Assembly (NCBI RefSeq): GCF_001447785.1
Contig: NW_015164186.1
Span: 717,781-781,780, forward strand
Direction: 5' to 3'
DNA from: Gekko japonicus
Lineage: Eukaryota
Length of the DNA: 64,000 bases
How positions within the stretch are numbered: the first letter of the stretch is position 1; every line of letters begins with the position of its first letter. A program made the translations under genes and the position numbers. Below the pieces are notes generated by a model. That model saw nothing but the letters and a program-made list of their open reading frames with translations, did not search any database and was not told the DNA's origin. This document shows, in pieces, positions 1 to 64,000 of the stretch.

Positions 1-1579
1 CAGAGGCAGAGAGAAAATCCTAAAATTCAGTGAAAACCTCTCCCCTGGGCTTTCTCCAAGAAATGGAGGAGGCCCCTTGTGACTCTTGGATCAGCTCTCT
101 CTGGACTCCTGGATACATCTGTCTAAATTAGTCTGCAGATTAAAAAAACAAAAGGCAAAAAGCCCCACTGGATTCCCTTATGAAGCCTGCCATTCCTTCA
201 GAGCCTTATTTCTGTACAAGCTACGTAAGTGAAAATAAAAGATGCGGGAAGAAGCCCTGTCTGTGCATTAAAGAGAAAATATAATTTAAAAGGTGCCCAG
301 AAGCCCCCCTCAAAGCAACTGCTTTTCAAATAAACCTTTTCCTGAGCGCTTCATGCCATCCTTTTCTGGGACAAAAATATATTTAAGCTGCTCAGAACAT
401 AATGATCCGAAGTGATGGTTTCCCCCTGGGCCACGCAGCTGTCATTCCGCTCCCTGGCTGCGTCCGGGCAATTTGATGAATTTCTCCTCAGCAGGAGCAA
501 ATTTGGAGGAGAAAAAGAACTCCCAGTTCTGGCTACAAAGGAAAAGAGTTTATTTTTTGAAATGCTGAGCTTGCACTCACACTCTTGTGCGTGAATGTGG
601 AAGGCACACAACATTTTCCTTTGTGATGTGACGGCACACACACAGCCCTTGTCATGTTATACTTTTTTAAAACTTGGGGGGGGGGGCTCTAGTGATGCCT
701 ACGCTCCCTCCCCAAGATTCGCTACTTTTGGTCCTAGTATCAAATCCAGAAAATGTTCAAAAGTGTGTTGGTGAAGTTACAGGCACTTGCCAACAGGCCT
801 GAAGCACTTTCAGACTACTGCATCTTACCCAGTCCCCCCCCCCCGGAAACAAGTTAGAACTTGGCTAAGAAATTAAAGGCTTAAGAAGGATTCCAGCTGT
901 AAAGGGGACCTATGGGCTCAGAAGAGAAGGTCTGTTAACTTGTGGTTACACTGGACAGACTTGAGAAGCATATTCTTGGAAGTTCTTCTGAGTAAACTGG
1001 AAATACAGAGAACTATCTGAGAGCAAGAGAAGTCAAGTACGGTAAATTGCGGTCAGGAGAGCTGCGGTGTCTGTGAAGGTCTCTTTCCTTATCAATTATT
1101 TGGGCAGAGGGGTCGGCCTTATGTAAAGTAACAATCAGAATCCAATGCAGAAGAGGAACTGCTGACCTGAAGCAAGACACGAAGACAGAAGGTGGAACAG
1201 GAATTGCTGCAATTTGCTAAATCTTACTCAAGCCCTTTCCTCACCTGTCCACGTGAAAGCAAGTTTGTTTTGAACACATGTTGCTAGAACACATGCAGAG
1301 GCACGTGTTTCTGGAAGACAGTGCAACCAACCTTTTGACCCTTCTATTCAAAAGCAGCAAAAACAGTTTCTTTTCCTTTGGCTCACATTAGCTCAGAGCA
1401 TGCAGAGGCGAGAGCAACTTGGAGAGAAAACCATGTCCCCTTGAAATGGGGTCCCAGGGTTACTTCTAAGTTCTCCAGCATGGCAAGAGCAAAGCTAGGC
1501 AGGACTGTGGGCACCCCCTGCCTCCTCACCATCCCAGAGAAGATCCAATCAGATTTTGCTCTCTGCCACTGCAGTCAAA

Positions 1580-1912
1580 GGAGCTGGGGTGGCTTAAGTG
1601 GTTAAGATGCTGAACTGCAGGCTGTGGAAGGTCAGTAGTTCAGCAGTTCAAGACCCGAGTTGCCGCATGACGGAGTGAGCTCCCGTCTCTGGCCCCAGCT
1701 CCTGCCAACCTAGCAGTTCGAAAGCAAGAAATTGCAAGTAGATAAATAGGTACCGCTTCGGTGGGAAGGTGTTTAGTCATGCCGGCCACATGACCACGGA
1801 AACGTCTTCGGACAGCGCTGGCTCTTCGGCTTTGAAACGGAGATGAGCACCGCAACCCTAGAGTCGGACTCGACTGGCTTTTGAGCAAGAGAAACCTTTA
1901 CCTTTACCTTTT
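1580..1912 (+). mobile_element. Sauria SINE (internal ~23-bp deletion)
   Basis: tRNA-like head, (ACCTTT)n tail and TSD actgcagtcaaa (1568-1579, 1913-1924). Confidence 0.9.
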
Positions 1913-2024
1913 ACTGCAGTCAAACAGCTGGTCACTAAGTAGACTCTCAGAAGTACCATATGCACTGTGATTGCACTCGGTCCTGGTACCCTGTAAACAG
2001 CTTGCAGGAGTGGAGCGCAGTGTA

Positions 2025-3059
2025 CTAGGTTTTCAAAACATGTCGTCTGTCTTCACCCAGAGACAAAATCAGTTCTGCTAGAGAATTCTGGTCCATCTCA
2101 CTGGGGCCAACCAGCTGTGATTCCGCCCTTCGTGGTACAAAGGAAGATGAGCTAGTTCTTGAGACAGGGACCTTCTTGTCCCCCACTTCCTGCCTGTCTG
2201 GGGGTTTCTCAATAGGCTGAGTGATTGTCAGAAATTCCAGGGCGGTTGAGTTCACACTGGCCATTCAAAAGCCACGGTCCTTTCGCAAAGCCTGGCCTTC
2301 TGGTCATACTGTCTGTCTTCCTGACTGCCCAGCCCTTGGGGGAATGAGCTTGGATCTTGACACAGAAGGATTGATGAGCCTGGAGTCACAAGGGGAGGGC
2401 AGACCTGCCCCAGCCCCATGTCATCTGTAATCAAGGCCTTATTTGTCAGATAATGCAGAGGGCACTTAAATATAGCCCAGGTCAGAAATTAAAGGCATTT
2501 ACTGGGTCTAAATGTCATTCTTAGATCAGTCTGGTCAGGCCAGGACTGTCTGAGGAAAAACCCAAGATGGAGACACGGACGACAGCAACTTGGTGAGAAG
2601 AGCCATTGCAGGGGAGGGGGGGTGTCCTGTTTGCTCCCAGGGGCAAGCACTATCCGACCTACAACAGCCAGACCTGAAATGAGGCTATTTATAGGAATTG
2701 GTGCCCGCAGTTCTAGAAGCAGCCTGAAGTTTGCAGGCCCTCACAGCAGGACCCTGCCCAGCATCCTGCAAAGCCTCGCTTGGTCTTCTAATGCCCCTGT
2801 GGTCTGAACTGAGTTTCCACCTGAGCTTTCTACCTTCTCTGCTCCTGGAGTTCTGGCAGCAATTGTGGGGTCCTTGGTCATAGTCAAACCTCCTCTCCGG
2901 CCCTAGCTTCTGCTTATGGGCCTCCTGGGCTTCTGACCCCACAGCCATGGCTGGCCGCATGTTCCCTGACAGCCCTTGGGAGTCAGAGGGCCCAGTCTGC
3001 CTGGGTTTCAACCTCCGTGCTGTCAGCCATCATGGCACCCACGTCCTCCAAATGTGACA
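2025..3059 (-). mobile_element. Possible degenerate Gypsy remnant (LTR-like ~2445-3059 plus integrase-tail-like sequence)
   Basis: tgtca/tgaca-type ends and a minus-strand TATAAA near 2690. Peptide QEVGDKKVPVS...QLVGP resembles the Gypsy IN tail (QVGDKV.LS...FVGPF). No TSD found. Confidence 0.35.
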
Positions 3060-3230
3060 TCAGGTGAACTGGGGGAGATGGGGCTCAAAATCCAGGGAAC
3101 AAGAGTGGGAGAAAAGGCCCAAGTATCACTAGGAGCTTAGTTCTTTAGCACAGCACGGTGTGTCCTGGGTGGAAGTTTCCAGATCTGGTTTCAGAGGTCT
3201 AGAACACAACTGGAAGTGAGGGATCCTTAC

Positions 3231-3232
<2 letters not shown>

Positions 3233-3272
<40 letters not shown>

Positions 3273-3832
3273 CCTTTATTGGCATAACACAGCAGCAAAG
3301 AGAACAATGAAACAAATAGAAAATAAATAGCACGAAGTAATGGATCATAGCAATTTACACCATGCTACACCAACAAGGAATCGCTTTTATAAACTTCTCG
3401 GAAATAACAGACTCAGTTGAGAATATAGCAATTCAAAAAAATACAAGGGGGTTAAGGCTTGTACGCCCCTACCCTAAGCTTCCAGACACGGGCTAAGAAT
3501 TCGGCAACAGACAAAGTAATTGTCGGGGACTTATCAGACAATATAATTTTAAGATCATTGTCAGTCGGGTTCCTTGTGGTAGGTAAGTGGGGACTAATCA
3601 AATAGCTACGCATAGTAGAATATTGAGGACAACATAGAAGGATATGAGCAACTGAATCAGGTTCACTATAGAGACAATTGCAGGTTCTGTCCCTATAGGG
3701 GATGCCCCTATATCTGCCTAAAACAACAGCTGAGGGGAAAAGATTGAATCTCGCTAGCATAAAAACCCACCGATAAAGTGGGATTGTTAGATTAGAGATG
3801 TACAGAGCCATAGAGGCTGGGGGGGGGGGGAA
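3233..3832 (-). mobile_element. RTE-X-like LINE 3' fragment
   Basis: C-terminal CxC...HxxxxC motif (RTCNC...AHILLCC), aataaaggt followed by a (TC)n(TG)n tail, and 8-bp TSD ccttacca (3225-3232, 3833-3840). Confidence 0.75.
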
Positions 3833-5029
3833 CCTTACCAACCATCCTCCTGCTCCTCCACAATCTCACTCCTAAACAAGAGGCCATGAGAGAGACTGGG
3901 AGAGGGTTGGAAGAAGACTGAAGGGCAGGGATGGTGGGTTCCAGCAGCCAGCCAGCTACTCTTAGTCAGCTGGCTCCTGTGAGGAGAGAGGCCTGCTCGT
4001 GAGAAAAGCCTTTCTGGGAAGCAAGGCATAAGAGTCAGGAAGCAGATGCAGATAAGAAGCTGTAGGGACAAGGGGGGTGGAAGGAGGTCTGTGGTGCTCT
4101 GAAAAAGTGGGAACAAACAATACTCCACCATGAGTTTGGAAGGAGAAGCAGCAAGGGGTAAGGGAACTTCCTTCTCTCCATCTGAAGTTTGTCCTTCTCC
4201 CACAGAGGGATTTTGCTGGAGGGGGGAATAATATATATGAAAGATTTTGCCCAACAGCTCCCTGCTCCTGTAGGCTTAGCTTTACAGGTATACGTATGCC
4301 TATCCCATGCACTCAGCCTTAAATCCATCAGAACAGGAGGGGTGCGTGAACCATTTTTAGGAAAGAATATTAAATGATATACCCAAAAGGAGGTCAGGAA
4401 ACAAAAGCAAGAAAAGCAGGAGATAGGGCCTTGGGGTGGATTGGCCCTTTAACTTAAAGGGAACTTTCCTGGCTACAGATGGCCAGGAACAAGCTCAGCT
4501 GTGCCTCAGGGCTGTCCAGTTTTGACCTGACTAATGATTATGACAATGGATGTAGGTGACTTCATTCTGTAGCACTGTTGGCTGGGACTGCTTGTTCCTG
4601 GGGCAGGCAGGGAGGGAGGAATTGCGATTAAAGTAGATATCCCCCACCCTTATCACGGATGGCGGGGCAAGCAGCAGAGGGCTTTCCACTAAAGGAGGAA
4701 GGCAGAGACTGGATGTCAGGGAAAGCTTCAGGTAAACAAACCGGCTATAACCTCCCACCCCCGCCCAGAAAAGCTCGTCTCCAAGTGCTGGGGTGCAGCA
4801 AGTATTGTGTGCGAGAAAGGAGTGCCTGTGGTATCTCTGTACAAATGATAGTTTGTACAAACCTTAAGAGTAAAAAAAAAGATAGTTCATGGGGGTGGGG
4901 ACACATCTCAGAGTCTGAATTTCATTTCCTGGGGTTTGTGGGCTAGAAGTAACTGCAGGGTGCTTACACCAAAGTTTCAAGCTCTAACCGTTTCCAAGAA
5001 TTATTAAGAATTTACAGAATCCTTTTGAT

Positions 5030-5242
5030 GGTGGTGGGAAGTGCCATCAAGCTGCAAATGACTTAGGGAGACCCTGCGGAGTTTTCATGGCAAGAGATCT
5101 TCAGAGGTGGTTTTGCCATTGCCAACCTCTGCACAACAACCCCGGACTTTCTTGGTGGTCTCCCATCCAAGCACGAACTAGGGCTGATTCTTGCTTGGCT
5201 TCCCAGATCCGACAAGATCAGGCTGGCAGGACCATCCAGGTC
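5030..5242 (-). mobile_element. 5S rRNA-derived SINE
   Basis: Minus strand cctgatcttgtcggatctgggaagccaagc...cttggatgggagacc resembles 5S rRNA, followed by a non-5S body. Confidence 0.7.
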
Positions 5243-5559
5243 AAATCACAGAATACTTTTCGTTCATCCTAGTTCTGTCTTGCCTGTCAAGGAGCTCAGG
5301 GCAGTATACATAAATTCCCCCAGCAACCATGGGAGAGGTTATACCTAACCTATCACATTTTTACCCCACTCCAAAGGATTCAGGATCGCATAGAGTTTCC
5401 TCCTCCTCCTTCTTTTGTAGGCATTTGAACCCAACATATCTCCCTAGTCCAAGTCAGACGACTCTATCCATTTTAAGTGAATTATCTCCGATGTCTCACT
5501 CTCTACAACAGCCCTGTAAGTCAGATCGGCATTATACCTCAAACGTTACAAATCAGTGC

Positions 5560-6260
5560 TGCCGAAAGTGAGGGGGGGTGGGGGCTCCGCGGGGGCTCCC
5601 CGAAGGCCCGCCTCGTGCTTCCTTGCCAAAACAGAGATTTGAAACAGTGGCGTCCCGCCCACAACACGGAACCAATTCCAGACCCATCCGCAAATGTTCC
5701 CTCCAAGGGGAAGGCGCAGCGCTTCCTTTGCACACTGTTGTGGGCAGCGGTAATGTTGATGCTAGCGCGATGTTCCCGATTCCCAACACCCCTCCCTCCG
5801 CTGAAGACGCAGCCCTGCCTCCGCTTGTCTGACATCCTCGCACTTCCTACAACGCTGTGTAGCTCCTTCCTATTAGCGCGGCCGAGGCGGGCTAATTACT
5901 GTCAGAGGCTGGTACAGCCCAGCGGACACCACCCCCCACCCCCCACCCCGCTTGGTTGGAGCCGCGCGAAGCAAGCCCTTCATTGGCATTCCGGAGCAAG
6001 GCCTCCCGCCCTCCCGAGGGGGCTCGGCGCTCACTCGCCATTTATCAGAGACGTCGCACATGACAGGTAACCTACTTTCACGAGCCTGCTAGAATATTCA
6101 CAAGGCTGCGCTGTGTGCCGCACCGGCGTTCATCCCCATACAAATGAGCGCGCAGGCAACGCACGCCCAACAGATGCGGTGGACGTGCAAGCGCCCCACT
6201 TCGACGACGGAGCCGACACGTGGACGCAAACGCACAAGTGTGTACGCGCGTATTATTGCT
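5560..6260. promoter_or_regulatory. Intronic CpG-island-like region
   Basis: CG dinucleotides and GC content visibly elevated over the flanks (gcgcg, ggccgaggcggg, gacgtcgc). No recognisable TE termini. Confidence 0.45.
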
Positions 6261-9088
6261 CTCTCCTGTGGACTGTCCAACGTGGCAGAAATGCACACCT
6301 GGAGGGCCTGCTGCATCTTCCTTGGGCCAAGCAGTAGGGTAAGGGGAAAGTTCTCTCAGAAGTCCTTTAGGCATTGTAACTGTCCCCCCCCCCCTTTATC
6401 CCCAACCATTGAATACTAACCCCTCCCACTAGGAGCACATCACACCCTTTCTGTCACGAAACGGGTATAACGTGATAGTAAAAGGAGGGAGGTTCTGAGC
6501 ACATTTTCTCTCCACTTTGAGGGGTCTGCAAATTCTTCCCACAAACAGGGTCAAACCCCCCCCCCCCAATAACATGACTGTTCCCCCAATACAGTGAGGA
6601 TACCTTGAACCCACATCTCAGGGGCAGGATGTTGCTGGCACAAAATGAGGTACTGGGTTAGGTGGATTCTTAAAAGATGCCACAAATTTATGGAGGAGGG
6701 ATACATCCACAGCTATCAGCCATGAAAGCTAAAATGAACCTCCATGTACCGACACAGTATATCTGTGAATACAAACTGCTGAGATTATGCAAAACTGGCA
6801 CCTTCCATGCCTACTTGTATACATTCCTGAAGTATTTGGCCAGTCATGGTTGGAAACAGTATACTGGATTTAGTGGACATTGATAGCCAGCAAAGCTGTT
6901 CCCAGGATAATGTGATAACAGCCCAGACTGGAGAGGCTCTATTCAGGAGTGTCAAACATAAGGCCTGGTGGCTGGAATCGGCCCATCCAGGGTTCTTATG
7001 CAGCCTGCAAGCAACTAGTGCAAGGGAGACTGCTTGGGGGTGGGGGGCTTCAGCATGGTGGAACAACCTCATCTGCAGCAGTCAAGCTGCGTGGGAACAT
7101 CTGCTCAGTGCTGCACCACTGGCTCTCCAGTCCGCCCATACGGGTTTTCCTTTGCAAACACCCCCTCCCAGCCCATGGGGTCTTGCAGTGCGGATACACC
7201 AAGTTGGAGCTTACCAGCTGCTGTCCTTTAATATAGTTTATATCTCTGGTAGCTGGCATTACATTTTATGGCACACATGACCTGGCCCAACAAAGTGACA
7301 TTTATGTCAGATCCGGCCCTCATAACAAATGAGTCCGACACCTCTGCTCTACATTAACCCTCCATCTGCAACTGACCTAAAAATCTTTCTGGTTTTGTTG
7401 TGTAACAAGATCCTTGCAGTTTGCGTACAGTTACGATAACAGTTACACACAACATGTGAGCAAATATGGTACCACACACAACCATGCTTGCAAATGCTCA
7501 TGAGCCATCACAGGACACATGTGCATGCAGGCACTGCGCTTAAGAAGCAAGCTGTTCTTCATAATGAGTATTAAAATGTTAACAGGCACATTGCCTCCTC
7601 TGCCTGTGGAGAACATATTTTTTAAAAACCTTTGGATTTTCAGCATTTTTTCTCTGCTGCTTATATCATGATCTCAGAAACTGTCTGAAAGCACACCAAA
7701 GAGTACTGTTATCAAAGACTACTCTTATCATACAGAGTAAATTCATCTATGGAAAAATAAAACACATCTTCCAGTTTATTAATCTGTGGGTGAAGGGATG
7801 GGAAATCCCAACGGCTACTGCTAATGTGGAGTCCAAACTAACAGGTTTATTGATTTGAAAGTTAGCCTGAACTCCCATTTTCCTTCCCCTCATCCAAATC
7901 CACCCCATGTCTCTGCTGTCTCCCAGTTTTGCCAAGGCCTGATTAATCAGTGCTCACAATGTTAATCAGATCCAGGATCTGCGTCTTGATGCTACTCCGG
8001 CAAGACCGAGGACTGTTAATTATTAATCCCTATTATTAAATAATATGCCGACAGGGGCTATGAAGGCGAATGCAGCGGAAGCAAACCTCAGCTGTTTTTG
8101 CCAATTATCACAACGTTTGCAGATTGCGTTTCCAGCAACAAGCACAGTAATATTGAAATGGGAAGATCAGCTTTGTCCACAGACTGTTCAAATCACACAC
8201 AAAGCCAAGCTATATACTACTGTTCAAATCACACACAAAGCCAAGCTCTATGCTTGTGGGGAGCCAGTTCTGGTTGAGCAGAGTATGTGGAGCATTAAAG
8301 GTCTTGACTGTGTGAAAAGTGGTGTGATCCAGACAGTAGAGCACTTGGGTCTGGGAACTGAGATGCCAAGTTTAACTCCAAAATGGCCAGGGCTAACCCT
8401 GCTGTTCACTCTGCTTACCACAGTAACACTTTTTTTTTTTTTTTACCCTTTTTTTTTTTTGCAGATCAATGTATATGATGGGTCACTACCATATTTCCCT
8501 CCCCCCCGAATTTATAAAATCCTGGGTTTTACAGAGAGTGGGCCATATAAATGACAGGCAACTCAGACCTAGCAGGTAAACCTGCATCTGGGCTATACCA
8601 CTTGAGACTGCAGCTAGGGGTCACCTGATGGAATACACATCCGTACCCCAAAGCATTTTTACAAAAGATGTGTTCTGAAGTTCTGAGCCTCCCAGGTGCA
8701 CATAGGAAAAGGTTGTTTAAGGTCCCCACCTCCAAGCCACACTATCACCATACTCCTGACCTGAGATGGCCCTGGGGCTCTTTCACATCAGGAAAATGGG
8801 GTGGGGGAGTAAGCTTGAGCTGTGCATCATGGGCCCAATCCAAATCAGGCCTGTTGGATGCCTCCTCCAGCACACATCTTTGTAGCACAGAGAACTGTTT
8901 TCTAGGGAGGAATATTCAACCACATGAATCTCATCCGCAGTCTGGAGTGATACAGTCTAGACATGGGATGACACCTTTACTAGGATCCTGGCTTGCATCA
9001 CCTGCTATGCAGTATCCCTCCCCCCAGCAGCGGCTCCCTTGTGGTTGATGAGCTATTGTTGGTCCAACAGTTCATAGAGGGAACTCAC

Positions 9089-9244
9089 CTGAAAAAAAGA
9101 CTTTCCAGCTCATTCTGAGGCATCAGCCCAGCAGTGTCGAGGGCCAAAGCAGTCTTCAGGTGAGGAAGGGGACCAAAGATGCTTTCGCCGGGATGCACAG
9201 ATGGGATTGTGCCCTCGCTGATAGAGAACCGCTTCAGGAGAAAC
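9089..9244 (-). CDS. FAM178B: FAM178B-like coding exon (CANIN-domain region), phase 2-2
   Basis: Acceptor cttcctttctcag| and donor cag|gtgagt. Translates FLLKRFSISEGTIPSVHPGESIFGPLPHLKTALALDTAGLMPQNELESLFF, matching recalled human FAM178B [23 protein letters not shown]...LEGLFLS. Phase matches the upstream exon. Not in the supplied ORF track in this frame. Confidence 0.92.
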
Positions 9245-11997
9245 CTGAGAAAGGAAGGGAGGAGTCATGGAAAAGTGCTCTTGCAGAAGAGGATGGCAAC
9301 TGAGCAGTACACTGAAAGAGCAATCGTCAGTGGCCTTAGTTATCAACCAATGTTTTAGGGGACTGGCCCACAGGCTTGCCTGAGATTTTTGGTAGAACCT
9401 TTTTGAGCTATTTAAGTTTACTTCCACTAAAATTGCATCATTAAACTGGGGCATTGTGAAGAATTACTGACAAAATGGAAATAGGTATGAATAAAACATC
9501 TGATGCACTTAACTCATGTTCAAGGCATGTCCAGCATGTGTATGCTAAGCACGGACCCTCTCAATTCAGCTCTGACATTCAGTGCCAGTGTTATCACATT
9601 GGAGTTACTGAGTGGCTAAGACTGCAGATGGACGTGAGGCACAGTCTCTGACATCATGTGGCCCATTTATGAAAAAACATGGATGCTCCTGTTCTAGAGA
9701 ATGGGGAAGGGGTACCCTTAAATGTTTTCCAGGTGGCCTTCAGTGAGAAGATCAGCAACAGTGCCCCAGTTTCCTCTGAAAGACAGCTACCTTCTTATGC
9801 AATGAATGGCCAAAGGAGTGTGCCCGGTATACTCCAGGATGCAGTCTCAGGTCACAATAGAGAAATGCTGACTGATTCCCTCAAACAGCCCCCCCCCCTT
9901 TTCCTCTGCAGTGGAAGGTATGCACTTGTGTTTAATTGTGTTGTGTTTTGTGTTTAATTGGCTGGGTGTCTTGTGTTTAATTGGCTGGGTTCTCCAAAGT
10001 TAACCAACTCAAGGCACTTGCGAAGGAACTTGTTACTCAAAAGTGCAAGACACTGATTTAGATTGGAACCATGGTGTGGGGAAGCAGGAGATCCTGTTTC
10101 CCCCCTGCACCATTTTTCCAGACCAAAATGCCTTTGGGGGGGGGAGGAGGCTGCCCTGTGTAGACCATCAGTGTGTGTGTGTGTGAACCCCCCCCCCAAA
10201 TGGGGCATATAGGGAAGATGGTGCAGTAGGGGAGGCTGAAGCCCCTCCCCTTGGTGCTGTGCTCCTGATCTGAATCACGGCCTCGTCAAACACATTCCCT
10301 CACGCCTGACATGTGGCTGTCTGATGCAAAGTCAGGCTGGTGAAACCAGGCGCTACACGTTAAAAACCAAAACTTGTAATTTAGCTGTCAGATCATGATG
10401 GAACTCCTGCTTAACCCATAATCTGTATGAGTGAGTTTGGGCAAATCCTTCAACCTCCGTGCTCAAGCCAGAATTTTTCAAATAGGGACATGTAGATGGT
10501 AATTTTTGGCAGCTTTCCGGTGGGGGGGGGGTACTTTTTCCCCAAACGATGTTCTAGGGAACAGGGTGGTGCCACAAAAAGCAATTAGGCTGACTTTTGA
10601 GCAAGCATGGATAGGGCCATTCAAAGCACGCGGCAAATGAAGGGGGGGGCCCTTCCAAATCAGACCACCCCTTTTCTGTCAGGTTCACTTTTAAGTCCCA
10701 GTGTGCTGCAGCAGCGCTTCTGCAGCTGGCGCCCAAGAGCAGGAAGAGAAGATTAAGACACTGGATTGATTTCTCCTTTAATCTCTGATCCCAGCGGGGC
10801 TCTTGAACGCCCCTTATTGATTGCACGCACACACACACACAAAAGTGGTACAATGACCCACTGAGGGAGGGAATGTGTTTGACGAGGCCATGTTGCACCC
10901 TGGGATTTGAGCATGAGATTGGCCTTGCCTGGTGAGAGTTATGGGGCTCCATCCAGGGAGAATTCTTCTGTGTGGGCCTCATTGAAATGAGCTGTGCAAG
11001 AGCACCTCCCTTACAAATGGGGGGTATTTGCAGGAAAACTTCCTTCTGGATTGTGCCCTATATTGAATTATGGGAGAAGGGATGTGCAAAAGGAGTTTTC
11101 TGCCTCAGGCACCAAAATGTCTAGCTATCCCTGGGGGAAAGGGTCTGAGAGAGAGAGAGAAACTACACATTGCAGTGAGGGAGATGGGGGGAGCATGTGC
11201 CAAGCAGGTGGAGAAAGCAGGTAGGTGAGTTGCAAAACTTATGTGCAAGGCAGGCTCGCATTGGTTACCTTCCCCGAAAGAATGCTGACAGAGCCTGCAA
11301 AAATGTGCTATCTGAAGTGAGCGTCACCAGCTGATCCCACATGGATGTATTTACTCCCTCCGGCTTCCTTACAGCAGCCCTGTTTTCAGGAGTGTCCTGT
11401 ATTCATCCTGCTTCTGTTTCCTCCTGCTTTGTTGCAGTCTTTTCCAAACTTTTCTTGATATAATCTTTTTTGGACAAAACTGCAGTCAAACTGTCTTTTG
11501 GACACCATGTGGATGGGAAGATGTGCATTTTTCAGGTCCTGCCCACCAGGGGGGTCCCTTCCTTCCATGGCCCACTAGATGGCTCTTCTGGTAGCCACGG
11601 AAAGCTGAGGCAAGGAAAGTGTGGGGGAAACTGCTGTGGAGATGCTCTGTTGCCACTGTGAATGCCTCTGCATTCCCAGCACCAGTGAGAACAGCACAGA
11701 GAATCATCTCCATGTGTAAGCAGCCCCCATGCCCAAAACTAACATTCCCCTTAGGATAATGCACTGGCACGCCAGCAAAAGGATGGGCAGAATCCCTTTT
11801 CTCTTCCTGGGGCCACAGTCTTAGAAATTGTTCTCAGGAATACAGCCAAATTAAAGGCACGTTTTTAAGAAGCAATGGGGGCTACCCCAAAAAAACAGCA
11901 GCTCCACAATGAATTTTTCTACCTCCCCTCCCAGCTATGTATAGTATGACTTGTATCCTGTCTTCAGATGTCATTATGACTTTTCTTGATCCTATCA

Positions 11998-12292
11998 GAT
12001 TCAGAAACCTTTAATGACATAAAATGTAATAAAATTCAGAATAATCTTACATAAATAAAATAGGAATAGTACAGTCCAGATGGGGCAATAAAACAGTGTC
12101 AGGAATAAAAACACAGAAGAGCAAAATTAATCAAGCATTCTCTGCCTTGGCCTTAGAAACATAGTTACCCCTTATTGAAAACACAATAGCCAAATATTCA
12201 GCCACAAGTTCTGTCAGTTTGATGGATTTATCAGCAAGTAAATATTGAGTAATTCTCTCTGGGGGGGCCAGAGAGGTTGGAAATAACAGGGC
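11998..12292 (-). mobile_element. RTE-X-like LINE 3' fragment
   Basis: YLLADKS...VAEYL C-terminus similar to the 3.5-kb copy, attaaaggt plus tctgaatc tail, and 10-bp TSD gatcctatca (11988-11997, 12293-12302). Confidence 0.7.
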
Positions 12293-14613
12293 GATCCTAT
12301 CACTGATTGCCACTGGGCAAATGGCTCGGTGTAATGATGACAGAGCAACAGTCTTAGAGGGGTAGGGGAAAACTCAGCACAGGGCTGCCATTTTGGGTGA
12401 CAGCCCTGTGTTTCCTAGGCAGCCTTGTGTTTCCTAGCACATGTAGTTCCTGCTCTAAGATTTGTGTCCCCCAGCTCTGCTAAGCCAACACACCACGCCT
12501 AGATGAGGGACACAGGAAGACAGCGACTGACTGGAAAGGGGCTTTCAGGTGGGAGGATCAGGTGGGCCCACCAGTGGTGTGTCCGGTGCCCTCTGCTCTT
12601 CCTGTGACATGACTCGGGAGGGGGGGCAGAGAAGGCTCTCTGTGCAGCAGCAGCTGCCACTGACCTTTTATGTGAGCATGCTTTGCCCCCTCCAGGCCTG
12701 CCCCAGAGACCTTGGCAACAGCACCAAGTAATGGGGAAACAGCAAAGATGCTCCAGCCACACTCTTCCCCCCTCCCAACCCACCACAAGCATGCAGACAC
12801 ATTCACACACATACACACACTCCATGCCTCTCAGGCTCTTTATCATCCACTCTTTTTTCCCCAATTTTGGAGGGGGCACCTGAGTAATGCACGGTGGGGT
12901 ATGAAACTGACTTCGCCTCCTACACTACGCTAATCAAAACTGCACTACCCGAGGGGTTAATTGCTTTCATCAAGAGTACCAGCTCTCTCCCCCACCCCAC
13001 ACACACCCTCCTGCCCTCCTCCCGTCCCCCCCTCCCTGTGCTTTTCCTTTGACTGCAGCCCTACAGAGTAATAATTCTTCCACCAGGTCTCTGAGTAATT
13101 GCCCACTCCCTTGCTGGGATAATGGGCGACAAGTGATGCTGAGCCATTTGCTCGCGCAAAGAGATGCTGAGATTGGACCGCGGCAATGTCAAGAGCTGGC
13201 TAGGAAGCTGCTACTCCTGCCCTGCAGCGGCTTTTAAGTGATTGCTCCAAGCTCAATAGCAGAGGCTAGCTGGTGGGCTATGAAACTGCAGGGCAAAACA
13301 AACAGTTCAGGGGGGGTGGCAAGTGTGTGCTAGGGGGACCTGGGATGACACCAGTTGGCTGTTCATGGGGATAGAGAGGAACAAATGAGTCTTCCCTCCG
13401 GGGGTCTTTTTCCATTTCAGCCCTTACTGTCATTGAAAATGGTTGTACACTGAGCTCTTTGCTATTCTTTCTTTTGTATTTGTGCCACTGCATAGAAGTA
13501 TAAGATGAAACAGGTCACTTATGAGGGGGGGGCTGCAGCTCAGCACTTGCTGTGTACACACAGAAGGGCCCGAGATCAGGTCCCCCCGCCCTGTGCCTTC
13601 AGATGCCTGAGATTCCAGAGAACTGCAGCTGCCAATCTGAACAGACAATTCCAGGTGAGGTGGACCAATGGTCTGTTTCCATGTAAGGCAGCTCTATGGG
13701 TTCACATTAATTGATGGCCAGACATTTATAAGAAATGTTCAGATCTTCAGGATCTTCTGTACCCATTTCCTGCATTCAAGTATTGGTTGTCACTACATGG
13801 ATTTGCCTGCTAATGATCAATTCACTGAACACATTTCATGTAGATGTGATGTTTTGGGCTGTCAGATCTCTGAAAAATGCTAACACCTCCCCTCCCCTCC
13901 CAAATCAAGATGTCTACAATGTTCTATAATGTTCAAAATGCACTTGTTCGGTAGTCTAGGAAGTGTTTAGCAAATGCAAGAAAAATAAACTTGATAATCC
14001 GATGTATTATATTTTTTAAATTGTTTTTTTTAATTCAACCATTTTAACATACTGCTCTATCACTGGACCTGCCAGAGCATTGTTAATGTGGACACATACA
14101 GTGGAAAGAACTCTGAATGTTTAATATACTCTTGCATTAAATAATAAATCACTATCATGCTACCCCCGTTTGTTGATTTGGCATGGAATGCCCCTTATAC
14201 ATTTGGCATAATCAAATGGTAAAGCTTTTTCTCGATTATACCGCTCCACTTGCAACCACTGGGGTGGAAATGGCATTTAAAAGTGGATGTTCTGAATGTT
14301 TAGTTTGAAAGGGTCCCAAGGCTGCTAAAAGTATATGAAAATCATGTAACTCTGTGGATGTGGCAAAATTGGGTGGTTTTGTTTTTAATAAGCAGAGAGT
14401 TTTGCCATACATACACTTCAGCTCTGTGGCAGGATATAAGGCTCGTTGGAGCTCTACAACTCATTGGAGCAACTTGTCTGCTTCCTGGAGCTGTTCATGG
14501 TCCTGCAAAATCTCCTTGTAAGGCACGCATACAAGGGCTTAAACCTGACTAAGCTCAGTGAGACTGACTTCTGAGTAAACATATGTAGGACTGTAGGACT
14601 GCAATATCCTGTA

Positions 14614-14954
14614 GGAGCTGCGGTGGCTCAAGTGGTTAAGACGCTGAACTGCAGGCTGTGGAAGGTCAGTAGTTCAGCGGTTCAAGACCCGGGTGCCGCA
14701 AGACAGGGAGAGCTCCTGTCTCTAGTTCCAGCTCCTGCCAACCTAGCAGTTCGAAAGCAAGAAATTGCAAGTAGATAAATAGGTGCCACTTCGGTGGGAA
14801 GGTAACAGCGTTCCGTGTGCCTTTGTGTTTAGTCATGCCGGCCACATGACCACGGAAACGTCTTCGGACAGCGCTGGCTCTTCGGCTTTGAAACGGAGAT
14901 GAGCACCGCAACCCTAGAGTCGGATTCGACTGGCTTTCGAGCAAGGAAACCTTT
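14614..14954 (+). mobile_element. Sauria SINE
   Basis: Same family. TSD aatatcctgta (14603-14613, 14955-14965). Confidence 0.92.
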
Positions 14955-15249
14955 AATATCCTGTAATCTGTCTTTGGTACCTGATCCTCCCTCTCCCCAG
15001 TAATGTGCTATCATCTCCTTGCACCTGACTTAACAGTAATGTGCTATCATCTCCTTGCACCTTTCAACGAAAGATGACAACTGTCTCTTGTTATACGTCT
15101 ACATGCTTCCCAGCCAGTCTTCAGAGGAAACTGCCCAGCACTTGCAGGAACCAACAAGCCAAGAAAGAGTAAAGGTCCACTGAGCGACGTTAGCCTCCTG
15201 CTTCCCCACCAGGTCCATCCTATCCAGTAACAAGATAGTGTTGCATTAC

Positions 15250-15369
15250 CTGTGAACCTCAGGAATTGTATCTTCATTTTCTTCAAACACCTCCATAGAA
15301 CGGAGTGAACTGGAGAGCAGTAGCTTTTCTCCTAGGCTTCTTTCAAGTGCCTCATCCTGAATTTGTTCC
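15250..15369 (-). CDS. FAM178B: FAM178B-like coding exon, phase 2-2
   Basis: Acceptor cctttcctttag| and donor cag|gtaatg. Translates EQIQDEALERSLGEKLLLSSSLRSMEVFEENEDTIPEVHR, resembling recalled human EQALEQERERLLL...EEEVPLTPEHR. Confidence 0.9.
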
Positions 15370-16403
15370 CTAAAGGAAAGGAAGCCAGAACAACATTGTG
15401 AAGACAGGTCATATACCCAAGCATGGTGTGTGTGTGTCTGCATGCTAGAATACCAATGTGTTTATTTTAATTATTTTTACCCATCTTTCTCCTTATATCG
15501 ATCCAAGGCATAGCCTAACAGTTGGCCAACGAATCAATCGAAATTCAGAGCCAATGCCAGATAGTGGACAGAGATTTGAGCTTGGGAGGATTGCATTCCA
15601 ATCCTAAACAGAGTCTTCAGTGGACTTGGACAGGTATAATTCTGCTTAAAATAGCCCTGTTGTTTTCAGACTAAACAGGATAGTGACTCTGGAGACGAAA
15701 CTGCTGTCCTCTGAATGGTGTGGCTTGGCTTGCTGGCAAGAGTCATCTAAAGCTATTTGTACAGGCTACTACGCACCTGTTTGCTGAGTGTGGGACAATG
15801 CCTGGGTGGCATAGATTAACCTGGGGCAGGGCTGGGGACTGTTGCCAAGGGGCAACCCGAAGATGAGGCAGCTACAGCTTCTCCTGCCCATCCTTCATCT
15901 GCTCCTGTTCCCCTACCTACTGAAATGATGACTCCAGGTCACAGGCACATCCGAGGGAGAAGAGGAAGAAGAAAAACAGACTAGGAAGGGAACAGAGTGG
16001 GAGAGCCTGTGGCTGCCTGGTCTCCTGCTACATCAGGGGATTCTCTGGGTTGCAGCTTGGTCATCCTTATGGGATAGCTGCTAATGCAGTCCTGCTAATG
16101 CAGTCCTGCTTGATGTTGGGGGGAAATTAATTGGGGATTCTGGTCCCTCCCAAGAGGATAACTCTATAATAGAACAGACAACAGGAACATGGTTGGATAG
16201 GGGTTGTCTCTGCCTGCAGACCCTTCCTGGAATATCTCCTGCAGAACTTTCTGCATACATGGGACTCCAAGCCTCCCCCCTTCACCCCCAGACTCCTCTT
16301 GCCTCTTGCACATGCATCGCAGGGCAAATGAATCCTATGCAACAGGTACTTTTGGTCATAACTTCAGCTTACCAGTGGCGCTCCAGCCCCAAGCAGGCCT
16401 TAC

Positions 16404-16465
16404 CTTTTCTCCTCTAGGAGCTTGTCTAGGCTGCTGAGGTAACAATCTGGCCCTGAAGACAGGAA
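16404..16465 (-). CDS. FAM178B: FAM178B-like coding exon, phase 0-2
   Basis: Acceptor ttccctcttcatccag| and donor aag|gtaagg. Translates FLSSGPDCYLSSLDKLLEEKR, matching the recalled FAM178B/SLF2 motif Y(F)NNLDYLLQEKR. Confidence 0.9.
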
Positions 16466-17161
16466 CTGGATGAAGAGGGAAGAACAAAAGGTGTCATTTC
16501 TGCCACGTGATGCAGAACCCCGCCTGCTCACCTTGGGACCCACTGAGCCTAACACAGCTCACCAACCACGCGTGGCAGCTTTCCACAGCTCAGGACAGCC
16601 CTCTCCCACCGTTTCTGACCTCAGCCTGCCTGCGACCTTCCTATTGCGCCATTTGTTTATGATTCAACCGGGCTCCTTCAGCAAAGGGGGGGAAAGCCCA
16701 GAAGGCAAAGTCAAGAAGGTGCAGCCTTATTTAATAGCAAATTCCCAATTCCAGACACCCTTCATAGATCTTCATCAGGCGGATTTGTTCAACAGTTAGG
16801 CCGTTGAACACAATCATGTCTGGAGACACAGTTCCTCTGTATATATTCCACTGGGAAGAGATGTAACTGTTGAGTGAATCCCTCGATGAAGATCAGTGAA
16901 ATGCATCAGGAATTTGGAATTTACTGCCAAGTTAACTCTGTGTCCTCATGGTTTCAGGGCCCTTTCTTGGTTGCTTTCTCAGCAGAGCATCCCCAGTGAG
17001 TTTTGCTGCCCTGAAGGCATGTGAAATCCTAATTATGCCTCCCTCTAGCACTTTGCTAATATGGCTCAAAGGGTATATATACCTTGGGTGAGCTAAACAA
17101 AAGGAAAATGGGCCAAGCGTGGTAAGGACATAGTAGCTAAGCCAAGTCTTTGCAATTATAC

Positions 17162-18653
17162 CAGACGCACCATGTCATGAAGCTGGTATCCCTTGTGAAA
17201 CATGGTACTCACTGTGCTTCGCTCCGCAGAGCTCTGATTCATGTCATCTGTCTGAAGCAGGTCTGCGAGTGATATGAGGCCACTGTCATCCATGTCTTCC
17301 TCCATGTCTGAGCCTGGGGCCATCTCCTCTGGCTCCCCTGAAAGCTTATTGGAAGATGTGGAGCTGCTGCTCCTAGAGGAGACTGTGGGTGATGCCATCA
17401 TCAGTGGATGAGTAGAGAGTTCTGAAGGTGGAGATTCTGGATCCATGTCTCTTTCCATATCTGAATCAAGCGTCATCTTCACTGGGTCACCCACAAACTC
17501 ACCAGAGAAGGCAGAGATACTGCTTCTGGAGGAAATCTTGGATGATGCCAACAGCGGATGCGTGGGGAATTGTGAAGGTGGAGATTCTAGACTCGGGTCT
17601 CTTTCGACATCTGAATCGAGCAACTGCTTCTCGGGGTCCCCCGCAAACCCATCAGAGGATGCAGAGATGCAGCTTCTGGGGGAAATCCTGGATGTTACCA
17701 TGGATGGATGGTAACAGTATGGTGAAGGTGGATGTTCTAGTTCCACCTCTCCCATCATGTCTAACTCAAGATCCAGCTTATCTGGGTCCTTTGCAAAATT
17801 GGGGGAGGACATATAGATGCTGTTTCTGGAGGAGGCCCTGGATGCTGTGGTTGATGAATGGATGGGAGATGGTAAAGGAGAACGTCCTGTGCCAAAGGCT
17901 GTCCAGTTTTTTGCTTGGGCTTGACCCACAAGCAAGGCTCCTTCTAGCTCTTCGTTTGCCAACTGGCAGAAACTAGGCTCAAGATGTTCCAGACCTGCCA
18001 CATCCTTCTTTTCAGTTTCCCCAAGGGCTACATTGTTTGTATCTGTAGCTGCTGCCTGGTTGAGGATTCCCAGGGGACTCTGAGTTGAGGAGGTTGCCTT
18101 AGGTGTAAATTCCATAACCTGTGATCCAAAAGCTTCTTCAGTAATATCTGGCATCTCCCCTGAGCTTCGAGATTCAGAGGCAGGCCCTGGAGCAGGGCTC
18201 AAAGGCGGGGGGTCATCATAGTAGAGGAATTCAACCCGTGGCGGGGTCCAGTCTGCAGGGAACATGTCATCATCCTCCTCCTCCAGAGGAGAGTTGGCAT
18301 TTCCGGCGGGGTCCAGTCTGCAGGGAACATGTCGTCATCCTCCTCCTCCTCCAGAGGAGAGTTGGCATTGTCCCATGCACTAGTGCCTCCATTGCTTCCA
18401 GTCGTGTCCGTCACAACTGCCGATGATGCTGGCGAAAATAAGTGAGAGTGAGCAGGAGGGTCCAATGTCAGGCCCTGCTCTGGGCAGCCACGAGCTCCCT
18501 GTTTCTGCTTCTTCCTGGGTCTACTCCTGGTCCTCCCGTTCTGTCTCTGTTTGGCAGCTCCTGAGCTGAAGACAAATCTCTTGGACAGAGAGCAGGCTGG
18601 TGAGCTGCATTTCTGCCGTCTTGAGCACCTCTGCTGAGAGGAGCCTCGAGGTT
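17162..18653 (-). CDS. FAM178B: FAM178B-like large exon, phase 1-0, interrupted by a frameshifting duplication
   Basis: Acceptor ctttctgatccccag| at 18653. The frame is open through RPRKKQKQ...EEEEDDDMFPADWTPP, then shifts frame to FPADWTPPRVEFLY (recalled human FPTDWSPPPVEFLN). Donor ctg|gtataa at 17162 is in phase with the next exon. Confidence 0.8.
17290..17880 (-). repeat. Coding tandem repeat, ~4 units of 150 bp (50 aa), Ser/Asp/Glu-rich
   Basis: gaaggtgga recurs at 17424, 17574 and 17724. Peptide units S.RSSIS..S..F.GDP.K..LDSD.E.D...ESPPS. Confidence 0.88.
18240..18369. repeat. Tandem duplication (62 bp + 3 bp spacer + 65 bp)
   Basis: 18240-18301 and 18305-18369 differ by one GAG codon and one substitution. 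Confidence 0.95.
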
Positions 18654-20599
18654 CTGGGGATCAGAAAGAAGAGATTTATTGCCCGCTATGATTCCAAAGA
18701 ATCATCAAAAAGCTGAAGATTGAAATGCAGAATTCAGCTCCCTGAGGAACTTAGCTTGCCTTTAAAAGAAAGTTCTCCACCCTGTTTGTTCTAAAGAGAT
18801 GCTGCAACATGTGTAGGCAATGACGGCTGAAATCTCTGAAGGCAAAGGAAATACTGAGCAGTTTATTATCTTTCTAATGTTTATCCTGCTCTTCCTCCAA
18901 GGAGCTCAGAGCCTCATATATGGTTCTGCTCTCTTCTCTTTTTATCCTCACAACAACCCTGAGAGGTAGGTTAGGTGGAGACTGAGAGTGTGCCCCAATG
19001 AGCATCATTCTTGTGTGGGGACTTGAACCTGGGTCTCCTCAGGCCTAATCTGACTCTAAACATCATCCCACACGATCCCTATATAAGCTTTCCAGTGGGC
19101 AGAATTTCAGCATCATGCATAGCTCCTTACCCATCCCCAAGGTTAGCACATGCAGGATAAATTCTGCAAAACGGTAATCCTTGAGGAATAAGTTATTTGG
19201 AATAGGAAAAATCAGGAAAACGTGCATAATTCATGCAGAACACACAATTCAGCTTTTGTGACTGCAGAATTTGGGTTACCTTGATGCAGAATTTTGAGCA
19301 CATACAGCATTGGCCATTCCACTAAAGATCCCGGAGAACCTCCTTCAGGAGTTGTGTATGCAGCTCTCCTGCATCCACCCCCTTATGTCACTTCAATCTC
19401 AGACCTGTTTACCCAGTCAAGAGACCAGACAGAGATGACAGCCTTGCCATGGGGAGGAGAGGAGGCATCCCTGGATAATGAAGGTTCCTTGATTTGTTTT
19501 TACTTCATCTCAAGAAAAAGAAAGTACAATAACTATCTTACAGTGAAGAGATGCCCCCTTGCGCTAACTAGGCCAGTTTGGTTCATACATACCAGAGCTG
19601 CCATCTTTACACAGCAGAGGAGAAAGCACATTTCACCACCACTGCGCACATTTAAAGTGTGACCTGTGCATACACTACCTTTCTGTTTTAAAAATAGCAG
19701 GGTGGAAGAGAAATTGTGTGAATCAGGGCTTTATCGTAAGGGCCACAGGGCACGGGTGATGGAGGTGAGCCAAGTCATCTGTCTTGCAAAGTGGAATCAC
19801 ACTGCCTAGCATGCATGAAGCAGGACTGGAATAATATGAAATACCAATAAATGCTTAAAACTGGAGCAGAACCCCAGAAGGCAATGTTTGCAGGACTATG
19901 CTCCAATTAGAATCATAGAATCACAGAGTTGAAAGGGACCTCCAGGATCATCTAGTCTAACCCCCTGCACCATGCAGGAATGAAAAAGGAATGCCCAGAA
20001 GATGGCAAAATAATCTCCAAACTTGCCTGGAGAAAATTGCTTCCTGACCCAAAAAGTGGCAATCAGCAATTCTCAGAGAATGTAAGAAAGGGCCACGAGA
20101 ACTAAGCACTGATGCAACCCTTCCTGCCCTCCCTCTCATGATCTGCCTAAGTTCACCGAATCAGCATTGCTGTCAGATGGCCATCTAGCCTCTGCTTAAA
20201 AACCTGGAAAAAAACCACCACCTCCCAAGGAAGCCTGTTCCACTGAGGAACCACCCTGTCAGGACATTCTTCCTATGTTTAGGTGAAAACTACTTTGATT
20301 TAATTTCAACCCATTGGTTCTGGTCCAAACTTGTGGGGAAACAAAAAACAACTCTGCACCATCCTCCATATGACAGCCCTTAAAGTACTTAAATATGATT
20401 ATCTTATCACCTCTCAGTTATCTTCTCTCCAGGCTAAACATACCCAGCTCCGTCAACCTTTCCTCAGAGGACTTGGTCTCCAGACCCCTCACCATCTTCG
20501 TTGCCCTCCTCTGGACATGTTCCAGCTTGTCTATATCCTTCTTAAATGTTGGTGCCCAAAACTGAACACAATACTCTAGGTGAGGTCTAACCAGAGTGG

Positions 20600-23419
20600 A
20601 GGAGTAGTAGTAGATTAGATTTATACCCCAACCTTCACTACCTGATGGAGTCTCAGAGTGTCTTACAATCTCCTTTCCCTTCCCCTCCCCACAACAGACA
20701 CCCTGTGAGGTAGGTGAGGCTGAGAGAGCTCTTTCAAGAACTGCTCTTTCAAGAACAGCTCTGACAGAATTATTATTTATGTATTATTTATTTTTCGCAT
20801 TTATTTCGCGCCCATCCCATAAACGGGCTCAGGGCGGGTTACAATGTTTTAATAAATACAATAAAATTTAAATCACATTAAAAATATAAAATTAGTAGTC
20901 ATGCTTGACGTAGGTAGAATCTGGCCCATTGATGTAACCAGGTATGGCCAGTTATCAGTAGGTGGGAGATCACAACCTCAGGGGGGCCGTGTGTGGACGC
21001 CCGCTGCCTCAGCCAAAGGCCGTCTTGCAGGCTCTGCGGAATTGCATAAGATCCCACAGGGCCCTGATCTCAATAGGGAGCATGTTCCACCAGGTGGGGG
21101 CCAGGGCAGAAAAAGCCCTGGCCCTGGTCGAGGCTAGGTGGATGTCCTTTGGGCCAGGGATCACCAGATGTTGACTCTCAGAGCATAATGCTCTCTGAGG
21201 CGTATATGGGAAGAGGCGGTCCCTTAGTATGTTGGTCCCAAGCTGCATAAGGCTTTAAAGGTAATTACCAACATCTTGAAGTGAATCCGGTATTCAACCA
21301 GCAACCAATGCAGCTGACAGAGCACATGCCGAACATGGGCCTGCACAGGCGTCGACATCAGCAGGCGCCCCGCCGCATTTTGTACCAGCTGTAATTTCCG
21401 GATCAGCTTCAAGGGTAAGCCTGCGTAGACTGAGTTGCAGTAATCAAGCCTGGAAGTGACCATTGCATGGGTCACCGTAGCTAAGACCTGGGGGGGAGAG
21501 ATAGGGCTTCAGTGGCCTGATCTGCCTGAGATGGAAAAATGCAGATCTGGCAACTGCAGCAACCTGGGCATCCGTAGATAAGGAGGTATCCAATGTTACT
21601 CCCAGGCTCTTCACTGACTGGGCCGGCACCAGAGGTGTTCCTTCCAGTGTGGGAAGCCTGGTGCCCACCTCCAAACCCCCATGTCCCAGGTAACTTCAAT
21701 CGACTCTGCCGCAACCATCCAGCCACAGCATCCAAAGCCTCAGCCAAATTTCCAGGAATGGAAGATGGATGACCATCCATTAACAGATAAAGCTGAGTGT
21801 CATCAGCATACTGATGGCAACCCAGCCCATAACTCCGGACTAACTGGGCGAAGGGGCGCATATAGATGTTAAATAGCATTGGCGAGAGGATCGCCCCCTG
21901 CGGCACTCCACATTCTAGTGGGTACCGTGGGGAGACTCTCTCGCCCAGCGCCACCCTCTGTCCCTGACCATGGAGAAAGGAGGAAAACCATTTCAAGGCA
22001 GTCCCCTGGACTCCTACGTCGGCGAGGCAGTGGGTCATAAGATCATAATCGACTGTAACAAACGCTGCCGTTAAATCTAATAACAACAGCAGCGCTGACC
22101 CACCTCAGTCCAGATGTCTACGGAGGTCATCTGTAAGGACAAGAAGAGCCATCTCCATCCCATGGCCAAAGGAACAAGGGTGGGAGCATCATCCAGGAAA
22201 TCCTGGAGTTGTTTGGTCACTGCTCTCTCAACCACCTTACCCAGGAACGGTAAGTTCGACACTGGGCGGTTGGTCAGGACCGTTGGGTCCAATGATGGCT
22301 TTTTCAAGAGCGGGCAAACTACTGCCTCCTTTAAAGCTTCCAGAAAAGTCCCAGTAGATAGGGACAAGTTGATGATTTCTTCCAGAGGGGCCCGAATGCT
22401 CTCCATGCAAGATTTCACTAGCCACGAAGGGCAAGTAGTGGGCCTCACAGCTGCCAAGGTCCTGTCAACTTCCTCCCGGGTGAATCGATTACAGTGGTCC
22501 AATAGCAGACCAGAAGACGGACAAGGGGCTTCCATTTCCTTTACTGTCTCAATTGTGGCTGGGAGGTCCTGGCGGAGTGTCATGATCTTATTTGCAAAGT
22601 AGCTCGCAAATACCTCACAGCCAATAGCCAATTCCCTACTATTTGGTCTGCCCTGAGGCGGAGTCGTAATGGACTGAATAACTCTAAAATATTGGGCTGG
22701 GTGCGAGTTCGCAGACACAATGAAGGCTACATAGAAAAAATCCTTCTTTGCGGCCTTCACTGCCATCTCATAGGATTTCATAAGTGTCCTATAAGATGTT
22801 CTTGACACTTTGTCATGAGCACACCGCCACCTTTGTTCTAGCCCTCTTCTCTCCCGCTTCATCCTTCAAGGCTCCGTAGTATACCATGGTGCTGCTTTGG
22901 TGTGGGGGCACAGAGGGTGCCGGGGAGCAATTTTGTTGATGGCTTCGGAGAGCCAGTCATCCCAGTCCTCCACCAGCTCATCCAATGAGACACCAGGGGC
23001 ACTGGATCCCGCAGAGCCTCCTGAAGCCGACTAGGCCAATGCACATACAGCATTGGCCATTCCACTAAAGATCCCGGAGAACCTCCTTCAGAAGTTGTGT
23101 ATGCAGCTCTCCTGCATCCACCCCCTTATGTCACTTCAATCTCAGACCTGTTTACCCAGTCAAGAGACCAGACAGAGATGGGCGAGCATAAATGCGCTCA
23201 CCGCCTAAACAGGGTGGGCATGCTATGCTCAGCCGGACCTTCAGGGCAAAGTGGTCAAACCATGGGACATCTGTAGTCATCAGATCCACATGTATCCCCA
23301 TCCCAAAAATCAAATCCAGCATGTGGCCATCCAGCAGCTGCAAGTGGAGGAGTGGGGAATCAAACCTGGTTCTCCTAGACTACAGTCCACGCACTTAACC
23401 ACTACACCAAACTGGCTCT
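20600..23419 (-). mobile_element. tRNA-type SINE split in two (~20600-20770 and ~23333-23419) by an L2 insertion
   Basis: The two halves join to match the intact copy at 24408-24651. Confidence 0.75.
20771..23332 (-). mobile_element. 5'-truncated L2-clade LINE (ORF2 pseudogene)
   Basis: RT motifs GVPQGAILSP and YADDTQLY, plus LDYCNS and LHWL.V..RI.FK. AT-rich tail at ~20771. Frameshifted. Confidence 0.88.
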
Positions 23420-24407
23420 CCAATCACCAATCACTTTGCATGATCTGTACACTACACTTCTGTTGATACAGCCCAGAATCACATTTGCCTTTTTAGCTAC
23501 TGCATCTCACTGCTGACTCATGCTCAGTATATGGTCTACTAAGACCCCTAGATCCTTTTCACACATACTACTGCCAAGAGAAATCTCCCCCATCCTATAA
23601 TTATGCATTTAATTTTTCCTACCTAAATGCAGAATTTTACATATATCCCGATTGAAATTCATTTTATTTTTTAGTTCAAAATCATCCTGTATCCTGGCTT
23701 TTTCTTCTACCGTATTTGTTACCCCTCCCAATTTAGTATCGTCTGCAAATTTAATAAGCATTCCCTCTATTCCTTATTCCAAATCATTTATTAAGATGTT
23801 GAACAAAACAGGTCCCAGGACAAATCCCTGAGACACTCCACTTGTCACTTCTCTCCAAAGGGATGAGGAACCATTAACAAGCACTCTTTGGGTTCAATCT
23901 GTCAACCAGTTACAGATCCACCTAACAGTAATAGGATCCAAACCATGTTTTACCAACTTGTCACCAAGAATATTATGTGGAATCTTATCAAAAGTCTTAC
24001 TAAAATCAAGATGAATTCTGTCTACAGCATTCCTCGATCCAGAAAGGTAGTAACTTTCTCAAAAAAAGAGATAAGGTTAGTCTGACATGACTTGTTCTTG
24101 AGAAATCCATGCTGGCTCTTAGTAATCAAAGCCATCCTTTCTAAATGCTCAAGGACTGACAGTTTGATGATTTGTTCTAAACTTTTCCAGTTATAGACAT
24201 CAAGCTGATGGCTCGGTAATTACCTGGATCCTCCTTTTTTCCCTTCTTGAAGATGGGGACAACATTTGCCCACCTCCAATCTTCTGGCACCTCACCTGTT
24301 CTCCAAGAATTCTCAAAAAATAATGGACAGAGGCTCAGAAATTACATCTGAGAGTTCTTTTTAGATGCTTGGATGCAATTCATCTGGCCCTGTAGATGTT
24401 TATGTAG

Positions 24408-24651
24408 AGAGAGGAGGAGATTGGAATTATATCCCACCCTTCACTACCCTTTCCTTTCCCCTCCCCATAACAGACACCTTGTGAGGTAGGTGGAGCTGAG
24501 AGAGCTCTTTCAAGAACTGCTCCTGAAGGAACAGCTCTGAAAGAACTTGTAACGGACCCAAGGTCACACCAGCAGCTGTATGTGGAGGAGTGGGGAATCA
24601 AACCTGGTTCTCCCAGATTAGAGTCTGCGCACCTAACTGCTACACCAAACT
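24408..24651 (-). mobile_element. tRNA-type SINE within CR1
   Basis: tRNA-like head cagtttggtgtagcagttagg...gaaccaggtttgattcccc on the minus strand, with a short purine repeat tail. Confidence 0.75.
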
Positions 24652-27600
24652 GTACTGCCCCCATGCCAATCCTAGGCTGCAACTCCCTTCCCTCATCATG
24701 TGTTCTGTTTTTTGCCATGTTGAGCACCATTTCCCTCACAAGAGAAGACTGAGGAAAAGTAGGAACTGAGAAGTTCTGCTCTCTCTTCATCACCAGTTAC
24801 AATTTCACTTTCCCTCAATGGGCCCTTGCTCTTTTTCTTTCTTTGAACAGGAATTTATTTGACCTTTCATTTGTAGCAGAGTTGGACTTCCAACACATCT
24901 CGGTAATTGAAATCTCCCATGACCACTGTGTCCTGTCTATTTGAGGACTTTGTAATCTGTTCTAGGAGCGTCTTATCCAAGTCCTCTGCTTGGCTTGGTA
25001 GTCTAAAGCAATTCAAAAGTAGGAACTGAGCAGTTCTGCTCTCCATCACCAGTTACAATTTCACTTTCCCTCAATGGGCCCTTGCTCTTTTTCTTTCTTT
25101 GAACAGGAATTTATTTGACCTTTCATTTGTAGCAGAGTTGGACTTCCAACACATATCTCGGTAATTTAAATCTCCCATGATTCCTCACAAGTATATATCT
25201 CCTTTACATTTAATGCTACTCCTCCCCCCTTCCGTATTTGTTGTACCCCTCAATCCTACTATTCAAATTGTGTCATCCCACCAAGTTTCAGTCATAGTCC
25301 CCTTCCTGAATTAGGACTTCAAGATCCTCCTGCTTGTTTCCCATACACTGCGCATTAATAGACACTACAAAATCCATGATTTATGTGCCCTGAGATTTTT
25401 GTTTCTGTACTTACCTGCGAGTTAATGTTTCCTAGCATATGTGCCACTCCCCGCAAATCTTTAGTGTTCTTATTTCCAATTATTGGAATCATACTAGGCT
25501 TTGAATTTTTGTCTCGCTCCCCCATAGAATTTAGTTTAATGCCCTCCTTATTAGGTTTCCAAGACTCTTACCAAACACATTTTTTCCTGTCCTTGTGAGG
25601 TGCAAACCCTCTCCCAATAGAAGAGCTTCATCTCGAAAGCATAAGCCATGGTCCAAAAAACCAAACCTTTCCTGATGACACCATCTAGATAGTCATTTAT
25701 TTGCAGTATTCTTCTTTCCCTTCCTAAGCCATGGCCTTTGACGGGAAGAACTGATGAAAACACAACCTGTGTTCCCAGGTCCTTCACCTTTTTACCCAGA
25801 GCCAAATAGTCTCTTTTAATATGTTTTGGGCTTTGCCAGGCAGTATCATTTTTTCCCCTTCACCTTTTTACCCAGAGCCAAATAGACTCTTTTAATATGT
25901 TTTGGGCTGTGCCAGGCAGTATCATTTTTTTTCCCACATGGATGAGCAAGAAAGGATAATAATCCATCAGCTTGATGAGTTTTCCTACCCTTTCTGTCAC
26001 ATCCTGGATGCGCTTGGTAGACAGCATACCTCTTGAGACAAGTCCAGTTGGCACACTCTAGCCTCTACCTCTCTCAGCAGGGAATCTCCAATTACCAGCA
26101 CACACATTCTCCTATATTGGAGAGCAGAAGCTCAAGTCCTCTCATCCACGGGGGCCTGAGAAATTTCCTTCAAGCTCCGGGGAGTCAGGGGGAGTAGCCC
26201 TTGTTCCAGTGGTCCAGAATCAATATCTATGGGGAGATCCTGGAACCGCTTGCTTAGCAACAGAGGCGTAGAATGTCTCCTGATTTTCCTGCTTCTGTGG
26301 GTTACATTCTTCCATGCGCACTCCTCCTGTGGTGAGTGCTCCTCCATTTGCTGAGAAATCTTTTCCTCCTCCTCCTGTTTCCCTCTCAGGAGCGCTTCAT
26401 GTATTCTGTCCATGAACTCTTCACTTTCCCTTATAAAATGGAATGTGGAAAAGCATGTCTCAAGTCCCTGTATCTTCTCCTCCAGTAGGGCTAGCATCTT
26501 ACACTTGCTGCAAGTGTAATTGCTGTTACCCTCAGGTAAGAATACAAACATACCACAGACTTTGCTTGTCACTGCCTCAGCTCCCTCACCAGCCGTGCGG
26601 CTGCAATGCAGAAGTGGTTCAGTTTTTCTTGCACTTCCCTGATAACTCCCTTGTCAAATTGCCTCACAAGACTATTTGCAAAGAAGTTGCCTGCTCATTC
26701 TTCTGAGAACTGATGAGGACATTTGCAAGCATGGCAGCAAAACACACCTTGGATTTTGATCCAGAAAAAAAATAAATGGTGCACCCTGTGTCAAAAATGG
26801 GAAATGAGGCCCTCTGTGAGAAGAACTTCCATGTTTCCTGTAGCAAAACTTGGAAGCGGAACAGAAAGTGGTGACTCTATACAAACTGCCGGCTTTTCCT
26901 GGAATGTATCCCAGGAAAATTGGTGGTTCATGAATGCCCTGCCTCCTGTTTCCAGACACAATCACAAATTGGAAGGCACAGAAGCACTCTTCACTCCATC
27001 ATAGCAAAAAGGGAGAAAAGAGGGTCAACCCTGAAAAGCAGGAGAATCTAGCTCCTACAAGCTCAGTGACCCCAAGAGTATGACAGATTTATTCATTTTA
27101 TTTATTTATTTGATTTATAGACTGCCCTCCCCTATGTGTAGGGCTCAGGGCGGTGAACAAAATATTCAATAAATACATATACAGATCAGATTAAAACAGT
27201 TAAAAACAATAAACAACTTTTATAACTATTTCAGCTGGCACTTAAAGGATCAGTTTAGGTCCTTGCCCCATGAGGGGAGAGAGATGGAGGAGGCCAGGCT
27301 TGATGAAAACCATTGCTGTCCTTAGCCATAGGCCTGGTGGAACATCTCTGTCTTAGAGGCCCTGCGGAACTGCACTAGGTCTTGCAGGGCACAGATGCCA
27401 TTAGGCAGAGAGTTCCACCAGGCCGATGCCAGGGCCAAAAAGTCCCTGGCTATGGTTGAGGACAGCCAGATATCTTTCAGGCCCTGTCCTTAGCCATAGG
27501 CCTGGTGGAACATCTCTGTCTTAGAGGCCCTGCGGAACTGCACTAGGTCCCGCAGGGCACAGATGTCATTAGGCAGAGAGTTCCACCAGGCCGATGCCAG

Positions 27601-27934
27601 GGCCAAAAAGTCCCTGGCTATGGTTGAGGACAGCCAGATATCTTTCAGGCCAGGGATCACCAGGAGATTTTGCTGCTTGAGAGCATAGTGGTCTTCAAAG
27701 GGTATATCAGGAGAGGCAATCCCATAGATACATTGGTCCCAGACTGTTTAGGGCCTTAAAGATTAGTGCCAAACCTTGAATCTGATCCAGTATTCAACCT
27801 GGAGCCAGTGCAGCTGGCGAAGCACTGGTTTAATGTGTGCAGTCATTCGGGTACCTGTAAGGAGCAGGGCGGCTGCATTCTGGACCTGTTGTAGTTTCCG
27901 GGTCAGCCTCAAGGGTGGTCCTGCATAGAGGGTG

Positions 27935-30565
27935 TTATTTATTTATTTATTTTGTATACCGGGCTCCCTGCCAGGGCAGGCTCAGGGCGGCTTACAGAAT
28001 GAATATATATATATTCCAGACACAATCTGGAACTTTATATATAAAATGAGGTATGTTAAAACACAAGCTTTAAATAAAACCACAACATGCAAAATCATAG
28101 ATACTAGCAAACATGGGTGCTAATAAGTGATGGTGGCATTCTTTCGGCATCCAGATAGTTAACTACTACCATAGTCTGGGTTCTTGCTAGGCTATTTAGT
28201 TATTAAGTTGGTACTGATACTGGGGCCAGGGCCACAGTATTGGGAGGCGGCACCCTAATCGAAAGCCTGGTGGAAGAGCTCCGTTTTACAGGCCCTGCGA
28301 AACTGTAAAAGGTCCCGCAGGGCCCTGGTGTCGTCCGGGAGCTCATTCCACCAGTACGGGGCCACCACAGAATAGGCCCTGGCCCTTGTCACAGCTAGCC
28401 TGGCTTCTTTAGGACCTGGAAGGGCCAGATGGTTTTGGGACCCCGATCTTAGTGCTCTCTGGGGAACATATAAGGAAAGATGCTCCCTTAGGTAAGTAGG
28501 TCCCTGACCATATAGGGCTTTAAAGGTAAGAACCAGCACCTTGAACCGAATCCGGTATGCTATAGGCAGCCAGTGCAGTGCTTTTAGGGCAGGCTGGATG
28601 TGCTCCCACATAGGGAGACACAATAACAGCCTCGCCACTGCATTCTGCACCAGCTGCAGCTTCCGGACATGGGACAAGGGCAGCCCCATGTAGAGAACAT
28701 TACAGTAATCCAATCTCGAGGTGACCATTGTGTGGATCACTGTTGCCAGGTCATTGCGTTCAAGGAAGGGAACTAACTGCTTAATCAGCCGCAGATGATA
28801 AAAGGCAGACTTTGCAGTGGCTGCTACCTGGGCCTCCATTGTTAACGAGGCACCCAAGAGCACTCCCAAGCTTCTAACCTCTGGCACTGGCACCAATGCT
28901 GCCCCATCGAAGGTCAGGAGTAGAATCCCTAACCTTGGCCCGCTCCGACTTAGGCACAGTACCTCCGTCTTTGTCGGATTCAATTTCAGTCGACTCAGTC
29001 TAAGCCAACCAGCCAGGTCCAGATCTTCCGAACTAGTCCGACTGGCCGTCCAACGACAGATAGAGCTGGGTGTCATCTGCATATTGGTGACAACNNNNNN
29101 NNNNNNNNNNNNNNNNNNNNNNNNNNNNNNNNNNNNNNNNNNNNNNNNNNNNNNNNNNNNNNNNNNNNNNNNNNNNNNNNNNNNNNNNNNNNNNNNNNNN
29201 NNNNNNNNNNNNNNNNNNNNNNNNNNNNNNNNNNNNNNNNNNNNNNNNNNNNNNNNNNNNNNNNNNNNNNNNNNNNNNNNNNNNNNNNNNNNNNNNNNNN
29301 NNNNNNNNNNNNNNNNNNNNNNNNNNNNNNNNNNNNNNNNNNNNNNNNNNNNNNNNNNNNNNNNNNNNNNNNNNNNNNNNNNNNNNNNNNNNNNNNNNNN
29401 NNNNNNNNNNNNNNNNNNNNNNNNNNNNNNNNNNNNNNNNNNNNNNNNNNNNNNNNNNNNNNNNNNNNNNNNNNNNNNNNNNNNNNNNNNNNNNNNNNNN
29501 NNNNNNNNNNNNNNNNNNNNNNNNNNNNNNNNNNNNNNNNNNNNNNNNNNNNNNNNNNNNNNNNNNNNNNNNNNNNNNNNNNNNNNNNNNNNNNNNNNNN
29601 NNNNNNNNNNNNNNNNNNNNNNNNNNNNNNNNNNNNNNNNNNNNNNNNNNNNNNNNNNNNNNNNNNNNNNNNNNNNNNNNNNNNNNNNNNNNNNGAAATA
29701 GCTCGCAAAAGTCTCACAGCCAATCTCCAATTCCTTATCATTTGATCTTCCCTGTGGCAGAGTAGTAATAGATTGAATTGTTCTAAATAATTGGGCTGGG
29801 CGAGAGCTCGCAGACGCAATCATGGCTGCGTAATATTCTCTTTTCGCAGCCTTGACTGCCATCTCATAGGATCTCATAAACGTCCTATAGGATGCTCTTG
29901 TTGCTTCGTCCTGAGCCCATCGCCAATGTCTCTCTAGCCATCTAAGCTCCCACTTCATCAACCTCAGCTCCTCTGCGTACCATGGAGCGAGTTTAGAGCG
30001 GGGGCGCAGAGGGCGTCGGGGAGCAATCTCATCAATAGCTACCGAGAGTTGGCTTTGCCAGTCCTCATCAAGCTCATCCAATAAGCCGCCAGGGTGCATC
30101 GGATCCCACAGAGCCATTTGGAACTGCATAGGGTCTGTTTGGCTTCGCGAGCAAGTTAAAATACGCTCGCCACCCAAACAAGGTTGGGGTGGCACATTCA
30201 TGCGGGCCTTCAGGGCATGGCGGTCCAACCATGGAACTGCCATAGCAGTAATTCGGTCCACTGTGGCCCCCACCACGAAGATCAGATCAAGTGTGTGCAG
30301 ATCAAGTGTGGGAGCCATAACATATTGGGAGAGTCCTAGCGCCACTATGGACAACACCAGGTTCATTGCCTGTGTGGAGGTCGTGTCATCGGCATGGACA
30401 TTGAAGTCACCCAGGACTAACAGTCTAGGGTGCTCCAGTTCCCAGCCTGATACAGCCTCCAGCAGGGATGGCAGGCTATTTGCCAGTGCGTTGGGTGGAC
30501 AGTACACCAGCCAAACAGCCAAACTCTCCCCGACTTCCCACACAAAGCCAGCACACTCTATGCCC
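27935..30565 (-). mobile_element. L2-clade LINE, ORF2 from endonuclease to C-terminus (spans the assembly gap)
   Basis: VYCPP, LGDFNVH, LDYCN and LHWLPIAYRIRFK motifs. (TTTA)n tail at ~27935. Confidence 0.9.
29095..29694. other. Assembly gap (600 N)
   Basis: Run of N. Confidence 1.
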
Positions 30566-31326
30566 ATGAGCTTCAGCTCAGTAGTCTAACCTAGAGTAGT
30601 CTAACCAGTAGTCTAACCTGGAGGTCACCATTGCATGGATTACTGTGGCTAGGTCAGGGCGAGACAGGAAGGGGACCAGTCGCCTGATCTGCCACAGCTG
30701 AAGAAATGCCAGTCTTGCAGTGTTTGTGATCTAGGCCTCCATTGATAAGGAGGCGTCCAGAAGCACACCCAGGCTCTTGGTGGTCAGTACCGGTGTTAGA
30801 GATACACTGTTGAGAGCTGAGAGTTGGCACCTCAACCTTGAAACCCCTCCACCCAGCCACAGAACTGCCATCTTTGATAGATTGTCTCAGCCAGTTCTGT
30901 TTCAACCATCCAACCATGGCCTCCAGCCCATAAAATAGTTGGGGCAGCATCCGTCTGTCCATCCACCAACATATATACCTGGGTTTCATTTACATACTGA
31001 TGGCAACCCAGCCCCAAACTCTGCATCAGCTGGGTGAGGGGACACATATAGTTGTTAAACAACATTGGAGAGAGGATTGCCCCCTGGGGGACCTCACACA
31101 CCAAGAGGTGTCAGGATGACACCCTCTCTCCTAGCGCCACCCTCTGTCCCCAACCATGTAGCCATTGTGCTGGTTTGCTATGCAAAGTGCTAGCTTAGAG
31201 CCACAATGCCTACCCAGAAAAAGTGGAGCCTCTCTTGACACCTGCAGTCTATTGTGGCTATTAGAGACAATTGCGAGATTCTTCCACTGCCTGGTTAAAA
31301 TGGTTCCAGAAAAGACAGTTCTTTAG

Positions 31327-31767
31327 TGTCAGGATCCTGGTTAAATCAGTTCTCACCAGTCACTTCAAAGAAAGCTAACTTTATTGAGACATTGATAGAT
31401 ACCATACTGGACACAAGCTATTGTTAGGACTGAAGTTGAACGTGCGAAGGTTACAGATGTAGTGTGTTCAAATAAAAGCACGAAAGATCAGGACCCAATC
31501 ACCCCACGGTTTTTGCTTGCCAGAATTAACAGTCAACTACCCCCCCACACTAAGCACATACCTCTCCCAGAGTATCCCTCCCACCAAAACTGTTGCCTAC
31601 CCCCCCCAGACATGTAGCCTCTACAAAGCAAGAAAAACAGAATAACAGACATTTGAGAAGCCAGGGCATTTGGCCCCACTAAGGTGACAAGCCTCTGGCA
31701 CATCAAAAAGAGAGAAACCTCCTCTCTCAATGGCAAGCAAGCTGTAAAATGCATAGGGAGCCTGACA
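31327..31767 (-). repeat. 3' LTR of the Gypsy element
   Basis: tgtcagg...cctgaca termini. AATAAA at 31380-31385 on the minus strand. Confidence 0.95.
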
Positions 31768-31789
31768 TACTGCCCCCCTCCAAGACCTC

Positions 31790-34700
31790 TTTCTCCTTCT
31801 GTTTGTGAGGGTCTTTGTTATGGAATACACAGGTTAGAGAGGGGGCTCTAGCATGTGTACATTTCACCCACTCATTATGCAATTCATCAAAATCCTTCCA
31901 TTTGATTAAATAGTACAGTTCGTTCTGTCTCAACTTAGAATCAAGGATCTCTTCTACTTCATGGTGGGGTTCACCATCTATCATCAGAGGAGGTGGGGCA
32001 GCTGGACGAGGGCCCCACTTGTTTGGGCCCAGATCCTTTTTTAGCAGACTGAAATGAAATACAGGGCGAATATGCCTCAGAGTCTTGGGTAACTCAAGTT
32101 CTACAGCCACTTCGTTCAAGACTTTCAACACTTTGAAAGGGCCAATATACTTCCACCCCAATTTCCTGCCCCGGCTGGATCCCCTTCAAATTTTTTTGTT
32201 GAGAAGTACACTGAGTCCCCAGGCTGTAAGTCCCATTCAAGAGCCCTCCCTTTATCAGCTTGTTTTTTGTAGTCTTCTTTTGCCTTTCTCAGAGTCTCTT
32301 GGATTGTGGACCATCGATCCTTTATGTCCCACCACCATTATTTCAAATCTCCCGGTTTGGGCTCCTGAGTAGTCACCGTGCGGAGAAGGCCCTTCGTATC
32401 TCTGCACAGCCTTAAAAGGTGAGAGGCCAGTAGAATGTATACTGAGTTATTATAACTGTATTCCGCGTAAGGGAGGAGGTTGACTGAGTTGTCCTGTTGG
32501 TAATTGTGAAGCACCAGAGGAATTGTTCTACCACTTGATTCAGCCTCTCAGTTTGCCCATCCGTCTCTGGGTGACAGGAGCTGCTGAGACCTTGCTCAAC
32601 CCCCAACAGCTGTAGCAGCTCCTTCCAAAATTTAGCGAGAACTGCGATCCCCTGTCCGAAATGATCTTGTGAGGAATGGAATGCAGCCTCACGATGTGCT
32701 GCATGAACAGCTTAGCTAGTGACCTGGCCGAGGGCAATTGTGTACAAGGAATAAAGTGTGCCTGCTTGGAGAATGTGTCGACCACCACTCAAATAACTGT
32801 TTTACCTTTTCTGGGTGGTGTCCTGGGTCAGAGCAGACTCAGCCAAGATCAAGGGGACGAGACAGAATCACTAACCAGAAGCATAAGTCAAGAGTTCAGT
32901 CCAAGAGTCATACACAAGGGAAGCCAGCCGAGGGTCCAAGAAACAAAGTTCAAGCAGGTCCAGGGTCAAAGCCAAAGGTTCATAAATAGCAGCCAGAAAC
33001 AGGTCCGGGTGGTGTGGTTGCACGTTTCCAGGGAGATAACAAGTTGCTCCCACACCTTCTTCCTCTGAAACCCCATCCTTTATCAGCAGCTCACAGCTGG
33101 GTCTCATTGCTTACAAGAGGGCTGTCCATTAACTCCAGGTGTTCCTCTTGATCTGGCAGTTGCCAAGCAGCAAGGCATGCGCTCCGCCTCCTCTTGAGGA
33201 GCTCCAAGTGCACCCACCTCCTCCTGCGTTCCCTGGCTCTCTGGGGACAGAGGAGGCGAGGCAGCCTGTGAAGTTTCCCCATGATCTTGGGTTGTTTCTT
33301 CCGTGTTCCCAGTGTTCATGGGGCTGGAGTGCCTGCTCTCTTCATCAACTGGAGCACTAGGACCTGCATGTGCTGTCTCAGGGTTGTTAGAAGCATCAGT
33401 TGGCTGAGTCTCAGGGCTGCTGACAGGGCTGTTATCAGAATCAGCTGAGTGCTCTTCAGTTAAAGCAGACTGGCCCACGACAGGTGGTAAGTCCATTGAA
33501 ATCCCTCTGGCTTTTCAAAGGGTTGTAATGTCTCAGGAGGCTTTCCTGGCCTTCGCTTCCCATTAGGCAGGTCTGACAGGAACCCACGTATTGCGATATC
33601 TGCCCTCATAAGCAGCCACCAAAATTGCCTTTGAAGGAGGTGCAAAGTTTTCAGGTATCCAAAATGCCCTGCCAGTTTATTTTCGTCCACCAAAGTCAGA
33701 ATTTCCCCTCTCAATGCTTTAGGCATGAACAGCCTCCCACCTCTGTACCAACAGCCATCCCCTTTCTGCTCTGCTGAATTGTCAGTTTGAATGTCCTCCG
33801 TGTCCCCCTCTGAAAAAGCTGTTTTAAATGTACAAATCCAGAGTTCAACATCAATGAGGGCCTCCGCTTTCACCCGGCTGCAAGTTACCACTCCCCCCCC
33901 CAACTGAGTGGGTGTGAACATAAGAGTCTATGACTTCTTCCCGCTGGCTGTCATGTTGCAAGAGGCGGGATAGTGTGTCAGCCAGAGACTTTGACTTCCC
34001 AGGGAGGTGCTAGAGGGTGAACTGAAATTTAGAGAAAAACTCTGCCCAGCAGAGCTGCTTGGCGTCCAGGCACCTGGGCGTGCATAATGCCTCCAAATTT
34101 TTGTGGTCTGTCCACACTTCAAATGGCACCCTCACCCCCTCCAGCCAGTGCCTCCAGGTAGTAAGGGCAAGTTTGATGGCAGCCACCTCCTTGTCCCAAA
34201 CAGCCCAATTACACTCCGTGGGGGAGAACTTTTTAGACACATATGCCAGGGGGTGGAGTTTCCCATCCTCTCCTTGCTGCAGGATCACCCCTCCCATAGC
34301 CCCATTGGAAGCATCCACTTAGATTACAGAAGGCTTGTTTTCATCAGGAAGATGTAAAATGGGCTCAGAGGTGAACAACCCCTTGAGTTTTTAAAATGCC
34401 TGCTGGCACTCGGGGGGTCCAGTCCAGTTAGGTATTTGGCTTATTACTGTCAGGACCCTTCCCCTTCATTTTTAACAAGTCAGTAAGAGGCAAGGCCACA
34501 TGGGTGAAGTTTGGGATGAATGTGCGGTAGAAATTGGTGAACCCAATAAATGATTGGAGTTGGCGCCAGGTTTGAGGAGCCTCCCACCCCACCACGTCCA
34601 CACCCAGTTCCTTCCCTGAAATTCGATATCCCAGGAAATCCAGTTCATCCTTATGAAACTCACACTTGGAGAGCTTGACAAAGAGCCAATGCTTGTAAAG

Positions 34701-35850
34701 GGTTTGGAGCACCTCTCGAACCAACTTTACATGCGAGTCTTTATCTTTTGAACAGAGCAAGATATCATCTAAGTACACTAGCACCCCCTTGAATAAATGT
34801 TTGTGGAACACTTCATTGATTAGATTCATAGAAACCCCAGGAGCTCCCGCTAACCCAAATGACATCTTCAGGTATTCAAACTGTCCCAACGGGGTATTGA
34901 AAGCCATTTTGTGTTCATCCCCCTCCCGAACGCGCACTCTGTAGTAAGCATCACGCAAGTCAAGTTTGGTGAAAATGCGCCCCTGGGAAGCTTCCACCAG
35001 GAGGTCTTTGATGAGCAGGAGAGGGTAAGCATTGGACACAGACACTGCGTTTAAGCCCTGGTAGACTGTACACAGCCGCAGCCCACTGTCCTTCTTTTGG
35101 AAGAGGATGGGGGCAGCAAAGGGGGCTGGGCTCATTGCGTACAACTTGCCTTTGGGCATTTTACACCCTGGCAAAATTTCTACAGCACAGTCTGACTTTT
35201 TGGGGGGAGGCTTGTCTGCCTCCTCCTCTTCAAACATTCTAGCCAAGTATTGCCAAGTATTGCCAGAACCTATAATTTTCACCCAGATGGATGGGTCCCC
35301 AATGAAGGAGATGTGCAAGCCTTCAACAACTCTAGCCAAGTCTTTGTGCTCAAGAGGGATGAGATTGAGCTCTACCTGCGCCAAGCAAACATGTTCCGGA
35401 ATGGGAGTTGGCACCCCCCCACACACGCTTGGGATTCCACCCATGAGGTTTGCATCAGGGTCTGGGAAGTGCAGGGCCCCACCACTCCACTGAACATATG
35501 GGTCATGATATCAGAGCCAGGGGTTGCCTAGCACCATCAAGAATTTTGCAGCTGGGGTAATAATGAATGGGCGTTGCTCCCAATGGGACCCCGTTTCCAT
35601 TACCACATGCACAGTTTGATACTTGCATACCTCCTTCATTTGGAGACCCATCCATCTGGGTGAAAATTATAGGTCCTGGCAATACTTGGACCAGTACCCC
35701 GAGCCCGGTGACTAATGCTGGGCTGATTAATTCTCGGGCACACCCAGAGTCAATCAGAGCTCTCACTTGTATCTGGGTGCCCTGCACGGGGTTTATTACA
35801 GTCACCGTCACATAGAACAAAGGGGGAGAGGTTCTCACTGAACATGGCAC
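31790..35850 (-). pseudogene. Gypsy pol remnant (PR-RT-RH-IN-chromodomain)
   Basis: ORF fragments 35503-35850 (PR), 34428-35444 (RT), 34010-34318 (RH), 33460-33921 and 32412-32788 (IN), and 31727-32161 (GPF plus chromodomain HEVEEILDSK...YYLIKWKDF...NEWV). Confidence 0.93.
32819..33482 (-). mobile_element. Solo LTR of a second LTR family inserted in the integrase
   Basis: TG...CA ends with imperfect inverted termini (tgtcctgggtcag / ctggcccacgaca) and TSD ggtgg (32814-32818, 33483-33487). Removing it restores DLPP-RKGKTVI.VVVDTFSK. Strand is inferred from the ORF remnant. Confidence 0.92.
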
Positions 35851-36049
35851 GTGGGACTTTCAGACCTGCCAGGTTGTGCCCTTCACAGCAGGTCCCAACC
35901 CTTTCCCGCCGGCACGTTGGGCTCGTCTCCACTGGAAGAGGCGCCATCAGACTCACTCTCCCAGCTCTCCTGCTTGAAGTGCTTTGGGTTGCTTCATCCA
36001 TGCCCCTCGCAACTTGAGCTTTTTCTCAGTGGCCTTGCGCGCACTTGGC

Positions 36050-37267
36050 TTCACATTTCCAGGGCTCTTGTCAAGGGGGCAACTAGCCGCAAAGTGCCCC
36101 GAAGTTCCCGTCGCATCCTTTGGTCTCTGATGGCCTCTCACGCCTTGGTTTTTGTCCCCTATGGTTCCACCGTCACTGCTGCTGCCACCCTCGTGTAAAC
36201 CTGGGGCTGGTACATCTGCAAGAGGTTGGAGTGGTTTTCTGCCTCAAAGGCCACCTGTATCCACCCATTCAGTGTTAGCAGGTTGCCCCAGGCCAGGGCC
36301 TGATCCAAAATGGACTGGTTCAGCCTGGCCTAGTAGAACTCTATTAGGACCTCTTCAAACCACCTTTGGAGATTTGCAGCATGTGTTTTGAACTCGTCCT
36401 AGTACTCCTGTACTGAGTACCCTCCCTGAAGCAGGTCCCTCAGGCGGGTGCGTGCTCTCTCCAGCTCCAGGGGGTCCTTGTATTGGTGTCGGAGTGCCCA
36501 AATGAAAGCATTCACATCTCAGAGTTCCGGGCCCCGGACATTGTGGAGACCTACGAGCCAGTCGGCCGCCCAGTCTTGGAGGCGCAACCTGATAAAATCC
36601 ATACCGTGCTCGTCTGTGGTGAAAGTGGGGCTGCAATTGCATAAGAACCTGCACACCTGCAGCAGAAAAAATGCCAGCTTCTCTGGGGTGCCTTTGAACG
36701 TATCTTCCAAGGCATCGCGTGGCCACTCCGGAGCTGCCGGCGTTGCAGGCAGCACAGTCGGCCCCGCCGGGCCAGTAGGGATGACTGGGGGTGCTGGGGG
36801 GTAGGTGGGGGCACCTGCGGACGGGCTGGCGGCACCCTCCGTGCTCCATCCTGGGCCCGTCCGCGATTCCAGAACTCCTGCTGGATGGCATCCATGATGA
36901 TGCCCGGTAATTCCAGCATCATGGTTTGCATCTCTCACCTGATCTCTTCAGCCTCACCTCTGAACTCTCTGCGGAGATGCTCAACTTTAGTGTCCTCCAC
37001 AGCACAGATGTGCTCTGGGTCCTCCTGGGACAAGTGTCCGTTGCGCCTTCAGGTGCCATCATACACAAATCTCTCGAATCTCGGATCCAGAGTCACCACC
37101 CAGGTGGGCTCAGCCCAGGTGGGGAGTAGCGCCTAGGAGTCTCGGGTCCGTTCCCCACTTTCCACTCCTTTTGACTCTGCTGTTGCCCCCGGGGCCACCG
37201 TGGTCCCTTGCTCAGGTACGGCGCCATCCACTGCAGTTGTAGGAACTCCCCCGTCCTCTCCGCTCAT
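36050..37267 (-). pseudogene. Gypsy gag remnant
   Basis: FKGTPEKLAFFLLQV and RLQDWAADW capsid-like motifs, and a zinc-knuckle remnant GHFAASCP. Frameshifted. Confidence 0.8.
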
Positions 37268-37318
37268 CACAGTTGTGGTGCAGAAGGTTGAGAAGGAAAA
37301 AGGGGAGTCCTAACAATT

Positions 37319-37758
37319 TGTCAGGATCCTGGTTAAATCAGTTCTCAACACCAGTCACTTCGAATAAAGCTAACTTTATTGAGACATTGATAGATACCAT
37401 ACTGGACACGAGCTATTTTTAGGACTGAAGCTGAATGCCGGAAGGTTACAGTGTGTTCAAGTAAAGGCACTAAAGATCAGGACACAATCACCACATGGTA
37501 TTTGCCTGCCAGAATTAACAGTCAACTACCCCACACACACACACTAAGCATGTACCTCTCCCAGAGCATCCCTCCCGCCAAAACTGTTGCTCCCCCTCAG
37601 ACACGTAGCCTCTACATAGCAAGAAAAACAGAATAACAGACATTTGAGAAGCCAGGCCATTTGGCCCCACTAAGGTGACAAGCCTCTGGCACATCAAAGA
37701 GAGAGGAACCTCATCTCTCAAAGGCAGGCGAGCTGTAAAATGCACAGGGAGCCTGAAA
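37319..37758 (-). repeat. 5' LTR of the Gypsy element
   Basis: Direct repeat of 31327-31767. One terminus reads tgaaa instead of tgaca. Confidence 0.95.
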
Positions 37759-39264
37759 TTTAGACCTTGAGGACAACCTTTTAACTCTGAAGACTGGCTC
37801 AAAAGTGCAGCACCCATAGCACAGCTACTTAACAGCTGCTGATGGGAAAGACATTTCTGTAGCCAAGCAAGCCACAGGAGAGAGGAATCAGTCAGTCAGA
37901 GGGCATAATACTGATTTCAATGGACCAGTGCTCCCATTCAGTCTAAGCTGTTTCATGTGTTCCAGAAGGCTGAGAAACTTTATATTAAACAGCTCAGTCT
38001 GATTCTGTTCCACCAAAACCCGTGATTCTCTAAGGACAGAAGTGCTTTTTTGAAGAGCAAACCTCTCTACCTGAAACAAATACAAATTTAATTACATCTT
38101 TTAGTAACAAGCTACTGGGGTTAGGTAACATCTGAAAGGGAACAGCGCCCCCTACTGGAGCTCCATCCATTCCAGGAACACCAGGATTTTCTTTGAGGCT
38201 ATGCTAGCAGACTCCTTAGCAACTTCAGGTGACTGCCCAGAAAGAAACGGCACCAACAATAAATTTTCAGTGCCATAAATTGCACCCCACTTTCTATTCC
38301 TAGCACAGCTTCAGAGTATAACCTAGCTTGCATTTCAAGACGTCATCACTTCTCATTTCAGTAGCATCTTCAGCCTGCTCGACAACAATAGCTCTGTTTG
38401 ATAGATCAATCCATTTGACAGGTGGGAACTGCAGCCCATTCCAGGGGAAACAGCTTATTGTGGATGACAGCCATCCTTGACTGTACCATTTCAAGTAAGC
38501 TACCCTTCCCACTAGATTTGTCATCTGCCTGGAGGAAAAATGACTTATGGCTTTAGTAGCCGCTTAATGAGATATTATTCATCAGGTGATATTTACCTCC
38601 ATTAAAAGCTTCAGCTGCCTCTGGTAAAGAGACGGCATTTTTCTCCAGGCCTATCGGCAACCCTCCTTCTCACTGATACTCTTGTCTCGTATATGCAGGT
38701 ATTTCTGTGCCAGTTTTCTTTACATGAGAATTTTCATGTACAGTACTTAGATGAAAGGACAACATTACCTCTGTATAACGTATACCAGCATTATCCTCCA
38801 TATTGCAGAGATAAATGAAATGAGGTCATTTGCAGTGCAATCCTAAACAGAGTTACACACTTCTAAGGATACAGTAGGCTTAAAAATACATTATTCAGTG
38901 GAGAGAGAGCCGAAGATACTGGCCCCAACCTTCTCCCTGCTCCAAGCCACAACAGAGAAAGAGTGCAGAGTAACAGTGGAACTACATGCTCCATTTAGTT
39001 CCCTGATCATTTCAAAAGAATAGCCCATTTTGAAATGCCCCTGCTGGGGCTGCTTTTTAAAAGGGGAAGAACAGTGGAGGGAACAGAGCATTTTAACCAT
39101 TTCCTCCCCCAGCCGTTTTGTCACCGAAACCCTCCCAAGCCAACTTTTACTACTGCTGGGGGAAAACAGTGGTGAGGAGTAAAAGTTAAAGTGGTGATGT
39201 CATGTTTCAAGGAGAAAATATCAGGGAAGGGAAGGATTAACAAGCTCTTGCTATTCATTAGCCT

Positions 39265-39706
39265 ATTCATTCCCCAAAGGGCATTAAGACCTGCAGACAA
39301 GAATATTCGGGTGGTCCCCGGCCCCGAAGACATCCGGCTGGCCTCGACCAGGGCCAGGGCCTTTTCTATACTGGCCCCAGCCTGCCTGGTGGAACTCTCT
39401 GCCAAATGACATCCATGTCCTGCCCGACTTATTCAAGTTTCATAGTGCACGTAAGGCAGAGATGTTCCACCAGGCCTTTGGTGGAGGCCAGCGATGGTTT
39501 CTTACATCTGCCTGCCATCCCCCCCCCACCCCGGACTGAATGCCATCTTGTTTTTCAATGTTTAAATGTTTTAGAATGTTTTTAATACTGAAAATGTTTA
39601 TGGTTTTAGCTGATTGTATAATGTATTGAATTAATTGTTCTAAATTGCCCTGAGCCCCGCACAAGTGGGGAAGGGCAGTTAAGAAATCTAACTTAATAAA
39701 TAAATA
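39265..39706 (+). mobile_element. L2 3'-end fragment
   Basis: PQRALR...VVPGPEDIRLASTRARAFS matches the other L2 copies. Ends in a taaataaataaataa tail. Confidence 0.8.
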
Positions 39707-40689
39707 AGGTAGGCACTGTAACTACATTTGAAAAAAGGGGGGAATTGCTTCTTCTTGTTTTTTAATGATCATGAGAACGCTGCAGGCAATCCCATGAACA
39801 TAGGCAGCTGCCTTCTATGGACTCAGACCACTGGTCCAGCTAACCCAGTATTTGCTTGCCAGGGTCTCAGGTCTTTTTCAGCATCTGCTGCATGAGATCC
39901 TTTAATGGGGGATTGAACGAGGGACATTCTGCATGCGAAGCACGACTCTGTTGCTGAGCCAGGACTCCTAATCATGAATCACAGACATGCGAACTCCCCA
40001 GGAGACAATTCATAGACTCATACAGGAAAGAAGCAATCCTCATTTGTGACCAAAACCCAATCTATTTCCCCATGTGCAGTGATTTGCTACAGAGATTCAA
40101 GGGCTACCCTAAATCTTTCTTCCACCTGCGCTAAATGTATTGAGCCAAGTTGCTGTGAAATGGATACTGTGTGATGTCTCCTGGGTGAAGTTTTCAAGTG
40201 AATGAAAAGAAGAAATCCTCAGTCTGAGACAAATACTAGCACATGGCTCTCTGCTGCGCAGATGCAGTGCATTAGGTCCATGAGGGAAGGAGGAGAAGGC
40301 GGCCACCACAAGCTAGGTCCCCAAGAGCGTATAGAGACCCCATCATGAGCACTGTCTCCTATCTGCTCCTGGGGATATGATCTCTGGAGGGGGGAGGCCT
40401 GGTTGACTCTGCCTTGTAACTCCAGAAACCATGTCCACAATGCATATGGTCAGGAGGGTAGTATAAGTTACTGGTAATTCCCTACTGTGAGTTGGTAAGG
40501 AGGGTAGACAGAGAGACAGCCTCTGAAATGGGGATGAGAGAGTCTGGATTCATTCCGATCCGTGGTGTGTTCATGCTAAGGTGACCTGGGGCTATCTCCC
40601 CAGTGCCCACGGGGCCATGGCAGCCCCCCGAATGGTGCATTCAGTGGTGTTTACTTCCAAGTAGGTGTGCACTGTGTTAGTCACATGGC

Positions 40690-41001
40690 TATAAAGAGGA
40701 ACACTGAAAAGCAGTCTGATGGTTTAGATAGCTTTAAACGAGGATCAGATAGATGATTCACAGAAGCGAGGTGAGAGAACTCCATCAGTAGCTATTACCT
40801 ATGATGACTAAGTAGAACCTCCACGTTCAGAGCCAGTATACCTCTGAATGCCAGTTGCTGGGAGCAACTGTGTTGGGCAGTGGCTGCCTTCCTCCCCTGC
40901 TGGTTGGCTTCCTGGGAAGAGATTGCTGGCCACTGTGGGAAATAGGGTATTGGGCTAGACTTACCTTTGGTTTGCTCCATCAGAGCTTTTTTCATTCTTA
41001 T
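40690..41001 (+). mobile_element. Old CR1 3'-end fragment
   Basis: Similar to 56895-57225 (+) and ~6620-6890 (-). CR1-type end of ORF2 (FKRG.D.F) and ...ttcttatg tail. Confidence 0.6.
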
Positions 41002-41136
41002 GAAAGGTTCAGGCTTGAGCTCCTTTTTATAGACAATTTTAAGGATACAGTTCAGCAATCCCACAGACGTTTCTCAGTCTTTAAGTATGCTTCTCAGTGA
41101 TTAAATATGAAGGAGATCCATTTAGTCAAAGCTATA

Positions 41137-41486
41137 GGAGCTGCTGTGGCTCAAGTGGTTAAGACACTGAACTGCAGGCTGTGGAAGGTGGGTAGTTCAG
41201 CAGTTCGAGACCCGAGTTCCCGCATGACGGAGTGAGCTCCCGTCTCTAGTTCCAGCTCCTGCCAACCTAGCAGTTCGAAAGCAAGAAATTGCAAGTAGAT
41301 AAATAGGTACCACTTCGGTGGGAAGGTAACAGCGTTCCGTGCTCCTTGGTGTTTAGTCATGCCGGCCACATGACCACGGAAACGTCTTCGGACAGCGCTG
41401 GCTCTTCGGCTTTGAAACGGAGATGAGCACCGCAACCCTAGAGTCGGATTCGACTGGCTTTCGAGCAAGGGAACCTTTACCTTTAC
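41137..41486 (+). mobile_element. Sauria SINE
   Basis: Same family. (ACCTTT)n tail and short TSD ctata(gga). Confidence 0.92.
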
Positions 41487-43522
41487 CTATAGGAAAGACA
41501 CTCCGGGCATTCTTAAAGGTCTCTTTCATAACTCAGCCTTAGCGTTCGAACCTAATTGGGAGGGGGGCTAAGTGCTGGTGAAATCTTGGCACTGATAGAG
41601 CAATTCATTCCAGAGACTTATTTCAGAAGGGTAATCATGTTAGATTGTCTGTAGCAAAACCAAAAGGGAACCTTATAACACTTTAGATATTAACAGATTT
41701 ATTGTAGTTTAAGCATCCGTGTAGTTAAGCATCAGATGCATGAACTGACTTCTCAGTCAGCAGACATAGATGTACACATGGAAAACAATCATGAACATTG
41801 GTGTTAAAACAAAATGCAAGTGGCATGATTTGTGACATTTCTATGCAAAACTCAGAAGTACAACATAAGCACAGAGATGACTCACAACAGCCATAACTGT
41901 TTAAATCCTGGTTAATACAATTGAATCTACTTTTAAATCCTAATAAGCCATTATTTATTCATCAATTATCTATTACCTATGCTACAACTTATTTCGTAGG
42001 GAAGGAGCACCGTTACAGCAGCCATTAAAATGCAATCTGCCATGACATTCCAATTTCTTGTAATAAATTCCTCAGTTGTATATATTCTTTTTTTTTTTTT
42101 TTAAAGCACAGATGCAAGGGAAACAGAAGACCTGGTCAGGATCAGGCACAATACCTTACAGTCGTGTGCCTTTTGATCTGCTAGGCTCCGCCCTTCAACC
42201 TAAGCAGACAAAAGGCCAATCTGGTTCTTGCTTTCCAGGGCTGTTTTAACTTCTGCTTCACACCAAAGCATCAGTCCATCACCTCCAACTGTCCTACTGT
42301 TGCATACAGTTGCTGGTTCTCAGCCAGGACAGTAGCAGTCTGCTCTTGGGGACTCAGAGGTCACACAGCTTGGGATTTCATCCATCATCTCCCAGAAGGA
42401 AGGCTGCGTCAGAGGAGGAGATTGGCAGGATCTTAATCATCTATCAGGTTGAGCCTGCATTGGGATATCCAACAACTGCCTCTCAAGCGGCCGATGTGGG
42501 GTGAAGGACAGTAGAAGACAAGTGCCACGGCATGCCAAATAAACAGCAGGAGACACGGTGGCTGTATAAATGAAATGTATTCTAAAAACTAAGTCCACAC
42601 AAGCTTGGGATGCAAGAAGGTGGGCGAGAGAGAAAGAGCCCGACACGGACGTCAGCTCAAACGGGCAAGGGGAGGGACAGCGAAGGAAACATAAGAGGTG
42701 AAATGCAATGGGCACATGCCACCTTGGCAGACACAGTGGGAAGGGTGACAACAAACACCTAAAATGGGCAGGGGATGGGGGGGGGCAGACAGCCCATGTC
42801 CCATGTGCAGCGAGCACCCCTAGTAAGAGATGTGCAGGACCTTCCTACCACAGCTAAGTGTCGCAGAGGACCTGGTCACAGGGGGTCATGCTCTTGAGGT
42901 GGCTGCTGCTTCCGGAGATGGACCTGGTGGCCAGTCAGCTCACTGTGCACCTCCTGCAGGTCAAGGCCGAGGAGTGGGAGGGTGCACTGCGTGTTGTGAG
43001 CCAGGCTCATGGGCTATAAGGTCTGACGTCCAGCTCTGGGGAGGAGAAAGTGTTAGATCACCAAATGAAACGACATGCGACACAGTCCACCCAAGGTGGG
43101 GTGCCAGAAAAATGCAGTAGGGCCAGCCAAGGGGCACATCCCAACCCACCAGAAGCACTGGTGGAAAGCAGTACCACTGGGCCTCGGCTAGCTAGATTAG
43201 AAGAGAGAAAGGGGCATTCCCCCCCCCCCGGTTACAACCATTGGCGGGCTACGATGTTACCATATTGAACAGAGGCACAATCTAAATATGACTGCTTAAC
43301 TGCACAGTTGTACAAGCAAACAGGGAACTATAGAGTCTCAACATGTGGACAAGGCATGTTGGTGCTTTGTAGCAACATGTGCCACGGAACCGCTACTGGG
43401 CACTCAGCCTTTGCCAGCAGTGACACTGGCAGGAAGGCTTTGGTGAAGGCACAATTGCCGGCTAGCAGCCTGCCCATCCATGAAAGGAGACACCCACAGC
43501 TATCAGCCTATCCCCCACTCAC

Positions 43523-44887
43523 TCAAATTGGCCAGGTGCAAATGGGACGAACTATGTCTCCAGTGGCGCTGGATGCCTCCTCTTCTCGGCTTGGCTTCCT
43601 TGGCGTGGGCTGGGGGAGAAGCTGCAGGTGGCTGGTCGGCTGATGGAGAACTAAATGGCTGTTCCATGGCCAGGCTGGCCCCATCAGATTCTGCTCCATC
43701 CTCTCCAGTGTGAGCTGACGATGAGAGCTCTTCAGAGTCAGTGACGGTCTTCTCAGACCCTGCCTGGTGATCAGAGAGTCTGGGTTCGTCCCGGTCCTGA
43801 GGCACGGTCTCATCCTGAACTTGCGCCAGACCAATGCGACGGAGGAGTACACGGGGTTGCATGGGGATTAGGTTTTCAGCCCCTGACTGGGAACCCGGGT
43901 GTCTGGGTTCATCCCTGTCCTCAGATGCGGTTTCACCCTGATCCAGACAGACGCGACGGAGGAGTACACGAGGTTGCTTGGGGTTTAGCTCTTCAGCGCA
44001 AGACCGGTTCTCTCGGTGTCTGGGTTCATCCCCGTCCTTGGGGGCCGTCCTGCACTGATCCAGGCAGACACGGCGGAGGACTACACGGGGTTGCATGGGG
44101 GTTACTTCCTCGGTGCACAACTGGTGATCACAGGGCCTGGGTTCGTCCCAATCCCCGAGTGCTGTTCTGCACCGATCTTGCACCAGAGAGAGGCGATGGA
44201 GGAGCACCCGGGGTTGCATGGGCATGAGCATCTCAGTTTGCGACTGGTCCTCAGGGGGTCTGGGCTCACCCCAGCCCCGAGATGCTATCTCACGCCAGTC
44301 TTGTGCCAGACAGATGCGGCGGAGGAGTACACAGGGTTGCATGGGGGTGGGTTCCTCAGTACATAACTGGTGAGCATGGGGTCTGGGTTCATCCCAGTCC
44401 TGAGGTGCGGTCTCACACCCATCCTGTGCCAGACAGATGCGATGGAGGTGTACACGGGGCTGCATGCTGGAGGGCCCTGGCGTTACCCTCTCTGTGAAGA
44501 CACTGTTCACCTGACTGGCACCCACTCCGGGGATCTTTGCCTTTGCAATGCTGCTATTCTCACTGCCGCGGACGTCGCTGGCACGCAAAGCTGCGGAGCG
44601 ATGGCGCTTGCAGCGATGGGAAGACTGCAGGTGATGTTGTGGGCCTGGGGGTATGGGCGCCATCTCGTTCCAAGAGCAGCAATCCCAGTACTTTTGATGG
44701 ATGCGGTGGAGGACCACACAAGGCAGTCCAGGGCAGTTCCCCCCACTGGCACTCCCTGCAGGGTTCTGTGCCGTGGCAATATGTCTGTCCTCACAATCAC
44801 AAGTGTCAGTGGTAGGCAATATTGTCAGACATTGGTGGTGAGGCTGGAGGTGATGTGGTGGTCTTGCAGGCACAGATGCTGCTGGAG
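43523..44887 (-). CDS. FAM178B: Large symmetric (phase 1-1, 1365 nt) exon, probably FAM178B N-terminal extension, with PxVxL tandem repeats
   Basis: Stop-free for 455 codons. Branch point ctaac plus gtcccttttcccatgcag| acceptor, and ttga|gtgagt donor. Phase matches the 18653 acceptor. No TE domain motifs. Confidence 0.65.
43765..44465 (-). repeat. Coding tandem repeat, ~6 units of 123/117 bp (41/39 aa)
   Basis: Unit starts (M/K)QPxVxL at 44465, 44342, 44219, 44096, 43979 and 43862 (periods 123, 123, 123, 117, 117). Confidence 0.92.
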
Positions 44888-47800
44888 CTGCATGGGAAAA
44901 GGGACGTTAGCAGTATTGATAACGGGGCTGCTTATTATGGGTTTTCATCCCAGCTGTGGGCCAACATCCAAATCTGCCATACCTTACAAGCATTTGTAAC
45001 AAACGGCCTGCCATCGGGAGCAGATGCCACGGCTGGTCCCTGCAGGATGTGTGTCCATTATTCCACACAGGCTTTGCGTTCTACTCCGGCAGACATGTGG
45101 GCACAAAAACAGCAAGTAGCTGTTCCTGGTCCTGCCTGCAAGTGGAACTTCAGGAGGGGAATTTCTTAGAGGCTCTGACCCATGCCGATTAAGCCGACTG
45201 CATTTCTGTTTGTGAGGGCCAGACATACACAGAGAGAGTGGCCATGTGTGATGCCACACTGAAAGCGTGACCGCATAATAGCAAAAATATCAAACACTGG
45301 CATTGTTGCCATTTAGATGACTGGAGAATGGAGGCACACATGACTTCCCTTCCAGTATTTCGTGGAAATATGACATTTGCTACCATTCCAATGGGATCCT
45401 TTGCTGGAGATGCAGTGTGCCACCCTGCCCGTTCTCAGGGCAAAGGATGTGGGACATCCATGGCTGGCTTCCTCTCGTAGCCTTCCTTCTCAGTGGGCTG
45501 TTTGCCACAACAGTGGCTGGCCACGGCTGCTTCCACAGGGTTTTGTTTTTCCTTGCATGGAAAGCAGAAAGCCCCTGGATTAAAGGGGGAAATCTATAAA
45601 ACCATGCTCATTCCTAGCACGATGTGGCATTCTCAGGAATTTCCCCTTTACGACATTTCTAGAAACAAACCTGCTTTTCTCCAGTTTGAAGGGGAATCTT
45701 CTGAGTGGCCAAAGGGGAGAGCCCACATTGGATGCCCCCTCTGTCTCCGCTACTGGGGGGGGGGGATTAATTTCTGCTTTCCCAATGGGACAAGGCAACC
45801 TAAAGTGAGGGAAAGGGGTGTGTGGATGCTGTGCCCACTTTTGCTGTCTGCTGCTGTCATGGCAGGGGCACATTTTCGTGCCTCATGGGGAAGTAGCCCA
45901 TGTCTGCCTGTGTGCTTAGAGAGACAGTTCCTTTAATGCCCTGTGAGGCTGCACATCAGGCCTGTAGCCAGGATTTTGTGGCTTGTGGGGAAAAATTTTT
46001 TCTCGTGGGGCTGAAGTTCTCAGTGCAGAAAGAAAAGCCATGTAGCCAACAGAAAGCTGTTACCAGGATAGATCTCTAAATTGCAAGCTGTCAACCACTT
46101 CAGATGACAGTTCTCAGTTGCTGCAAGTTAATAATTTCTGGCAGCCTAAGCAACAATTCTGATACAAGCTGGTAGACAGGGGTGATGACTTCTATAGTCA
46201 AGAAAGCTAACACTTAGGCAGAAAAACTCTCTTAAAGGAGATCAGTTTCTTGAAACAGAATTAGAAGGGATCCTAGGGGTCACCTACTCTAACCCCCTTG
46301 ATCAGTGCAGAAATTAGTCAACTACAGCACCCCACTCTGTTAAAGGAGTGCACACCTTTTAAAAAGTCTTTTAAAATGACTGAAAAAAGCATTTACAGGA
46401 GAAATTCTTGTGGGGCTGTGCCTTTAAGAAAGAAGGTGGAGCCCCCAGCTACGGGCCTGCCACACATGCTTCTCCAGCTAAAAGGCTGTTTATGTGCAGC
46501 AGGTGCCTTGTTTTTCTGCTTTCTTCAGTGTTTGGACAATCAGAGGACCTGACCCCTAACCGTGAGGAACTGCTGCCCATCTAACCACTGAGCTATAGTA
46601 CTGACTGACCATTGCAACTAGAATTGCAGCTCTTCCTTCCCTGCATGGCCTTGGCATGGCCTTTCCTCAGCAAAAGAGTACTTGACGGCATGCTGCTGCC
46701 GTTTGGGCAGCCAAGGGATTTTACAAAGCCCTCCCTGATAGGAGATGTATTGCTTACTGATGCTGCCCTCTGACCTGTGGTGCTAGCTGTGCTGGCAGAG
46801 GTGTCCTGGGCTCTTCCTGGAAGTGTGTGTGGAACAGATTGTCATCAGTGTTCCTGTCATCGTAACACACTGATTGGTGCTGTCTGTGCACAATCAGTAT
46901 GGCAGTACTGATGAAAGCAGCGATGTTGTGACTGGTGGCCAGCAAAGGAGTTGCTACAGGTTCACCCTTTGTTGCTGCTTTGGTTGTTGTTACCAACTCT
47001 ATTGCTATGCCTTGGCGTTGCTGCTCAGAGAGCATACAATTCCACCTAGCTGCCAAGGCACAGAGCTGTTTTAGCTGGACCATCGGATTACCCTACCAGA
47101 CATCATGTAGACAGGCTTCCTTCTGTGCGATCAAAGTCATGGGGAATGGTTTAGATTATTACCTGCTCTGCGGGCCGATGAGCTTTTGCAGCTTTTCACT
47201 CTGCCAGTTCCTGAGAGCTTGCCATGCTGTGAAGATAAAAGTCAAAGGTTAGAGGCCTAGCTTGGAAGACAGTTCAATAAGCATCTCTGCTTCCCCAGTC
47301 TAGGGCCCCTTGAGGATTGCCTGCTCCAGCCGTGTGTGAGCAGGTCAGTTCTCTGTGGCTGGGACAGATGCAGCATTAGACTCAGATGTTAAGGACTGAT
47401 TCTAGACTGTCAGGCCTCAGTACATGCTCTGTATCTGACCTAACAGTTCTGGGCAACATTTTTTCTGCTTGTCACAACTTTGGGCAAGGGATCCCAGGTT
47501 GTTTACTTTGGAGAACCTCCCAAAACTAATACTGAGAAATATTCAAAGTAAAAAAGCAGCTAAAAACAGCTTGAGTCAGGTAGAGATGCCAAACTCATTT
47601 TATTGTGATATTGTCCTAGAAACTGGAGATTATTGTAATCTGGTATTGTAAAGCATTAGCATTGAGGTGTGCTAGTATTTATTGAGATTTCTATTATTGG
47701 GGCTAGATCTCTTGCTTGAGCAACCAGTGGAGAATTTATCTTGTGGATTTTTTTTTGTTGTTGTTTGGGGGGGGATAATCTGTTGGGTTGAGAGAAACCA

Positions 47801-48217
47801 GCGGAGAATTTATCTTATAGAATTTTGGTGGGTGGTTTTTTTTTGAGAATACTGTGCTCTTGGGCTGAGGAATTTGTAATCAGAAGTTCAAAATGAATGA
47901 AGTTTGTTGCCTTAAAATCGTCATTGTTGCCTGGCTGGAAATAAAGTATTAAATAATATTTAGATTGTGTCTCGTTTCCTTCACATGAGACTTTGCTTCT
48001 TTTGCTGTGAGGATAAAAGATACTTGTAACTCAAAAGTAAACTGACAGTTAACAGCAGGAACAATAGCTCAGTGACAGACTACTGGCATCTCCAGTTCAA
48101 AGGAGTCGAGGTAGCAGTGCTGCTTGAGGTCACTGGAGAGCCACTGTCATCCAAAGTGAACAATAGTAAGCTAGAAAGACTCAAGATCAGACTCAGTATA
48201 CTCATGTAAGAGGAGCC

Positions 48218-48375
48218 CTGACCTGGATAGCCCAGGCAAGCCCAATCTCGTCAGATCTCAGAAGCTAAGCAAGGTCAGGCTAGTATTTGGAAGGGTGACC
48301 TCCGAGGAATACAAGGGCCGGGATGCACAGGCAGGCAATGGCAAAACACCTCTAAAACATCTCTTGCCTCCAAAA
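48218..48375 (+). mobile_element. 5S rRNA-derived SINE
   Basis: cccaatctcgtcagatctcagaagctaagc...tagtatttggaagggtgacc is 5S-like, then ggcaatggcaaa as in the 5.1-kb copy. Confidence 0.7.
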
Positions 48376-49109
48376 CAAGTCTAGCTCGCTACCTAGTGGT
48401 GCATAACGCTACAAGAGCTAGAACTTCTGAAAGACAAATAATCTTAGGATTTCCTGGCTATTCTACACACAATGCCATATGATAATTATTATTTGTGTAA
48501 GAGGTGTCACAGAATCAAAATTAGAGATTTTGCACCCCGCTCTGTACAGTCACCCTCCGGCTTGCCCCTGGTTTCAGCATACAGCAGGTACGAGTGACAA
48601 GAAGATTCTAAGAGGCCAGAAGCAGGGCTGAAAGTTGAGAAGTGGAAAACAACAGTTGGAGGGGGAGAGATGGAGGAGAAAAGGGCCATTTCCATATAGG
48701 TTATTTGCCCTGATGCCACAGTGGAAAGCAAGGCTTTTTTCCTGCTTCCCAACAGCATCATGGCGCATTCGTCTACATCCTGAGTTTTCTCTGGCTGGCT
48801 GCTGTGGAGGTAGGAAACTTCAGATCTTCCTAGTCTTGCCCACACAGCAGCCATTTTCCTTACAGCAGCCATTTCTTCCCCCTGCCATGAAGGCTTTTAA
48901 AAATCAGGAACTGAATCCCATTACAGCAATATAACGTCTGAATTTCCAAGCTTTCATTTCATTAAAAGGTAAGTTGTTAGCCCCATTTGTTTAGGAGATA
49001 GAAGGGGAAAGACGTACCTCCTCACCAAAGCAGCTAGAGACTTCCTTTAAAAAAAAAAATGAAATTTGGGCATTCAGAAAATCTGTTTCACATATTGTTA
49101 TACCATTAC

Positions 49110-49179
49110 CTGGTATATATAAAAGCCCTGGCATATTGGCACTTTCCAGTTCTCCCACTGGCTGTGCTGTATGCTCCAT
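49110..49179 (-). CDS. Candidate alternative first coding exon
   Basis: ATG-initiated MEHTAQPVGELESANMPGLLYIP ends at cag|gtaatg in phase 1, compatible with the 44887 acceptor. A palindromic X-box lies ~260 bp upstream. Confidence 0.35.
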
Positions 49180-49438
49180 CAGCCATTAGCCCATCAACCG
49201 CCGCTCAAGAGTACTCGCGTGCCATTGGCTGGGTGCTGGGTCCGCTCCTCTCCTTTACGCACTGTCAGCTTGGCTACTCTTTCAACTCAGAATAACTGCC
49301 AAAATGGCTGTCTCTCCTGACAAAGACGCTTCTACTGCTTGGCTCCTCCGTGGCTTGCTGGTTACTGAGGTGGGCCAGCAGCCGTCAAACCATTCTCTTC
49401 TCCTCTTGCTGTGCGGCTCACTTTAACCCTCAGTGGCT

Positions 49439-49451
49439 GTTGCCAGGCAAC
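49439..49451. promoter_or_regulatory. Palindromic RFX X-box
   Basis: gttgccaggcaac, a near-perfect GTTGCC-n-GGCAAC palindrome in non-repeat sequence upstream of a candidate exon. Confidence 0.5.
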
Positions 49452-51444
49452 CAAGCTTGGTTTGGTCAGTAAAAAGGCAAGTGGAGACCTAATTTGGCCA
49501 TTGTGAGGAACTCATTGGGGCCAGTCCTGACTAGGGTTGCCAGCTCCAGCTTGGGAAATTCCTGGAGACTTTGTGGTGCAGTCTACAGAAGCCAGAGTTT
49601 GTGGAGGGGAGAGGCCTCAGCTGAATAGAATGCCATAGAGTCTACACTCCAACGCAGTTATTTTCTCCAGGGGGAGAGAGAGATCTGTTGTCTTGAATTC
49701 AGTTGTGATACCAGGCAATACCACAGCCAGTGTGGCGTAGCAGTTAGCACTTCAGAGCAGGGTTTGCCAGACCCAGGTTCTTGCCGTGAAAGTGGAGGTG
49801 GATGATTTTGGACCAGTCACAGCTAACCTACCTCACAGGGTTGTTGTGCAGATCAAAAGGAGGAGAGAATGTGAGGTGCTTTGGTCCCCACTGCAGAGAA
49901 AGACTGTACTTTTCCTCCTGGGGAACCATTGTTGCCAATTTTCAGGTGAGAGCTGGAGATCACTCAGAATTACAACTGCTCTTCAGGTGGCAGAGATTAG
50001 TTCCTCTGGAGAAAACGGTGGACTCTGTGTCATTATACCCTGCCTCCTTCTAGAGCTCATTGTATTTATTTCCACAATGGGCCTTATTCCTAATATCAAT
50101 ATAAAGCTGTTCAGATGCTGATTTAGACAATAAATCTGAAAAGCCCTAGTGGTGCATGGGAGAAGAGCATGGCTACTGCTGGGGGGACCAGGCAGTGAAA
50201 CTATGAAGAAACCTGTCATGTGGAAGCTCCGTTGCTGTTGCACTGTATTAGCAGCCAGAGGGAAACTACATATGCCTGCCTTAGGGTTGCCAATTCCAAG
50301 TTGGGAAATTACTGGATATTTTGGGGGTGGAGCCTGGGAACGGTGGGCTTTGAGGAAGGAAGATGCCTCTGTGGGGTATAATGTCATAGCCACCAAAGCA
50401 GCCATTTTCTCCAGAAGAACTAATCTCTGCAGTCTGGAGATCAGATGTAATTCTGAGAGAACTCCAGGCCCCAGGTAGAAGTTGGTAACCATAGCCTGTC
50501 CCCATGTGGAAAACATCAAGATAATATCAGTTAAAGGCTGATTCCTTGAGATAATAGGTTGAAAAAGCTATTTTTCTATTGACCAAGTCTCATATACTAA
50601 GATTATATCATAGCTTTTCAGGAGTTCCCCTGTTCCCTTTGTACTCATTTTGTTATTTCATTCAGCCATATTCCATGAGAGAAAGCATGTTTTCTGTATA
50701 TTTAGTCAGTCCTTCTTCCTTTAGATGTGGCAAGGTTCCCTTTCTCTATCTCCAGCTGGGACTCAGTAGAAAAGGCCATTTGACCAAAAGGGCACAAAAT
50801 GCCGGAAGCTTTGTATGAAGTGAATATTTGTGGACTAATCAACAGCTGTCCCTTAGCATATAAATGGTCCCTTTCATTGTCCTGAGTTTTCTGCACCCTA
50901 ATATTTTCCAGAGTGATTATTAAATTCTGCAGTCTGGAAGGCATATCATTTTGCTCTGAAATGGGGGAAGTAAGCCAAAGGATGCCAACAGATTGCTTTC
51001 AAAGTCCTCAGGATGGGCCTGCACACTTTCCTTTGCAGGAAAGCGAGCCAGCAGAGCAGTCTTGTCTGTCCCAGCGGAAGGGGAGATCGAATCAGTCAGC
51101 ATCTCCTAATTCTCTGGTGAGTGGACAGTAGGGTTGCCAACCTCTAAGTGGGGCCTGGAGATCTCCTGTGATTACGACTGTTCTCTACACTACTGAGAGA
51201 TCTATTACCCTGCAGAAAATGGCTGCTTTGGAGGATGGACTCTATAGTAGTATATGGTATAATTTATACCCTGCCTTCCCCAGGCTCCACCTGCAAATCT
51301 CCAGGAATGTCCAAACTCAGAGCTCACAACCCCAGTGGGTAATAGAACGAGATGCCTTATTTTAAGGATTAATCTTAGGGCACCCCTTTAGTGACAATTT
51401 GCTCCGTCTGTAGCCCCTCTATTCCCTGTCTAAATTACTTTCTT

Positions 51445-51785
51445 ATGGGGTCATTTCGTAGAAAAAGAGCTAGGGGAACTCATTAGCATAACTCATTAGC
51501 ATATGCCACACCCCCTGACATCAGAGGCCCGGCGGTGGACCTGCAAGGCTGGCGGAAGTGCGAGGAAGCCCTGCCAAGGCCCTCCCTGGCCCCAGGCAGG
51601 CAGGGGTGGGGAGAGGCGGGGAGGAAGCAACTTACCCTCCCTCTTCTCCTGCCTCCTCCTGGCTGAATGAGGGCTGGAAGCGGGGCGGCCAGAAGCAGGG
51701 GGCGGGGCTTCATCGTGTGCCCCGCCCCCTGCACCTCACCCGGGGGAACTGCATTCCCCCGCGTTCCCCCCCGAAATGACCTCTG
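51445..51785. mobile_element. MITE with ggtcatttcg/cgaaatgacc inverted termini
   Basis: Inverted terminal match around a GC-rich interior. Confidence 0.6.
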
Positions 51786-51889
51786 GATGGCATTGAAAAA
51801 AAGTGGGTCCTTGCCCTTTGAACAAAGGATTGGACCAGGAAAACCCCATATGTTTTTAACTAGTACCGCCTTTAAAAAAATTAATGAAG

Positions 51890-53570
51890 ATCATTGAGGG
51901 AAAGAATTCTATCTTAATCCTAACCCCTCTGAGGAACCCAGGAATCCATGAAACATATCTTAAATCAATTGATGAAAAGTGTGGGCACAGAAGAAAAGAT
52001 ATTCGTTTGCCACCTGCTTTGTTGACCAGTTAATCATACGTCCCTTGTATGGAATAATATTTAGAACAACTGTACTGTGTTCCAGATCTAAGAGAGGCCG
52101 TCTCTGAAACCTTTGTTGCCTTGCTGACATCTTTGATATTCTTTGCACCCCCTGCTACTTCATTCATGGTATCAACTGTATTTCTTTTAATTGCCTCACC
52201 TGCAAATCAGCCAGGAGGACCTGAATTGATCAGTTAGAAACTTAATCTCTTCAAAGATTTTTTGCAAAGTTTGTGCAATCAGTTGTGTCTGAGATGCAAG
52301 AATCACTATTTGCTCCTTAGATCTCTTCCTATTTAATACTTTGTCAAAAGCTTTCAGGTCAATAGGGGGGTTCCGGGAGGGGGCCAGTATAGAATCCTGA
52401 AAACTAGGTGATGCTAGCACATCATTTAGTAAAGGGGCAAAACTACGGGCAAATACAGTTGCTGAAAGCTGCTGAAAATATTCCTCTATCTTACTTTGCA
52501 GCTAGTACTTTCCCCTCATAAGGGACAAACCTCCCCCCCCCCATTATTACTGATCTAATACCAGGGACTAGCCTATATAAAACCAATTAAATAAATAATT
52601 CTACCTACTAGCTTATTCTGGCAGCCTTATCGTCTTCTTATTGGTTATAGGCACACTACTGTCCCATTAATGTAAATTGTGAATTTTATTATTTTAACTG
52701 TGAATGTATTGTGCAAATGTTTTTATTAATGTACACCGCCCTGAGCCCTGTTCCACACAGGGGAGGGCGGTTTAAAAATCTAATTTAATTAATAAAGTAA
52801 AATAAATCCTAGTAAAATAAAGGGCTTAAAATTAATAGAGCTTGTAAAATACAGGGTGCCATTAAGTCAAAATATGGCTCTAATAAAAACCCCAGATTAA
52901 AACCCACTGAGATAATCCCTAATGGGGAGTAAAATATAAAATATACACTGTTAAAATATAACAATTAAATACTGATTAAAAAAACTGATAAAATAGCTAC
53001 AAAATTTAAAGTAAAATTCGACAGTTACACCTCAGACATACTGTGGCTGGGGTGAAGCTAAATAGCTAAATAGATAAAACAACTAGAATAGAACTGGGAG
53101 TATTAATGTGCTTACACCATAAAAGCACAAACCCAGAACACAACTGCCCCATAGGGGCAGTTTTATAACAAATAAAATAACAACAAATCAAACACGTAAA
53201 ACAGCATAAAACAAACCACAGCCTCCCACACAACCTAGGTTAAAATAAGTTAAATAGAACAGAATACTAGAAAGAATAAGGATTAGAAAAGGGGGGGGAG
53301 AGAAGAGACAAACCTCTCTCCCTCCCAACTGCCCAATGCCTGGATAACAGATTAATTAGACTTGGCATTTTCCAAGCAGGAGGGAAAATCATTCCAGCTG
53401 ACGAAGGTCAGTCACTTCAAAAGAAAAACAACTATTCTCCTAGGCTGCAACGAACTATACCACAGAGCCAGAAAAGAAAAATCCTAGTACAAACTAAGCT
53501 ACAGTCTCAAAACAAATTTACTCAGAGTGGAGCTCAGCTTCTTTATCTGCTGACTCTCACTGGAACCAGA
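51890..53570 (-). mobile_element. Possible 5' region (UTR/ORF1 remnant) of a LINE
   Basis: A-rich plus strand and coiled-coil-like ORF fragments (52196-52420, 51960-52148) without splice signals. Family not identified. Confidence 0.35.
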
Positions 53571-53883
53571 AGATGTTCTAAAGGCTGATTCCATGGGGCA
53601 GGGGAGCACAGGTGAACGCTGCCATTTTAAAGGGATTGCTTAGCTCCAGCCCAACTCCCTAGATAGGCTGTGGGCTGAGAGTCTGCTCAGGGGCTCTCCT
53701 GCAACTGCTCTGCTGGTTTCCTTAAAGCCACAGCAAGGGACAGGGGGGCTCCAGCTTACCCAGCTAGAAAAAGAAGGAAGAGCCCCAGGAGCCACAGTTG
53801 TCCTGCAGAAGCTTAGTAGTAGTAGTAGTTTTTAAAAAGCAGTTGTGGAGGAAAGGTGGAGCAAAAACACTGTGGGAATGGTA

Positions 53884-54229
53884 AAGGTAAAGGTTCCCTT
53901 GCTCGAAAGCCAGTCGAATCCGACTCTAGGGTTGCGGTGCTCATCTCCGTTTCAAAGCCGAAGAGCCAGCGCTGTCCGAAGACGTTTCCGTGGTCATGTG
54001 GCCAGCATGACTAAACACCAAGGCGCACGGAACGCTGTTACCTTCCCACTGAAGCGGTACCTATTTATCTACTTGCAATTTCTTGCTTTCGAACTGCTAG
54101 GTTGGCAGGAGCTGGAACTAGAGACGGGAGCTCACTCTGTCATGCGGCACCCGGGTCTCGAACTGCTGAACTACCGACCTTCCACAGTCTGCAGTTAAGC
54201 GTCTTAACCACTTGAGCCACCGTAGCTCC
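53884..54229 (-). mobile_element. Sauria SINE
   Basis: Reverse complement of the same family. TSD tgggaatggta (53873-53883, 54231-54241). Confidence 0.92.
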
Positions 54230-54497
54230 ATGGGAATGGTACCATGTGGAAAATAATTGGAAAGTGTTTATTCTTTTATTGTAGTTAATAGACTTGTTAA
54301 GAGCTTGTTGGCCTGCTCTTGTTGATTTTATATTAAATATAGGCATTATCAAAGTTCCCATCCACAGTGTCTCTTCCACCTGTTGAAAGACTGCAAACAC
54401 GGAACTCTGACACAAGCATAAGGTCTTCACAGAAAGAGGCTTCTCTCTGCATCCACAAGGACCTATAGTTTGATCTGCTTTTAATGCCAATATGCTT

Positions 54498-54731
54498 AAA
54501 GGTAAAGGTTTCCCTTGCTCGAAAGCTAGTTGAATCCAACTCTAGGGGGCGGTACTCATCTCCGTTTCCAAGCCGAAGAGCCAGCGCTGTCCGAAGACAT
54601 TTCTGTGGTCATGTGGCCGGTATGACTAAACGCCGAGGTGCACAGAACACTGTTACCTTCCCACCAAAGCGGTACCTATTTATCGACTTGCAATTTCTTG
54701 CTTTCAAACTGCTAGGTTGGCAGGAGCTGGA
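54498..54731 (-). mobile_element. 5'-truncated, more diverged Sauria SINE
   Basis: aaaggtaaagg tail and body similarity. Lacks the tRNA head. Confidence 0.85.
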
Positions 54732-56894
54732 CTCTGCAAAAGCTATCCTGTGATGGACGTAGAGTCTTTTTTTACTGACTGCAGGGCCAAGAGCTGTTGA
54801 GAACTACCCTCTCAGACAGAATGCCACAGAAGGGATACAGCAGCCTGACCACCTGCCCCGACTGCCTGCCCCCCGCCCCCAGCCAGAAGCTTATTTCTTC
54901 CACAGAAGCAAGAGAAAGGAAACTCTGGCCCTTGGCACTAGCCAGAGCAACAAGGACTGCTGGGAAGTTCCACCAGCACCATCCCAGTTGGAACATCAGC
55001 GGGGGGGGGGGGGGGGGGGGGGACAGCCACAGAAAAATTTAAACTACATAAATTTATCCTAGATTGAGAAACAAAAAGATGGTCCCATTTTTGCCTGGCT
55101 AGTTATTTAATATTTTGTTACTGTTTTAAAAAGCAATGCTCTATTTTTCCTACAGAAGTTTAAAAAGTATGAGGATCTGTCCACATAGATTAAAAAAAAC
55201 AACCCCTTTAACAATAATTATATGAAAGTCTTCCAGGCAGGCCCATAGCCAGAAAATTGGGGGAGGGGGATGAGTACAGTGGTGGTGAGCATATCATTAT
55301 TTATTTACTTTGTTATGACTGAGCTACGATGTAGTACAAAATCTCTAAAGGGGTCATTCTACAAAGAAGTTTAAACGATAATCCATTTTGTTTGAAACCA
55401 AATATTCCCTTCATTTATTTACACATGATGAACAGAGGCTTGTAAATGCATGAAGATCCCCACCCCCATATTGGCCCACTTCCACTTTCCTGGGTTGCAA
55501 CGTGCCAAATGGGAATCCCCTCCACCAATGTATCAGCATAAAAATGTCTGTTTCTTCCTCTGAGCATGAAATGAAGCTTGCTAACAGACATCACAGAAGA
55601 AGGTGCGTTTTCTTGGATTGATGGCCCCTTTGATTCACAACACCATTTTCCATTGAACTCCACCCCCACTTCCTGCAAAAGCCCAAAACCCTCCTCTGGT
55701 TTGGCTCTACATAACTGGCTATAGGAAGACTTAAGAATAGCTATATGCAATTCTGGAATGCAATATGGTTGCCAACCTCCAGGTCAGGCCTGAAGATCTC
55801 CCAGAATTACAAGTGATCACCAGACTACAGAGATCACTTCTCCTGGAGAAAATGACTACTTCAGATAACAGACTCTATGGTATTATACCTGATTAATGTC
55901 CCTCCGCCACCTTCCCCAGGCTTCATCCCGCAAATCTCCAGGAATTTCCCAACATGGATTTGGAACCCTAGTGAGTAAGTGCACATGTTTCTTTCGCAGC
56001 TACAGCTTGCCAAGCATACAGGGGAAGGGTGGCTTTTTTGCTAGGGAAAAACAGGGGGGGGGGGGGGGGGGATGGAGGTGACAGCAGAGAACTAGCTTTG
56101 TCCTAAAGGGATTTCTATGCCTTTACATAACATACCAAGTCAGAGCCTTGGCTCACCGAAATGAATATCACCTGCATTAGCAGGGAGTGGTTGTCAAGCA
56201 GAGAAAGGCCCAGATACTTGGGCTCAGAAGTTGCCATAAACTGATGAGTCACATCTTTGGTCTAGCTAGCTTAATATTTCCTCCTCTGGCTGGCAGCGGC
56301 TCTCTGAGGTATCAGGCAAAGGGTCAAACGCCTTTCCTGACATCAGCTTATCTGAAGTCCTTCCATGGGAAATAAGAGGGGCTGAACCTGGGACCGTCTG
56401 CATACAAAGCAGGTGTTCTACCACAGAGCCACAGCTCTGTGCTCTCTCAGAAATTCCTCTACTGCAACTGGAAAGGCAACCTAGAAAGAGTCTAAATAAA
56501 TAAAGTCAGTGGCCCCTGGGGCTGCAGACACAAAGGAGAAGACACTCCGGCTCCCATCACCAGTGAGAGGCACAAGGACTCCTGGAAATTTGTGCCACCT
56601 CTGTCCCAGCTAAAATTCTCCTCTGCCTCCATTCTGACGGTGATCTCCCTCTTTCACCTCTTTCCTCCAGTCACCTTTCCTCGGTTCCCTTGTAAGTCTA
56701 GCTTTTTACACTTTATAACTGAGGACGGGGCTGATATTTTTTCTACACAACAAACAGTTAATGTAGATTGTCTTGAAATAATAATAATTTGCTTATTTAT
56801 CAGCATATCTCTGAAGTTTGGTGACCCAATTTCAGGATCAGGATGGGCTGCATCCTTCAGTTGTTCTCACAATGAGGCGGATATAAAATTTCAG

Positions 56895-57225
56895 GACAAA
56901 GGGAAATACTTCTTTGCTCACAGAGCAATTAAATGGTGCCATTTACTGCAAGTGGATGTAGTTATGGCCCCTGGCACAGATGATGTTAAAAAGGGTTTAG
57001 ACAGATCCATGGAGGATAGGTTCCTCACTGGCTACCAGCCATAATGGCAAAAAGAGCTTCCATGATCAGAGGTAGTAAACCTCTGAAACCCAGTGCAGGT
57101 AGGCAACATCAGGGAAAGGTCTTGACCTCTATGCCCTGTTTGCCGGCCTTCCAGAGCAACTGGTTGGCCACTGTGTGAAACAGGATGTTGGACTAGATGG
57201 ACTACTGGTCTGATCCAGCAGCACA
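56895..57225 (+). mobile_element. Old CR1 3'-end fragment
   Basis: KYFFAHRAIKWCHLLQVDVVMA...KKGLDRSMEDR is a CR1 ORF2 C-terminus. Confidence 0.7.
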
Positions 57226-57418
57226 TCTGTTGGGGAAATTCTGGAGCTGAGAGCAGCTGACCTCTCCTGGTAAAAAACCCAGAAGGCTCCTTAGTGCTCA
57301 TAGCCACCCAAGATCCTACTTACAAGGTCAACCTCAGGATCAATGTGTTCATGAGTCAGAGGCACACCGTATTCCTGGTCCACGCTTCTGAGCTGCCAGT
57401 CACCTGGGGATTACTCAC

Positions 57419-57814
57419 CTGTTTGTACAAAGTCTTCTGAGAGCAATCACTAAGTGTCACTGATAAGTTAGGGAAAGGCAACACAGAGAAAGGACGGCCA
57501 ACCTTCAGCCTCTTAGTCTTTCGCAGCTGCTGGTACTCTTGCAGGCTAGTCTGGAACCTAAAGCTGAACAGACCTGCTTTGGGTCTCCTTAAAGAAGACA
57601 AAGGGATCTGGAACCAGCGGATGTCCCTCCAGGTGCTAAACAGCTCCGTGCTGTATGATACCTTCTTTGGCTTGGGAACTAAACTGACACTGCCGTTTTC
57701 ATTGCAAGACAGATTCTGGCCTGCCGGCTCCACAGCATCCCTGGATGTCCCAGGTTGTTCACAGGGTGGAGCAGATCCCTCAGAATTTTGCTTTCCTGTC
57801 TCCTTCATGGGCAT
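57419..57814 (-). CDS. FAM178B: Candidate first coding exon (ATG 57814, phase-0 donor)
   Basis: ATG follows an in-frame upstream TGA. 132 open codons (MPMKETGKQNSEG...WFQIPLSSLRRPK...RKTKRLKV...LYKQ) end at a strong cag|gtgagt donor. Acceptors at 57861 and ~58047 lie upstream. Assignment to this gene is by position and strand only. Confidence 0.55.
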
Positions 57815-59719
57815 CTCTGATGGCTCCTCCAGTGGGATCCGGGGCACAGGAGAGGCTCAAGCTGTTTGTTGAAAGTTGAGTGGAAATGGTAGGAGAGTAT
57901 GGAACACACACACACACACGCACGGTAACAGGATGGTACTTTTGGCCTTGACTGCTCTTAAGAGGAATTAGGAGTTCACCAACTAGCAAAAGCAACCCTG
58001 TCCTCTTCTGGAGCACTTAGGATGCCCTGCAGAAGATCACCAGATACCTGGAAAGAAAGAAGAGGAGGGACAAATAGCAGCTCTCTCATTGCAAAGAGTC
58101 TGTCTTCACCCATCACCTGTCAAGTGCTTTCAACTATCAAGTTGTGTTTTAGAGCTGGATTTATGCACAGACTAAATAAACTACAGTTTGGGGACCCAGA
58201 TTACAAGGTGCCTCTAATTTTTTTTTTTAAATCTACAAATTACCATTTGGGGGTAATGTTATTGGGCCATCTTACACTTAATATAACTTAGGGCTTCAGC
58301 ATGTCTCATTGTGGCGTAGATCAATTTTTTAAAAAAATTATAAAAACAATTTCACACTAGCTCTACTGATTTATTTTAACAGTTAAGGAACTGCCTTTGA
58401 ACCAGAGAGGCGTGGGTTCAAATTCTCATTCAGCCATGAGATTTACAGGGTGGCCATAGGCTGGTCATTGTCTCAGATTAACCTACCTCATAGGGCTGTT
58501 ATGAGGATAGAGGGGAGCAAATCTCATGAACGTTTAGAGGAAGTGGGAAGTGCAAATGTAATTAATAAATAATAATTCTAATGATGTGCTTCAAATGCAC
58601 AGTAAGCTCTAAATAAATGCCAAGGATAACTCCTACCCTGCTGATAAAAGGTATGTATCACTTTTGTCAATCTCTTTTCCGAGGTTTTCCTGGTTCAGTG
58701 AATGAACCTATTTGAACTGCATGCAGCTCACTCCAGGCTCCAGGTCTGAGCTTGCTGGGTTTAATTACCAGTATACAGGCTCCCAAGCAGAGCCGCAGTG
58801 GGCAATAAGGCTCAAAGCTCTCCATCTCATTATCGAGCCTTTCATGCAAAGGACTGCAAATAATTGTAACACAGGAGGTAACCGAGTTCTGACTAGCAAT
58901 CAAAGGGACCCCATTATTGTGGGAAAGCAGAGACTGCTTACAGCTGGGAATTCTCAAATCTTGAAAGCCGGGTCTAACTGTGAGCCTGCAAGGCCTCATT
59001 ATCTGCATACATAAAACTGTCAGTTTCTGATGAAAGGCTCAGAGGCTTCCCAAATGATACACCCCAAGCAGCTATACTCCAAAAGCCTGTAGCCTAACTA
59101 TAATATTTATGCTGTTTAATTTAGCAGAAGTTGTTCATAGATGCCTGAGTTCAGAATCTATAATGTCACCATTTCCTCATAACACTCCCCTGCGTGGCCC
59201 TAGGACTGCAAGTCGCTCCATGAGATCACAGCAACTGAACCAATGGAAAGAAGGAATGTGATGGGTCCGAATTGTGTCTGCCTTTCTGATGTCACAAAGG
59301 ACTTGCTAGCCCTAATACCAGAAGCAGATTCACAAGAGTATTAGGTCCCATGGACCTTAAAGCAAAACTGAAGTCCATAATGGATAGACTGGATAACCTG
59401 GATAGCACAATGCAGACTGCACCACTGGAAAAACAGCCACTCTCCTGCAATAAGGGACATTCTAACAGGATCTCCGATCTAAGAAGCAGGCCCTATAACA
59501 AACTCATGCACTTTGAATCCACTTTCAGTGCAGTGATAGTCTGCAAGTGGATTTATTTGCTGTTTCACAGAGTAAAATCCAGTTGGGAAGTACATTGAAA
59601 GTGGATTTAAATTGCATTATTCAGCATGCATGAAAGCACCAGTCAACACTGCCTCCATGTCTACCCAGGAAATAGTATTATGAGATCCGGTAACACCAGG
59701 ATTTCATTTATCTAATGCA

Positions 59720-59936
59720 TAGGGTTGCCAGGTCCAGGTTGGAAAATATCTGGAGATTTGGGGGGTGGAACCTAGGTTTGGGTGGGGTTTGGGAAGGGGA
59801 GAAACTTCAGCAGCATTTATTGCCATAGGGCCTGTTCTTTAAAGCAGCCATTTTTATCCACGGAAACAGACCGCTGTTGTCTGGAAATCAGTCATAATAC
59901 CAGATCTCCAGGTTCCACCTGGAGGTTGGCAGCCCT
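59720..59936. mobile_element. Non-autonomous DNA transposon (tagggttgcca TIR family)
   Basis: tagggttgcca...tggcagccctg termini. Related copies at ~49532-49720, ~50282-50492, ~51129-51335 and ~55765-55970. Confidence 0.7.
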
Positions 59937-60462
59937 GCCTACGGCAAATGCCAAGGGCAAGATCAAAATAAAAATAAAGACATTTATTCTTGTAGGACAA
60001 TCAGCCACTAACTTGAAAGGCTTGGTGTTTCAACAAAGGGAGATGCCATCCAATGTGAAGCTGCTCAGACAGGCTTCAGTCAAAACAATGGTTTCTTCCC
60101 ATACTAGATTAGTTTAGCTACACCAGGAAGATCGTGTTATCAACAATCACCCCAGTTGTGAACAGTTATGATGCTGCTCTGGTATACACTTGAATTTTAC
60201 ACAGAAATGTCTGTCTATATCTCCTACATTTCAGTAGTTTGGACTATATTTAGAATTTTTTCCCCGTTAACTCAGCATGTAACATTTTATGCACTCACAC
60301 GAGCTCTGGCCTGAAAAAGCTTTTGCCACAATAAATCTGATAACCTTTAAGGTACTACAGGACTGTTGTTAATTAACTGTGGAAAGTTTAAACAGGAGAC
60401 TTATAGCACCTTAAAGGCTAACATTTTTTTTCATTTCAGCATAAATGATCAAGGACTAGAGC

Positions 60463-60633
60463 CAGGGCTTTTTTAGGGGGAAACGCGTCAGAACTGAGTT
60501 CCCGAACCTCTTCAACAAAATTCTTTTTAAAATGTTTTAAAGTGCATGAGTTTTCAGTATACAGATGGAAAACTTCATTTTCCTCTTGAGAGTTTCAGCT
60601 TTTTCAAAAAAAGAAAAGAAAAGAAAAGCCCTG
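60463..60633. mobile_element. hAT-type MITE
   Basis: TIR cagggctttt...aaaagccctg with 8-bp TSD actagagc (60455-60462, 60634-60641). Confidence 0.85.
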
Positions 60634-61009
60634 ACTAGAGCATACTTTGTCAGATGCATGTTGAGACTGTGAGAGATTAGCGGTTTGGGATGTTATAAGG
60701 ATGGAAAGCAAGGCTTTGTTATTATTTTAATTTCAATTTAACTGTAATGCAAATGCTCTTTCTAAATCCAGGTCTGCAAATCTGCCACAATTTTAATAGC
60801 CAGCAGAGCTGCAAAGGCAAGGACCACCCCAAAATAACAATTTTACATTGTTGCAATCCTAAAGGTGCATATTCGTAAGTGGATCACATCAACACGTTTA
60901 GGACTGCAGCCACAAGCCCTGTAAAGCCTTTGCTCTCTCTAGAAATTTTACTAAAAGAATGGCTGGGAGGAAATATTTTGACATATCAGAGAGTTAGAAA
61001 AGGGGGGGG

Positions 61010-61320
61010 GATTTGAAACGGATGCTGCTAGGCTAGAGCGGCACCTACACCAGCCGATCGCTACCTGCAAGAAGCTACCTCCAGCGGCGCCGACCACCAA
61101 CTAACTCCCACCCGTTTCTATCTGTTTCAAAAATCAACAAGGGTAATAAACATTCCATCGCTACGGCAACCAATCGGCACCCAAGAATGTAACGTTTGTT
61201 ACAGTGAACCAATCAGGAACGAGATGTTCAAAGTAATACCGGCACATTAAAGTAGGTTAGAGACAGGGAGCGAACGAGCTTGACATTTCAGATAATCCGG
61301 GGTTTCACTTTGAAGGGGCG
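61010..61320 (-). promoter_or_regulatory. Candidate main promoter / non-coding first exon
   Basis: Locally CpG-rich. CCAAT boxes at 61170 and 61209, X-box-like gttgccgtagcgat (61157-61170, minus), CHR-like TTTGAA (61126-61131, minus), and minus-strand GT donors near 61065 and 61079. Confidence 0.55.
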
Positions 61321-64000
61321 AGTTCATAGGGAGGAAAATAATAAACGCCTGAATCGTTTCTGCATGCCTCTCTACTCTTCCTGCCGGTGCATTCATTTAA
61401 ATGCACTGTCGTTATTCAGTGACAGCACGGATTAGTGGGGCATGTAGTTCTCTACAGGGGAAACGGAAATCTCGTCATGGGATTTTTTCCTGCATTGCAA
61501 ATTGCAACCATAAACGGTTTACAATATGATTCTCCAAACCTATGGAGGATAGGACTGCTGGTATCTCACCCAGCGCTCATTTCTCTGAGTCTGAGATAAT
61601 ATTATAAATCAAGCCTCCCCTCCCCATTCATAAGAATAGACACTGAGCAACACCATTGGCCTAGCAATATCAATATTACCCTCGTTGAATAGCAGTAGCT
61701 CGCCAGAGCCTCCGGTATCTCTCTCTCACATCACTTACTACTAAAACTGCAATCTGGCCAGGTGGTAGTGGGGATGTCTATCCCTCTAACACATAGATTA
61801 ACCTGCAGAAAACAGCAGTTGAAGTTTTTCATGGCATGGAGCTAAACAGAATTGCCTGCTAACTGCTGCAGATCAAACTGATATTAAAGGGGCAGTTAGA
61901 AGGACCACCTTAAAAGCTGACAAATCTGCTGATTACCAAGTACTTTTAACTGGAGATGTTGGGAACTGATCAGTTGGGAACCACTGACCCACAGACCTCA
62001 TCCCTACAATTTATCATGAAAGACGATATTATGAAACCCTGGCTAGTACAGCTGCTGCCAAAAGCCTGGAGAAGAATGTCCTGTCCCTTTAATAGAGATT
62101 TAATGTATAGAAACCAGCAAGCTGAACGTTTTTCATGGCTTGGAGAGAAATTAACACAAAAAACAGCCCATTAAAACTCTATTAAAGAGACAAAACATGT
62201 CTTTCCAGGCTTGTTGGCAACTCTAAAAAAGGATGGGGGAGAAATAACAAGGAAAGGTCAGTGTAAAACAAGAACTATGTTGCTGTTTCCTGTTCGTCTG
62301 CACTGTGCACCAATGTGATGAACCTGCTCTATAGAGATCTTAAGAAGTAAACATGCACATAAAAGTTTATACCCTGAATAATAAATCTTCATTGGTCTTA
62401 AAGGTGCCACTGGACTCAAACTTTGTTCTATAGAGATCACTGTGAGGATTTTCAGACAGACGATATAATCTGGAAGAGGAATGGTTCCCAAAAGGTTTCT
62501 GGTCTGTCATTTCAGACAGAACTATTTTAGAACCGGTTCCCTACTGGAATATATTTGTAATTTCACACACAAACGCTACTGTCCCGTTTAGGAAACGGGG
62601 CTGAAGTGTTTGACCTGTCAACCGCTTCCAAGTAGTCTTCAGTTTCCTCTCCTGGTTCCAATGCACTTTATACCGCCGTTTTTCGCCCATGTGGGCGATC
62701 TCCAGGTTTTTTTTTTTAAACGTTCACTTTATAGCACTATAACGGTATACCGCTATAACGCAACAGCACTATATCACCCTCATTGGAATGCCTGGAGTGT
62801 TTCCTCCAAGCCTAGGGATTTGCTCAGGGCCCCAAAGGTCGTACAGTGTGCAAACAGCATGCTGGGCATAGAAAGAAAAAGAAACTGTGGAGATGCTTAA
62901 CTGATTTCCCACAAAGGGCAGAAGGTACCAAGCCTCCTATTCTGGGCCCTGAGAACAGCCACCCCGGGAGTCAGGCAGCAGGACACTCTCCCCTTTCTTT
63001 TATTTTGTGAGAGTGAAAGCTCTGTCTTTACAAGGCGTCAGCTTTTCACTCTCAGTGTTCATTCCAGGGTGCACTTACATTCAAGTCAGTGAGTCTAGAC
63101 ATGGCTTGCAATATAAATCAAATTTATTAACTTAAGGAGGGTTGCAAAGCATAAATCACTCAGTTACAGGCAAAAAGACATAAAACAAACAAACCCCACT
63201 ATTACTACATAAAATCTGCCTATCTGAAAACTTTAGAGCAGGGGTGTTGAACTAATTTGTTACGAAGGCCAGATCTGACATAAATTAGACCTTGTTGGGC
63301 CGGGCCATTTGTTTCATAAAATGTAATGCCAGGTAGTGGAGATATAAACTTTACAAAGGACATAAACACAAAGGTTTTTTAAACTTTAAATAAAACATGC
63401 AAAAACTCTTGCAATATTTTGTCTATTTAACAGTCTCTGATAACCGACACCTCTTGCTCTGAATTATTGCATCAAAATGTCTGTGCTATAGCAATCTTGA
63501 GTATGCTATTTAAGTGTTTATCTGTAAGCTGTGTGGCGGACTGGGCCTGCGCCAGCTGGCAGGCCCCGCTCTGCCCACCCCTCCTCTGCCTGACCTGGCA
63601 CCTGAAGGGGCAGTTTTTCTCCACTGCCTCTGGGTATTGCTGCCACCACTGTCTCTGTCTTGGTCTCTGCTTAGGTGGGACAGCCTCCTAACCTCCCTCT
63701 GGTCTTACTAGGAACCTGCCTTGGGGCTTCCTGGTAATCTTTGGGCTCCCCTGGAGAGTTGGCAACTGACCATTTTGCCCATTCTCCTCCGGGAGTCCCC
63801 AACCCACCCCTAGCATGTCCAAGCAGCTGGGGGAACTGCGCAGTACAGAGGACTTCTCACCGTCAACAGTTAAAGCATTTATTTGAAAACTCTTAACAAT
63901 TTACAGGCATCTCCACAGTGAACTGAAGAATCAAAATAAAGGTGACAAAACCGCTCCATCTCTCCCTTCTCTACACTCATGCTCTGTCTCGATGGTCTGC

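Follow-up and report, generated by a model that had tools for sequence, protein, structure and literature searches.

A gecko-specific exon of the FAM178B locus encodes a tandem PxVxL array and a candidate multivalent HP1 ligand

The targeting module of SUV420H2 (KMT5C) contains three HP1-binding motifs, whose multivalency locks HP1 on H3K9me3 chromatin (PMC11163940; PMC11723951). For peptides that associate with HP1a in Drosophila, Colmenares et al. (2025; PMC12526061) derived a 14-position consensus, the HP1a Access Code (HAC). Numbered from the central valine as position 0, a basic residue occupies +4 in 16 of their 16 heterochromatin-enriched peptides, motifs with proline at −2 are usually free of basic residues at −3 and −4, and in mammals PxVxL motifs often have basic residues at −1 and +4. 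The same study notes, citing STAM2a as an example, that a canonical PxVxL is not always enough for binding. FAM178B and its paralogue SLF2 (FAM178A) are NSE6-like proteins with a CANIN domain (PF14816; SIMC1-SLF2, PMC9708086). Essentially no functional work on FAM178B was found among the papers that a literature search listed, and none of those listed for SMC5, PxVxL and heterochromatin together dealt with FAM178B or SLF2 in its title or abstract. A search for the KAP1-type core PRVSL also returned nothing.

We analysed a stretch of 64,000 nt from Gekko japonicus (contig NW_015164186.1, positions 717,781 to 781,780), referred to here as the window. The exons of FAM178B run along its minus strand, with the exon that is the subject of this report between the second and the third of them:

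57419-57814, minus strand: FAM178B coding exon 1 (by tblastn), with its ATG at 57814, donor GTGAGT after 57419, phase 0
47163-47226, minus strand: FAM178B coding exon 2 (by tblastn), 64 nt, left in phase 1; acceptor CAG, donor GTAATA
43523-44887, minus strand: gecko-specific exon of 1365 nt, phase 1-1, open throughout and predicted to be disordered
43503-43522, minus strand: donor and tail, with GTGAGT at 43522-43517, in-frame tail SEWGIG and stop codon at 43505-43503
17213-18653, minus strand: FAM178B exon 3, acceptor at 18655-18654, joined to exon 2 in canonical models
near 16388-16471 and 15210-15371, minus strand: small FAM178B exons that precede the CANIN exon
9088-9261, minus strand: FAM178B CANIN exon, encoding CANIN profile positions 65-119

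A preliminary description of this DNA had assigned the locus to FAM178B, and the assignment stands: exons 1-3 are the first coding exons of named squamate FAM178B proteins, and positions 9091-9258 (minus strand) match profile positions 65-119 of Pfam CANIN (PF14816; E=9.4e-10). The FAM178B-named proteins of Paroedura picta, Rhineura, Hemicordylus and Sceloporus pass, by tblastn, from exons 1-2 directly to the exon at 18653. Hence, the acceptor proposed at that position is a genuine FAM178B exon 3 acceptor, used in Paroedura and other squamate proteins. An open reading frame at 17159-18334 (minus strand) matches CANIN (PF14816) proteins of Gekko kuhli, Sphaerodactylus and the skink Lerista, and the Lerista protein opens with the same exons 1 and 2 as the gecko models of about 600 aa described below. 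In Paroedura FAM178B, Pfam places CANIN at residues 596-960. As judged from these alignments, the repeat exon sits in intron 2 of the SLF2 paralogue FAM178B, with CANIN exons downstream in the window.

Several other features of the window are recorded here in their own right. Exon 1 (57419-57814, minus strand) encodes a strongly conserved segment, W-R-D-I-R-W-F-Q-I-P-L-S-S-L-R-R-P-K-A-G-L-F-S-F ... Q-Q-L-R-K-T-K-R-L-K-V-G-R-P-F-S, that belongs to no Pfam family, is common to all squamate FAM178B proteins seen and to the short array product, and may be an unrecognised interaction motif. Exon 3 contains three tandem 150-nt (50-aa) serine-rich units (17399-17848, minus strand; 64-78% identity) of the form ESPPSx(L/F)PTHPL...SSRSSISASS...D(S/T)D.ERD, which are present in other squamate FAM178B proteins too. 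Between the repeat exon and exon 3, the intron (19000-43000) is dense with retroelement remains, including reverse-transcriptase ORFs at 21484-22104 and 34431-35510 and an endonuclease/RT-like ORF at 29695-30585, all on the minus strand; an assembly gap at 29095-29694 consists of 600 N. A dispersed repeat is present in at least four copies in both orientations, at 14669-15007 and 41154-41486 on the minus strand and 53836-54195 and 54469-54750 on the plus strand. Its translation reads L-L-E-S-Q-S-N-P-T-L-G-L-R-C-S-S-P-F-Q-S-R-R-A-S-A-V-R-R-R-F-R-G-H-V-A-G-M-T-K, and it is probably a SINE-like element.

The preliminary description of a symmetric, stop-free exon of 1365 nt is borne out by the splice signals and the open frame, both read on the minus strand. 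The acceptor AG lies at 44889-44888 and is preceded by a pyrimidine tract, and the stop-free frame, which extends from 44906 to 43506, spans the whole repeat exon. Since exon 1 contributes 396 nt and exon 2 another 64 nt, both boundaries of the repeat exon are in phase 1. A word-based protein search with the exon returned four matches, all from geckos: KAL8174013 of Gekko kuhli (K2H54_036557; 601 aa, 86% identity to the exon), 'uncharacterized protein LOC132580764' of Heteronotia binoei (600 aa, 71% identity) and two ORFs from Logan contigs. Of 1.84 billion cluster representatives scanned with HMMER, two gave real matches, both gecko; we rejected a third, an insect repeat protein aligned over 36 residues only, as spurious. 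Thus, no relatives outside geckos were found among the 1.84 billion representatives, and the lineage restriction that had been suggested for the array was recovered in both searches. As annotated, FAM178B of Paroedura and of the non-gecko squamates is without the array exon. Across the five available gecko sequences, which are 62-86% identical, the frame is open over 455 codons.

The exon encodes no recognisable domain. A Pfam search of it returned no family, and an ESM Atlas feature search with the array gave a top score of 0.77, which is the noise level. AlphaFold2, run on the whole exon with an alignment of only five sequences, produced a model with a mean pLDDT of 26 and no stable secondary structure. 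A folded repeat domain, which we considered, is absent from this model. From the same five-sequence alignment, only short strand propensity was predicted, at two motif cores. These predictions fit a disordered region that bears short linear motifs.

Within the exon, the translation resolves into an array and a single outlying copy of its motif:

43740-44465, minus strand: six-unit tandem array, units (M/K)QP(R/C)VxL(H/R)R(I/V/L)(C/S/G)LxQ ... D-E-P-R
44465-44343, 44342-44220 and 44219-44097, minus strand: units 1-3, of 41, 41 and 41 aa
44096-43980, 43979-43863 and 43862-43740, minus strand: units 4-6, of 39, 39 and 41 aa
44700-44723, minus strand: degenerate upstream motif copy, LPCVVLHRI

The cores of units 1-6 are PRVHL, PCVLL, PRVLL, PRVVL, PRVLL and PRVLL, followed by HRI, RRI, HRL, RRV, RRV and RRI, respectively. 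The six units of 39-41 aa, their cores, the (H/R)R(I/L/V) suffix and the upstream PCVVL are therefore exactly as had been described. The two 39-aa units (4 and 5) are shorter than the 41-aa units by exactly two codons, and the upstream copy LPCVVLHRI is deleted in Heteronotia. In Tandem Repeats Finder the repeat periods are 117 and 123 nt, with 2-3 copies per row, 71-78% matches and scores of 263-334. We found no second copy of the exon in the window with blastn or tblastn, and rejected an origin from a dispersed repeat or transposon. Shuffles of the exon that preserve its composition contain on average 0.2 PxVxL matches (maximum 3), compared with seven in the real exon. However, the seven matches are descendants of one duplicated unit; hence, it is their retention, and not their count, that makes a meaningful test.

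We aligned 29 units from five gecko sequences, that is, the window and four orthologues. Q(-3), P(-2) and L(+2) are each present in 29 of 29 units, V(0), R(+4) and L(+7) each in 28, and position +3 is always H or R. Position +5 is hydrophobic in all 29 units, while Q(+9) is found in 26 and the distal E and distal R in 27 each. The PxVxL pattern itself is matched in 28 of the 29 array units. When only orthologous units are compared, pairwise identity reaches 98% in the P, V and L columns and 17 of their 18 unit-columns are invariant, as against 61% identity and 51 invariant columns of 164 in the spacers (Fisher p=1.7e-7). The x positions, at 62% identity, are indistinguishable from the spacers (p=0.76). 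Thus, the motif positions are better conserved than the spacers among gecko orthologues, and the alternation of conserved P, V and L with variable x reads, at the level of sequence, as the signature of a strand-type docking motif. The preliminary description had singled out P, V and L as invariant. This holds relative to the spacers, but they are not the sole conserved positions, since Q(-3), R(+4), L(+7), Q(+9) and the distal E-P-R are near-invariant as well.

Among the six units of the window, dS ranges from 0.5 to 0.85, from which it follows that the array is old. The species have unit-specific features in common, among them the gap of two codons in units 4 and 5, and this places the origin of the six-unit array before the split between Gekko and Heteronotia. 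All nine indels among the five gecko orthologues involve whole codons, as do the gaps in the 39-aa units, in keeping with what had been noted from the window. The dN/dS ratio among the window units is 0.44 for whole units, with 0.31 for the core and 0.46 outside it; values of 0.3-0.46 represent moderate constraint only. Those parts of the exon that lie outside the repeats are conserved at 72% and 77%, compared with 68% for the array. One basic segment, P-R-R-(G/K)-G-I-Q-R-H-W-R-H-S-S-S (43524-43640, minus strand), is near-invariant in the five geckos and conserved better than the array.

An exon of this kind could be a non-functional exonised tandem repeat, or an artefact of annotation, whose frame and motifs are accidents of recent duplication. 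The absence of a Pfam family, of relatives beyond geckos and of a predicted fold would suit such an origin, as would the merely moderate constraint and the fact that the opposite strand of this GC-rich repeat is likewise open over long frames. However, accidents of recent duplication are difficult to reconcile with 455 codons that stay open in five geckos at 62-86% identity and accept only whole-codon indels, with an array whose six units were already present in the ancestor of Gekko and Heteronotia, with conservation that is specific to position, with intact splice signals, and with the lack of any other copy of the repeat in the window. We regard a non-functional origin as most improbable. 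That the exon is instead a real, conserved, gecko-specific coding exon at the FAM178B locus is very likely.

We propose that the array-bearing product of this locus, which is specific to geckos and lacks CANIN, is a candidate multivalent ligand of the HP1 chromoshadow domain, a reading suggested by sequence to which we assign a probability of about 0.4. The putative ligand of the HP1/CBX chromoshadow dimer would be the 13-residue core of each unit, QPxVxL(H/R)R(I/V)(C/S)LxQ. The cleft of the chromoshadow dimer would take up P(-2), V(0) and L(+2), and the partners of R(+4) and H/R(+3) would be acidic residues in the chromoshadow domain and its tail. An array protein of this type could act as a multivalent HP1 client that holds several HP1 dimers simultaneously, and might accumulate at heterochromatin, make HP1 more stable at such sites, or act as a competitor of other PxVxL partners. 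The conserved N-terminal segment of FAM178B would be part of this protein as well. All seven motifs of the window match the 14-position HAC consensus, which is that of Drosophila HP1a rather than of vertebrate CBX proteins (PMC12526061). By comparison, shuffles contain on average 0.22 matches to this consensus, and each of five FAM178B orthologues, all about 1000 aa long, contains 0-1. The gecko core QP(R)VxL(H/R)R also fits the trends reported in the same study: a basic +4, Pro(-2) without basic residues at −3/−4, and basic −1 and +4.

The core might instead dock a partner other than HP1, or be part of a longer composite motif; a Rev-type nuclear export signal for CRM1 and a cyclin RxL site are examples. 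Class-2 CRM1 nuclear export signals have the pattern Phi-x-Phi-x-x-Phi-x-Phi. By inspection, V-x-L-x-x-(I/V/L/M)-x-L, which has this spacing, is present in 27 of 29 units, although the pattern is a loose one. R-V-L-L resembles a cyclin RxL-type site, and predicted disorder suits short linear motifs of any kind. Moreover, the hydrophobic +5 (29/29), L+7 (28/29) and Q+9 (26/29) are not needed by the PxVxL pentamer. Judged by sequence, conservation at these positions and at the distal E-P-R exceeds what HP1 docking needs, and the partner may be different or additional. Neither an export signal nor an RxL site explains P(-2), present in 29 of 29 units, and R(+4), present in 28, whereas both are predicted by the grammar of chromoshadow ligands. 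Basic flanking residues are likewise typical for HP1 ligands, and it is not obvious why a protein would need export signals in a six-fold array. On balance, we consider a different or additional partner the main alternative, and somewhat less likely than the HP1 chromoshadow.

In all available gene models, which are computational, the array exon is the last coding exon and follows FAM178B exons 1-2. The array-bearing models (Gekko kuhli and Heteronotia X1-X3) are 600-603 aa long and contain no Pfam family. Their two opening exons map by tblastn to 57814-57419 and approximately 47226-47163 in the window, and the first of these, with its 396 nt of coding sequence, is common to them and to canonical FAM178B. 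The models differ in how they end. In Gekko kuhli K2H54_036557 and Heteronotia X2 the donor is read through, the usual ending among the annotated gecko models, and seven codons lead to a stop (43505-43503 in the window); Heteronotia X1 terminates a few codons beyond the donor position; and Heteronotia X3 uses the donor and continues for six codons, KLDIRS*, which bear no likeness to the start of exon 3. The window itself encodes an intact short product, of 614 codons by length. No AATAAA was found on the minus strand within 1.5 kb past the stop at 43505-43503, the nearest being at 41959-41954, an observation that is not decisive. NCBI annotates the Heteronotia array gene, LOC132580764, as a locus separate from FAM178B. 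It has the first two coding exons of FAM178B, and appears from sequence to be an alternative product of that locus, one without CANIN.

This architecture differs from the one originally suggested, in which the array is a cassette exon, spliced from 43523 to 18653, that precedes CANIN in one protein and tethers an SMC5/6-type complex to HP1 heterochromatin. Such splicing is feasible on paper: the repeat exon is of phase 1-1 and both flanking FAM178B exons are of phase 1, so that its inclusion preserves the frame; the donor GTGAGT (43522-43517) is strong, and its equivalent is used in Heteronotia X3; and the acceptor at 18653 is the genuine one. The gene models speak against it. CANIN is absent from the polypeptide that carries the array in every available gecko model: those with the array end at or just after the exon, and the CANIN-bearing FAM178B isoforms of Paroedura, X1 (1116 aa) and X2 (1113 aa), which are three residues apart, both skip it. 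From the donor, Heteronotia X3 proceeds to KLDIRS* and not to anything like exon 3, and the array gene and FAM178B are kept apart as loci by NCBI. The 43523->18653 junction is found in no gene model, although a fusion of about 1500 aa lies beyond the length range of the word search, and clustering at 50% could hide one. Finally, exon 3 is itself frameshifted before CANIN in this assembly, as detailed below. Taken together, these observations make the fusion decidedly unlikely. We are similarly doubtful, and slightly more so, that the exon is included in frame between exons 2 and 3 in some gecko tissue, for example the germline, to place a seven-fold array on the CANIN protein. If this were true, it would provide an NSE6-like CANIN protein, and with it an SMC5/6-type complex, with a lineage-specific route to heterochromatin.

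The frameshift in exon 3 results from a tandem duplication:

18240-18301 and 18305-18369, minus strand: tandem duplication in FAM178B exon 3, spacing 65/68 nt, 97-98% identity

The duplication shifts the frame into a stop near 18200, before CANIN, and has no counterpart in the sequences of Gekko kuhli and Paroedura or in the Logan-contig sequences. We considered removal of the duplicated copy by intra-exonic splicing and rejected it, as there is no GT/AG pair at equivalent positions. The duplication may be either a genuine allele that disables the gene or an artefact of assembly.

The CANIN-less array product has implications for annotation and, conditionally, for heterochromatin biology. The RefSeq entry 'uncharacterized LOC132580764' appears to trace to the FAM178B locus, and the array exon was born in one reptile lineage and has persisted at least from the ancestor of Gekko and Heteronotia onwards. 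Were the array to bind HP1, it would represent a natural chromoshadow ligand with a valency of six to seven and regular spacing, and could serve as a probe of how the valency and spacing of a client shape heterochromatin retention and condensation. It would also be a clear case of a new protein that arose by exon birth and tandem duplication of a short linear motif.

The known systems introduced above each share part of this arrangement. With FAM178B and SLF2 (FAM178A; PF14816; SIMC1-SLF2, PMC9708086), the gecko array shares a locus and the first two coding exons. Unlike these NSE6-like CANIN proteins, the array products are without CANIN in all available models. The likeness to HAC ligands (PMC12526061) lies in the motif and its setting. 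Hydrophobic residues alternate at P(-2), V(0) and L(+2); residues at −1, +3 and the near-invariant +4 are basic; the core is free of acidic and aromatic residues; and the motifs lie in predicted disorder, with their positions conserved among orthologues. In contrast to HAC ligands, whose consensus is defined for Drosophila HP1a, the gecko protein contains six to seven near-identical copies in strict tandem at a spacing of 39-41 aa, and has additional conserved positions at +5, +7 and +9 and in the acidic E-P-R. SUV420H2 (PMC11163940) offers the parallel for multivalency, because in both proteins several motifs, putative HP1-binding ones in the gecko, are gathered in one disordered segment. The three sites of SUV420H2 are dissimilar and belong to a catalytic SET-domain protein, whereas the gecko array consists of six duplicated units in a product with no recognisable domain. 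By analogy, the gecko array could lock HP1 in the way that the SUV420H2 module does.
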